A DNA stretch of 47,145 nt from Alistipes sp. (GTDB taxonomy: Bacteria > Bacteroidota > Bacteroidia > Bacteroidales > Rikenellaceae). The stretch spans positions 1-47,145 of the forward strand of contig JAFYSI010000068.1 of assembly GCA_017559425.1 (NCBI GenBank), written 5' to 3'. Shown here piece by piece: positions 1 through 47,145 of the stretch. Below the pieces are notes generated by a model that ran no database searches, was not told the origin of the DNA, and worked only from the letters and a program-made list of their open reading frames with translations. Numbering within the stretch: position 1 is the stretch's first letter; each line of letters starts with the position of its first letter. A program made the position numbers and the translations under genes.

Positions 1-142
1 CGACGTTGCAGTGTACATCATTCTCAAAAAGGATGATAATCGACTGTGGCTCATTGCCATTTACATCGTGCTGCTCACGACAAGCTCCCATCATCAGTGT
101 ACAGGCTACAAAGACGATCATCACATAGTTCAGAATTTTCAT
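1..142 (-). CDS. 5' end of a 5'-nucleotidase/UDP-sugar hydrolase-like metallophosphoesterase lipoprotein (runs off the window edge)
   Basis: Not in ORF track. Manual translation from ATG 142: MKILNYVMIVFVACTLMMGAC-REQHDVNGNEPQSIIILFENDVHCNV; lipobox-like signal plus hhhh-xNDxH, the first metal-binding motif of calcineurin-like 5'-nucleotidases. Confidence 0.7.
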   Translation of the reverse strand, partial: MKILNYVMIVFVACTLMMGACREQHDVNGNEPQSIIILFENDVHCNV

Positions 143-228
143 ACTCACAAAACTTATTAAGTGTTTTAGCCGAGGGGTGTCACCACCTCAACAAATGATT
201 ATATATCTTCTTTATGACTAATGGGACT

Positions 229-390
229 CTACTTAGCAGCTCTACGCATAGCGTACAACTTGAGATTTCCCAATTCAATGTCGACCTCCTCACGAAGCTC
301 AAAGCCAAAACGGCGGTATAGCTCCACGTTTGATGTCTTAAGGGTCTCGAGGTAGCAACCCTCGAAGGCAGAGAGATGGTTAATATACAT
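229..390 (-). pseudogene. GNAT acetyltransferase C-terminal fragment (53 aa)
   Basis: MYINHLSAFEGCYLETLKTSNVELYRRFGFELREEVDIELGNLKLYAMRRAAK*; YLET...NxxLYxRFGF is the C-terminal GNAT motif; N-terminal half and acetyl-CoA motif A are absent. Confidence 0.6.
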
Positions 391-409
391 TATACCTTAA
401 CGAATTTAA

Positions 410-3400
410 TTACTCTTTGCAAGTGAGCACGATACGAGGAGTCTCTCCATTCATACGATTATAGAGATCATTCAAGTCTATCTGCTCATTAATAAGGTTA
501 TAGACAATTCCATCAGAGTCAGTATAGTAGAAGTCGATATCATCGTCCCTCCAGTCAAACTGGTACTCATCACGCAGGTTGAGCTCAAACTTACCCGCCT
601 CGGTGATTGTTACTACGCCGATTCGAGCACCTGTTCTAAGACGCACAAAGGCCACGAAGGCATCCTTCGGCACTGGTAGCTCCTGACCATTCTTCTTGTA
701 GTAAATCTGACCCGTGATATGCTTTGTGTCGACCGAGAATCGCTTCTCCCAGTATACCACCTCGTCGGTCTGGGAGCTAATCACAATGTCGCCATCGACC
801 GTAATTGCATTCTTCTTGAATGGCAGACACTTACGCTCACCAGCCTGATTCTGCATCACATTCGTCACAAGGCGGCCATACTCGTCATAGCACGATGTCG
901 AGGTATCCGTATTAAACGCAGACACAAAGCCAAATGCTCGCTCGGCCTCACGCGTACGCTCTACAGTATAGATAAAGCGACCAGGGATTGTTGGGTGCTT
1001 ACGCAGCTTGTCAACCTCGAGGCTGGAGTTGTTAGCCTTGAGCCAGTGGGACGGCATACGGAGGTAGTCAATCTCGAGCATTGGAGCGTCGATATAGATC
1101 TCAAACTCCGTTCCGAAGTGCTCGCCAAATGGGTGCACCGAGCGGCCATCCGAGCCCTTGAAGCTGGTGACATCGAACAAGATATCGACCTCCTGACCAG
1201 GCTTATAGCTAAACTCCACATCGTCAACGTTCTCCTGCTGCGAGCCGTGAGTCTCATTGCTAAGAAGCTCATTATCAGCAGGAATTGTCGTCACCACACT
1301 ACCACTGCCACCATCCGAGATCTTTATCTGTGCTGCAAAGCGATATGGGCGGTAGTGTGCCACGTCAAAGATTACGGAGCGGTACTCGTTACCATCGTAC
1401 GTGGTATGATCGTAGGGTGTACCATTTCGATCAACTGTAAATGCGTGGTTATTAAAATGGGTGTTTGAACCCACACGCACCACATCCTTGTTCGATGAGC
1501 TATTCGTAAGCATAAAGATGTTGTACGAGCCATCTGTCTGCAGACCGTATGGATCGGTTGTTGCACGATTGTTGTAGTTGTATGGTCTGAAGGCCATAAC
1601 TCGACCACTTGTGTTCCACATAGCCTCGTTAAAGTGGAGCACCTCGCCCTCCCAAGCAAGATCCTTAATCTCATCATACTGGCCAGGATTATCCTGGAAG
1701 TAGTCGTCGTAGAAGCTAAGAAACTTGGTGTAGATAAGGAACTCATCCTGACTGCTCGACTTTTGGTTTGCAGCGTGGTTGTACGCCTTATACGATCCAT
1801 CGTTCTGTCGTTCCTGCAACATCAGCGTGAAGACTACTGGTGCAGCCTTCTTCTGAGGCACGAGCATATAGTAGAGATCCTCATCGTGGGCATAGTTGAC
1901 ACCATAGTTATGCAGACCATCGACAAACACACGAAGGTGGGTATTATCGTAGCCAGAGAAAATCACAGTCTTGGTAATTGTCTCGAAGAATTCGGCCTCA
2001 ACGTGCACGCTCTCTGTGTCGTTATCCTCGTGCTTAAGGATGGTGTGCATATGCAGACGGTGCTTGCCAGGCTCTGTAACGGTATAGGCATACTTGTAGT
2101 TGATACCCTCCCAGTCAGCACCGAAGTAGCCCTCCTCGCCCTTGATATATACTGGCAACTGCTGTCCCGACTCCGAACGCACGTCGAGGTGGTTGGCTGA
2201 GATGAGCACCGTGAATGGGAAGAGTGCATCGGGGCAGGTCTCTGGGATTGTAAACATCAGCGTAACGTGCTCCTCGGCAACACCAAACACCTGTGCTGAA
2301 ATCCACGAAGGGGTAAAATACTGAGTACGGATGACATATACCGTCACCTTACGTTGCAACTTACCGTGCTTGATAAGCAGCGTACCCACCTGCTGCTCGT
2401 TACCCTCGTACATTGGGTAGAGACGTAGCGTTACAGTACCCTCACCCGTAGATTTGTTGTAGTTGTTGGTGATGGTGTTGTAGGCCACGTTGTTATCAAT
2501 CCACGTCACTGTAGGTGCAGAGTTGCCCTGCTTGGTGTTTGTATACTTATATGAGAATGACCAGTCGGTACCGGCATAGATGTCGCTACTAAGTACATAG
2601 CTTGTCTGCTCGACCCACAATGTCTCTGTGCCGTCCGAGATCTCGTTAACCCACTCGTCGATAGAGATCCAGGCGTTGTTCGACGCAGGTGCTGTGAGTG
2701 CTTGCTCGAAGCTATCCTGACCATAGGTGAGCATACCCGTGATCTGGATGTTGTAGTGGTGGTTGCGGCGAATCATAAAGTTGCTACCATCCGCATTCTG
2801 CATCACGACACGGTAGTACTTGTCATCCTTCTCGGTCTTACCCTTTGCGTGACCCTTGATGATGACGCTAATGAGCTTGTCGCCCGAGTTCTCGCTCTCG
2901 AAGATATAGTCTGCCGACTTGGTGTTGATATCCACGATATCGGACATCAGAGCCTGGTTGTTTGGCAGCGTCACGAAGTCCTCGGTAGACTCCCAATTCT
3001 CCACAAGGTCGAACTTGAGGTTTGGATGGTGCGGTGCTACCGTACCGAAGGCGGGGATGTTGACAGTGCGGAAGCCCGTCACAACAAACTTGTCGGTCTC
3101 CCAATCGTCGATTGTCACCTTTGCCTGGTTACGGATAAGCTTTACGCCGTTGTAGGTAGTGCCATTAATCTCGTATGTCAACTCTTGAAGCTGGTCGTCG
3201 ATAGATCTATCACTCGTTGCATCCATCGCAAAGCGAGACCAATATACGAGCATACCCGAGCCACCCTCCATATTTGCAACAACCATATTCTCGGTCTGTC
3301 CAGGGAAGTCAGAGGCATCGTAGAGACCCGCACTATGGTTTGCTAAGAAGTGGATGATACGCGTGTGGCTTGGCACGACGGCGGTAAACTCACCACTCTC

Positions 3401-3688
3401 CGAGATACCATCCTCAGTCTTACTGCCAGCCACAATCTTAGCTGTCTCAGAACTAATATAGAGGCCAAACTCGTTGAAGCAGAAGAGCGTCATATTGTTT
3501 ACATCCAAACCATCGGGGTCTACAGCACGCGTATCGACCATCGTAGGTGTGGAGATATTGGCCCTAAAACTAATCCTGGTATATCCCTCAGGAACATCGT
3601 CGACCACGGGTGCGATGACAATGTCCTCCCTCACGCACGACACGGCAAAGAGAAGAAAGAGGGTGAATATGTATATGACTCTTTTCAT
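410..3688 (-). CDS. Large ancillary/tip type V pilin-like lipoprotein (1092 aa)
   Basis: Lipobox FAVSC, VDTR/AV processing-type motif, pilin-like LIRNQAKV and IRRNHHYNIQI motifs, long C-terminal extension; last gene of the pilus operon. Confidence 0.75.
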   Translation of the reverse strand: MKRVIYIFTLFLLFAVSCVREDIVIAPVVDDVPEGYTRISFRANISTPTMVDTRAVDPDGLDVNNMTLFCFNEFGLYISSETAKIVAGSKTEDGISESGEFTAVVPSHTRIIHFLANHSAGLYDASDFPGQTENMVVANMEGGSGMLVYWSRFAMDATSDRSIDDQLQELTYEINGTTYNGVKLIRNQAKVTIDDWETDKFVVTGFRTVNIPAFGTVAPHHPNLKFDLVENWESTEDFVTLPNNQALMSDIVDINTKSADYIFESENSGDKLISVIIKGHAKGKTEKDDKYYRVVMQNADGSNFMIRRNHHYNIQITGMLTYGQDSFEQALTAPASNNAWISIDEWVNEISDGTETLWVEQTSYVLSSDIYAGTDWSFSYKYTNTKQGNSAPTVTWIDNNVAYNTITNNYNKSTGEGTVTLRLYPMYEGNEQQVGTLLIKHGKLQRKVTVYVIRTQYFTPSWISAQVFGVAEEHVTLMFTIPETCPDALFPFTVLISANHLDVRSESGQQLPVYIKGEEGYFGADWEGINYKYAYTVTEPGKHRLHMHTILKHEDNDTESVHVEAEFFETITKTVIFSGYDNTHLRVFVDGLHNYGVNYAHDEDLYYMLVPQKKAAPVVFTLMLQERQNDGSYKAYNHAANQKSSSQDEFLIYTKFLSFYDDYFQDNPGQYDEIKDLAWEGEVLHFNEAMWNTSGRVMAFRPYNYNNRATTDPYGLQTDGSYNIFMLTNSSSNKDVVRVGSNTHFNNHAFTVDRNGTPYDHTTYDGNEYRSVIFDVAHYRPYRFAAQIKISDGGSGSVVTTIPADNELLSNETHGSQQENVDDVEFSYKPGQEVDILFDVTSFKGSDGRSVHPFGEHFGTEFEIYIDAPMLEIDYLRMPSHWLKANNSSLEVDKLRKHPTIPGRFIYTVERTREAERAFGFVSAFNTDTSTSCYDEYGRLVTNVMQNQAGERKCLPFKKNAITVDGDIVISSQTDEVVYWEKRFSVDTKHITGQIYYKKNGQELPVPKDAFVAFVRLRTGARIGVVTITEAGKFELNLRDEYQFDWRDDDIDFYYTDSDGIVYNLINEQIDLNDLYNRMNGETPRIVLTCKE

Positions 3689-3700
3689 ATTGTCTCAAAT

Positions 3701-6073
3701 TTAAAAGGCATCACGCACACAGCGGATAGCCACGCCAGAAGCCTGCATAGGGTCTTTAAGCTCCGTGGTGCTATCTGTATTCTTTGGGTTGAAGACTGGT
3801 CCACTCGCACTCATATAGTAACCACCATTGAGCAGGAAGTCGATAGCATCGGCATCCTGACCATCAGTACCCTGAATCTGCATAATAATCTTAAGCTCCG
3901 CCTCGGTAGGAAGTCGCCAGTTGTCGTAGACAATAACGGGATCTTTGCCATCGTCGTTAACATCGTCGACCTCTACATAGTTCTTGCAGTGGTCCGCAAA
4001 GACGATAAGTTTCTGTTCATTCGACAATTTGGACAAATTACTATAAGTCGAGAGCACAGCGCCCAAACGCGAAGCGATAACAAACGATGGTGATACAAGC
4101 TTTGAATTTTCTGCATCACTTGCTGTGTAGCCATACTCATCCAACGCAGGGCGAGCAAGCGTATAGTCGCCCGACGAGGCCATCATACGAACGTGGTAGT
4201 TACGAACGTTATGGGTCTCGCAGCTCGATGTGCTCTTCGTCCACTTTTTGCTCTTATATGTAAAGAAGTAGTAGTTGATAGCGTACTTCTCGCTGTTATT
4301 CTGCTTGTTGCCTCGAACCTTTGATACAGTCCAACCAGTACCACCGTTACTTGAGCTCGACGCGGCACTCGTATAGGTATATTTCACCGTCTTTGTGTTT
4401 ACATCGACATTATCTATCGTATAGATACTAACAATATGGTCACCATCATACTGATAGGTTGTTGGCAGGTCTCCCGAAGTGGTGCTTGTACTAACATTTC
4501 CAGTCCACTTATGGCCTCCCGTAGTTCGATAGTAGTAATCATCACGATAGGAGTACCAGGGCAAGCCGTTGGTAATGTAGATAAGTGGGTACTGCTCCAC
4601 GTCGATAATTTCGCTAAGACCCTCCTGGTTGGTTACCATAATTTGGAAGTAGCGGATAGTATTGTTGGTAGGGACGGGACTATGCACCGAGATATTTCCC
4701 GATGTAGAGCCCGACTCGGTAGAGCCATAGATATTTTTCTGCTCGTTTGTGGAGAGCGTAATCTTGTTGTTATACTTATTGTAGTAATAAGCACTGCCCG
4801 AAACAAGAGTAACTGTCACTGGCGACGACGATGAGAAGTAGAGCGACGAGTTATCATCGGCAATATTGTACATATACAACTTTTCCTTATTGACCTTCAG
4901 GTACTTAACGGTATTCTCGCCCGTAACCTCAAAGTCGATCTTCTCCCAAGGTGCGGTGAAGTAGTTGATATTCTTGATATCCTCAGGCTCGTTAAAGTCC
5001 TCTGCACCAGGGGCATTGAGCGTAATGCGTAGGTCGTAGTAGGTATTACGCTTGATATAGTGGTAGGTACCCTCGTCCTTACTAAACGATATCTGATAGT
5101 AGTTGTTGATATACTCAGCACCATCGTACTCAAGCGGCAGCATAATAACCACCGACGTACCATCCTCGAAGGCTTTGTCCTTCTCCCAAGAGTGCGAGTA
5201 GCAGTAGAGCGTAATATTCACCTGATAGTTCTCTCCGCCATTGATAGGGACAATCTCGAAATATGGGGTCTGCGAGATTGACGACGACTGCCAATAGGGG
5301 TTAGCACCAGAGTTGGTCAGCGGATAGCCACCCTCAGCCGTGAGTGTGGAGCGGATAGGCATATTACGCACCATATAACCATTCGACAGGGCCATAAGCT
5401 GTGGGGTGAACCTCACCATATCGCCAGGAGTAATAGAGATATGCACCTTGGCAGCAGCACGACGCAGCGTAACCTTGATAGTCACATCCTCGCCAGTATT
5501 AGGGTCGTTGATAACGATATTTTTAGCTGTCGTAGGCTCCTTCTCGTCCATATATGCTATGCCATCCATCAAGAACATCTGAGGATAGATAGAACCCTCC
5601 ACGCCAAACTCAATGCCTGAGAGGTGGATGTAGTTATCCGTCTGGTCGAGCTTAATAAAGGTGCTGTAATCGAGTACCTTGCCACTTGCATCGTAGTATG
5701 CCGAGATAGGCAGCGTGCTGTTGGCAATAACAAAGAAGCGGTAGGCGGCACCCTCCTCGAAGTCACGCTTTGTCTTGCCAATAGAGACCTTGCCCGTAGG
5801 TGTTGACGACACCTTGATACGCTCAGCGTGGAAAGGCTCGTACTGCTTATCGCCACCTACATACTTATAAATCACCACGTCGAAGTGGCTCAAGTATGCC
5901 TCATACTCGTTGTCGTCCACCTCGCCACGTGTACCCACGCCAGGGGTCTTGAAGTAGAGCGTGACATAGTTCTTGTCGTCAAACGTTGCGTCGTCGTCGA
6001 ACATAGTTGTGCACGACACCGCCACGAGCGACATCACCAACAAGGCAAAAATATGTAGTATTCTATCTTTCAT
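3701..6073 (-). CDS. Tip pilin-like lipoprotein with C-terminal C-type-lectin-like domain (790 aa)
   Basis: Lipobox VAVSC, GTR/GE, TLRRAAAKV, IKRNTYYDLRI; C-terminus NWRLPTEAEL...AIRCVRDAF typical of CLec-fold (DUF1566/Fib_succ_major-like) domains. Confidence 0.75.
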   Translation of the reverse strand: MKDRILHIFALLVMSLVAVSCTTMFDDDATFDDKNYVTLYFKTPGVGTRGEVDDNEYEAYLSHFDVVIYKYVGGDKQYEPFHAERIKVSSTPTGKVSIGKTKRDFEEGAAYRFFVIANSTLPISAYYDASGKVLDYSTFIKLDQTDNYIHLSGIEFGVEGSIYPQMFLMDGIAYMDEKEPTTAKNIVINDPNTGEDVTIKVTLRRAAAKVHISITPGDMVRFTPQLMALSNGYMVRNMPIRSTLTAEGGYPLTNSGANPYWQSSSISQTPYFEIVPINGGENYQVNITLYCYSHSWEKDKAFEDGTSVVIMLPLEYDGAEYINNYYQISFSKDEGTYHYIKRNTYYDLRITLNAPGAEDFNEPEDIKNINYFTAPWEKIDFEVTGENTVKYLKVNKEKLYMYNIADDNSSLYFSSSSPVTVTLVSGSAYYYNKYNNKITLSTNEQKNIYGSTESGSTSGNISVHSPVPTNNTIRYFQIMVTNQEGLSEIIDVEQYPLIYITNGLPWYSYRDDYYYRTTGGHKWTGNVSTSTTSGDLPTTYQYDGDHIVSIYTIDNVDVNTKTVKYTYTSAASSSSNGGTGWTVSKVRGNKQNNSEKYAINYYFFTYKSKKWTKSTSSCETHNVRNYHVRMMASSGDYTLARPALDEYGYTASDAENSKLVSPSFVIASRLGAVLSTYSNLSKLSNEQKLIVFADHCKNYVEVDDVNDDGKDPVIVYDNWRLPTEAELKIIMQIQGTDGQDADAIDFLLNGGYYMSASGPVFNPKNTDSTTELKDPMQASGVAIRCVRDAF

Positions 6074-6082
6074 ACACTATCA

Positions 6083-7708
6083 TTACTCTTCGTTTGAGCT
6101 CGCTACAGCCGAGACGTGTCGGATGTTGATAATCTTAGGGTTGGTACCGCTATTTGGCCATCTGATATTACTATACTCGCCATTTACAAATAGGTTGATA
6201 TACTGGTCGGTCCACTTCTGATAATACGAGACACCAAACTCGATTGACGTGTTATCCTCGCCATCAGCACTCTTAGGGAATACCACAATGTGGAACCATT
6301 CGCCATCCTTACAATAAGAGAGGTTACCTTGCTTATCTTTGTCTTCAGTATCAAAGAGCAACACTGAGGACTGAACAAGATTCTTATCAACCTTGTAAAC
6401 ACGAATCTGATAGTTCTCCTTAGAGCCCATAAATACTGGCTTCCACTGGACATCTTGAGGTTTTGTAATCTGGAAGTAGCAGTGGAAACCACCCGCCTCG
6501 AGATTATCTTTACCGCCGTAGTACATCGTAGGCTCCTGCTTAATCACATAGCTTGCCTGCTTATCACCAGCAAGGGTCAAGAACTCGTATGGCACAACAG
6601 GGTTGTGGTATGTTGGGTAGGCCAACTCGTGCTCCTCGTACTCAGCACCATCACCCCAATCCTCTGTTACCCAGTTAGCCACAGTGTAGTCGAGCACAAG
6701 GCTTGAGCCAGCGATGCTCAGAATCTCGAATTCGTAGATATGGTTACGCACGATGTTGTAGTTGCTATCATCCTCAGGAGCACCGTCACGATAGTTGCAG
6801 AACGATATAGCATCCTCGAAGTACTTTGCCTCGCCCGCAACTGTAAACTCAAGGCTAATCTTATTACGCTCGCCCGCATAGTTAATATTATCGTACTCAG
6901 TGACATAGACATAGTAGTCACCCGTCGTCTCGTCCTTGATAAGCGGCATATTCACAGCGGCGTGGCGGTAGATTCTGAAGCAGTTCTCCTGGTCGAGCTT
7001 CTTGGTGTCGCTCACCTGCGACCAGCCACCCGGAAGCACATAGCCAGTCTGGTTGTAGTACTTGAGGGTTGCCGAGTTAATCGTTGTGCCAGCCTCCTTG
7101 AGTGTCTCCGAGAGCTTCACCTCGACCTTTGCAGCGGCACGCAGTAGCGACACATCGCCGATATCGAGGTTACCGCGAGTGTAGAGAGGCGAGACATCGA
7201 CCTGCTTAACGCCCCACATAGGTATTGCCGCCTCGGCTGCTGCAGGGTCGAGCTGCGTATGGCTATAGGTGATATACTCCTCGCCACTTAGGTTGTCCAA
7301 GCAGTTGACAAGCACCATAAAGCGGTATTTCCTATTATCTGGATCGCTATTAGCATTTATATGATCCAAGACCTCGCGAGGTAGCTGTCCCATAAACTGG
7401 AACTCGGTATGTTTCTCATTTATAGGCCAGTAGTCGAGCTCGTCGATGACTCCAACACGCTCACCCTCTGCGGTGAATACCACCATACGCAGATTCTCAG
7501 GCACGATGCGGTAGTCGAAAGGCACACCCGCCTGCGAGGGGTACTCCTCCTCCCACGCAGCACGCGTATGCTGACCACTGAGCGAGACTGTAAACATCAC
7601 GCCATACTGCTTGTCGGTAGATATGACGCATCGCTCCGCATCGAAAATGCACGATGCAGCGAGGATGCTCACGACAAGCAATAGTAGATATTTTACAGCT
7701 CCTTTCAC
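6083..7708 (-). CDS. Ancillary type V pilin-like lipoprotein (541 aa)
   Basis: Lipobox LAASC, HTR/AA, IPMWG, SLLRAAAKVEV, IVRNHIYEFEI motifs of Bacteroidales minor pilins. Confidence 0.75.
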   Translation of the reverse strand: MKGAVKYLLLLVVSILAASCIFDAERCVISTDKQYGVMFTVSLSGQHTRAAWEEEYPSQAGVPFDYRIVPENLRMVVFTAEGERVGVIDELDYWPINEKHTEFQFMGQLPREVLDHINANSDPDNRKYRFMVLVNCLDNLSGEEYITYSHTQLDPAAAEAAIPMWGVKQVDVSPLYTRGNLDIGDVSLLRAAAKVEVKLSETLKEAGTTINSATLKYYNQTGYVLPGGWSQVSDTKKLDQENCFRIYRHAAVNMPLIKDETTGDYYVYVTEYDNINYAGERNKISLEFTVAGEAKYFEDAISFCNYRDGAPEDDSNYNIVRNHIYEFEILSIAGSSLVLDYTVANWVTEDWGDGAEYEEHELAYPTYHNPVVPYEFLTLAGDKQASYVIKQEPTMYYGGKDNLEAGGFHCYFQITKPQDVQWKPVFMGSKENYQIRVYKVDKNLVQSSVLLFDTEDKDKQGNLSYCKDGEWFHIVVFPKSADGEDNTSIEFGVSYYQKWTDQYINLFVNGEYSNIRWPNSGTNPKIINIRHVSAVASSNEE

Positions 7709-7726
7709 CCTATGTTTACATATATA

Positions 7727-8764
7727 TTATTTCAGGCCCGTGTCATTGAGCACCACTCTCCACGAGTTGATGTAGATGACTGAGCTCACCCACTCTCCCT
7801 CGTCGAGGAAGAGGGTCATAGTATACTCATCTTGGCGGTCAAGATACTCCTGATCGCTCATATCCTTTCTGTAGTAGCCCTTCACAAGCAGAGCATAGTC
7901 GGCCAATGGGAGGCGTACAAGCTCCTCGCCCGTCTCGCGACTCTTGATGTGAAGTATTGGCGACTTGTCGGCACGCATACGGCCGATGGTGAGCTCTGCG
8001 AGAGCCACATTTACCTCCGTCACGGTGCGTGATGCATACTCCTCCATATCGGCAGAGCCAGTTGTCTGATACCACGCCGAGTAGGTTATCATCTCATCGT
8101 TGAGCAGGGTGTTGTCCCAGTCGTAGAGGCCGTTGCTGTCACGAATCTCGAAGAGAAACTTGTCGGCATCGACATCGTGTCCCGACATCTCGTGCAGAAG
8201 TATGCGTACGGAGTTTGTATCTTTTGCAAGCGACATTGTCTCGGTGTAGGTGCCAGGCTTGTCTGTCACCTCGAGAGGCAGTGTGCCGTGAAATAGTGGT
8301 AGGAGGTCGTCGCTGACTGTTGCCTCGCCCGCGTCATTATGCTGGCGATGCATCATCACCTGCATCTCCTCAAGTTTTGTTGTACCAATCTTGGCGTCGG
8401 CAAGGAGGTCGAACGACTCCTCGTTCATCAGTCCGCCCCACGCCAGGAGCGTATATCTTCCAGGCTCGAGCTCGAGGGGTATCTCGAATGATCCCGACGA
8501 TAGTGCCTGCTTATCGGTGGTGGTGATGGTGTCGACCAAGATGTTGTCGTGGTCGAAGATGTAGAGTGCGACGGAGTTCACCTCGTTGGCAAAGGCGTCA
8601 GCAAACTTTATGTTGTAGTCATACTTGAAGCGTATGCGGTAGTATATTCCGCAGTCGCCCTCTCCATCGAAGATTAGCCCACTCTTGCACGAAGACGTCG
8701 CCAGCATCGCCACCACCATTGCCGATGCGAGAAGAAGTCTACGAATGATATGCACTCTATTCAT
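7727..8764 (-). CDS. FimB/Mfa2 family anchor pilin
   Basis: Lipobox ATSSC, DGEGDC...FKYDYN.KFADAF..EV.SV.LYIFD, QEYLDRQDEY and C-terminal IYINSWRVV, characteristic of FimB/Mfa2. Confidence 0.85.
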   Translation of the reverse strand: MNRVHIIRRLLLASAMVVAMLATSSCKSGLIFDGEGDCGIYYRIRFKYDYNIKFADAFANEVNSVALYIFDHDNILVDTITTTDKQALSSGSFEIPLELEPGRYTLLAWGGLMNEESFDLLADAKIGTTKLEEMQVMMHRQHNDAGEATVSDDLLPLFHGTLPLEVTDKPGTYTETMSLAKDTNSVRILLHEMSGHDVDADKFLFEIRDSNGLYDWDNTLLNDEMITYSAWYQTTGSADMEEYASRTVTEVNVALAELTIGRMRADKSPILHIKSRETGEELVRLPLADYALLVKGYYRKDMSDQEYLDRQDEYTMTLFLDEGEWVSSVIYINSWRVVLNDTGLK

Positions 8765-8813
8765 TTTTAATGTTGTTTGTTGTGTGTGGGTATTACCCCA
8801 ATTTAATTTTATA

Positions 8814-8847
8814 AAGGGGCCGTCGAGCAGCCGCCAGGCGACCCCTT
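8814..8847 (-). terminator. GC-rich hairpin between major pilins and anchor/minor pilin genes (partial terminator or mRNA stabiliser)
   Basis: AAGGGGCCGTCG...GGCGACCCCTT inverted repeat, followed by an AT-rich run on the minus strand. Confidence 0.6.
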
Positions 8848-8858
8848 AAAGCAGATTA

Positions 8859-10550
8859 TTACTGAACGATATCTACGCCCTGCTTAACAACCTTCCAAGA
8901 GAGAACGTTGATACGAGCAGCAACGTAAGATGCCTCGTCCTCAGTTGGGAACTCAGGCTTGAGGAAACCAATATCACCGCTAAATACAGGTGAGCCATAA
9001 CCCTTAATAGACTGAATATCAATCTGGTAAACGTGGTTACGAACTACGCCATACTTTGCAGCAGCAGTACCGAGGTGCTCAATATCTACAGTGTAGTATG
9101 TCATACCGTTTGCATAGAGCAATGCTGGCTCAACACTCTTAAGATATGAATTTGTTGCAGTCTTATTTGCATCACTATCAATGGCACCCAATGGCTGGTA
9201 ACCATTTGCTGAACTATACTGATACCAAGTCTTTGACTGACCTGCAGTTGAAAGCTGGAAACCAACCTCGTATGCTTGTGCACCTACTGTAGCACCAGCA
9301 ACACACTCGATATCATCTTGAGTAATGGATGCAAATGACTTACCATCTGCAGAAGAGTACAATGTGTACTTAAGTGAGTTAGCAACAGCTATTCTCAAAG
9401 CCTCGTTGCCAGCATACTCAGTACCATACCAACGAGCAAGCTCAAGTGTAGAATAACCACCCTCTGCATCACTATCAGCCTTTACAAGCTGACCCTTAAG
9501 GATTACCTTTGTGCGATAATCTACAGTTGTATTCTCACCGCAGTAAGTGTATGTATCCTCTGCATAGTTAGCAGAGTCTGCAACCTTGAAACCATAAGCT
9601 GTTGGGAAAACATCATCTGTATATGACCAAGAGAACTTATCATTAGGGTTACCATCCTGAGAATCAGCCCAGTAGCAACGATAGTAAGGAATATCGTTCC
9701 AAGTAAGACCCAAAGTTGTTACATTCCAAGTTGGATCGATATTCTTAAGAAGATTTGTTGTGCTGTAATCGTTGTAAAGCTCCCAACCGAGAAGTTTTAC
9801 ATATACATCAATATTAGATGTATCTCCAACAGCAACAATAGGTATTGTATCCTTCTGTGTGTCATAGATGCTGTTACCGGCAACTACGACCTTAGCAGCG
9901 ATACGCTCTACATAAATCTCCACAGGAGCAGCGATAGCTTCTTCCTCAGAAGTCTTGATGTTAGCTGCTGTAAGAGGCACTGCATCAACTACCTTACCTG
10001 CACCATCCATATATACAGAGTTGCTCATCACATAGCCATCAGAGTCGTTGCCAAGATTTGCAAGCTCATCGTGAAGCTCTGCCAAAGAGTATGCTCTATC
10101 AGCTGGAGTCCAGTTAAGAACAGCAACAATCTTGCTTGGATATACACCCTTATATGTTTTCAACACCAATACAGCCTCCTTAATATCAGATACGTTAGGC
10201 ATAGCAGATGTTGTAGCCTCGCTGATTGTAAGAGCCATATGGTTCTTGTTGCCACCAGGAGCAGTAGCAGGTGCACCATTTACATTGAATGGATTACCAT
10301 TCTCATCAAAGAAGAAGAAGTAAGCAGAGTTAATCTTACGCTCTGCCTCAGTGCCCAACTCATAGCCGTACTCATCAGCGTTACCAATATCATCAGTAAC
10401 TGCGCGTGAGTCTACATCGGCAGCCATAAGGTTGATGGCGATATAAGACTCCTCCAACTCAGCGTTCTGGATAGGAGCGTTATCCTCGCCCTTCTCCGTA
10501 CAAGCAGCGAAACCAAGAGCTGCAAGAGCTATAAATAAATACTTTTTCAT
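8859..10550 (-). CDS. Mfa1-like major fimbrial subunit, paralog 3 (563 aa)
   Basis: Lipobox GFAAC, DSR/AV, YVMSNSVY, IYVERIAAKV, YYRCYWA, YGVVRNHVYQIDI, C-terminal strand ARINVLSWKVVKQGVDI. Confidence 0.85.
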   Translation of the reverse strand: MKKYLFIALAALGFAACTEKGEDNAPIQNAELEESYIAINLMAADVDSRAVTDDIGNADEYGYELGTEAERKINSAYFFFFDENGNPFNVNGAPATAPGGNKNHMALTISEATTSAMPNVSDIKEAVLVLKTYKGVYPSKIVAVLNWTPADRAYSLAELHDELANLGNDSDGYVMSNSVYMDGAGKVVDAVPLTAANIKTSEEEAIAAPVEIYVERIAAKVVVAGNSIYDTQKDTIPIVAVGDTSNIDVYVKLLGWELYNDYSTTNLLKNIDPTWNVTTLGLTWNDIPYYRCYWADSQDGNPNDKFSWSYTDDVFPTAYGFKVADSANYAEDTYTYCGENTTVDYRTKVILKGQLVKADSDAEGGYSTLELARWYGTEYAGNEALRIAVANSLKYTLYSSADGKSFASITQDDIECVAGATVGAQAYEVGFQLSTAGQSKTWYQYSSANGYQPLGAIDSDANKTATNSYLKSVEPALLYANGMTYYTVDIEHLGTAAAKYGVVRNHVYQIDIQSIKGYGSPVFSGDIGFLKPEFPTEDEASYVAARINVLSWKVVKQGVDIVQ

Positions 10551-10568
10551 ATCGGTTTCTTAATTAAT

Positions 10569-12200
10569 TTATTCGACATTATATTCGTTCTTCACGACTT
10601 TCCAAGAGAGGATTCTAACCTCAGCAGCAACATAGCTGTTTACATCCGACGGACGCTCGGGGGTCTCAAAGTCGATATCGGGGTCATAGACAGGGGTGCC
10701 AAGACCAGTGATAGTGGCAATATTGACCTTATAGATATGGTTGCGAACAACACCATACTCCGAAGCAGAACCCTCGCGGCCCAAGTGGCGGATATCGGCA
10801 TAGTAGTATGTCATACCATCGCGGTAGACTAAGGCGGGCTCGACAGCCGCGAGACGGCCATTCACCGCCTCGAGGGTTGCTGCCACAAAGCCCTCGGCAT
10901 TAGAGTAGGTGAACCACTCCTTGGCTTGCCCTGCGTCCGAAAGCTGGAAGATGACCTCGTAGGCCTCTGCCTCCACGCCCTCGGGAACATCGTCGCCCGC
11001 AACGAGCTTAACGTCCTCCGCACCTATGCCCTTATGCTCACCACGATCGAGGTAGTAGAGCTCAGAGGCAAGAAGTTGAGCCACCTCTGTGCGTAGTGCC
11101 CTCTCGCCCACATAGCTATGGCCATACCACATAGTCACCTCGAAAGGTTGGCCCTCGCCATCGACAAGCTGTGCCTTGATGATAACCTTCGTGCGTGGGT
11201 CCGATGTCACCTTGCCCTGGCCGTCGACCACCGCCTGGCGACTATTCTCGCCGCAGTAGGCCACCTGGCTTGGAGTAAGGCCATTGCCCCAGTCGAACTG
11301 GTTATCCTGAGGGAAGAGACCCGTGTAGGATGCTGCCCAGTATGAGCGGTATCTGTTGGGGTCATTCCACAAGAAGCCAATCTCACTACCCATACCCCAC
11401 TGCTCGGGGTAGATGTGCTTGAGCACTATGGAGTGGTTGTAGTCGTTGTGGAGCTCCCAGCGAAGCACCTTAGCATATACTGGCACGCCACCCACAGTGG
11501 CATCGACGTCGTATGTCGCCTCCTTATCCGCAACATCGCCATTCGCCTCAACCTCAACCTTCGCAGAGATACGCTCCACATAGATCTCAACGGGCGATGC
11601 CAAGGCCTCGGCCTCAGTCTTGCCTATGTTCGAGATTGTGAGTGGAGTGGCTCTCACAACCTTGCCCTGCATATCGGCATATACGGCATTGCTCATCACA
11701 AAATGGCTGTTGTCGTTGCGAATAGAGGCAAGGGTGTTGTAGAGGTTGTCGAGTGTGTATGATGGCTGGATGTAACGTGTATCCCAGTTCAACACCGCAA
11801 CGATGTACTGGGGATACTCTCCCTTGTAGTTATCGAATACTAAGATTTTATCCTTAACATCCGAGACATTGGGACCCTCGTTCGCCTCACCCGTCTCGTC
11901 TGGCTGTGTGCCATTGCTGTTGATGGTGAATGAGAGGTAGTTCTTGCCACCAGAGACGCTCACGGGAAAGGGTGTGCCATCGCCCTTGAAGAGGAAGAAG
12001 TGCACATTTTCGACATAACGTTCGTCGGCATCGCCATACTCAAACTCCTCGTCAGCACGAGTAGCATCATCGGTTGCGAGGGTAACAGAGATATATGACC
12101 TCTCCAGCTCCCCCTTTGTGGGGGAGTCAGGATTGGTCATATTTTCAGTGCATCCCAGCAGTCCTAATGCTGCAAGGGTTATGAACAAGTATCTTTTCAT
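10569..12200 (-). CDS. Mfa1-like major fimbrial subunit, paralog 2 (543 aa)
   Basis: Lipobox GLLGC, ATR/AD, FVMSNAVY, IYVERISAKV, YGVVRNHIYKVNI, AEVRILSWKVV. Confidence 0.85.
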   Translation of the reverse strand: MKRYLFITLAALGLLGCTENMTNPDSPTKGELERSYISVTLATDDATRADEEFEYGDADERYVENVHFFLFKGDGTPFPVSVSGGKNYLSFTINSNGTQPDETGEANEGPNVSDVKDKILVFDNYKGEYPQYIVAVLNWDTRYIQPSYTLDNLYNTLASIRNDNSHFVMSNAVYADMQGKVVRATPLTISNIGKTEAEALASPVEIYVERISAKVEVEANGDVADKEATYDVDATVGGVPVYAKVLRWELHNDYNHSIVLKHIYPEQWGMGSEIGFLWNDPNRYRSYWAASYTGLFPQDNQFDWGNGLTPSQVAYCGENSRQAVVDGQGKVTSDPRTKVIIKAQLVDGEGQPFEVTMWYGHSYVGERALRTEVAQLLASELYYLDRGEHKGIGAEDVKLVAGDDVPEGVEAEAYEVIFQLSDAGQAKEWFTYSNAEGFVAATLEAVNGRLAAVEPALVYRDGMTYYYADIRHLGREGSASEYGVVRNHIYKVNIATITGLGTPVYDPDIDFETPERPSDVNSYVAAEVRILSWKVVKNEYNVE

Positions 12201-12229
12201 CAGTGATGCTAAAGATTTGAAATCTCTTC

Positions 12230-13786
12230 TTAGTTAAGGTCGTAGTTGTTCTCAACAACTCTCCAAGAGAGGATGTTGATCTGAGCAGAAACGTAAGTTA
12301 CAATATCCTCAGGCTTCTCGAGTGTGATGAAGTCTGTTGTGCCATCGTAAACTGGAGTACCGTAACCAGTGATGTCGTTGATGTTTACCTTGTAAACGTG
12401 GTTACGAACGATACCGTACTCAGCTGTTGAACCAGCAGCACCGAGGTGCTTGATATCCAACCAGTAATAAGTCATACCATCGCTGTAGACAAGAGCTGGC
12501 TGAACTGCAGCAAGAGCAGTGTTGAGCTCCTCAACAGAGATAGCTGTGTAGTTACCATTCTCATACTTGTTCCAAGTCTTTGCAGCACCCTCGTCAGAAA
12601 GCTGGAAGTAAACCTCATATGCCTTAGCATCAGTTACAAGACGGTCAACGCACTTGATATCAGCTGGAGTAAGACCAGTGAGTGTAGTATTCTCCTTTGA
12701 GAAGTAAGTGTTCTTGAGAGTGTTAGCAACAACGATCTTGAGGTTCTCCTCGCCGATGTAGTCCTTACCGTACCAGTTAACAACCTCGAATGGGTTACCC
12801 TCTGCATCAACAAGCTGAGCCTTAACTACAACCTTTGTACGAACGTCAGCCTCTGCAGTCCAAGCACGAGTGTTCTCACCGCAGTATACCCAACCATTGA
12901 TTGCAGTGTTGTCAGTATTCCAAGCGAAAGTATTCTCATCGAATGCCTTGCCAAGTGACTGAGCCCAGTATGAGCGGAAGTAGTTGTAATCATTCCAGTT
13001 GAAGCCTACCTCCCAAGTTGGGTCGATACGCTTGATAAGCCAAGACTCCTGGTAGTCATTATAGAGCTCGAAGCCCTTAATCTGAGCATACACCTTCTTG
13101 CCCTCGATCTCCTTCTCGATGTCGAATCGACCATTGTCCTTCGCAGTGAATACAACCTTAGCAGCAACACGCTCAACGTGGATAGTTACAGGGTTAGCCA
13201 AAGCCTCTTCAGCAGTCTTACCGATGTTGTCGATTGTGAGGTCAACAGCGTCAACTGTCTGATCAGCCTTGTCAGCATAAACTGCGTTGCTCATAACGAA
13301 ACCATTATTTACACCCTGCAAATTAGAGATCTGAGTCTTAAGCTCTGAAAGAGTGTATGAAGACTTAGTAGGAGCCCAGTTAAGAACAGCAACGATCTTG
13401 TTAGGATACTCACCCTTGTAGTTCTGAAGAACAAGAACAGCGTCCTTAACGTCAGATACGTTAGGCATATTCTGACCAACCGTTGTCAAGTCAACCTTCA
13501 AGTAGTTGTTAGGGCCAGCGTTTGTTGAAGTAGTGCCATCAAATGCTACCGGGAAAGCAGCACCATCCTTGAAGAAGAATACATAAGCTGACTCAACAGC
13601 ACGCTCCTCAGCAAGGCCCTCCTCATACTTGCCATCGTTAGCACGTGTAGCATCATCTGCTGCAAATGTCACAGCCACGTATGACTGCTCCAACTCTGCG
13701 TTCTGGACTGGAGTGTTCTCCTCGCCCACCTCTGTACAAGCAGCAAAACCCAATGCTGCAAGTGCGATAAATAAATACTTTTTCAT
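12230..13786 (-). CDS. Mfa1-like major fimbrial subunit, paralog 1 (518 aa)
   Basis: Lipobox GFAAC, ATR/AN, FVMSNAVY, IHVERVAAKV, YGIVRNHVYKVNI, AQINILSWRVV. Confidence 0.85.
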   Translation of the reverse strand: MKKYLFIALAALGFAACTEVGEENTPVQNAELEQSYVAVTFAADDATRANDGKYEEGLAEERAVESAYVFFFKDGAAFPVAFDGTTSTNAGPNNYLKVDLTTVGQNMPNVSDVKDAVLVLQNYKGEYPNKIVAVLNWAPTKSSYTLSELKTQISNLQGVNNGFVMSNAVYADKADQTVDAVDLTIDNIGKTAEEALANPVTIHVERVAAKVVFTAKDNGRFDIEKEIEGKKVYAQIKGFELYNDYQESWLIKRIDPTWEVGFNWNDYNYFRSYWAQSLGKAFDENTFAWNTDNTAINGWVYCGENTRAWTAEADVRTKVVVKAQLVDAEGNPFEVVNWYGKDYIGEENLKIVVANTLKNTYFSKENTTLTGLTPADIKCVDRLVTDAKAYEVYFQLSDEGAAKTWNKYENGNYTAISVEELNTALAAVQPALVYSDGMTYYWLDIKHLGAAGSTAEYGIVRNHVYKVNINDITGYGTPVYDGTTDFITLEKPEDIVTYVSAQINILSWRVVENNYDLN

Positions 13787-13829
13787 AATACTGAAAATTA
13801 AGTTAATGAATTGATTTGATTGTTGTTTG

Positions 13830-15287
13830 TTATTGTTGTTTGTTATTTGTTTGTTTGTTGTTCATCGTCACGATATTTCTACTCTTGGCAAGCTCCTGAA
13901 GGGCCGTCTCAGCCTGGCCAATACCACGCTCGAGAGCTCTCTCGAAGTATGGCTTTGCCGCCTCGTTATTCTCCATATAGACCTCCAACGCACCTCGCGT
14001 GTAGAGGGCCTCGGCCATATCGCCCGCCTTCTCGAGATAGCGGAGGGCACTGCGATAGTCACCCTTGAGGATTGCCGAGTTGGCAGCGTTGAGGTTGGCC
14101 ACAGGGTCGTTAGGATACATTCTCACAGCAGTCTCAAAGAGCTCGTTAAACTTGTCGCTACCAGGCTCATAGCTCTCGGCAAGGATATAAAACTCCTCCA
14201 ACGAGAGGTTCTGTGGTGCGGTGTGGAGTATTCGCTCGATCTCCTCAGCAGTGCTGTAGCTACGAATCTCATACTCAATGACATAGTCCGAATGGCGGAG
14301 TGCGGGATAGCAGTTCTTGAGCAAGAAACGGTACTCATCACGCCACGTTGACTTGATAAACCACTCCTTATTATCGGGTTCGCGGTTAGAACGGATGGCT
14401 GCCAAAATCTCCTTTTTATGTGGCAGCGACGACGCCTCGACATAACGCTCGAGACCCGCCCAGTCCTCAGGCTCGTAGTCGGTCTTGATAAAGTCCTCAC
14501 CAAAATGGTAGAGGCTCTCGACATACTCCTTCAACGCCTCGGTACGGCCCTTAGCAAGGTAGGTATTGTTACTATAGGGACTCTCGGGCGAGGCATAACC
14601 CTTGATAGATATCGACTTGATGGTGATATCCTGGTCACACTTCACCGAGTCGATGGTACCAGTAATCTTGGCTAGCTCAGCCACATTGTTACGATATTCG
14701 GGGTAGATGACAATCTGGCTCACGGGGAAGTCTACGAATGCCGAGCCGTGAATCTCGCGAGTCTTAGAGGCCTCACCCTTTGGACGGAGGTAGATAAGCT
14801 CGGGATAGTATGGCTCGATGGGGAATCGCTCGACAAACCTTGTGCTTGCGATGTCGGAAGGGACGCCACAGCAACCACAATCCTTACGCGTGAGGACAAC
14901 GCTGCAGCCATCCATCCACTCAGCAAAGTAGAGCGAGGTGGAGTAGTTGATGATGTCGCGAGACTGGCGTGCGGTGAGCACCACATCCTTCGAGGTTGTG
15001 GGACGCTGGTCCTCGTTGCGGAGGTAGTAGATGCGGCGGTTACGGCCATAGACAGCTATAGACTTGAGTTCCTGGCTATTGTCGCCATTGACAATAACGG
15101 GTGTGAGCACCACGACTTGTGTGGTCTTGACCTTGAGATTTGTGAGGTCGATGTCGATATCGACACTTAGGTTACCATCCTCCTTGAGCTCGAGCGTGTA
15201 ATCAGCAATCTCGACCTCCTGGGTATCTTGAGCATAACCTGCCACAACAGCAATAGCGGCGATGATGGTTAGTAGAATAGTTCTCAT
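13830..15287 (-). CDS. DUF3868 / OmpA-like / TPR pilus-associated protein
   Basis: Signal peptide, LTPVI...GRNR and CGCCG (DUF3868-like), GYASPESPYSNNTYLAKGR (OmpA-like), C-terminal TPR (ANLNAANSAI); usual position upstream of Mfa1 genes. Confidence 0.8.
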   Translation of the reverse strand: MRTILLTIIAAIAVVAGYAQDTQEVEIADYTLELKEDGNLSVDIDIDLTNLKVKTTQVVVLTPVIVNGDNSQELKSIAVYGRNRRIYYLRNEDQRPTTSKDVVLTARQSRDIINYSTSLYFAEWMDGCSVVLTRKDCGCCGVPSDIASTRFVERFPIEPYYPELIYLRPKGEASKTREIHGSAFVDFPVSQIVIYPEYRNNVAELAKITGTIDSVKCDQDITIKSISIKGYASPESPYSNNTYLAKGRTEALKEYVESLYHFGEDFIKTDYEPEDWAGLERYVEASSLPHKKEILAAIRSNREPDNKEWFIKSTWRDEYRFLLKNCYPALRHSDYVIEYEIRSYSTAEEIERILHTAPQNLSLEEFYILAESYEPGSDKFNELFETAVRMYPNDPVANLNAANSAILKGDYRSALRYLEKAGDMAEALYTRGALEVYMENNEAAKPYFERALERGIGQAETALQELAKSRNIVTMNNKQTNNKQQ

Positions 15288-15299
15288 AGCATTGGTGGG

Positions 15300-15896
15300 T
15301 TAGAAGAGAAATACCAGGTTTACTGCCGCCTTTGTTGGGCCTACATAGTGGTGACCGCCCTCGCCCACTCTACGTCCGCAGTAGCCGCAGTCGTAGATGT
15401 CGTAGTCGAGGTACATATATCCGAAGCCCGCCTCGAGCTCGAGGTTGAGATTCTTCGAGAGCATAAAGGCAAAACCGTATGCTACGCCACCACCATAGGC
15501 ATAGCCTTGGTAACGCTTGTTGGTGAGCACCGAGAAGTCGGTACCCAAGAGTGATATGTTGTTCTTGATACCGCCGAAGTTGAAGGCTCCAGCGATGGCG
15601 TGAACGCCAAGGAAGTGACGCGAGAAACGGTCGCAAAACCAGTAGCGAGCCTCGGGCTGCACCATCCAGTGCTTCCACTTTGTCGCCTCGTTCTTGCTCC
15701 AGCCGTTGAGGTTACCTGAGATGTCGAGCGTCCATTTTGGGGCCAAGCCAATCTCCACTCCAAGGTTGGCAGTTGCCGTTGCATCGTAGACAATGTTGGT
15801 CTTAATAGCCCAATCCTGTGCTCTCACCTGCGAGACTCCTCCACCGAAAACAGCGAGAAGCAGCAGTAGGCAAAAACTAAATTTTGGTTTCATCAT
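15300..15896 (-). CDS. DUF3575 outer-membrane beta-barrel protein
   Basis: AIKTNIVYDATATANLGVE, WMVQPEARYWFC, C-terminal GPTKAAVNLVFLF. Confidence 0.9.
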   Translation of the reverse strand: MMKPKFSFCLLLLLAVFGGGVSQVRAQDWAIKTNIVYDATATANLGVEIGLAPKWTLDISGNLNGWSKNEATKWKHWMVQPEARYWFCDRFSRHFLGVHAIAGAFNFGGIKNNISLLGTDFSVLTNKRYQGYAYGGGVAYGFAFMLSKNLNLELEAGFGYMYLDYDIYDCGYCGRRVGEGGHHYVGPTKAAVNLVFLF

Positions 15897-16020
15897 CTTC
15901 TATTTTGGTCGATGGCCACTACACTGACACGGTGAGCAGCCACTTATTCTTTTAAATTGGTCGTTTGGTCGCTAAAGTTCGGATTGCGAAAAGACAATAT
16001 ATTGTATATATATCAGCGAA

Positions 16021-16052
16021 CAAATTTAGCTCAAAAAAAAAAAACGGGCAAA
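16021..16052 (-). promoter_or_regulatory. Bacteroidota sigma-A promoter of the pilus operon with a T12 homopolymer in the spacer
   Basis: Minus strand TTTG-cccg-T12-gagc-TAAATTTG = TTTG-N20-TAnnTTTG; A12 at 16033-16044 on the + strand. Confidence 0.75.
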
Positions 16053-16134
16053 TATTTTAGCCTACATTTTACCATACACGCTATAATTTCTGCCAAAAAG
16101 ACCAGATGTAAACCATTTTGTATACACTATTGGC

Positions 16135-16165
16135 TTTGTTTTGACCAACAATTTACATAACTTTG
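16135..16165 (+). promoter_or_regulatory. Promoter of the divergent TPR/LuxR regulator
   Basis: TTTG (16135-38)-N19-TAACTTTG (16158-65). Confidence 0.7.
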
Positions 16166-16254
16166 CAATAGTATATAAATTAAAGGTATAGGCAATATAC
16201 CTCGGTTCTACAACAAACGAGATTTATCCTACAAAAAACTAACAAAAATACGCT

Positions 16255-18192
16255 ATGAGCCTGCCAATTTGGATTAAAAAGACAGCTTTACTGAGCCTGC
16301 TACTTTTGTGCTCTCTGACAAGTTTTGCTGGCGACGATCTCTTCAAGCAAGCGAGATCGCTACAGCGTAGCGGTGAGTATGACAAGGCTATCGAGGCATT
16401 CAAGAGCTACCTCGTGCAGCCAGTCGATGACAACGAGCTTAGCGACGAGGAGTTCATCGTCTACACCGAGGCTCTCGTACAGCTGATGAACACCTACCAG
16501 AGTAAAGGCGAGGCCGAGGCCTGCATATCGGCTCTCGAAGAGGTCTTCAACGCATCGTCACTTCTCCAGAACAGGGCTCTTAGAGACTACTACTCGGTGT
16601 TGGGTTATGCCCTATCGCGTACAGAGCGAATGAACGAGGCGGAGACTACGACACTCAAGGCATTCACCCTACAGCTCCATCATCCTACAGCAGAGCGTTA
16701 CTTCCGCGACTACGCCTATGCCGCAGCGGTATTCTACAGCAATCCGAGCTACCACAAGGAGGTTGTCGGCTGGTGTCACGAGGCACTACGACAGGCCGCG
16801 ATGTCGAAGAACACGTCGGGAGCTCAGTGGGTAAAGGCTATGTTGGGCTCACTGCACAAACGCAACGGAGAGTTCAACGAGGCATTGGAGCTATTCCTCG
16901 CAAGCAAGAGCGAGGCAGAGGAGCAAGGCGATGACCTTGGCGTGCTCAACAGTCTACACGCACTAATCGACCTATTCCTCTACTACGACATACCTGAGTA
17001 TGCCAACCTATACGCCTCGGAGGCCGTGCGTGTTGAGCGTGGTATGAGCGTCGAGAATCCTATGATTTCGGCACAGACATACATCAACAAGGGTCGTGCT
17101 CTCCACCAACTTGGCGAGCGTGACTCGGTGGCCCACTACACCTACAAGGCACGCACACTCTGCCAAACATTGCCCTACAACAGCGGTATGGTAGACGTAA
17201 ACCTCCTAAACGGCACTCTTCTGACGGATAAGGGTGGCGACTCGCTACAACACGGCATCGAGGAGCTGGAGCAGGTAACAGAACAAGGAACGGTGGTTAA
17301 CCGTGCACGAGCCTACCACCAGCTTGCACTGACATACCTCAGAGAGGAGAACACCCCAAAGGCCGAGATAATGCTCGACAGCCTCTACACACTGCTCCAC
17401 ACGGGTGACTCGCCAATATACATTCGTCTCGACTACGAGCCAATACTCAACCACTATCTTCGTAGCAAGAACCATATCAAGGCCGAGCAATACACCGAGC
17501 TACTTCTCCAGGAGCAAAACGCATACAAGGCAAAGCAGATGAAGTTCAACCTTGTAGAGAGCATCGTCGACCTCAAGACCAAGCAGGAGAAGCAGGAGCT
17601 AAAGATTGCACAGCTCAAGTCAACCAACCAACGTCTATGGTTTGTAGTGTGTGCAACAATCTCACTCGCGGCAATAGCGGCAATGGTAGTGCTCTACATA
17701 CTCTAAAAGAGACGATACTCAACAAAGATGAGGAGGGCAAACGAGCAATTCGAGCGGCTTACACAGGAGCTCAAAGAGTCAAACACAGAGAAGGAGAGGG
17801 TCACACAGGAGATCGAAGAGTTCTTGAAGAGCACCGACAACCGTAAGGAGATGGAGACGCTAACACCACACATCCTCAAGGAGGGTGGCGAGGTGAAGTT
17901 CCGCCAATGCTTCGAGCTGCTGTACCCACTCTTCCTACACCGCCTGCGTGAGAGGGTACCATCTATCACACGCCGTGAGGAGATACTCTCGATGCTCATC
18001 GTGCTAAAGCAAGACAACAAGGAGATTGCTGAGCTGCTGGCCATAGCCCCACGAAGCGTCTTGATGCTCCGTCACCGCTTCCGCCAGAAGATAGGAATGG
18101 CGACAGAGCTCTCGCTCGAGAACTTTATCGATGACACGTTGGGCATCCACAATAGCGAGGATAACAGACAAAACAGAGTCAAAGAGAGGTAG
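16255..18192 (+). pseudogene. TPR sensor - transmembrane helix - LuxR-type HTH regulator, interrupted by one in-frame TAA at 17704-17706
   Basis: ORFs 16255-17706 and 17728-18192 are in the same frame (...VVLYIL*KRRYSTKMRRANEQ...). Signal peptide, TPRs, TM helix, then ITRREEILSMLIVLKQDNKEIAELLAIAPRSVLMLRHRFRQKIG HTH. Confidence 0.8.
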
Positions 18193-18281
18193 CGGATATA
18201 GGGAAAGGTCTATTACACGCTACTACAGCGATACTGCTTCTCGTCTTGGCCCTAAGGAGAAAGTAAGAGTAGAAGATGAAG

Positions 18282-18322
18282 AAATGGGGTTGTCCAACAC
18301 ACAGTTGGGCAGCCCTATTTTT
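18282..18322 (+). terminator. Intrinsic terminator / palindromic element
   Basis: GGGGTTGTCCAAC-acaca-GTTGGGCAGCCCT followed by ATTTTT. Confidence 0.7.
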
Positions 18323-18356
18323 GTATGTAACTACAGCCAGGAAAGAGAGAAAATTT

Positions 18357-18425
18357 TGCGTAAAATTAACGCATTTTATTTTGATAATTCAAAAAGTATC
18401 TGTACTTTTGCGTAAAATCAACACA
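18357..18425 (+). promoter_or_regulatory. nrtR promoter flanked by two candidate NrtR operators
   Basis: TGCGT-aaaatta-ACGCA (18357-73) and TGCGT-aaaatca-ACACA (18409-25), both GT-N7-AC; TTTG (18380-83)-N19-TACTTTTG (18403-10). Confidence 0.7.
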
Positions 18426-18432
18426 CAAGACG

Positions 18433-19125
18433 ATGAACGAACTAAACTACTGCTACAAATATCCGCATCCAGCCGTAACGGCCGACTGCGTCATCTTCGG
18501 CTTTGATGGCGTGAGTATCAAGATATTGCTCATCCAGCGAGGCATCGAGCCATACAAAAACAAGTGGGCACTACCAGGAGGATTTGTATGTATCGACGAG
18601 AGTGCCGAGGAGTGTGCACGACGTGAGCTCGAGGAGGAGACAGGACTCAAAGGTGTAACCGTCGAGCAGTTCCACACCTTCAGCGACGTGGAACGTGATC
18701 CTCGCGAAAGGGTAATAACCGTGGCACACTACGCCCTTGTACGCCTGGCAGATGTTGTTGGTGGCGACGATGCTAATGCGGCACAGTGGTTCTCACAGAC
18801 GGAGATACCGGCACTTGCCTTCGACCACGACAAAATACTTCAACTCGCTCTGGAGCGTCTCAAGGAGCGTATCTGCTTCGAGCCAATAGGCTTTGAGCTC
18901 CTCGCCGAGGTATTCACGATGACCGAACTACAAAACCTCTATGAGGCGATTCTCAGCATTAAGTTCGACCGCCGTAACTTCGCCAACAAGATGCTCAAAC
19001 TGGGCATCCTCACCGAGGCAGAGCCACGCAGAGAGGGTACGGCACGACGCATTGCAACAAAGTATAAGTTCAACGCCGCGAAGTACGCAGAGCTCAAGCA
19101 ACGTGGCTTCAGGCTCGAATTTTAA
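18433..19125 (+). CDS. nrtR: NrtR-family regulator (Nudix domain plus winged HTH)
   Basis: YKYPHPAVTADCVIF, intact Nudix box GFVCIDESAEECARRELEEETGL, RDPRERVI, LAFDH, FTMTELQNLYE...DRRNF. Confidence 0.85.
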   Translation: MNELNYCYKYPHPAVTADCVIFGFDGVSIKILLIQRGIEPYKNKWALPGGFVCIDESAEECARRELEEETGLKGVTVEQFHTFSDVERDPRERVITVAHYALVRLADVVGGDDANAAQWFSQTEIPALAFDHDKILQLALERLKERICFEPIGFELLAEVFTMTELQNLYEAILSIKFDRRNFANKMLKLGILTEAEPRREGTARRIATKYKFNAAKYAELKQRGFRLEF

Positions 19126-19168
19126 CCGACATAAAAACTCTACCTACAACACTAAAAAGAGTAACACT

Positions 19169-19441
19169 ATGAGAGATCAAAGAATCGAGATTTGCAACGA
19201 CTGCAGACATAGCAAACACGTGCACGGCAGAGTGATATGTTCGCTTACAGAGTGCGAGCCAGCATTCAACATCACCTGCAACGAATTTGTTGCCAACGAC
19301 AACGAGCATAAGAGATGGGTTATGACAAAGACTCAACAGATCGAGGAGATTGGCAATGCAGCACAGAGATGGATCACCATTGGAACATCATTAAGCTGCG
19401 TGACAATAGCAACAGGAGCAGTGGCAAGCAGGAGTATATAG
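19169..19441 (+). CDS. Small hypothetical protein with Cys-rich N-terminus (possibly the 5' part of a frameshifted gene)
   Basis: ATG 19169 after an A-rich leader: MRDQRIEICNDCRHSK...ICSLTECEPAFNITCNEF; overlaps the next ORF by 127 nt. Confidence 0.45.
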   Translation: MRDQRIEICNDCRHSKHVHGRVICSLTECEPAFNITCNEFVANDNEHKRWVMTKTQQIEEIGNAAQRWITIGTSLSCVTIATGAVASRSI

Positions 19442-19809
19442 AGTTAAAGGATATAAACGATGCCGAATACATTGTTCGCTACGCAAACTCGAGAGTAATG
19501 TTCTCGGTAGGCTTCGCACAAGAGTCATTACAAAATTATAGCGAGCACTTTGTGGCCATTGCAGCAAACAACACTATGGCAAACATCCTCCAAATCCGCA
19601 TATACCAGTATATCGGTACGGGCGTTGTATTCGAAGTACAGAACCGAATAAAATATATGAACGAGCTACAGGAGACAGCTGGCGAGATGATTGAGATCTT
19701 AAGAGAGGCAATACATCTATTTTCATATCACTACCAACAGATCCTGGAGGAAGTTGCAGCCGAGGACAATACACCAAGCGAGAGACAACAACAGACAAAA
19801 GCCAACTAA
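19315..19809 (+). CDS. Hypothetical protein (start uncertain; possibly the 3' part of a frameshifted gene)
   Basis: 164-aa ORF filling the gap to the next gene at 19826; no confident motif. Confidence 0.45.
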   Translation: MGYDKDSTDRGDWQCSTEMDHHWNIIKLRDNSNRSSGKQEYIELKDINDAEYIVRYANSRVMFSVGFAQESLQNYSEHFVAIAANNTMANILQIRIYQYIGTGVVFEVQNRIKYMNELQETAGEMIEILREAIHLFSYHYQQILEEVAAEDNTPSERQQQTKAN

Positions 19810-19825
19810 ACAAAGAGATTGCAGT

Positions 19826-21871
19826 ATGATACGCAAGGGTTTAACATCTATACTATTGATTGCTATCGGCCTTCTCGCCACCGTAGCAATTGGCGAGTGC
19901 AGCAACATTGCATCGGCTCAGGAGAGTGCAAAAACATCAAGACCGAAGATAAAGAGTATAGACAAAGAGCTTACCACACTACTCCTTGCCTCTCGCAACT
20001 GCTCTGAGGGCTTCTCGGCAACAGACTCGTTGCAGAGAGTATTTATCAAGCGTCTTGAGCACTACCTCACATATCCCGAGACCTACAACAACGATATGCC
20101 CAAGCTGCAGAACCACGTGAGAATCACATCATTCCCCGAGACCAAGACAAAGTTCTACAGCTTCTGGATATATGGCGGTGGTACGATGAGCGACGACAAA
20201 AACTATTTTCAGTATATGAGTAGTGATGGCGAAGTAGACTATATACCTTTCCTCAATGACGTACGCTACCCACGAGGAATAGTCGAAATATGGGACTTCA
20301 AGCACGGTGACACTAACTACTACGTCCTCAAGGGCTATTGTCGCGGTATGAGCAGCAGTTGGTATTACAGCATCGCAGTAGTCTCAATCGAGGATGGCGA
20401 GATTACCTACCACCCCGAGTTCTTGCCCAAAACGTTTGGATTTGTGCCAAGCGTTGAGGAGTACTTCACCTACGACGAGAGTGGACAGATTGATGGTCAG
20501 GAGGAGCGTCCCGGCTACTTTATGAACGTGTGTGGCACAGAGAATGCCAACGTCAACGTAGATTTTGACTTCGATCCCAAGACTCTTACGGTCACCGTAT
20601 GGGACGATGCCGACACCACATATAGTCGCACAGGAGCTACAACAAAGAGCGAGTGGAAACTCTCATTTGAGAGGGGTAAGTTAGTTGGCTCAATAAGTGG
20701 CGACTTCGATGGCGACGGCAACGAGGATAGAGGTGAGGCCTACTATCTAAACAGCATAACAGGCACAGCTACAGACAACGATGATATCTACATAGGCCCT
20801 GAGGACAACTACCATATGGAGTTCTCGGGCAATATCAGCCAAATAGATGGCCAAGACTTAGGAATCATCTCGGAGCTCACTAACGAGGGAGATCTCGACG
20901 GCGATGGAGGCGACGAGCTGGGACTATGGACTACGGCAGGAATGACATTAAATGGCTCATATATCGTCTATACATACAAGGATGGAGTGTGGAAGGAGTT
21001 ACTCTCTATTGGCCACAACCCCAACTGGAACGATTGCGACTATCAAGACCTTGTTTGCAAGCACCCCACAAAGAGTAACTGGCTTATCATAAAGGAGGTT
21101 ATCTGTGGCGACGGCAAGGTTCGTGACCGAATCATAGATATCAACAGAGTCTTGTCTCGTAGTTTCTGCTACGAGTATCTCAACTTTGAGGACAACTACG
21201 TCTACATCGAGGGGTGGAAGAGAGAGTCGACACTCAAGTTCCGACACAACCATCTCACTTATCACGACGTGGTGCTACGCATATCGCACTGCGACTGCGA
21301 GCCATTCACCTTCTATGGAGGCTGCACATACAAGGGCGATAGATATGCGGGCAACAGAGTGAAGTACCCCTACGACCACTATGCTACCTTCGTGACAGCT
21401 CCCGACGACCTCTTCTTCTTTGCCGACCTCGACTTCGACGGCACAAAGGAGCTTATCACAGGTCTAATCCCCGAGGCAGGATCACAACGCTACTGCGAGG
21501 GCTTTACGCTGATCTATAGGCTTGAAGATGGCAAGTATCGCGATGCAACAGCGGAGTTTCACGCCAAGAGCGAAGTATTCAAGATGATTGACCCTACGGG
21601 TTGGAGCATCGACACCAAGACACGCGAAATATACCACTATAACATCGCTGGTTTCTACCACAATGTTGATGTATACAAGTTCGAGGATGGCAACTACTAC
21701 TACCACCGTCGCATCGAATGCACCTTTGAGCAGAGCGAACCAGAGAGATATGCACACATAAAGGTTCACGACAAGGATGGCAAAAAGATTTGCTATTTCG
21801 AAGTATCGAAAGAGGATTATGAAGACAACTGGTGGGGCTACGTACGCTACTCACACCTTAACAAACAATGA
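19826..21871 (+). CDS. Exported multidomain hypothetical protein with DxDxDG Ca-binding-type motifs
   Basis: Start moved to ATG 19826 (MIRKGLTSILLIAIGLL signal-like); motifs GDFDGDG, GDLDGDG, ADLDFDG. Confidence 0.7.
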   Translation: MIRKGLTSILLIAIGLLATVAIGECSNIASAQESAKTSRPKIKSIDKELTTLLLASRNCSEGFSATDSLQRVFIKRLEHYLTYPETYNNDMPKLQNHVRITSFPETKTKFYSFWIYGGGTMSDDKNYFQYMSSDGEVDYIPFLNDVRYPRGIVEIWDFKHGDTNYYVLKGYCRGMSSSWYYSIAVVSIEDGEITYHPEFLPKTFGFVPSVEEYFTYDESGQIDGQEERPGYFMNVCGTENANVNVDFDFDPKTLTVTVWDDADTTYSRTGATTKSEWKLSFERGKLVGSISGDFDGDGNEDRGEAYYLNSITGTATDNDDIYIGPEDNYHMEFSGNISQIDGQDLGIISELTNEGDLDGDGGDELGLWTTAGMTLNGSYIVYTYKDGVWKELLSIGHNPNWNDCDYQDLVCKHPTKSNWLIIKEVICGDGKVRDRIIDINRVLSRSFCYEYLNFEDNYVYIEGWKRESTLKFRHNHLTYHDVVLRISHCDCEPFTFYGGCTYKGDRYAGNRVKYPYDHYATFVTAPDDLFFFADLDFDGTKELITGLIPEAGSQRYCEGFTLIYRLEDGKYRDATAEFHAKSEVFKMIDPTGWSIDTKTREIYHYNIAGFYHNVDVYKFEDGNYYYHRRIECTFEQSEPERYAHIKVHDKDGKKICYFEVSKEDYEDNWWGYVRYSHLNKQ

Positions 21872-23169
21872 CTATGAGACTCTGGCAATTAGCATCAATT
21901 ATAGCATCGGCTATTATTCTCACAAGCTGCGGTGCAAACAGCCATAACGACTGGCAAGAATACCTCGATACACTCGTCGAGAAGAGACAGGATATAAACG
22001 TATATCTCAAATATAGCGAGCCCATCGGTCGCTACGAGGTGACTATGCTCTGGCAGCCATTCGGCCCACGCACTGAGACAGGACTCCTCGTGGCAAACTT
22101 TCGCGACACGGTGACCAACGAGAGCTTCCAATATAGGGAGGAGGAGAAGTACAACAGCTATCACACCGATCATATCACCTTTGCCGAGGGCTTCGAGGGC
22201 CATCGCGATGGCGACGTGCACACTATTTCGACTACGACACCTGAGCAGGAGTTCTACACCGACTCTCCACTCAACTACTACGCCTCATTTCAGCTCTTCG
22301 ATGCCGACTTTGATGGCCAGGAGGAGCTACTAGTGAGCGACTGGTATCGTGGCCAGCAGGGCAACTACTACGCTGTATATGAGATACAAGACAACGGTCT
22401 CGTGCAGAGAGTCGATGGTCCCTACCTCGCTATTGACAACTGCACTCAGTTCAAAGCCTCAAAGGGGCAGATCTTTGTAAATACCCACGACGGCTATGCT
22501 CAGGCCACAACAGAGGTCTACAGCGTCAAAGGCGATAGCACTACGCTCGACACAGAGTACAACTTTTCGCTCACACCTGCCCAGGGATGGGCCGACCAAT
22601 ACGACGTTACACTCAAGCTTATTGAGAGGGGAGAGCTCCGTTTTAAGGGAAATATAGGACGCGTAGGCAGTCTCGACTATAACGCGGCAGAGTTCCATCC
22701 CGAGATGACCGATCGCGTGATCTATGCCTCGGAGGAGCTGCTCTTCTTTGCCGACCTCGACTTTGACGGCACCGATGAGATGATTACAGACCTCACGCCA
22801 TTTGCCGGCAGCCAACGAGACTGCCCAGCATTTAGAAGAATCTATCGTCTTGAGAATGGGGTATATCGAGATGCATCGAGCGAGTTTCACTCTAAATGCA
22901 AGATACTAAGAGCCATAGAGCCACTATACTTTATGATTAAGCCCTCGACAAAGGAGATTGTACAGTTCCGCGATGGAGGTTATATAAGCAGCGGCTGGGA
23001 GGTCTACACCTATACAGGGAGAAGATATCATTACGACCGCTATGTGTCGTTTGAACGCGACATTGAGCAGCCAATGCTCACTATCACCATCACCAACGCA
23101 CACAACAAAATCATCCGCGAATTCCGCACAACATCCCAGGAATTTGACAAGGATAGGTGGACCTATTAA
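21868..23169 (+). CDS. Lipoprotein with two DxDFDG domains, paralogous to the C-terminus of the upstream gene
   Basis: Lipobox ILTSC; FDADFDG and FADLDFDG; ATGA overlap with the upstream stop. Confidence 0.75.
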   Translation: MTMRLWQLASIIASAIILTSCGANSHNDWQEYLDTLVEKRQDINVYLKYSEPIGRYEVTMLWQPFGPRTETGLLVANFRDTVTNESFQYREEEKYNSYHTDHITFAEGFEGHRDGDVHTISTTTPEQEFYTDSPLNYYASFQLFDADFDGQEELLVSDWYRGQQGNYYAVYEIQDNGLVQRVDGPYLAIDNCTQFKASKGQIFVNTHDGYAQATTEVYSVKGDSTTLDTEYNFSLTPAQGWADQYDVTLKLIERGELRFKGNIGRVGSLDYNAAEFHPEMTDRVIYASEELLFFADLDFDGTDEMITDLTPFAGSQRDCPAFRRIYRLENGVYRDASSEFHSKCKILRAIEPLYFMIKPSTKEIVQFRDGGYISSGWEVYTYTGRRYHYDRYVSFERDIEQPMLTITITNAHNKIIREFRTTSQEFDKDRWTY

Positions 23170-23173
23170 ACCG

Positions 23174-23208
23174 AAAAAGATGTTGCCCGAACGAACAACA
23201 TCTTTTTT
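23174..23208. terminator. Bidirectional intrinsic terminator
   Basis: AAAAAGATGTTG-loop-CAACATCTTTTTT between convergent genes. Confidence 0.8.
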
Positions 23209-23224
23209 ATATCTACACTCTACC

Positions 23225-25276
23225 CTACCACTTTATAGCGATAGCGAAGCCGCCGCCGGGAGCAAGGCGAAGATCGAGAGTGTCGGCTGAGGTAACACTC
23301 TTCTGCTCAATGACATAGTCCGTTGGCACGGTATTCCAGCCAGCTAAGTCACCATCGCGGTAGATGGTGGCGGTATAGATGTGATCAACTGGTAAGAAAT
23401 CGAGCTTGAGGCTTACAACACGCTCTGTGTCGTCGGTGATAGCTCCGACGTACCAATCATCAGAGTGCTTATCGCGGCGGGCGATAACAACATAGTCGCC
23501 AACAACTGCATCGAGGCACTTAGTATCTGCCCAGTCGACAGGCACATCACGGATAAACTGCAGAGCATCTTCGTGCTGGCGGTAGTTCTCAGGGAGATCG
23601 GCAACCATCTGGATTGGGCTATAGAAGACCACATACTGAGCCAGCTGGTGCGTAAGCGTAGAGTTGACGAAGTAGCGGTAGTCATAATCCTTATTCACCG
23701 AGCCATCAGCCGTTGCTGCAGCACTATTCACAGTGTTGTGGTAGCGGAGATCGAAGATTCCAGGTGTAAAGTCCATAGCTCCCGCCACGTTACGCGTAAA
23801 TGGCAACGTAGGGTTATGGTCTATCGAGTTGCCCGAGTGCCAAGCGTGCCACTCCTGGCCACGCATACCCTCAGCCGACATAAGGTTTGGATATGTGCGG
23901 CAGATACCCGTAGAGTGTATAGGCTCGTGAATGTCGATACAGAGCTGATGCTCAGCACCCTCCACCACGGTACGGTTATAGTGGTCGACCATCGAACGAT
24001 CGTAGTGGTTACGACCCGCGATAGAGCCCACATATCCCGTCTTAACGCTATTTATACCAAGCGAGGCGTAGTAGGCATATGCAGCACCCATCTGCTCATC
24101 GTAGTTATCCACATTGGCGTATGTCTCGTGGTGACCGATGATCTCCACACCTCGCTCCTCGGCATAGCGACAGAGCTCCTCGATATCGAAATCGGAGTAT
24201 GGCTGCGTGTAATCAAACCTCTCACCACGTCCCCAGCCATAGTTCCAACCCTCGACCAAAACGCCACCAAAGCCATTCTCGGCAGCAAAGTCGATATAAC
24301 GCTTAACATTCTCGGTCGTTGCACAGTGAGGATACTCTCCATCACGGTCCCAGATAGACTCCTTGAGGTGCATCTCCCACCATACGCCGACATACTTCAT
24401 AGGCTTAATCCACGACGTATCCTCGATTTTGCAGGGTTCGTTGAGGTTGAGAACAAGCGTTGACTCGACAAGAGCACCCGCCCTATCGCCCACAATCACC
24501 ACTCTCCAGGGCGTGACGAACGGAAGCTCCACCTCACTCTTAACACCCTCATTTCCAGAGAGCTCCACAGCAAAAGTATTGCTCTCTGCATCATACGACA
24601 AGGCCATACCTGGATACTCCCAAAGAGCTGCTTCGTGGATGGCGATATGTGTACCTCGCTCGCTAGACATTGCCACGGGAGTAGCCACACCACAGCGGAT
24701 AATATCGCGATTATGACCCGCCGAGAGCTGCATATTCTCGGGTGTGATGCCGCTTAATGGCGTGTGCATATAGTCGAACTCAGCATCGTCGTCGCTACCC
24801 GCCATCCAGTGGGCTGCGTAGTCGCCAGCCATACGAAACTCAGTCTGCTCGCCAGTGATATTGGCAACACCCTGACCAGGAAGCAGATAACGTATACCGA
24901 GACCATCGTTATAGAGTCGCATCTCGACACTGAACTCTCGGCCGTTGGCTGTTGCTAGTGTCACGCACATAGCGTTATAGAGGTCGTGAATCTCGGCAAA
25001 TTGGCCCCACACTGGTTGCCAAACCTCATCACCCGACGAGTGCTCAACGCTCTTCACACTGAGGCCTGCGACATACTCACACTCCTTAGTTTTTACACCT
25101 AAGCACGATGGCTCGACAATGGTCTCATCATCGAACATCAACGAGTAGGTGGGCACACCCTCGGCAGTAAGGTTAAAATCCAACTTAATACGACCATCAG
25201 GCGAGCTGAGCGTCATCTTCTCTGCACACGACACGAGTAGCACGAGGGCTACAACGGCTAAAAACAATCTCTTCAT
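23225..25276 (-). CDS. Glycoside hydrolase family 97 (SusB-like alpha-glucosidase), lipoprotein
   Basis: WIKPMKYVGVWWEMH, YIDFAA, LVEGWN, HHET, VKTGYV, HEP, EGMRGQE, GAMDFTPG, YSPIQMVAD; likely start ATG 25276 (alternative 25294). Confidence 0.92.
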   Translation of the reverse strand: MKRLFLAVVALVLLVSCAEKMTLSSPDGRIKLDFNLTAEGVPTYSLMFDDETIVEPSCLGVKTKECEYVAGLSVKSVEHSSGDEVWQPVWGQFAEIHDLYNAMCVTLATANGREFSVEMRLYNDGLGIRYLLPGQGVANITGEQTEFRMAGDYAAHWMAGSDDDAEFDYMHTPLSGITPENMQLSAGHNRDIIRCGVATPVAMSSERGTHIAIHEAALWEYPGMALSYDAESNTFAVELSGNEGVKSEVELPFVTPWRVVIVGDRAGALVESTLVLNLNEPCKIEDTSWIKPMKYVGVWWEMHLKESIWDRDGEYPHCATTENVKRYIDFAAENGFGGVLVEGWNYGWGRGERFDYTQPYSDFDIEELCRYAEERGVEIIGHHETYANVDNYDEQMGAAYAYYASLGINSVKTGYVGSIAGRNHYDRSMVDHYNRTVVEGAEHQLCIDIHEPIHSTGICRTYPNLMSAEGMRGQEWHAWHSGNSIDHNPTLPFTRNVAGAMDFTPGIFDLRYHNTVNSAAATADGSVNKDYDYRYFVNSTLTHQLAQYVVFYSPIQMVADLPENYRQHEDALQFIRDVPVDWADTKCLDAVVGDYVVIARRDKHSDDWYVGAITDDTERVVSLKLDFLPVDHIYTATIYRDGDLAGWNTVPTDYVIEQKSVTSADTLDLRLAPGGGFAIAIKW

Positions 25277-25302
25277 AATGACATAACTTTTCATTTAAAG
25301 AC

Positions 25303-25339
25303 AAAGGTAGGAAAAATTCCGAAGAATCCTCCTACCTTT
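25303..25339 (-). terminator. Hairpin after the C11 peptidase gene; its arm overlaps a TACCTTTG -7-like element upstream of GH97
   Basis: AAAGGTAGGA...TCCTACCTTT inverted repeat; CAAAGGTA at 25302-09. Confidence 0.55.
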
Positions 25340-25359
25340 CAACAATTTATGTCGCTACC

Positions 25360-26550
25360 CTACTCAAGTATCACCTTTGCCCAGGCAGTCTCACGCCAAG
25401 CAGCCTCGGTAGCGGGGCAAGCCTCCTGAGGGATATAGCACGAGAGGCCACAAGAGCGACTGAGCTCGAAGCTATCGACATCGCCCGTAGAGGTCATAAT
25501 AGTCTCAGTATGACCAGCAAAGAGCACAGCCTCGCGGAGTGCCTTCTCGAATGCTGATGAATTCTCAACGCCGAGCTCTACATAGTGCAACAGGTCGAAG
25601 TAGAGGTGGTAGTCAAAGGCATCGTAGGCCTGAACAGCGTTTGCATCAAGCTCACCCATCTCGGCCATAACCGCACGCATAGCCTCAGCAAGTGGCTCAA
25701 GCTCAGAGCAATCGACAAGAGCAACCGTACCCGAAGAGTTCTTGTAATACTCCATATACTCCTCACAGATAGCACGTAGGCTGTGGTCATCATACTCAAA
25801 GAGCATAGGTATCATTATCTCGTATGGGAATCCAGCACCAAGCACCTCAGCAGCCGAGGCAACAATATAATCTGCCGAGTTGCGGAGGTCGTAGAGAGCC
25901 TCGACATTGCCCATAAAGCAGGCGTCAAAGATGATATAGTCATAGTGCGTATCGCTAATGGCTGCAACCAAATCGGGAATCTCCATACAGTCGTAGTCAT
26001 CCTGGCCATAGAAGAGAGGCTGTGCTGCGGGAGCCTCGCTGCGTGAGTCGCTCTTGAAGAGGTACTCATCATAGAGGAGCGATGGCACCCAGCCACCACC
26101 GTGCGACGAGAGGATAAGGCCATAGCTGTCGGCAGGTGCCTCAGCCTTGACCTGTGCAAGGACACTCTTCACAAAATCGGGGTCGACAGTCGAAAACGAG
26201 GTGTCGTACTCCTCGACAAGTCGCTGCTTGGCCATACCATCGTTCATATAGAGCTCCGTCAGGCGTGTGTAGTTGCCTCGATCGTAGAATACAAAGATGC
26301 GGAAGTCACCTTCGGGCATATTGTAGTACGAGGCGAGTATACGCTGCAAGTTAGAGTCCATAAACTCGGCAAGGCCATTGTTACCCTGCATAAATATTGT
26401 GAGCGTGTGGCTCTCAGTGAGTGGTTGTGGCAACTGCTCAACAGGTGGTTCAGGGGCGGGTGCTGGCTGTGGCTCATCACTATTACAAGCAACTGCAAAC
26501 TGCATCACAACTGCCACAAGGGCGAAAAGTAGGGTTTTGTAGCTTTTCAT
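25360..26550 (-). CDS. Clostripain-family (MEROPS C11) cysteine peptidase, lipoprotein
   Basis: Lipobox FAVAC; SYGLILSSHGGGW (catalytic His), IIFDACFMGNVE (catalytic Cys), GFPY, GLSCYIP. Confidence 0.88.
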   Translation of the reverse strand: MKSYKTLLFALVAVVMQFAVACNSDEPQPAPAPEPPVEQLPQPLTESHTLTIFMQGNNGLAEFMDSNLQRILASYYNMPEGDFRIFVFYDRGNYTRLTELYMNDGMAKQRLVEEYDTSFSTVDPDFVKSVLAQVKAEAPADSYGLILSSHGGGWVPSLLYDEYLFKSDSRSEAPAAQPLFYGQDDYDCMEIPDLVAAISDTHYDYIIFDACFMGNVEALYDLRNSADYIVASAAEVLGAGFPYEIMIPMLFEYDDHSLRAICEEYMEYYKNSSGTVALVDCSELEPLAEAMRAVMAEMGELDANAVQAYDAFDYHLYFDLLHYVELGVENSSAFEKALREAVLFAGHTETIMTSTGDVDSFELSRSCGLSCYIPQEACPATEAAWRETAWAKVILE

Positions 26551-26606
26551 ATATATAAATGGTATAAATTTATTTTGGTTATTCTCTGTAGTCTGACATT
26601 CTTGTG

Positions 26607-26749
26607 CAAATGTAAATTATTTTTTTCTATTTGCAATATATTTATCCACAAAACCATAAAATAAATATTTAAAACAAATTTTTAAAATTATTTTTTATCT
26701 ATTTTTTCTCTATTTTTCTTTGTTTATTTATTTTTTTATTCTACTTTTG
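26607..26749. promoter_or_regulatory. Divergent promoters in an AT-rich intergenic region
   Basis: Minus strand TACATTTG (26607-14); plus strand TTTG (26719-22)-N19-TACTTTTG (26742-49). Confidence 0.65.
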
Positions 26750-26802
26750 GGGTGCGAAAAGCGAAAATCAGGAAAATAAGCTAAAAATTATAAAACCTAA
26801 AA

Positions 26803-28617
26803 ATGTCTATGAGTATGAAACTTTACTTCAAACTATTCGTCGCTTTGGTGGCGATGTTTGCTGCTACGGCTTGTAACAATGAGCCTGAACCAAATGGCCC
26901 AAACAACGAGACACCTCTTTGTGAGGTATCGGTCGAGGCAACATCTATTACCGACACAACCCTCGAGTTTCGCATCACATCGAGTGATGCTGACCAGGTG
27001 CGTTATATCTTTACACAGAGCAGTGAGACCTATCCTGCAAAGGAGACTATCTTAGAGCAGGGCACAGAGGTTGAGGCCAACAAGAGTGTGACCGTAAAAT
27101 TTGAGGAGCTCACACCCGATACAAAGTACATACTCCACGTTGCTGGTGCAAACTCAAAATATACAGCATACGCATACCAGGAGGCTGTGACCGAGGAGTC
27201 ACAGTCAAGCGAGCCTACAATCGAGATCGTTGTTGGCGAGGTTGGAGTGAACTCTGCAAAGTTCACTATTACCACTACTAATGCTACAACAGTTAGCTAT
27301 CTTGTATATGATTTGACTTCTGCAGATCCCGAGATGCCTGAGGGTGAGTTGCCAACTACTGAGGAGATCTTCGCTAATGGCAAGACTCTTGAGGCTAACG
27401 TAGCTGCCGAGGTTGAGGTAGACGACCTCCAGAGCGGTATTGAGCATATTATCGTTGTTGCCGCAGAGGGCGAGGGTGGCACAGTTGTAGAGGGCACTAC
27501 ATTTAACACTCTCTTCCCAGCACCTATAATTGCTGCAGCACTCACCGAGGATATTGGTTACGATTATGCCGTATTTAGCATTAGACCAGAGTATGTTACT
27601 GAGCTTAAGTATGTATGCATTAAGGCGGGCACACGCGACGTAACAGCCGATCAGGTAATGAAGAACGGTACTGCCATTGAGCCTATCGATGCTACAGAGA
27701 TCAGGATTGAGGGCCTTGCTGAGGAGACTGCCTACGAGGTATATGTTGCAGCTAAGGGCCTTAATGGCGACGTTGTAATGGAGAAATTGACATTTACAAC
27801 CGCAAAGAATATCATCGTCTACACTATGTCTGATAGCACTACTGCTTCGGCATATAAGTACACCGAGAAAAACTACTATGTAACATTTGTCGACGAGGTG
27901 AATGGCTACACACTCAACGCCGACTTCTATGTTGAGGAGGGTGCAGAGTATCTCACATCGGGCGAGTACACTCTTGCAGGCTTTAACGCAGGCGAGATTA
28001 GTGCAGCATACACATCGTTTATGTTCACACTCACGGACACCTCAACCACAACATTTAGCAGCGGCAGCCTCAACGTTGTTGCAACACCTAACGAGGAGAC
28101 ACGCGAGATCTACTACGAGATTGCTGGTACGCTCTACTTCGCTGATGGCAACTCAGTGGTATTGAACTACTCAGGCCTTGTTGCTGGCATCTCACTCCCT
28201 GAGGTTCAGGAGGGTGCTCCAGAGGGTGCATATGTATTTGTAGTATCGCCCGAGACAAATATGCCTAAGCGAGTGCACGGCTCAAGCCTCCAGGCTGGCG
28301 AGTACTACCTCAAGTTCTACGACTCTAACTGGAACGAGCTCACCCTCGACCTCTTTGTACCACCAACACTCTGCGACAATGGCAACCACGCACTCCCTGC
28401 AGGTATCTACTCAACAGCAGATGGCACGCTCAATACATATAGCAACATCTCGCTCTACAACCCATACTTCGCAGGAAACTTCACCGAGGCAGAGCTTCAG
28501 GTAGACAAAGATGGCGACATATACACCTTTACGCTCCTCGGCACAGTAGTGTCAGGCTCTACTGAGAAGCTTATCTATATGAAATACACAGGAGAGGTTG
28601 CAGATATGGTAAAATAA
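26803..28617 (+). CDS. Acidic surface lipoprotein with three FN3-like repeats and two C-terminal beta domains
   Basis: Lipobox AATAC; repeats LTPDTKYILHV, LQSGIEHIIVV, LAEETAYEVYV; LTSGEY and LPAGIY motifs. Confidence 0.75.
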   Translation: MSMSMKLYFKLFVALVAMFAATACNNEPEPNGPNNETPLCEVSVEATSITDTTLEFRITSSDADQVRYIFTQSSETYPAKETILEQGTEVEANKSVTVKFEELTPDTKYILHVAGANSKYTAYAYQEAVTEESQSSEPTIEIVVGEVGVNSAKFTITTTNATTVSYLVYDLTSADPEMPEGELPTTEEIFANGKTLEANVAAEVEVDDLQSGIEHIIVVAAEGEGGTVVEGTTFNTLFPAPIIAAALTEDIGYDYAVFSIRPEYVTELKYVCIKAGTRDVTADQVMKNGTAIEPIDATEIRIEGLAEETAYEVYVAAKGLNGDVVMEKLTFTTAKNIIVYTMSDSTTASAYKYTEKNYYVTFVDEVNGYTLNADFYVEEGAEYLTSGEYTLAGFNAGEISAAYTSFMFTLTDTSTTTFSSGSLNVVATPNEETREIYYEIAGTLYFADGNSVVLNYSGLVAGISLPEVQEGAPEGAYVFVVSPETNMPKRVHGSSLQAGEYYLKFYDSNWNELTLDLFVPPTLCDNGNHALPAGIYSTADGTLNTYSNISLYNPYFAGNFTEAELQVDKDGDIYTFTLLGTVVSGSTEKLIYMKYTGEVADMVK

Positions 28618-28644
28618 GTATAACCGAAAAAACTATTATAACCT

Positions 28645-30534
28645 ATGAGAAGACTTTTTAATATATCAGCATTGGCACTCGCTCTTGTAGCAATGGTTGC
28701 TACATCGTGCCAGAAGGAGCCTGAGTTTGCAGGCCCTCCATCAGTAAAGATCGAGCTTAAGAGCCAGGAGATTGAGAGTGCAGTATTTAGCGTGACTGCA
28801 ACCAACGCTGCTGAGGTATACTTCTACTGCTCGGAGGACGGTAGCGTACCAAGCGACAGAGATATCGAGAAGAGGGGCGACCTTGTCAATGGCCAGGAGG
28901 TATATCTTTGGGATCTCACACCAGGCAAGGAGTACACAGCATACGTGCTCGCCATTGCGGGCAAGAGTAGTGCTCGCGACAGTGTTACGTTTACCGCCAT
29001 CAAAGAGAACGAGAAGCCAGAACCAGAAAAGCCATTCGAGGGTTATGAGCTCAACAAGATGGTGAGTGCCGTATATCGCAACGACAACTCAGCACTTGCA
29101 GGCAATTACGAGTTCACCTTTGGTAACACCACAGAGCTCGACTGGGATGGTGACATCCAGGTATTTATCGACTTCTACAACGTAGAGGACGAGGACCCTC
29201 TCAACCCAGTGCTTCCAAATGGCGTTTACGAGCCTAACAACGACTTCTCAGCGTTTAGCTACGACCCTACATCGTCGTATGTCGACATCGTGGCTGATGG
29301 CGAGCTTATCACATCGCCAATCCTCGGCACTGTGACCGTGGAGCGTACAGGTGCAACATACACTATCACCGTTGAGGGCGAGCTTATGCTCCTTGACAAC
29401 CTCGCATTCTCGGCACGCTACACTGGTTCAATCCAGTTTGTGCAGGGTGGCACATCGGCTTACGAGTTCTTCGAGGAGGATGTCACAATCGATATGGACG
29501 AGGCTCAGATGCGTTACTGGGGCAGCTGGTTCTTCCCATTCTGCGATGAGGTGGGTGTCGAGATGTTCGACGGTACATTCAACGAGTATGGCACACTGCA
29601 AAAGGGCTACTACCTCCACCTCAGCCGCGTATTTATGCCTAAGTACCACGACTACAACGAGGCAAGCGTACCTCTTGCTGCGGGCCACTACGACGTGGTC
29701 TACGAGGCACTTTCAGATCTCTACTGCCAGCCTTACTTCTTTGATGCAGGTCGCATTCAGGAGTACTTTGGCGACTCATACTTCACTGGTACATACTTGC
29801 AGTATGTCGAAAATGGCCAGATTAAGAAGGTTGGCCTTGTGACAATGGGTTCGTTTGACGTGGAGTACAACGGCAACACTCATAACATCACTATGAACTT
29901 CGTGGCTGACAACGGCGTGAAGATTACGCTTACATACTCTGGTAAGATCAACAGCGTGAACTACAACGACAACGACGAGACTATGCCTGAGCGTCCTTGG
30001 ACAACTCTTGACGGCGACCACGAGTACAACTTCCCAGCCGAGACCCAGGGCTATGCATTCTGCCTTGGCGAGTATATGAAGCCAGGATTTGACAACTGGA
30101 TGCTTATGATCTACGCTACAAATACTCAGTATCCTGACGGCTACGGCGATATGTTCACTACCGAGTTCGTTGTTGAGACTGGCGGCTCACGCTCATCGTT
30201 CCCAACAGGCACATACAACATCGCACTCAACGTTGCAGACCACACAATGTTTACTGGTGTTGTTACCTACGCAGGTACTATTAACTTCACTTGGTATGGC
30301 GACGTGACTCCAGACTTTGAGGGCTACTCATCGGAGACTGCTCCTATCGTTGAGGGTACAGTGACCGTGGAGGAGGCAGAGAATGACAACTACCACTTCG
30401 TATTCGACCTTACTGACGACGGTGGCAACAAGATCACTGGCGAGTGGACTGGCAAGGTGACAGCTGACGATATCAGCGACCAGATATCTGGCTCATCGCT
30501 CAACGCTCCAAAGCCTTTGGCACTTCGCAAGTAG
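28645..30534 (+). CDS. Acidic surface lipoprotein (FN3-like plus three repeated beta domains)
   Basis: Lipobox VATSC; LTPGKEYTAYV; LPNGVY, LAAGHY and FPTGTY motifs. Confidence 0.75.
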   Translation: MRRLFNISALALALVAMVATSCQKEPEFAGPPSVKIELKSQEIESAVFSVTATNAAEVYFYCSEDGSVPSDRDIEKRGDLVNGQEVYLWDLTPGKEYTAYVLAIAGKSSARDSVTFTAIKENEKPEPEKPFEGYELNKMVSAVYRNDNSALAGNYEFTFGNTTELDWDGDIQVFIDFYNVEDEDPLNPVLPNGVYEPNNDFSAFSYDPTSSYVDIVADGELITSPILGTVTVERTGATYTITVEGELMLLDNLAFSARYTGSIQFVQGGTSAYEFFEEDVTIDMDEAQMRYWGSWFFPFCDEVGVEMFDGTFNEYGTLQKGYYLHLSRVFMPKYHDYNEASVPLAAGHYDVVYEALSDLYCQPYFFDAGRIQEYFGDSYFTGTYLQYVENGQIKKVGLVTMGSFDVEYNGNTHNITMNFVADNGVKITLTYSGKINSVNYNDNDETMPERPWTTLDGDHEYNFPAETQGYAFCLGEYMKPGFDNWMLMIYATNTQYPDGYGDMFTTEFVVETGGSRSSFPTGTYNIALNVADHTMFTGVVTYAGTINFTWYGDVTPDFEGYSSETAPIVEGTVTVEEAENDNYHFVFDLTDDGGNKITGEWTGKVTADDISDQISGSSLNAPKPLALRK

Positions 30535-30550
30535 TCCACGGAGCATTAAG

Positions 30551-30586
30551 AAAATATGGGTTGTCCTCACGGGCAACCCATATTTT
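30551..30586. terminator. Bidirectional intrinsic terminator
   Basis: AAAATATGGGTTGTCC-tcac-GGGCAACCCATATTTT between convergent genes. Confidence 0.85.
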
Positions 30587-30605
30587 ATTCTTCTGTGCAG
30601 AGATT

Positions 30606-31256
30606 TTACTCTACGATGCCGAGGAGCTCCTCGAAGCTATCGATGACATAGTCGGCACCTGCGGCCTCAAGCTCCTCACGCGTGGCATTGCCATAACTGA
30701 CACCTACGCTACATAGGGAGGCGTTTCGTGCCATCGAGATGTCAACGGGCATATCGCCTACGACAATGGCCTCAGAGGGCTCAAAACCTAGCTTCTGGAG
30801 GGTATGGAGTACTGGCTCAGGGTGAGGCTTATGATTAGCGACACTATCCGAGCCGAGGACGAGGCTAAAGTGGTGCTCGATGCCCATACTACGAATAAAG
30901 AGTATGAGCGAGGGTGACGAACGTGACGAGGCGATGCTCATCACCACGCCAAGCTCTCGAAGGCGTTCCAACGTGGGTGCAACACCCGAAAAGAGCTGCG
31001 GTATAGACTCCTCGATGCTACGGTAGAAGATATCACGATAGTGCTTGACACAAGCCTCTGCATCATCGAGACTCATCTCGGGGTACATCACGCGGAAGCT
31101 ATCAAGGAGCGTGAGACCTATGGTCTGGGCACACTCCTCCTCAGTGCGTAGCTCAAGACCTCGATCACGCATAGTTCGCTGGAGCGTCACAACGATATTG
31201 TGTCGTGTGTCGGCCAACGTGCCATCGAAGTCGAAGATAACAATCTTTGGTTTCAT
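30606..31256 (-). CDS. HAD-superfamily hydrolase (phosphoglycolate phosphatase-like)
   Basis: IFDFDGTLADT, ASSR, KPHPEP, VGDMPVDI motifs I-IV. Confidence 0.9.
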   Translation of the reverse strand: MKPKIVIFDFDGTLADTRHNIVVTLQRTMRDRGLELRTEEECAQTIGLTLLDSFRVMYPEMSLDDAEACVKHYRDIFYRSIEESIPQLFSGVAPTLERLRELGVVMSIASSRSSPSLILFIRSMGIEHHFSLVLGSDSVANHKPHPEPVLHTLQKLGFEPSEAIVVGDMPVDISMARNASLCSVGVSYGNATREELEAAGADYVIDSFEELLGIVE

Positions 31257-31260
31257 AGTA

Positions 31261-31291
31261 CAAAGCTACAATAATTCGCCAAATAAACAAA
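31261..31291 (-). promoter_or_regulatory. HAD gene promoter ending 4 nt before the ATG
   Basis: Minus strand TTTG-N19-TAGCTTTG-tact-ATG. Confidence 0.65.
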
Positions 31292-31293
31292 AA

Positions 31294-31322
31294 TGGAGAC
31301 ATCCGTCATACAGATATCTCCA
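31294..31322 (-). terminator. Terminator of the DUF4493/PCMD operon
   Basis: Minus strand TGGAGATATC...GATGTCTCCA followed by TTTTTG. Confidence 0.7.
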
Positions 31323-31345
31323 CTCTTATAATAGTAATATCTCGC

Positions 31346-32944
31346 TTAGTAGACGAGCTCAAAGTCGTCGACAAGCATCAAGCTCTGTGTTGAGCCAGTA
31401 AAGTAGTCACCAAAGCGTGAGCCTGTGCAGATGATGATAATGTGTGTAGGAACCTCATCTGTTGAGCGGTAGTCGAGCGGAAGGGTGAACTCCACCCAGC
31501 CATCTGTCGACTCTGTAAGAATCATCTCGCCAACACCGATAACATCCTTACCTCGAGGGTTGAAGAATGTGCTCTCGATCTGCGTATTCACCACCACAGG
31601 GCAGTCATCACTACCGCCATACTCCGCGGCAGTCCAATTACCAACAGCGATAACAATCTGACCCTCGTCCGAGTCACCCTTCTTAAGCTCAGGGCGTGCC
31701 GAAGGGATCTTGCCCACCTCGTCGATAGTACCACAGTTGTACTTCACCCAACCGTGAAGAGCCACAGGACGTGCCGAGCAGGGACGACCGAAGTTAACAA
31801 GACCGTTAGTACCCTGAAGGCCTCCAAACTCACCAACGAAGATGTTACCAGCGGCAAACTTACCAAGACCCATAAGCGTAGCCTTCTTAGACTGGAGCGA
31901 AGCAGCATACTGACCCTCACTTCCAGGACGTACATCAGAGGTAGCCTCGGTGAGCGTAGTACCCGCAAGGGCAGCACCATCGTTACCAGTATTCCAGAAT
32001 GGGGCAGAATCGGCAAGGAATGGATAGACCACATTATTCGCTGTCGACCACTCCTCGAAGCCAGCATTAGGCAACACAAAGATGCTCTCGGTCTTTACAG
32101 TAACAACCTCCGTAAAGTGCTCGCCCGAGTAGGCAACAACCTCATAGTCGGTCTCGGTATCGAGGTTAGCAACGCAAGCAGTAAAGCTACCGCCATCGAC
32201 CTTGACATCCTCAACCTCTCGCCACTCATTAGCACCCGCCTCTCGGTACTTGAAGCCGAGCTCAGAGTCGGCACGACCATTGGCCGAGAGCCAGATACGC
32301 TTAGCCCACGCATCAACGGCAGTAAACTCAACCTCCACGTCGCGACGCTCGAGACGAAGCATCCAGTTCTCGGTGATGTCACCGTGGTAGCTAACGTCGA
32401 TATAGCGTGCCGTATCGTTGAAATTGGTGAGCTCACCAAGCTCAAGCGAGTAGGTGGTGATATCGCAAGGACCGAGCTTAAGGGCCGAGACAACGACATT
32501 CTCAAGGTCGAAATCCATAGGTACAAAGGCCGTAGCGATATGGTTCTCGGCATCGATTACCGACTCACCAATCTGACCATCCACCTTGAAGTAACGCTCA
32601 ATCTGCTGCGATGCCGATAGCGTCCACTCCCACTCCTGGTACATCTTCAATGTGAAGTAGAGTGGAGTGCGAAGGTCGAAGTAGGCGGGGAAGGTAACCG
32701 ACGAAGTAGCACCCTCGCTAAGCTCGACCTTAGTGACGTGCACACGACGAATATCGGTAGTCTCCTCGAGCTCGAGCTTCACACTCTTCGACGATGCGTC
32801 GATTGTAGCTGGCGACTTAAGGCCCTCAGCCTCGAAAGTCAAGATGTCGAGCTTTACAACTGGATAGGGGACATCGTTCTCAATGCAGCCCACTACAAAA
32901 AGTGTAGCAATGGCCACAAACAGATATCTAAAATACTTAATCAT
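31346..32944 (-). CDS. PCMD (putative carbohydrate metabolism domain) lipoprotein
   Basis: Lipobox FVVGC-IENDVPYP; LPNAGFEEW, FWNTGN, GKFAAGNIF, FGRP, C-terminal GDYFTGS..SLMLVDDFELVY. Confidence 0.82.
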   Translation of the reverse strand: MIKYFRYLFVAIATLFVVGCIENDVPYPVVKLDILTFEAEGLKSPATIDASSKSVKLELEETTDIRRVHVTKVELSEGATSSVTFPAYFDLRTPLYFTLKMYQEWEWTLSASQQIERYFKVDGQIGESVIDAENHIATAFVPMDFDLENVVVSALKLGPCDITTYSLELGELTNFNDTARYIDVSYHGDITENWMLRLERRDVEVEFTAVDAWAKRIWLSANGRADSELGFKYREAGANEWREVEDVKVDGGSFTACVANLDTETDYEVVAYSGEHFTEVVTVKTESIFVLPNAGFEEWSTANNVVYPFLADSAPFWNTGNDGAALAGTTLTEATSDVRPGSEGQYAASLQSKKATLMGLGKFAAGNIFVGEFGGLQGTNGLVNFGRPCSARPVALHGWVKYNCGTIDEVGKIPSARPELKKGDSDEGQIVIAVGNWTAAEYGGSDDCPVVVNTQIESTFFNPRGKDVIGVGEMILTESTDGWVEFTLPLDYRSTDEVPTHIIIICTGSRFGDYFTGSTQSLMLVDDFELVY

Positions 32945-32950
32945 AGCCTA

Positions 32951-33769
32951 TTACCTCTTTTTGTTCCACAAATGTGCCACCAGACCGATCTGAATGTCGG
33001 CAAGGTTGAGCTTAAACGACAATCCCGCACGGTCTCTGCGACCAAGCTCCTGACCAGCGATATCAAACTGGCGAATATTGTTGTAGTAGAGACCACCAAC
33101 GCCAACAGTCACCGTAAGACACACCTGGGGGAATACATAGACACCCAAACCTGGGTTGAAGTTAAGGCGTGCCGCGAAGTTGCGACTATCGCTGCGAGTG
33201 TCGCCACTCCACATAGTGGTAGAACCGCTCTTGAAGAGGAGCTCCGCCTCCATAATAACGCCCACAATACCACGACGATCCAGACCAATATAGTTGCGGT
33301 GGAACACCGACCACATAAAGTTCTCGTTGCGAAGGCTTACGTCCGAAATACCGATGTTATCCATATCGGCAATAAGGCCGAGGTTGACATCTGCATTGCC
33401 AAGATTGCCATCGATAAGCTCATAACCAAAGCGAATACCTGCAGCGAGGTTATCGCGATAGGAGTAGGCAAAGAATGGCTTTACAGTGGCCTGGCTAAGG
33501 CTGAGATTGATGTTGTCCAAGAGGAGCATAATGTCGGCATCCTGCGACGAGAGGCTACCGTACGAAGCGGTAAGACCAAGCATATACTCACCCTTATACA
33601 CGAACTTATTGCGGTCGATATTACGATCGATACGCTGACGTTGAGGGAGGAATCGTCCCTTCTGCTCCACGACAGAGTCCTGTGCTATAGACAGTGTCTC
33701 TGCAGCCTGAGCACCTACTGCTGTGAGCGACAACGCAGCAGCGAAGAGTAGAATAATATATTTTCTCAT
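32951..33769 (-). CDS. Outer-membrane beta-barrel protein
   Basis: Signal peptide, alternating amphipathic strands, paralogous to the neighbour (VYKGEYMLGLTASY vs VPKGQWILGGTASF). Confidence 0.72.
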   Translation of the reverse strand: MRKYIILLFAAALSLTAVGAQAAETLSIAQDSVVEQKGRFLPQRQRIDRNIDRNKFVYKGEYMLGLTASYGSLSSQDADIMLLLDNINLSLSQATVKPFFAYSYRDNLAAGIRFGYELIDGNLGNADVNLGLIADMDNIGISDVSLRNENFMWSVFHRNYIGLDRRGIVGVIMEAELLFKSGSTTMWSGDTRSDSRNFAARLNFNPGLGVYVFPQVCLTVTVGVGGLYYNNIRQFDIAGQELGRRDRAGLSFKLNLADIQIGLVAHLWNKKR

Positions 33770-33781
33770 AGTGCTGCGATT

Positions 33782-34591
33782 TTAGAGGTAGAACGACATA
33801 CCAAAGCCCACAGAGAGCAGGTTTAGCTTAAAGTTGGTATCAATCTGCTTGATCTCAGATTCGAAGATATTGTTCTTCGTCTGCTGCGTGCGGTCGAAGC
33901 CGACACCCAAGACACCAATAGATAGCTCAACAGCAACATCGTTAGTGACAAAGGCCACGATACCTGGCTGAAGGGCAACCTGTGCACCAAACTGGCGAGC
34001 ATAGGTGCCTCGATAGTTCTGATAGCCATCGATAACATTGCTTGCAGCAACGGCCTTTGACTGACCACCCGACAGGTTGAGCTGAACCTCAGCAAAGAAT
34101 GCAAAACGGTTGCTATGTCCCAGCGGGATATATGGTCGCCAGAAGAGCGAGCCTACATAGGTGTGCTTGAGCTGGTGGAACATATCGATCGTAAGCTCCG
34201 CACCCGACACCGAGAGGGCTGCGTTGTCGATAGCAAGCAGCGAACGCGAATAGCCAAAACGGAGACCTACAGCCATATTCTTCCACGCTGCATAGCCAAT
34301 CATAGGACTTACATTGACGGTATAACCCTTTGAGTTGATGCCGTTTATGAGCGTAAATTTATAGTTATCGTTGCGATGTGCCGAGAACGACGCAGTACCA
34401 CCAAGAATCCACTGACCCTTGGGCACGAAGCAGTCGTCAGAGACAAATCCTCGATGCTCACGAGCCTCAGCAGGCGTAAGCTCCAGGGACTGCGTATCCG
34501 CCGATACCTCTTGAGCCACCACGTCACTCTGCTGAGCAAAGAGGGGAAGCGACAAGGCAAGCAACAGAAGTGTTAAATAGATTTTCTTCAT
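33782..34591 (-). CDS. Outer-membrane beta-barrel protein
   Basis: Start moved to ATG 34591 (MKKIYLTLLLL signal); amphipathic strands; C-terminal SVGFGMSFYL beta-signal-like. Confidence 0.75.
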   Translation of the reverse strand: MKKIYLTLLLLALSLPLFAQQSDVVAQEVSADTQSLELTPAEAREHRGFVSDDCFVPKGQWILGGTASFSAHRNDNYKFTLINGINSKGYTVNVSPMIGYAAWKNMAVGLRFGYSRSLLAIDNAALSVSGAELTIDMFHQLKHTYVGSLFWRPYIPLGHSNRFAFFAEVQLNLSGGQSKAVAASNVIDGYQNYRGTYARQFGAQVALQPGIVAFVTNDVAVELSIGVLGVGFDRTQQTKNNIFESEIKQIDTNFKLNLLSVGFGMSFYL

Positions 34592-34605
34592 CAAAATAGA
34601 GTATT

Positions 34606-34639
34606 GAGATAGTGGTACTCCGAAGAGCCCCACTATCTC
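34606..34639 (-). terminator. Intra-operon hairpin between lipoprotein genes and barrel genes
   Basis: GAGATAGTGG...CCACTATCTC perfect 10-bp stem; no strong U-tract. Confidence 0.6.
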
Positions 34640-34648
34640 GCAAGTTTA

Positions 34649-36682
34649 CTAATAGTTTAGCACAATATCATCGACATACATCCACGACTCTGTAGAGCCG
34701 CAGAAGTAGTCACCATAGCCCGAAGGTGTGAACGATACCACAATCTTCTTAGGCTTCTGGTCCTTCATATCCTCGCGGTATGTGATGTTGATGGTCTCCT
34801 CAGTCCAATTAGCACGCGAGTCGCTACCAGTGATGTAGCCGTAGCCGATAACACCTGGTGTTGTTGCGAGCTTATCGAGCTTGATGAACGAGCTCTCATC
34901 CTTAGTGTTCACAGAGAAGGTAGTACCATCGGTGATGATAACCATCACGGTGTAGATATCGGTACCCGATGCGTGTGAACCCTGGTCGATAGTACCCTCA
35001 TTGTTCTTCATCCAGAACGATAGGCTCTTAGGCTTGGCGGTGTACTCAAAGTCACGACCGAACGTAACGATACCATCCATACCGCTGAGCATAAAGGTAC
35101 CTGTGAAGAGGTTACCCGCAGCAAACTTACCGATACCCATCAACGACGCAAACTGCGACTTGAGATGTGCAGAGTACTTACCTGCAGAGCCTGGACGAAC
35201 ATCTGTTGATGACTGAGTAAGTGTAGCACCTACCATATTACCACCCTCATTACCTGTGAGCCAGAAAGGAGTATCACCCTGGCCATATGGGAGCACCCAC
35301 GATGCTGTGTGCCAACGCTCCATATCGCCATTAGGCAACTCGGCACCTGCAGCAGTGGCGATAGAGAGGTTCTTACCCTTATCCTCGTTATCGACAACGA
35401 GCTTATAAGCATAGGTTGTCGCAGCAGAGAAGTTGTTGAACTCAGCAACATAGTTGCCATCATCGGTCAACACTGCATCAACTGTCTGCCACTCACCGCC
35501 ATTTGCACTATAAGCAACCTTAACGCTCGATGGGTTACCGAGTGCCACAGCCTTGAACGAAGCACGGCCAAACCAGAGGTCGTAGTCGGCAGCTGTCAAT
35601 GGCAACACGCCCTGAACCTTGTAGATGACGCTCTTCGACATCTTACCGCCATCGACATCCTCGATATGGAATGCGACAGCCTGCTCACCACCCGAAATCG
35701 TGGTGAAGAACGATGATGAGATAACAAGCGAGTAGGTCATATCGTCGCTCTTGGCAAGTGTAACACCCTCAGGAACAGAGTTCAAGAGGTTGTACTCCAC
35801 GCCATCGACTGTCATAGTCATAACGTTGATGGCTGCCAACGACGCGATGTTATACTTGCGAGACTCTGTAGAGAGCTGCACCTCGCCAACATCGAAACCA
35901 TCGCCCAAGATTGTTGGATCAGGGCTGAAGATCATAGTGTCGTCGTACTCCTCGATAGTCTCGTCGACAGTAGCCTCGAATACGAGGTTACCTGGAGCAT
36001 CCTTCGAGTACTTGAGCGTGATGGTGTACTTTGCCGCTGGCTTAACGTTCTCGATAAGGCCCTCCTTGACAATGTCGCCCTCTACGGGATGAGTACCCTC
36101 GAAGTGCCAGTAGAGCGATGTCTCGCCCTCAGGCATCATAACATAACCCTCGCGACTCTCAGCGAATGTCAAAGAGAGGATGTCGCCAGTAGCGATTAGA
36201 GAGGCATCGTACGAGTCGGCAATTGCAACAGTTGTGAAGTAGCCCTCAGAGAGCTTCTCAGCAACGGTAGCGTCGTAGTTAACAGCAACGATTGTTGACT
36301 GGAGCTTGCAGTCGACAGTGACGTGAGTCACAACGCCAGCCTCAACAGCAAAGTCTGTCTGGCCATAGTAGTACTTATCGTCGAACGAGACTGCCTGCTT
36401 CTTACCCACCTGCACCTTAGCAACGTAGTTACCCTCGAGGAGTGCGAGGTACTCTGGCACATCTGCAACAGCATCGTAGCGGCGGATGAGCTTCTCCTCG
36501 TCGGCCTCCACCTTATAGACCTTGATAACTACATCCTCTGACGCAGCATCGGCCTTGAGAGCAACACCGAGACGCATAGCACCCTCGCCAACGGCCATCT
36601 CAGCAGTCGAATCTATATCGTTTGAGCAAGATGCAAGAACGAGCATCGCACTCAACAGCATAATAAGCTTTTTCATAGTCAT
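34649..36682 (-). CDS. DUF4493-like plus PCMD lipoprotein (677 aa)
   Basis: Lipobox VLASC; LLEGNYVAKV...YYYGQTDFAVEAG..VTVDCKLQS (DUF4493-like); PCMD C-terminus GKFAAGNLF...GDYFCGS..SWMYVDDIVLNY. Confidence 0.78.
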   Translation of the reverse strand: MTMKKLIMLLSAMLVLASCSNDIDSTAEMAVGEGAMRLGVALKADAASEDVVIKVYKVEADEEKLIRRYDAVADVPEYLALLEGNYVAKVQVGKKQAVSFDDKYYYGQTDFAVEAGVVTHVTVDCKLQSTIVAVNYDATVAEKLSEGYFTTVAIADSYDASLIATGDILSLTFAESREGYVMMPEGETSLYWHFEGTHPVEGDIVKEGLIENVKPAAKYTITLKYSKDAPGNLVFEATVDETIEEYDDTMIFSPDPTILGDGFDVGEVQLSTESRKYNIASLAAINVMTMTVDGVEYNLLNSVPEGVTLAKSDDMTYSLVISSSFFTTISGGEQAVAFHIEDVDGGKMSKSVIYKVQGVLPLTAADYDLWFGRASFKAVALGNPSSVKVAYSANGGEWQTVDAVLTDDGNYVAEFNNFSAATTYAYKLVVDNEDKGKNLSIATAAGAELPNGDMERWHTASWVLPYGQGDTPFWLTGNEGGNMVGATLTQSSTDVRPGSAGKYSAHLKSQFASLMGIGKFAAGNLFTGTFMLSGMDGIVTFGRDFEYTAKPKSLSFWMKNNEGTIDQGSHASGTDIYTVMVIITDGTTFSVNTKDESSFIKLDKLATTPGVIGYGYITGSDSRANWTEETINITYREDMKDQKPKKIVVSFTPSGYGDYFCGSTESWMYVDDIVLNY

Positions 36683-36703
36683 AATCTCCTATATTTAATT
36701 ATG

Positions 36704-38356
36704 CTACTCGAAACGCATCATAACGGTCTTGGTAGTTGTGTTACCCTCCATATCGGTCACGGTCATCACGAAGTCGTGGTCGCCAGTACCGAGCATTGAG
36801 AGAATATCCAAGAAGTTAGTGATGTTGAGCTGGTCCTCTGAGATGAGTGTCTGGTTGTAGACATCGTCACCCACAGGGAAGCCAAGACCTGAGAGGGCTG
36901 TAAACATCTCAGTAGAAGTAACAAGGCTGAACTTGGCAGCAAGACCTACAGCCTCGAGCTCCTGAGCGTTGAGTGTCAACGATACAATCTCAATCTCGAA
37001 GTCCTTGATAGCCAAAGGTGCTGTAATGCGAATCATACAAGTATCCTCACCTACGGTGATTGTCTGACGCTTGTCGATGTCGTAGCCAACCCACTGAATC
37101 TGAGGCATAAGATTCTGACCATACTTAACAGTGAGGGTAGCTACTGTGCGAGCACCAAGCTCGTTGGTAACCTCAATCTGGTAAGAGTGTGTACCCTCGT
37201 ACATCTTGAGCAATGCTGCCTGAGCGGCAAACTTAAGACGGGTAGAGGTCTGGCCCTTAACATCGGTTGGGTAACCCATCATCTTGAGGATAGCAGCCGA
37301 GGATGCAGGAGCACACAAATCCTCCTCGAGAGACATAATCTCAGAGTATGCCTTCACGAAGTCAGCATTGTCCGACTCTGCCTTAACAACGAGCTGTGTG
37401 ATAGGGAGTGTTGAGGTGATATCGAGGTTGATGCTCGACTTGAAGTTACCCTCAGCATCGAACATCTCGTCGGTAAGCTCGAATGGAGCGTTGAGGTCGT
37501 GACCCTCCCAAACGATTACTGGAGCATCAGAGTCATCTGGAATAACCTCCTCGAACAACGACATAGAGCTATCGAAGTTTACCTCCTCGTCGTAGGTCCA
37601 AGTGTCGCAACCGATACCGATAGTGGCAGTACCATCAGCTGCGTGCTGAACAACGACGTTGATCTTACGCCACTGAGCAGCCTTAACACCCTTGATCTCG
37701 TTGGTCATTGTGATATCCTTAGTCTCGCCCACATAGCGGCAGTTGAAGGTGAGCTTCAAGGTGTTCTCCTGAGCGATAGGCTCGAAGAAGCCTGCACGCT
37801 CCTCGGTAAATGCGTACTCGAGAGAGCTTGTGCCGAGCTCAACGGTCATCTTGGTGTACTCTGGGTCGAGCTGGTCCTTGATATCGGCAGAGTAGGCTAC
37901 AGAGACCTTGATATTTGCGAGCTTACAGACAAAGTCCTTAACAGTGGTTGTCTGCTTGCGGGTGATGATAACCTCCTGCTCGGCAGAGTATACTGGAGAC
38001 TCCCAGCCAGCATTAGTCATATCAGCTGACGACATAGCAATGCGGTAGACACCCTGCTCCAAGGCGATAGGCTCCTCAGGAAGCTCGCCATACTTGAACG
38101 ACTTGACAGCGTCGCCCTTGGCATCGGTAATCACCACATCGAAGTTGTTGATATCGACACCCTCGGAGCGAGTTGTAGACTCGACATTCTCGGTATCCTC
38201 CATTACTGATGCCTGCATACCCTCGAACGAGAGGTAGCCGACACTATCCTTAGCTGCAGCGTTAGGGTCAACATAGTCGACCTTCTCGTGACCACAAGAG
38301 CCGAGGGCAAGGATTGTTGCCACTGCAAGGCTCATAAATTTTACTACTGATTTCAT
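36704..38356 (-). CDS. DUF4493-like lipoprotein (550 aa)
   Basis: Lipobox ALGSC, TTR/SE, LEQGVYRI..S...AGWESPVYSAEQ..I...CKLANIKVSV. Confidence 0.8.
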   Translation of the reverse strand: MKSVVKFMSLAVATILALGSCGHEKVDYVDPNAAAKDSVGYLSFEGMQASVMEDTENVESTTRSEGVDINNFDVVITDAKGDAVKSFKYGELPEEPIALEQGVYRIAMSSADMTNAGWESPVYSAEQEVIITRKQTTTVKDFVCKLANIKVSVAYSADIKDQLDPEYTKMTVELGTSSLEYAFTEERAGFFEPIAQENTLKLTFNCRYVGETKDITMTNEIKGVKAAQWRKINVVVQHAADGTATIGIGCDTWTYDEEVNFDSSMSLFEEVIPDDSDAPVIVWEGHDLNAPFELTDEMFDAEGNFKSSINLDITSTLPITQLVVKAESDNADFVKAYSEIMSLEEDLCAPASSAAILKMMGYPTDVKGQTSTRLKFAAQAALLKMYEGTHSYQIEVTNELGARTVATLTVKYGQNLMPQIQWVGYDIDKRQTITVGEDTCMIRITAPLAIKDFEIEIVSLTLNAQELEAVGLAAKFSLVTSTEMFTALSGLGFPVGDDVYNQTLISEDQLNITNFLDILSMLGTGDHDFVMTVTDMEGNTTTKTVMMRFE

Positions 38357-38371
38357 ATCTTTAGCTTCGTT

Positions 38372-39133
38372 TTACTGTGCATTATCATTGAGCTCCTGCT
38401 CGATATCGATAGACTCTACGAGTGTCTCGTTAAGAGTGATGTTGAGCGTTGCACTACCAGCAGTCTCAACGTCGAACTTCACGGTGTAGAGTGTCTGGGC
38501 CTTGACATCGCTCTGCTTAAACTCTAGCAAGGTGACTGTAACACCCTCCTTACCCGATTGTGCCGCCTGCTTAACAGCAGTACCAACAACAGAGAACTCT
38601 GCTGGGGCGATGAACAACAACTCCTCCTGAGCTGTTACGTCGAACTCGTTGCCCGCAGCGGTTGTAAGTGTGAAGGTGTGGCCCGCAGCAAAGTAACGCT
38701 CGAAGTTCTCAGTGGTCTCGACCTTGACAACGGCGTTGGCGATTGTCGCTGTGATGGTGACATTGGTGTTGGCACGAGGCTCAACAGCAAAGGTCTCACT
38801 ACCCTCGAAGGCAACACTGCCGAAGCCCTCCTTGCGAACGTCACCAGCCTTCACTGAGGCCTTGTACGAGCCGAAGTAGAGGTAGTTGTCCTCGAACTCA
38901 GCGATAGAGGCGTACTCAGCCTTGTAGTCGCGGCCACCCTCAATTGTAAGGGCGAAGTCTGCCCACTCAGGGGTTGTGCAGCTGATGTTGGCACGAGTAT
39001 CGGCAACCTCAGCGGATGTCACGAGGCTGATGTCAACTCGTCCCTTGCCCTGCTGCTCGCCCTCCTGCTCCTTCTCAGCACAAGCCGAGAGGGTCAGTGC
39101 AAAGAGCGATGCAATTGCAAAAAACTTTTTCAT
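38372..39133 (-). CDS. DUF4493-like lipoprotein (253 aa, single domain)
   Basis: Lipobox TLSAC, DTR/AN, GSYKASV..G...EGF...FEGSETFAV...ATIANAVVKV. Confidence 0.78.
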   Translation of the reverse strand: MKKFFAIASLFALTLSACAEKEQEGEQQGKGRVDISLVTSAEVADTRANISCTTPEWADFALTIEGGRDYKAEYASIAEFEDNYLYFGSYKASVKAGDVRKEGFGSVAFEGSETFAVEPRANTNVTITATIANAVVKVETTENFERYFAAGHTFTLTTAAGNEFDVTAQEELLFIAPAEFSVVGTAVKQAAQSGKEGVTVTLLEFKQSDVKAQTLYTVKFDVETAGSATLNITLNETLVESIDIEQELNDNAQ

Positions 39134-39160
39134 AACGTCTTGATTTATTTTAATTTATAT

Positions 39161-40963
39161 TTATTTCGAGATAGAAACCCTTATATTGTCGAGATAGACA
39201 TTCACCTCGGTATTACCCGTACCCGACGCAGTAGTGAGCGTAGGATAGAAGACAAGTCTCGTATCTGAAGTAGCAGGCATATCGCCGCTAAAAGTTGGGA
39301 AACTCTTACCAAAATCATTGTCGCCAGCGTTGTCTGCCAATTCTATATTTATGAAAGTTGTACCGAAGTCGGCAAGCGTAGTATTGTATGAAGAGGAAAT
39401 ACCTGTAGAACCCGTTGGGATACCATCAATGGGGTTCGAAGCATTTGTATGCGTTGCAACATTAATTTCACCTTTGGTAAGCGATAGTGAGCTGCTTGTG
39501 TGCTTATACAACGCAGCGTCGAAATCCACCTTGATGTTTACACTCGCACCAGGCTTGAGGCCTCGCGAGCCATTACCGAGTCGAGGGGTATCGAGACGAC
39601 CATAGTGGTACGATGCGAACGCCACAAAAATCTTTACGGACTGGTAACGTGAGTTGATACGTGCAGCACCTGGCTTAACCCAGATACGTGCACCATTCCA
39701 ACCCGACAGAGCACCACTAAGTGCAAGACCTGGCTGCTCACGCTCACTCGCTTCGTATTTGTTGTTACCATAGCTCTCCTGCTCCGTTGCATCGTTGAAG
39801 TCCTCGAACAAGAGGTAAGGGACATCGACGGGGGTGACATCCTGTGCAAAGTATGGTCGGAGAGTACCCAAGTTCACTGAGTTCTCGACAACTGCATTAT
39901 CTGTGTCGAAGACAAGAGTCCAATTTGAGTTATTATATGGAGTAACATCGAACTCGCCGTAGTACTCCCAAGTGTACTTATTCTCGGCATTACGATAGTA
40001 AGTACCCATATTGGTGCCATTATTATCGTAGAGTGTGAAGAAGTTGAAATCCTCGCCGAGGTAGTTCTTGCCAATCGAGAAGTTGAAGGCTGTATACTTC
40101 TCGAATGGAGGCATAGCCATACGGATAGGTGTGACGTGGCCACGACGGAGCTCACGCTCGAACGAGTATGTAGCAACCTCGGAACGCTGCTCAAGGCCAG
40201 TAATCTTGTAGCTCACATCGCCCGACACGGTGCCTGGAAGCACAAAGACCCAGATGTCGCTACCCACCTCGAAGCCCTCGGCACTAGCCACGGTGATGGT
40301 ATTAGAGGTGTTTGTGTAGGTAGGCTCGCCATTGGGGTTTGCAACGTCGAGGGTCACATCGCCCACAACAGCATTAGGGAAGGTAATCTCAAGGCGGTAT
40401 ACCCTACTATCGAAGTTCGAGGCCTTCTCGGGTACGGTAATCTTGAGGGCGTGCATCTGGTGACGCATCACAGTATTTAGTTCAACCTTCTTTGATGCTG
40501 TCAACGCCTCAGCCACGACAGGCTCGGCAATCATAATGTCGTAGCCACCCTCATACATACCCGACTGCACGGCAGGGAGCGTATAGGTAGCCTCGGTGCC
40601 AACAACGGCCTTAGGCTCTGGATAGCTGAGGTAGTAGGTGTACTCACCATCTGCCATCTCAGCGATGTTAGAGGTGAAGTATGCCTTGTCGTAGCTCTCT
40701 GAGTAGTAGCGGAGCATAAACTTGGTGTTCTCGAAGGCGAAGCCATCAGCACCCTCGGCCCATACATAGAGCCTATCACCCTCGCTCCAACGTGTGGTCT
40801 TGCCATCGTCAGCAATCGACGTACGCGTAGCATCGACAGCGAGCTCGAAGCCTACCTCGCCAATCTCGGCAGTGGCAGCAGAGGACTCCTCCAGAGGAGT
40901 ACTACACGCACCAGCAATCAACGCACATCCCACGAGAGAGGCAATCTTTGTAAAAATGTTCAT
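39161..40963 (-). CDS. Fimbrillin-family lipoprotein with C-terminal beta-sandwich domain
   Basis: Start moved to ATG 40963 (MNIFTKIASLVGCALIAGAC lipobox; TATCTTTG promoter at 40988-95 upstream); ATR/TS..DGK..WSEGDRL, SYP, LPAVQ, DIM, MRHQM fimbrillin motifs. Confidence 0.78.
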   Translation of the reverse strand: MNIFTKIASLVGCALIAGACSTPLEESSAATAEIGEVGFELAVDATRTSIADDGKTTRWSEGDRLYVWAEGADGFAFENTKFMLRYYSESYDKAYFTSNIAEMADGEYTYYLSYPEPKAVVGTEATYTLPAVQSGMYEGGYDIMIAEPVVAEALTASKKVELNTVMRHQMHALKITVPEKASNFDSRVYRLEITFPNAVVGDVTLDVANPNGEPTYTNTSNTITVASAEGFEVGSDIWVFVLPGTVSGDVSYKITGLEQRSEVATYSFERELRRGHVTPIRMAMPPFEKYTAFNFSIGKNYLGEDFNFFTLYDNNGTNMGTYYRNAENKYTWEYYGEFDVTPYNNSNWTLVFDTDNAVVENSVNLGTLRPYFAQDVTPVDVPYLLFEDFNDATEQESYGNNKYEASEREQPGLALSGALSGWNGARIWVKPGAARINSRYQSVKIFVAFASYHYGRLDTPRLGNGSRGLKPGASVNIKVDFDAALYKHTSSSLSLTKGEINVATHTNASNPIDGIPTGSTGISSSYNTTLADFGTTFINIELADNAGDNDFGKSFPTFSGDMPATSDTRLVFYPTLTTASGTGNTEVNVYLDNIRVSISK

Positions 40964-40987
40964 ATACAACTCATATAAATTAGGCCA

Positions 40988-40995
40988 CAAAGATA
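40988..40995 (-). promoter_or_regulatory. -7 element (TATCTTTG) of the DUF4493/PCMD operon
   Basis: TAnnTTTG 24 nt upstream of ATG 40963; -33 element weak. Confidence 0.55.
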
Positions 40996-41052
40996 ATCGA
41001 AACTTTCTCTCGGGAGAAATAAATTCAACGAACACGACTATTTGTAACACAG

Positions 41053-41090
41053 AAAAGGGACTATCGCACCCATTTGGCACGATAATCCCC
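41053..41090 (-). terminator. Intrinsic terminator after the BACON-like gene
   Basis: Minus strand GGGATTATCG...CGATAGTCCC followed by TTTT. Confidence 0.7.
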
Positions 41091-41129
41091 CATTTCTAAG
41101 GACCAAAGTTTAACTATTTGGCCTTTTTG

Positions 41130-43433
41130 CTATCTTTTCTCGAAGGCTACTCCACGCTCTCGAACGAGCCTCTCGACGACAGCTACACCCTTGTTAGGAG
41201 CTGCTGGGTCGAGGTAGGTGTGGTCTTGAGCCGAGCGAGTAATCTCGCCGAGATAGTAGTCCACGAACTCCTGAGCATCGCCCGCACCCTCGCGTGTGCA
41301 GATGAAACGCTCACGATACACAGGACTTGGGTTGCCCGCCTTGTCGAAGGCTACTGCGGCAATCATCATCTCCACATCCCACTGGCCACGGAAGTAGGCT
41401 GGCGACCAGTTAGCACCCACGTTGTAGAGGTTGTCGATAAGAGTATTATCGCTAAACTACTCAGGGTCCTCCAAGCCCTCCTGATAGGTGAAGATGGTGT
41501 AGAGGTAGCCACCGTAGTCGCCATCGATCTCGACGCTCATAGGTAGAATCACCTGACCCTGATAGTTGCTGAAGTACTGAGGGTTGATGGCATAGACCTC
41601 GTCGCCATCGTAGTAGGCATCGAAGCCTGCGGTGATACGGATGTCGGCAATGACAGCCTCGGCAGTGGTGAAGTAGCCACCCTCACGCATCGAGCCAGTA
41701 TAGGCGAAGCGGTCGGCGTGCATAGGGATGATAACGATCTTGTAGTCGGTATCGGGCGTGAGCTGCGAGAGGCGGCTCTCGACCTTGCCCTGTGCGAGCT
41801 CGTAGTAGCTGAACTCCCAGTAGTCGCCATAGTAATAGCCCTTGAGCGAGTTCTCGATGTAGGCCTTCACCTCATCCTCCGTAGCATCGGCCTCGAAGAC
41901 ATTCCAGTAGTACCAGATGCTGTAGTCCGAAGGGTTGATAGTGACGCGAGCCTCGCGGTCGTCGATGTCGCTAATCTCGATGTCGTAGATGCAGGCATCC
42001 ACAGCACCCGGCTTGAGGGTTGTGATATCCTCGCGAGTGATCTTCGTGGTGAGCGTACCGGCCTCATAGCCAAAGAGCAAGACGGCATACTCGGTGTCGG
42101 CCTCCATACCGCTGAACGTACCCTCGATGTCGCCCTCGAAGATGTAGTTGTAGAGGAACGACGTGCCGTAGTTGTTGAGGATATGTTTGAAGATTGCCTC
42201 GTCGCCTCGTAGCTTTGTGAGCTCCGACGCTGGGATGGCAACGATGGCGTATGGGTCGTTGTTGGTGGTCGAAATCTTGACGTAGAATGTCGACTGGGTA
42301 ACATCCGAGAGCTCCATAGAGAGCTGGTTGTCGGATGGTGGGATTGTGCCAATCTCGAACTCCGCGAATGAGACCTCACTCAGACGCTCGCACTTCTCGT
42401 TCCACTTGCAGGCAAAGGCAATATACTTGGTGTTGGCCATACCCTCGAACTCGTAGGACGTAGCCAGGTAGTCGGTGTTGTACTCAAAGGTCTCGCCGAG
42501 GGTGTACTCCCAGTAGGCGTAGTCCTCGACCATATCGGCAATTACCGCATCTGCAGCGACGTTGATATCCTTCGCGTAGAGGGTCTCGAAATCCTCATAG
42601 GTGATGAGGTTGTTGTAGTAGGCCACACCCTCGTGCGATGGGGTGATGGCGATGTGGGCAATGGCACGCTCTACGGTGATGTCGAAGTCGAACGTAACGT
42701 CGTTACCCTGGTAGGGGGCAGTCGTGGTGAAGGCCTCGGAGTAGATAGATGTGGTCTTCTCGCCCACGGTGTTCATACCGTAGACATAGACTACATACTC
42801 CCACTCTGGGTCAAGACCGTTCATACGCAGTGACGAGTGTGAACCCTTGCTAAGCGTAGTGGTGAGGTACTCCTCGAGCGACACGCCACCCTCCTCGGCC
42901 ATAGCGTAGTAGTAACGTAGATCCTCGTCGAAGATATCCTCCTCGCTCATAGCATCGAACCACGCCTTGTCGACAATCTGGCCTATCCAAGTGGTCTCCT
43001 CACTGAGTGTTACGACGCTAAACGTAACAGCCGTAGCCTCCACCCTATCGACCGTAATGACAAGAGGTGCTTCCCACGCCTGCTGGCTGAGTGTCAATGT
43101 CTTAGTATCGTTGCCATAGCCAAGCGTAAGCTTTGTAGTACGCTCATTGGCAGTATCGTTCTTAGCCACGGTAAGGTCGAAGAATGAGCCAGTGACAACA
43201 TCGACAGACACCCACTCGGCACTGCACGCCACCTCGAGCTGTACGCCCTCCGCGGGCTTTGCAATAGAGTAGTTAACACGGAGCGTCTCGCCCTCAGGCT
43301 GAGCCTCCAACGCCTCGACATAGAGCACGACATTGCTCGACTCTGTCGCGGGATCCTTCTCGCACGACACGAGCATAACTGCGAGTGCCACAACAGCTGT
43401 CAAAGCACCACGCATCAATGATAATAGTTTCAT
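41130..43433 (-). pseudogene. BACON/FN3-repeat lipoprotein interrupted by one in-frame TAG at 41457-41459
   Basis: Lipobox MLVSC, BACON-like (SAEWVSV...VAKNDTANERT), FN3-like repeats; frame continues EDPE*FSDNTLIDNLYNVGANWSPAYF... to the stop at 41130. Confidence 0.75.
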
Positions 43434-43453
43434 AATATGGTTAATAAAGTCTT

Positions 43454-43488
43454 TAGGCTGAAAGTTACGATGGGGAACTCTCAGCCTA
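43454..43488 (-). terminator. Hairpin between the two BACON-like genes
   Basis: TAGGCTGA...TCAGCCTA inverted repeat. Confidence 0.5.
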
Positions 43489-43510
43489 TAGATATTAAGG
43501 AAATTAGTGA

Positions 43511-45292
43511 TTAGCGCTTGTGCATCAGCTTAGCTGCTGGTGAGAGCGACTTGTTCTTAAGGCCGTGGTGAGCACCTCTCTTAGCGGCGAAAGTCTGTGC
43601 CTGGTTAGGGTCGACGCCTGTCCAAGAGCCGTAGATGTTGTTGCCAGCATCGTCGTAGGCATCAATCTCGATGGTGAAGGTAGTATCGCCATTGTTGGTG
43701 ATGTAGATGTCGCCCTCAACGAGTGGAGCATACTGTGTGAGGTCGGCATTGAAGTACCAGCTACCCTCCATATAGTCACCATTTGCATAGCCTGGGTAGG
43801 CAGTAAACTTCTCAAGGCTGTTGCTGATAACATACTCGCCTGAGAGCTCATACAAGCCAACATCGTTCGAGAGAAGGTCGAGCTGCAAGCCGTCACCAAC
43901 ATCGCCATTAGGCATAAGGTACAAAAACCAATTGTCATAACCTACGTCGTAGTAGTCACCATACCAAGTGTAGTCCATCGAGCAGCCGCTGAAGTTGCAG
44001 TACCAGTCCTCCCACAATGTTGAGAGAATCTCGTCGCTGCCACCGCCACCGCCAAACTCATCTGAGTAGTCTGCGATGTTGGTCACCACGCCCTCGAATG
44101 TCACGTTGTGGTGTGTGCCATCCTCGGCAACGAGGTCGGCAACGATGCCATCTGCATCGACGGTAAGAGTACCCTCGACGAAGTATATCTCCTCGAGATA
44201 GTCGTTGGCGTACTGATCCATAAGGATGTATCTGGTGAATGAAGCACCGATGGTGTTTGGCAGACAAGTGTCGTAGAGGTCGAATGAGTAGGTGCCGTGA
44301 GGGATTCGCAACTCGCCATCGACAACCTCGGTGTAGAGGTCGAAGAGGTAGTATGAAGCATCGGGAAGCTCCCAGCCATTCTCATCCAAGCCCAAGTCGC
44401 TGAGCACGATGGTGAAGTTGTCGGCAACACCTGGATTGTAGTAGTCGCCCATATAGTTTGCCACAGCATACTCTGCAGCAAAGTGTCGTGCCACATCATT
44501 ACCCGCACCGCGAGCATCGACAATAGCGAGGCTACCAGAGTAGGTCACGGTGTGCTGCACGCCACAGATAACGACAGTAAGGGTGACACCCTCGGCAGTC
44601 ACAACAAGGTTACCTGACTCGTAGTACTCGTTCTCCTCGACATCGGTAGCACCCGTCTTGTACCACTCTGAGTACTCGGCAGAGAATGTACCCGCAGCAG
44701 ATGAGTTGCTCGCGTCGAGCACATACTCACCAAGAGGGAGTGTGACATAGCCATCGCTCTGGCCGTCGAACAACTCGCCATAGAGGTCAACATAGTAGTA
44801 AGTAGAGTTTGGAAGGAAGTCCTCCTCGCCCTCGAAGCCATTGTCTGTCAAGCAGATGTAGTAGTTGCCATCCTCCGAGTACTCATCGCCAAAGTAAGAG
44901 CCTCGCAACATCTGAGCCTCGAAGACAACGCCCTCGGCACGCTCAACGCCCGACTGCTTAACGACAACCTCCTCAACCTGACCGAAGAGCTCAAAGCGGA
45001 TGACCGCCTCGCGAGGCTCACCCTCGTTCTTGGCTACAGAGAAAAGAGAGCCTTGGCCGCAGGCAATCCACTCAGCCTCGGTAGTGAGCGTTGGCTCAGC
45101 TGAACTGAGGCGAGTAACCTCCTGCCACTCCCACTCGATTTGGCCTTCGCCACCCTCTGCGGGGAACTCCATAACCTTGTTAGAGGTGATCACGAGCTTA
45201 TACTCCTTCTGTGCAGGGTTGTCATCAGGCTGCTCGGTACACGCTGCAAATACCAATGGTAGTGCAACGAAAAGATAGAATAGTCTTCTCAT
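43511..45292 (-). CDS. BACON-domain acidic lipoprotein with three repeated beta domains
   Basis: Lipobox VFAAC; FPAEGG...EAEWI...VAKNEGEPREA...VKQSG; LPLGEY, IPHGTY and LSGEY motifs. Confidence 0.78.
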   Translation of the reverse strand: MRRLFYLFVALPLVFAACTEQPDDNPAQKEYKLVITSNKVMEFPAEGGEGQIEWEWQEVTRLSSAEPTLTTEAEWIACGQGSLFSVAKNEGEPREAVIRFELFGQVEEVVVKQSGVERAEGVVFEAQMLRGSYFGDEYSEDGNYYICLTDNGFEGEEDFLPNSTYYYVDLYGELFDGQSDGYVTLPLGEYVLDASNSSAAGTFSAEYSEWYKTGATDVEENEYYESGNLVVTAEGVTLTVVICGVQHTVTYSGSLAIVDARGAGNDVARHFAAEYAVANYMGDYYNPGVADNFTIVLSDLGLDENGWELPDASYYLFDLYTEVVDGELRIPHGTYSFDLYDTCLPNTIGASFTRYILMDQYANDYLEEIYFVEGTLTVDADGIVADLVAEDGTHHNVTFEGVVTNIADYSDEFGGGGGSDEILSTLWEDWYCNFSGCSMDYTWYGDYYDVGYDNWFLYLMPNGDVGDGLQLDLLSNDVGLYELSGEYVISNSLEKFTAYPGYANGDYMEGSWYFNADLTQYAPLVEGDIYITNNGDTTFTIEIDAYDDAGNNIYGSWTGVDPNQAQTFAAKRGAHHGLKNKSLSPAAKLMHKR

Positions 45293-45377
45293 AATAAAAA
45301 TATGTTTATTTGTTTATTTGCTTGTTTATCTCATCACTATCGCTCTAATAGACCTATCGTGAGCGACTAACGTACGA

Positions 45378-45480
45378 CAAATATACAAATTTCCCGAGAT
45401 TTCTGCAACGTGACGAACCCCGAAAAGCACGATTTCCATTTTTTTTAGAAAACGACCCCTATCTGAGAGTATTATATTTG
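45378..45480. promoter_or_regulatory. Divergent -7 elements
   Basis: TATATTTG on the minus strand (45378-85) and the plus strand (45473-80). Confidence 0.55.
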
Positions 45481-45524
45481 CAGCGAAATTCAATTATTAA
45501 ACCCCAATATCAAATTCTAAAACT

Positions 45525-46559
45525 ATGACAGAGACAAAAACCAACCTTATCGAGGCATTGGGCGTTGACATTGCCGACCTCGAGCGTGAGATGAATGAGG
45601 AGGCACGCCACGAGCGTGAGATGATGACAGAGACAAAGAGCAGCCGATATCTCGAGCGTGTGAGCCGTGCCAGCGAGATGCTACAACGCGACTACTCAGC
45701 CTCGGACACCCTTCTCGACCCCATACTCCCGCGTCAGGGCGTTGTGGCCCTTGTAGGCTCGTCGGATTCGGGTAAGTCGTCGCTGCTGCGTGGCTTGGCG
45801 ATGGCCATCGTGTCGGGCAAGAGCGACTACATAGGCTTCCCGCTCAACACACGCTACAGGCGTGCGATGTACATATCCACAGAGGACGACGAGGCCTCGC
45901 TCTCGCGACTTATGCGTATGCAGATAATCGACTCCGAGCGTGAGCAGCTCGAGGGACTACACTTCATCTTCGACACCGACAATCTGCTCGAAACCATAGA
46001 GTTAGGCCTCGAGAGCAACACCCCCGATGTGGTCATCGTCGACGCCTTTGCCGACCTATACACAGGCCCTATGAACGAGAATAACCGCGTGCGTTCGTTC
46101 CTCAACGCCTTCTCGCAGCTGGCAGTGAGGTACAACACCCTCATCATCTTTCTGCACCACACGGGCAAGCGTACCGAGAGCCTCGCCCCGTCGAAGCATA
46201 ACGCCATAGGCTCGCAGGGTTTCGAGGCCAAGATGCGACTGATGATGGAGCTACGTCAGGACCCTACACGCCACGACATCAGACACCTATGCATCGTCAA
46301 GGGCAACTACCTCCCTCGCGAGTATAAGCACGACTCCTTCGAGCTACGCTTCACGCCGACGCTCAACTTCGAGGCTACGGGCGAGCGTGTGCCCTTCACC
46401 CTACTCAGGGAGCATAGCGAGGAGCGTGACCAGAGGGTCGAGCAGGCCCGTGCTCTGCGTGAGGAGGGAATGACCCTCCAGCAGATCGCCGACGTGATGG
46501 GGTATAAGACCAAGTCTTCTGTTTGCAAGCTTCTCAAGAGTCTTGATGTTGAAAGTTGA
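45525..46559 (+). CDS. RepA/AAA_25-like (RecA-fold) helicase/ATPase with C-terminal HTH
   Basis: Walker A GSSDSGKS, YISTED, Walker B VVIVD, LHHTGK, GSQGFEAKMR, VKGN; C-terminal GMTLQQIADVMGYKTKSSVCKLL HTH. Confidence 0.82.
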   Translation: MTETKTNLIEALGVDIADLEREMNEEARHEREMMTETKSSRYLERVSRASEMLQRDYSASDTLLDPILPRQGVVALVGSSDSGKSSLLRGLAMAIVSGKSDYIGFPLNTRYRRAMYISTEDDEASLSRLMRMQIIDSEREQLEGLHFIFDTDNLLETIELGLESNTPDVVIVDAFADLYTGPMNENNRVRSFLNAFSQLAVRYNTLIIFLHHTGKRTESLAPSKHNAIGSQGFEAKMRLMMELRQDPTRHDIRHLCIVKGNYLPREYKHDSFELRFTPTLNFEATGERVPFTLLREHSEERDQRVEQARALREEGMTLQQIADVMGYKTKSSVCKLLKSLDVES

Positions 46560-46854
46560 AAGGTTGAAAAACCCTATATCTGGAAACCTGGAAACTTTTT
46601 TAGAGTCCCAGTGTGTGACTGATGAGTGTCTATGGGTTTATATGAGTCAAATGATTATATATTAATTCATTATAACTCATAGTATCTCAGTAAGTATATA
46701 TATAGTTTACTATACCCCACTGACACTATAGTTTACTGTATCCCACTGACACTATAGTTTACTATACTCCACTGACACTATCACCTCTCTTTGACGAGGT
46801 TGAAAAGTTGAAAAGTTGAAATACATAGGGTTTTTCAACCAGGAAACTTTCAAC
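46548..46854. repeat. GTTGAAA heptamer clusters and 16-bp inverted repeat flanking an AT-rich core
   Basis: GTTGAAA at 46548, 46555, 46563, 46799, 46807, 46815; TTTCAAC at 46833 and 46848; GGTTGAAAAACCCTAT (46562-77) / ATAGGGTTTTTCAACC (46825-40). Confidence 0.85.
46701..46778. repeat. 3 x 26-bp tandem repeat
   Basis: TATAGTTTACTRTAYYCCACTGACAC at 46701, 46727 and 46753, no spacers. Confidence 0.92.
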
Positions 46855-46926
46855 ACACAGCAAACATAGCGAGTTCTGCAGAGAACTCGTCACCCCAACT
46901 TCCCTTTGGTTCTTCTACATCCAGGT

Positions 46927-47087
46927 AGAGAACTTAGTGAGGCTAAGGAATTTAGGGAGAGTAGGGAGAATAGAGAATTTAGGGAATTTAAGGAATTTAG
47001 GGAGAGTAGCAATAGCTCATCCTTAAACTCCTTAAACTCACTAAACTCCTTAAACTCCCTCAGCTCCTTACTCTCCTTACTCTCCTT
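46927..47087. repeat. Inverted array of degenerate 9-mer tandem repeats
   Basis: Nine AGGGAATTT-like units (46927-47007) followed by eight AAACTCCTT-like units (47016-47087). Confidence 0.9.
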
Positions 47088-47145
47088 CTCGAGAGAACGT
47101 TGTCCGAACCCATCCCAGCAGAACCAATGCAATAACTAATTACCA

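Follow-up and report, generated by a model that had tools for sequence, protein, structure and literature searches.

The seven-gene DUF4493 operon found in a 47,145-nucleotide window of an Alistipes contig (the window being the whole stretch of DNA analysed) would build a short surface stalk of type V pilin-like lipoproteins, in a fixed order, on a base of barrels and the lipoprotein g7. We give this reading about an even chance. A fuller version is put forward tentatively, as possible: a fixed-length branched mini-pilus, near-core in Alistipes-like and many gut Bacteroidales, in which internal donor strands join three to four different compact pilins one to the next, following the gene order, with the cargo of the internal-donor subunits held sideways, on a barrel pair and an SGBP-like lipoprotein. 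On either version the system would be a variant of type V pili.

The seven co-oriented minus-strand genes (Table 1) are separated by gaps of 27, 15, 21, 57, 12 and 6 bp and have their own promoter element and terminator, which bears out the earlier note's reading of them as one operon. Pfam places DUF4493 in the 253-, 550- and 677-aa proteins and PCMD, above the Pfam cut-off, in the 677- and 532-aa proteins (g4 and g7). g1 starts at 40963 (600 aa), its product being identical to the protein called in the database, and the first barrel gene, g5, starts at 34591 (269 aa). The predicted -7 element, TAnnTTTG at 40995-40988, matches the Bacteroidota -7 consensus; 70 of 79 same-genus loci have it at most 150 bp 5' of g1, against 2 of 79 in-gene controls. 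A search for a phase-variable (invertible) promoter found no inverted repeats in 40900-41700. The terminal terminator (z -6.0) and the hairpin after the 677-aa gene (z -4.0) are both present, but the hairpin is local to this locus: the g4 and first-barrel genes overlap or almost touch in many of 60 relatives, and a role as conserved regulator was rejected. A single RNA run, with 0.07 of words and mostly diverged contigs, was uninformative on expression.

Table 1. Features of the operon and its boundaries (window coordinates).
Feature	Coordinates	Strand	Value
Terminator of unrelated upstream lipoprotein gene, operon boundary	41055..41091	(-)	z -4.3
TAnnTTTG promoter element	40988..40995	(-)	
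g1, 600-aa lipoprotein, fimbrillin-like pilin region, candidate tip	39161..40963	(-)	
g1 TR/T loop	40820-40828	(-)	
g2, 253-aa DUF4493-only lipoprotein, candidate adaptor	38372..39133	(-)	
g2 anchor strand	39017-39043	(-)	
g2 TR/A motif	38990-38998	(-)	
g2 donor-like strands at free C-terminus	38396-38458	(-)	
g3, 550 aa: DUF4493, internal donor-like strand, acidic linker, probably two related beta domains	36704..38356	(-)	
g3 internal donor-like strand with Trp	37571-37633	(-)	
g3 anchor	38207-38239	(-)	
g3 TR/S motif	38165-38173	(-)	
g4, 677 aa: DUF4493, internal donor-like strand, linker domains, PCMD; candidate base subunit	34649..36682	(-)	
g4 internal donor-like strand	35927-35992	(-)	
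RNA hairpin, g4/g5 intergenic, not conserved	34607..34639	(-)	z -4.0
g5, 269 aa, predicted 8-stranded OmpA-like outer-membrane barrel, long extracellular hairpins	33782..34591	(-)	
g6, 272-aa barrel, paralogue of g5	32951..33769	(-)	25% identity to g5 in alignment
g7, 532-aa lipoprotein: SGBP BT1761-like N-terminal region (two Ig-like domains), Fn3-like domain, BT2081-like PCMD head	31346..32944	(-)	
Terminal intrinsic terminator	31287..31329	(-)	z -6.0

The gene set is kept as a unit across relatives, with the exact seven-gene order found in 77 of 100 same-genus loci. Of the 150 genus genomes, 140 have barrel matches, two in most cases; by this count the system is near-core in the genus. A variant (type B) operon occurs across Bacteroides, Phocaeicola and Barnesiella.

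DUF4493 (PF14900) is predicted to be a compact two-domain pilin of ~225 aa. The predicted model of g2 (pLDDT 92) has a type V pilin fold, the two transthyretin-like beta-sandwich domains being seen in this one model. In the VIA structure comparison, its best 10 rows were all Bacteroidales/Porphyromonas pilin or putative-adhesin structures, as were 22 of the first 24 (Z 7-9, and 7-9.4 over all comparisons of the model), and the best 10 Foldseek rows were consistent with these, in support of the pilin-like fold suggested earlier. The best VIA match was 3r4r (Z 9.0, rmsd 3.2, 184 aligned), and the FimA prepilin alignment covers positions 11-219 of the model, although fold Z-scores of 8-9 lie at a modest margin over background. 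PDB sequence searches with DUF4493, g1, g4 and barrel queries gave nothing significant, and ESM Atlas matches for g2 were to DUF4493 clusters only.

In the DUF4493 proteins an anchor strand is followed by an Arg/Lys loop, and there is also a donor-like strand; anchor and donor strands of all classes have the pattern G-x-h-x-h-x-h-x-h in common. The lipobox Cys is invariant in alignments A1 and A2, whose locus rows were cut to begin at it. The TR motifs of the first three proteins lie 27, 29 and 42 residues past this Cys, within the 20-45 residues given earlier. Neither PCMD protein of the window has the motif, as reported earlier. In g4, however, a Lys (LK/A) closes the anchor strand, and T[RK] is usual among the g4 orthologs (motif present in 54 of 67), so that the asymmetry is weaker family-wide; within the clade of g4 itself the cleavage motif is often missing. 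Using a pattern drawn up after the sequences had been viewed, a basic motif after the anchor was found in 24/31 short, 58/74 420-class, 54/67 PCMD-class and 36/42 840-class proteins (6, 14, 17 and 8 in shuffled controls), compared with 16/64 in the g7 class (shuffled 13) and 14/73 in other lipoproteins (shuffled 12). Any loop Arg/Lys at all was present in 67/70 g1, 70/70 g2, 70/70 g3 and 56/70 g4 proteins of 70 genus loci; its absence from 14 g4 proteins, against none for g2 and g3, would be expected if g4 is the base. The alternating strands quoted for the 253-, 550- and 677-aa proteins are also present, the donor strand being free-ended only in g2 and internal, with downstream cargo, in g3 and g4. 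In 66 of 70 genus loci the donor strand of the g3 class is kinked at an aromatic residue, as in Mfa1. This kink shows a Cys/Trp covariation with residue 129 of the upstream subunit (68 rows, a few misparsed: C/C 24, C/non-C 1, W or Y/non-C 16, W or Y/C 3, other 24), which tracks the two lineages and is therefore a lead only.

Sequence comparison points to donor strands that resemble the anchor of the upstream product and not their own, strongly in the first set and with partial replication in the second, which argues for an ordered heteromeric stalk over a homopolymer fibre. Within the same locus, across 64 loci, mimicry of the upstream anchor by the g3-class donor (z 4.8) and of the g3-class anchor by the g4-class donor (z 5.4) each ranked 1 of 193 windows, with self donor/anchor pairs at ranks 71, 30 and 166. 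Both neighbour signals hold inside each operon type. With one locus per cluster, the respective z values were 5.9 and 3.6 at 72 clusters and 2.8 and 2.9 at 36; at 17 clusters g3-to-upstream falls to 1.1. In a new set of 70 genus loci, g3-to-g2 and g2-to-g1 both gave z 2.9, but g4-to-g3 did not replicate (z 0.8, rank 69 of 194), even with a bulged register of the g3 anchor. For g2-to-g1, 16 loci of the first set gave z 0.0, and the combined data gave 2.4 (rank 12 of 204). Background z has an SD of 1.2-1.8, and post hoc registers reach z 3.3-3.6 for unpredicted self pairs (g4 self, g3 self).

The filament of the earlier note, taken as a repeat of one subunit, is not supported by these indirect comparisons. 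The g2 self signal was z 0.0 (n = 70) and 0.5 in the first set, against 3.5 (rank 1 of 100, n = 22) for the Mfa1 shaft as positive control. Furthermore, a free-ended (short) DUF4493 subunit is lacking from 50 of 54 type-B loci, and in those type-B genomes surveyed that gave three matches, all three are in long frames of one cluster. The same results tell against a long type V pilus of the canonical kind, in which g2 would form the repeated shaft and g1 the tip, while g3 and g4 would be minor or anchor subunits. We consider this improbable despite the free conserved donor end and putative cleavage motif of g2 and the fimbrillin-like, donor-less g1.

The favoured heteromeric stalk would instead run in the order 677, 550, 253, 600. 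Cleavage at Arg/Lys, probably by a surface clostripain, would trigger strand exchange: the internal donor of g4 would take the place of g3's anchor strand, the internal donor of g3 would do the same in g2, and g2 would insert its free strand into g1, which is fimbrillin-like, lacks a donor and would cap the tip. Cargo, including the PCMD heads, which are predicted to be of a sugar-binding type, would branch off beyond the internal donor strands, every subunit but one having its own. Counting against such a stalk, Mfa1 is reported to need a donor with a free C-terminus (PMC13655056), and the donors of g3 and g4 are not free-ended. The 840-class likewise tells against it, as its donor-like strand is conserved but lacks an evident acceptor, and so do the many genomes with a lone DUF4493 gene.

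Internal donors without a free C-terminus would suit an arrangement with no inter-subunit strand exchange, in which self-complemented, lipid-anchored DUF4493 stalks with their cargo form a patch, similar to a surface layer or acting as an adhesin, at the barrels or close to them. In the AlphaFold monomer of g2 the donor pair forms ordered strands (pLDDT 85-92 by block), and lone, partnerless DUF4493 genes fused to LTD, endonuclease or other cargo exist in many genomes. A precedent is the BT1926/BT1927 S-layer locus of B. thetaiotaomicron, where, according to PMC12578637, a surface lipoprotein is encoded together with an 8-stranded barrel, itself predicted, that has been proposed to anchor it; the operon shares this co-encoded pair but has pilin-like paralogues and no inverted repeats at its promoter. 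Self-complementation leaves unexplained the near-universal Arg/Lys loop, the matching anchor and donor patterns, the neighbour-specific mimicry and the strict gene order, and we consider it unlikely, though worth keeping in view.

For the heteromeric stalk, g1 is a candidate donor-less tip pilin with an extra head: its sequence has no donor motif, and its C-terminal head belongs to no recognised family. Its earlier assignment to the fimbrillin family finds no Pfam match in g1 of the window itself, but is upheld by 7 of 28 aligned orthologs that match Fimbrillin-like PF13149 (best E 3.7e-14). Its profile also matches that of the short DUF4493 proteins with a probability of 94.8% (E 5e-8), over 212 columns that take in the signal peptide. 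Bacteroides-type loci have, in place of g1 and g2, a single ~840-aa protein with the head fused directly, which would take their place in the stalk. The DUF4493 domain of this protein is closest to that of g2; the short and 840-aa domains are mutually the closest classes (24%, against about 20-21% to others), and in a tree they do not form one clade. An internal repeat in g3 is weak (21% identity, E 0.055).

The base would probably consist of the two small barrels and g7. The best structure match of g5, a predicted 8-stranded barrel, is the OprF barrel (Z 14.1, rmsd 2.5, 134 aligned), and the operon keeps two paralogous small barrels, in agreement with the earlier idea of a dedicated platform. 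The N-terminus of g7 matches BT1761 (E 1.8e-8 by profile, 0.003 by single sequence), whose N-terminal Ig domain sits on a barrel lip according to PMC7618045. The PCMD domains of g4 and g7 match BT2081-family structures (E 1e-25 to 1e-21). The 532-aa g7 has neither a DUF4493 domain nor the basic motif and, judged by sequence matches, resembles an SGBP and not a pilin. Over 50 loci, median identity is 47-49% for the barrels and g7 against 34-38% for the other products, indicating slower evolution of the former at the sequence level.

The SGBP-like g7 would also fit a transporter-less glycan-processing module, with PCMD catalytic or capturing glycans for a SusCD elsewhere and the pilin-like domains as spacers. 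PCMD is similar to CBMs and to GH16, and for BT2081 catalysis is proposed, not shown, in PMC2954218. As the earlier note had stated for the window, there is no SusC/SusD among its 28 proteins, nor among 21 sampled neighbours; no immediate flanking gene recurs in 120 loci, and an 8-stranded barrel would be too narrow for glycan import. We give this module little credence, and the stalk would probably serve the cell surface in adhesion or in the sensing of glycans, and not in their import.

Type V pili (P. gingivalis FimA-E and Mfa1-5; Bacteroides Mfa-like operons) share with the operon the lipoprotein precursors, anchor strand, Arg/Lys loop, donor-like strand pair, two predicted transthyretin-like domains, Trp kink (in the g3 class) and a donor-less tip with a head. 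The operon differs in its much smaller pilin domain, in the internal donor strands followed by cargo of most subunits, in having a fixed order of three to four paralogues and no evident repeated shaft, and in being near-core. Whereas the window's mfa locus adjoins a DUF3575/DUF3868 pair, the operon has its own barrel family. The C-terminal PCMD jelly-roll of g4 and g7 is shared with BT2081/PCMD structures (PDB 3HBZ, 3S30, 4JRL, 4HET), but here it is fused to pilin-like or SGBP-like stalks. The levan utilisome SGBP BT1761 (PDB 8A9Y/8AA2) likewise has lipidated tandem Ig-like N-terminal domains and a distal binding head (putative in g7); unlike it, the operon is without SusC/SusD and its only barrels are 8-stranded.

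DUF4493 thereby gains a predicted fold and a testable mechanism. If internal donors work, the rule of a free C-terminus for type V strand exchange would have exceptions, and surface complexes with a defined set of several cargoes could be built in this way. A literature search, with the text and supplements of the founding type V pilus paper outside its scope, found no paper naming DUF4493 or describing the operon, in keeping with the earlier statement that no functional characterisation was known. The family is also missing from each of the 14 control genomes, and this may explain how it escaped attention. Since it is near-core in the genus and encoded by cultured gut species (Bacteroides acidifaciens, Phocaeicola plebeius and Alistipes hominis), the system is directly testable.

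The gene number, order and short gaps of the operon, together with its promoter element, hairpin and terminators, were all confirmed at the positions where the earlier note had placed them. Among its genes (g1 to g7, in order), Pfam identifies DUF4493 in g2 (253 aa), g3 (550 aa) and g4 (677 aa), and PCMD in g4 and g7 (532 aa). A family search with g1 itself (600 aa) gave no match, and Fimbrillin-like PF13149 is matched by 7/28 of its orthologs. Of the barrels g5 and g6, g5 is predicted to be 8-stranded and OmpA-like, with long extracellular hairpins.

PF14900 was found in 44/401 genomes of the order and in 0/14 control genomes. In 40 examined of the 43 other positive genomes, 26 carry at least two DUF4493 genes, and 23 of these 26 also have a barrel or g7 ortholog. 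A barrel-pattern search of GTDB gave 344 relatives; among the best 80 of the 344, DUF4493 is found in 76, a g4-type gene in 70 and a g7-type gene in 71. Two layouts recur: type A (g1-g2-g3-g4-barrel-barrel-g7) in Alistipes/Rikenellaceae, and type B in Bacteroides, Phocaeicola and Barnesiella, where a DUF4493 fusion of ~840 aa replaces g1+g2. Paralogy of g3, g4 and this fusion reaches well past DUF4493. Barrels are present in 140/150 genomes of the window's genus, mostly as two matches per genome. The seven-gene unit, treated as one system in the earlier note, is kept in a synteny survey of 100 same-genus loci, with the exact order in 77, an extra upstream PCMD gene in 2, the barrels inverted upstream in 9, and a partial or different arrangement in 12. 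Immediate neighbours do not recur across 120 loci. Full-text searches for DUF4493, PF14900 and spelling variants, which did not extend to subscription articles or to the original type V pilus publication, returned no paper, and searches for PCMD returned incidental mentions only.

A pilin-like fold had been suggested for the DUF4493 proteins, and structure prediction with Foldseek, run on g2, agrees. The AlphaFold model (150 sequences; pLDDT 92, pTM 0.85) has a predicted type V pilin-like fold: type V pilin-type structures (BDI_3522, BACEGG_00536, Mfa3, Mfa2) top a wide structural search, with BDI_3522 the best (Z 9.0, rmsd 3.2, 184 aligned), and a repeat search gave the same result. The match scores are modest, yet both domains are covered, the FimA prepilin alignment spanning residues 11 to 219 of the model.

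In type V pilins, an N-terminal strand anchors the subunit, cleavage falls in the next loop, donor strands of one subunit displace the anchor strand of the next, and tip pilins are without donors (PMC13655056). Cleavage has been demonstrated at R43 of the B. fragilis pilin BfrT (bioRxiv 10.1101/2024.11.15.621889). After near-duplicate proteins had been taken out, along with 1-6 per class in which no lipobox could be parsed, the basic motif is far above shuffled expectation in every DUF4493 class; other lipoproteins and the g7 orthologs show no such excess. A Gly and then hydrophobic residues at alternate positions are common to anchor and donor strands, and g3-class donors have a Trp/Phe/Tyr kink at 66/70 loci of the genus. 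In g1, the pilin region passes straight into the next domain with no donor between. Short DUF4493 proteins at L051, L054, L050 and L052 stop ahead of the donor strands, and are possible acceptor-only caps.

The best reading, to which we give about an even chance, is a short ordered stalk: the donor of g4 would enter g3, that of g3 would enter g2 and that of g2 would enter g1 (g4→g3→g2→g1), cargo would branch off, and the stalk would be seated on a base of the barrels and g7. This would work like a type V pilus, but a free C-terminal donor, reported essential for Mfa1 (PMC13655056), is not the arrangement of g3, g4 and the ~840-aa protein, which depart from type V pili in having internal donor strands followed by cargo. 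The loop Arg/Lys is lost in 14/70 g4-class proteins, most of the window's nearest relatives among them, and not often in any other class, which fits a base position for g4.

A donor must fit the groove once filled by its acceptor's anchor; therefore, donors were compared with anchors from the same locus versus permuted loci, the pairing of each gene with its upstream neighbour having been predicted from gene order beforehand. In a first set of 64 loci of both types, g3-class donor→upstream anchor (z 4.8) and g4-class donor→g3-class anchor (z 5.4) each rank first of 193 windows, self and reverse pairs rank 8 to 166, and both expected pairs hold separately in type A and type B. With one locus per cluster (72, 36 and 17 clusters), z is 5.9, 2.8 and 1.1 for g3→upstream, and 3.6, 2.9 and 2.4 for g4→g3. 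In 70 new non-redundant loci of the genus (85/100 complete, 15 near-duplicates dropped), g3→g2 (z 2.9, rank 8 of 204) and g2→g1 (z 2.9, rank 3 of 204) were seen; the first-set g4→g3 signal was not repeated (z 0.8), and among 16 loci of the first set z was 0.0 for g2→g1. Only the first-set values clearly exceed noise, because unexpected self pairs reach z 3.3-3.6 in other registers. By these comparisons, support is fair for g3→g2, mixed for g4→g3 and weak for g2→g1. Many g3-class donor kinks of type-B loci are Cys where residue 129 of the upstream subunit is also Cys; the two might form a disulfide between subunits, though lineage is a confounder.

That the DUF4493 proteins are instead self-complemented monomers on a barrel platform appears unlikely. 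A canonical long fibre built of g2 is less probable still: g2 has no self donor/anchor signal, unlike an Mfa1-family control (22 proteins; z 3.5, rank 1 of 100), and the short subunit is missing from 50/54 type-B loci. The stalk model does not account for the donor-like strand conserved in the ~840-aa tip, nor for solitary DUF4493 genes with LTD, endonuclease I or DUF6359 fusions.

For the base, the g7 C-terminus matches BT2081-type PCMD structures and its first 200 profile positions match the levan SGBP BT1761; in the levan utilisome, the N-terminal Ig domain of the SGBP rests on the barrel lip (PMC7618045). Barrel binding is putative, based on co-conservation, the slower evolution of g5-g7, and analogy with BT1761 and BT1926/27 (PMC12578637). 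The function of PCMD is itself no more than a published proposal (PMC2954218). A glycan-processing module without a transporter seems improbable.

Features of the window and of related loci
Feature	Location	Strand	Content
Canonical type V locus	window 410-15896	-	DUF3575 barrel, DUF3868/TPR protein, three Mfa1-family pilins, Mfa2 anchor, FimD-like tip, two more lipoproteins
Clostripain-family (C11) lipoprotein	window 25360-26550	-	candidate pilin-processing protease
Acidic BACON/Fn3-type lipoproteins	window 26803-30534	+	pair flanking operon
Acidic BACON/Fn3-type lipoproteins	window 41457-45292	-	pair flanking operon
Barrel next to DUF4493	L067:9891-11851		DUF3575 barrel directly after DUF4493 gene
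Second PCMD module	L109:206-3563 (also L101, L134)		PCMD lipoprotein and OMP_b-brl_2 barrel, plus calycin-PCMD proteins

The canonical type V locus is separate from the operon, with further Mfa1-like and DUF3575 copies on contigs C138 and C127; the barrel family at L067 also adjoins this mfa locus. In Bacteroides, the pilin protease is surface clostripain according to a review (PMC12632263). A second clostripain-family lipoprotein lies on contig C83, and such a gene is not kept beside the operon in 120 loci. Relatives of the flanking BACON/Fn3-type lipoproteins were not found in the examined loci. Outside the operon, DUF4493 occurs in fusions with Lamin-tail, Endonuclease I or DUF6359 (L048, L056, L058, L062, L065, L066, L069, L071), with two DUF4493-endonuclease genes near a TonB-receptor-like gene at L069; the domain could serve generally as a module for surface display. 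The second PCMD module often adjoins the operon in Bacteroides and Phocaeicola. At L130 (Bacteroides finegoldii JCM 13345), the operon lipoprotein genes are in many fragments, either pseudogenes or sequencing errors. At L103, a 496-aa PCMD protein is encoded downstream of g7, as a neighbour outside the core operon; it has a run of six residues in common with a PCMD peptide from Bacteroides caecimuris that is reported to be a Treg antigen (PMC13648455).
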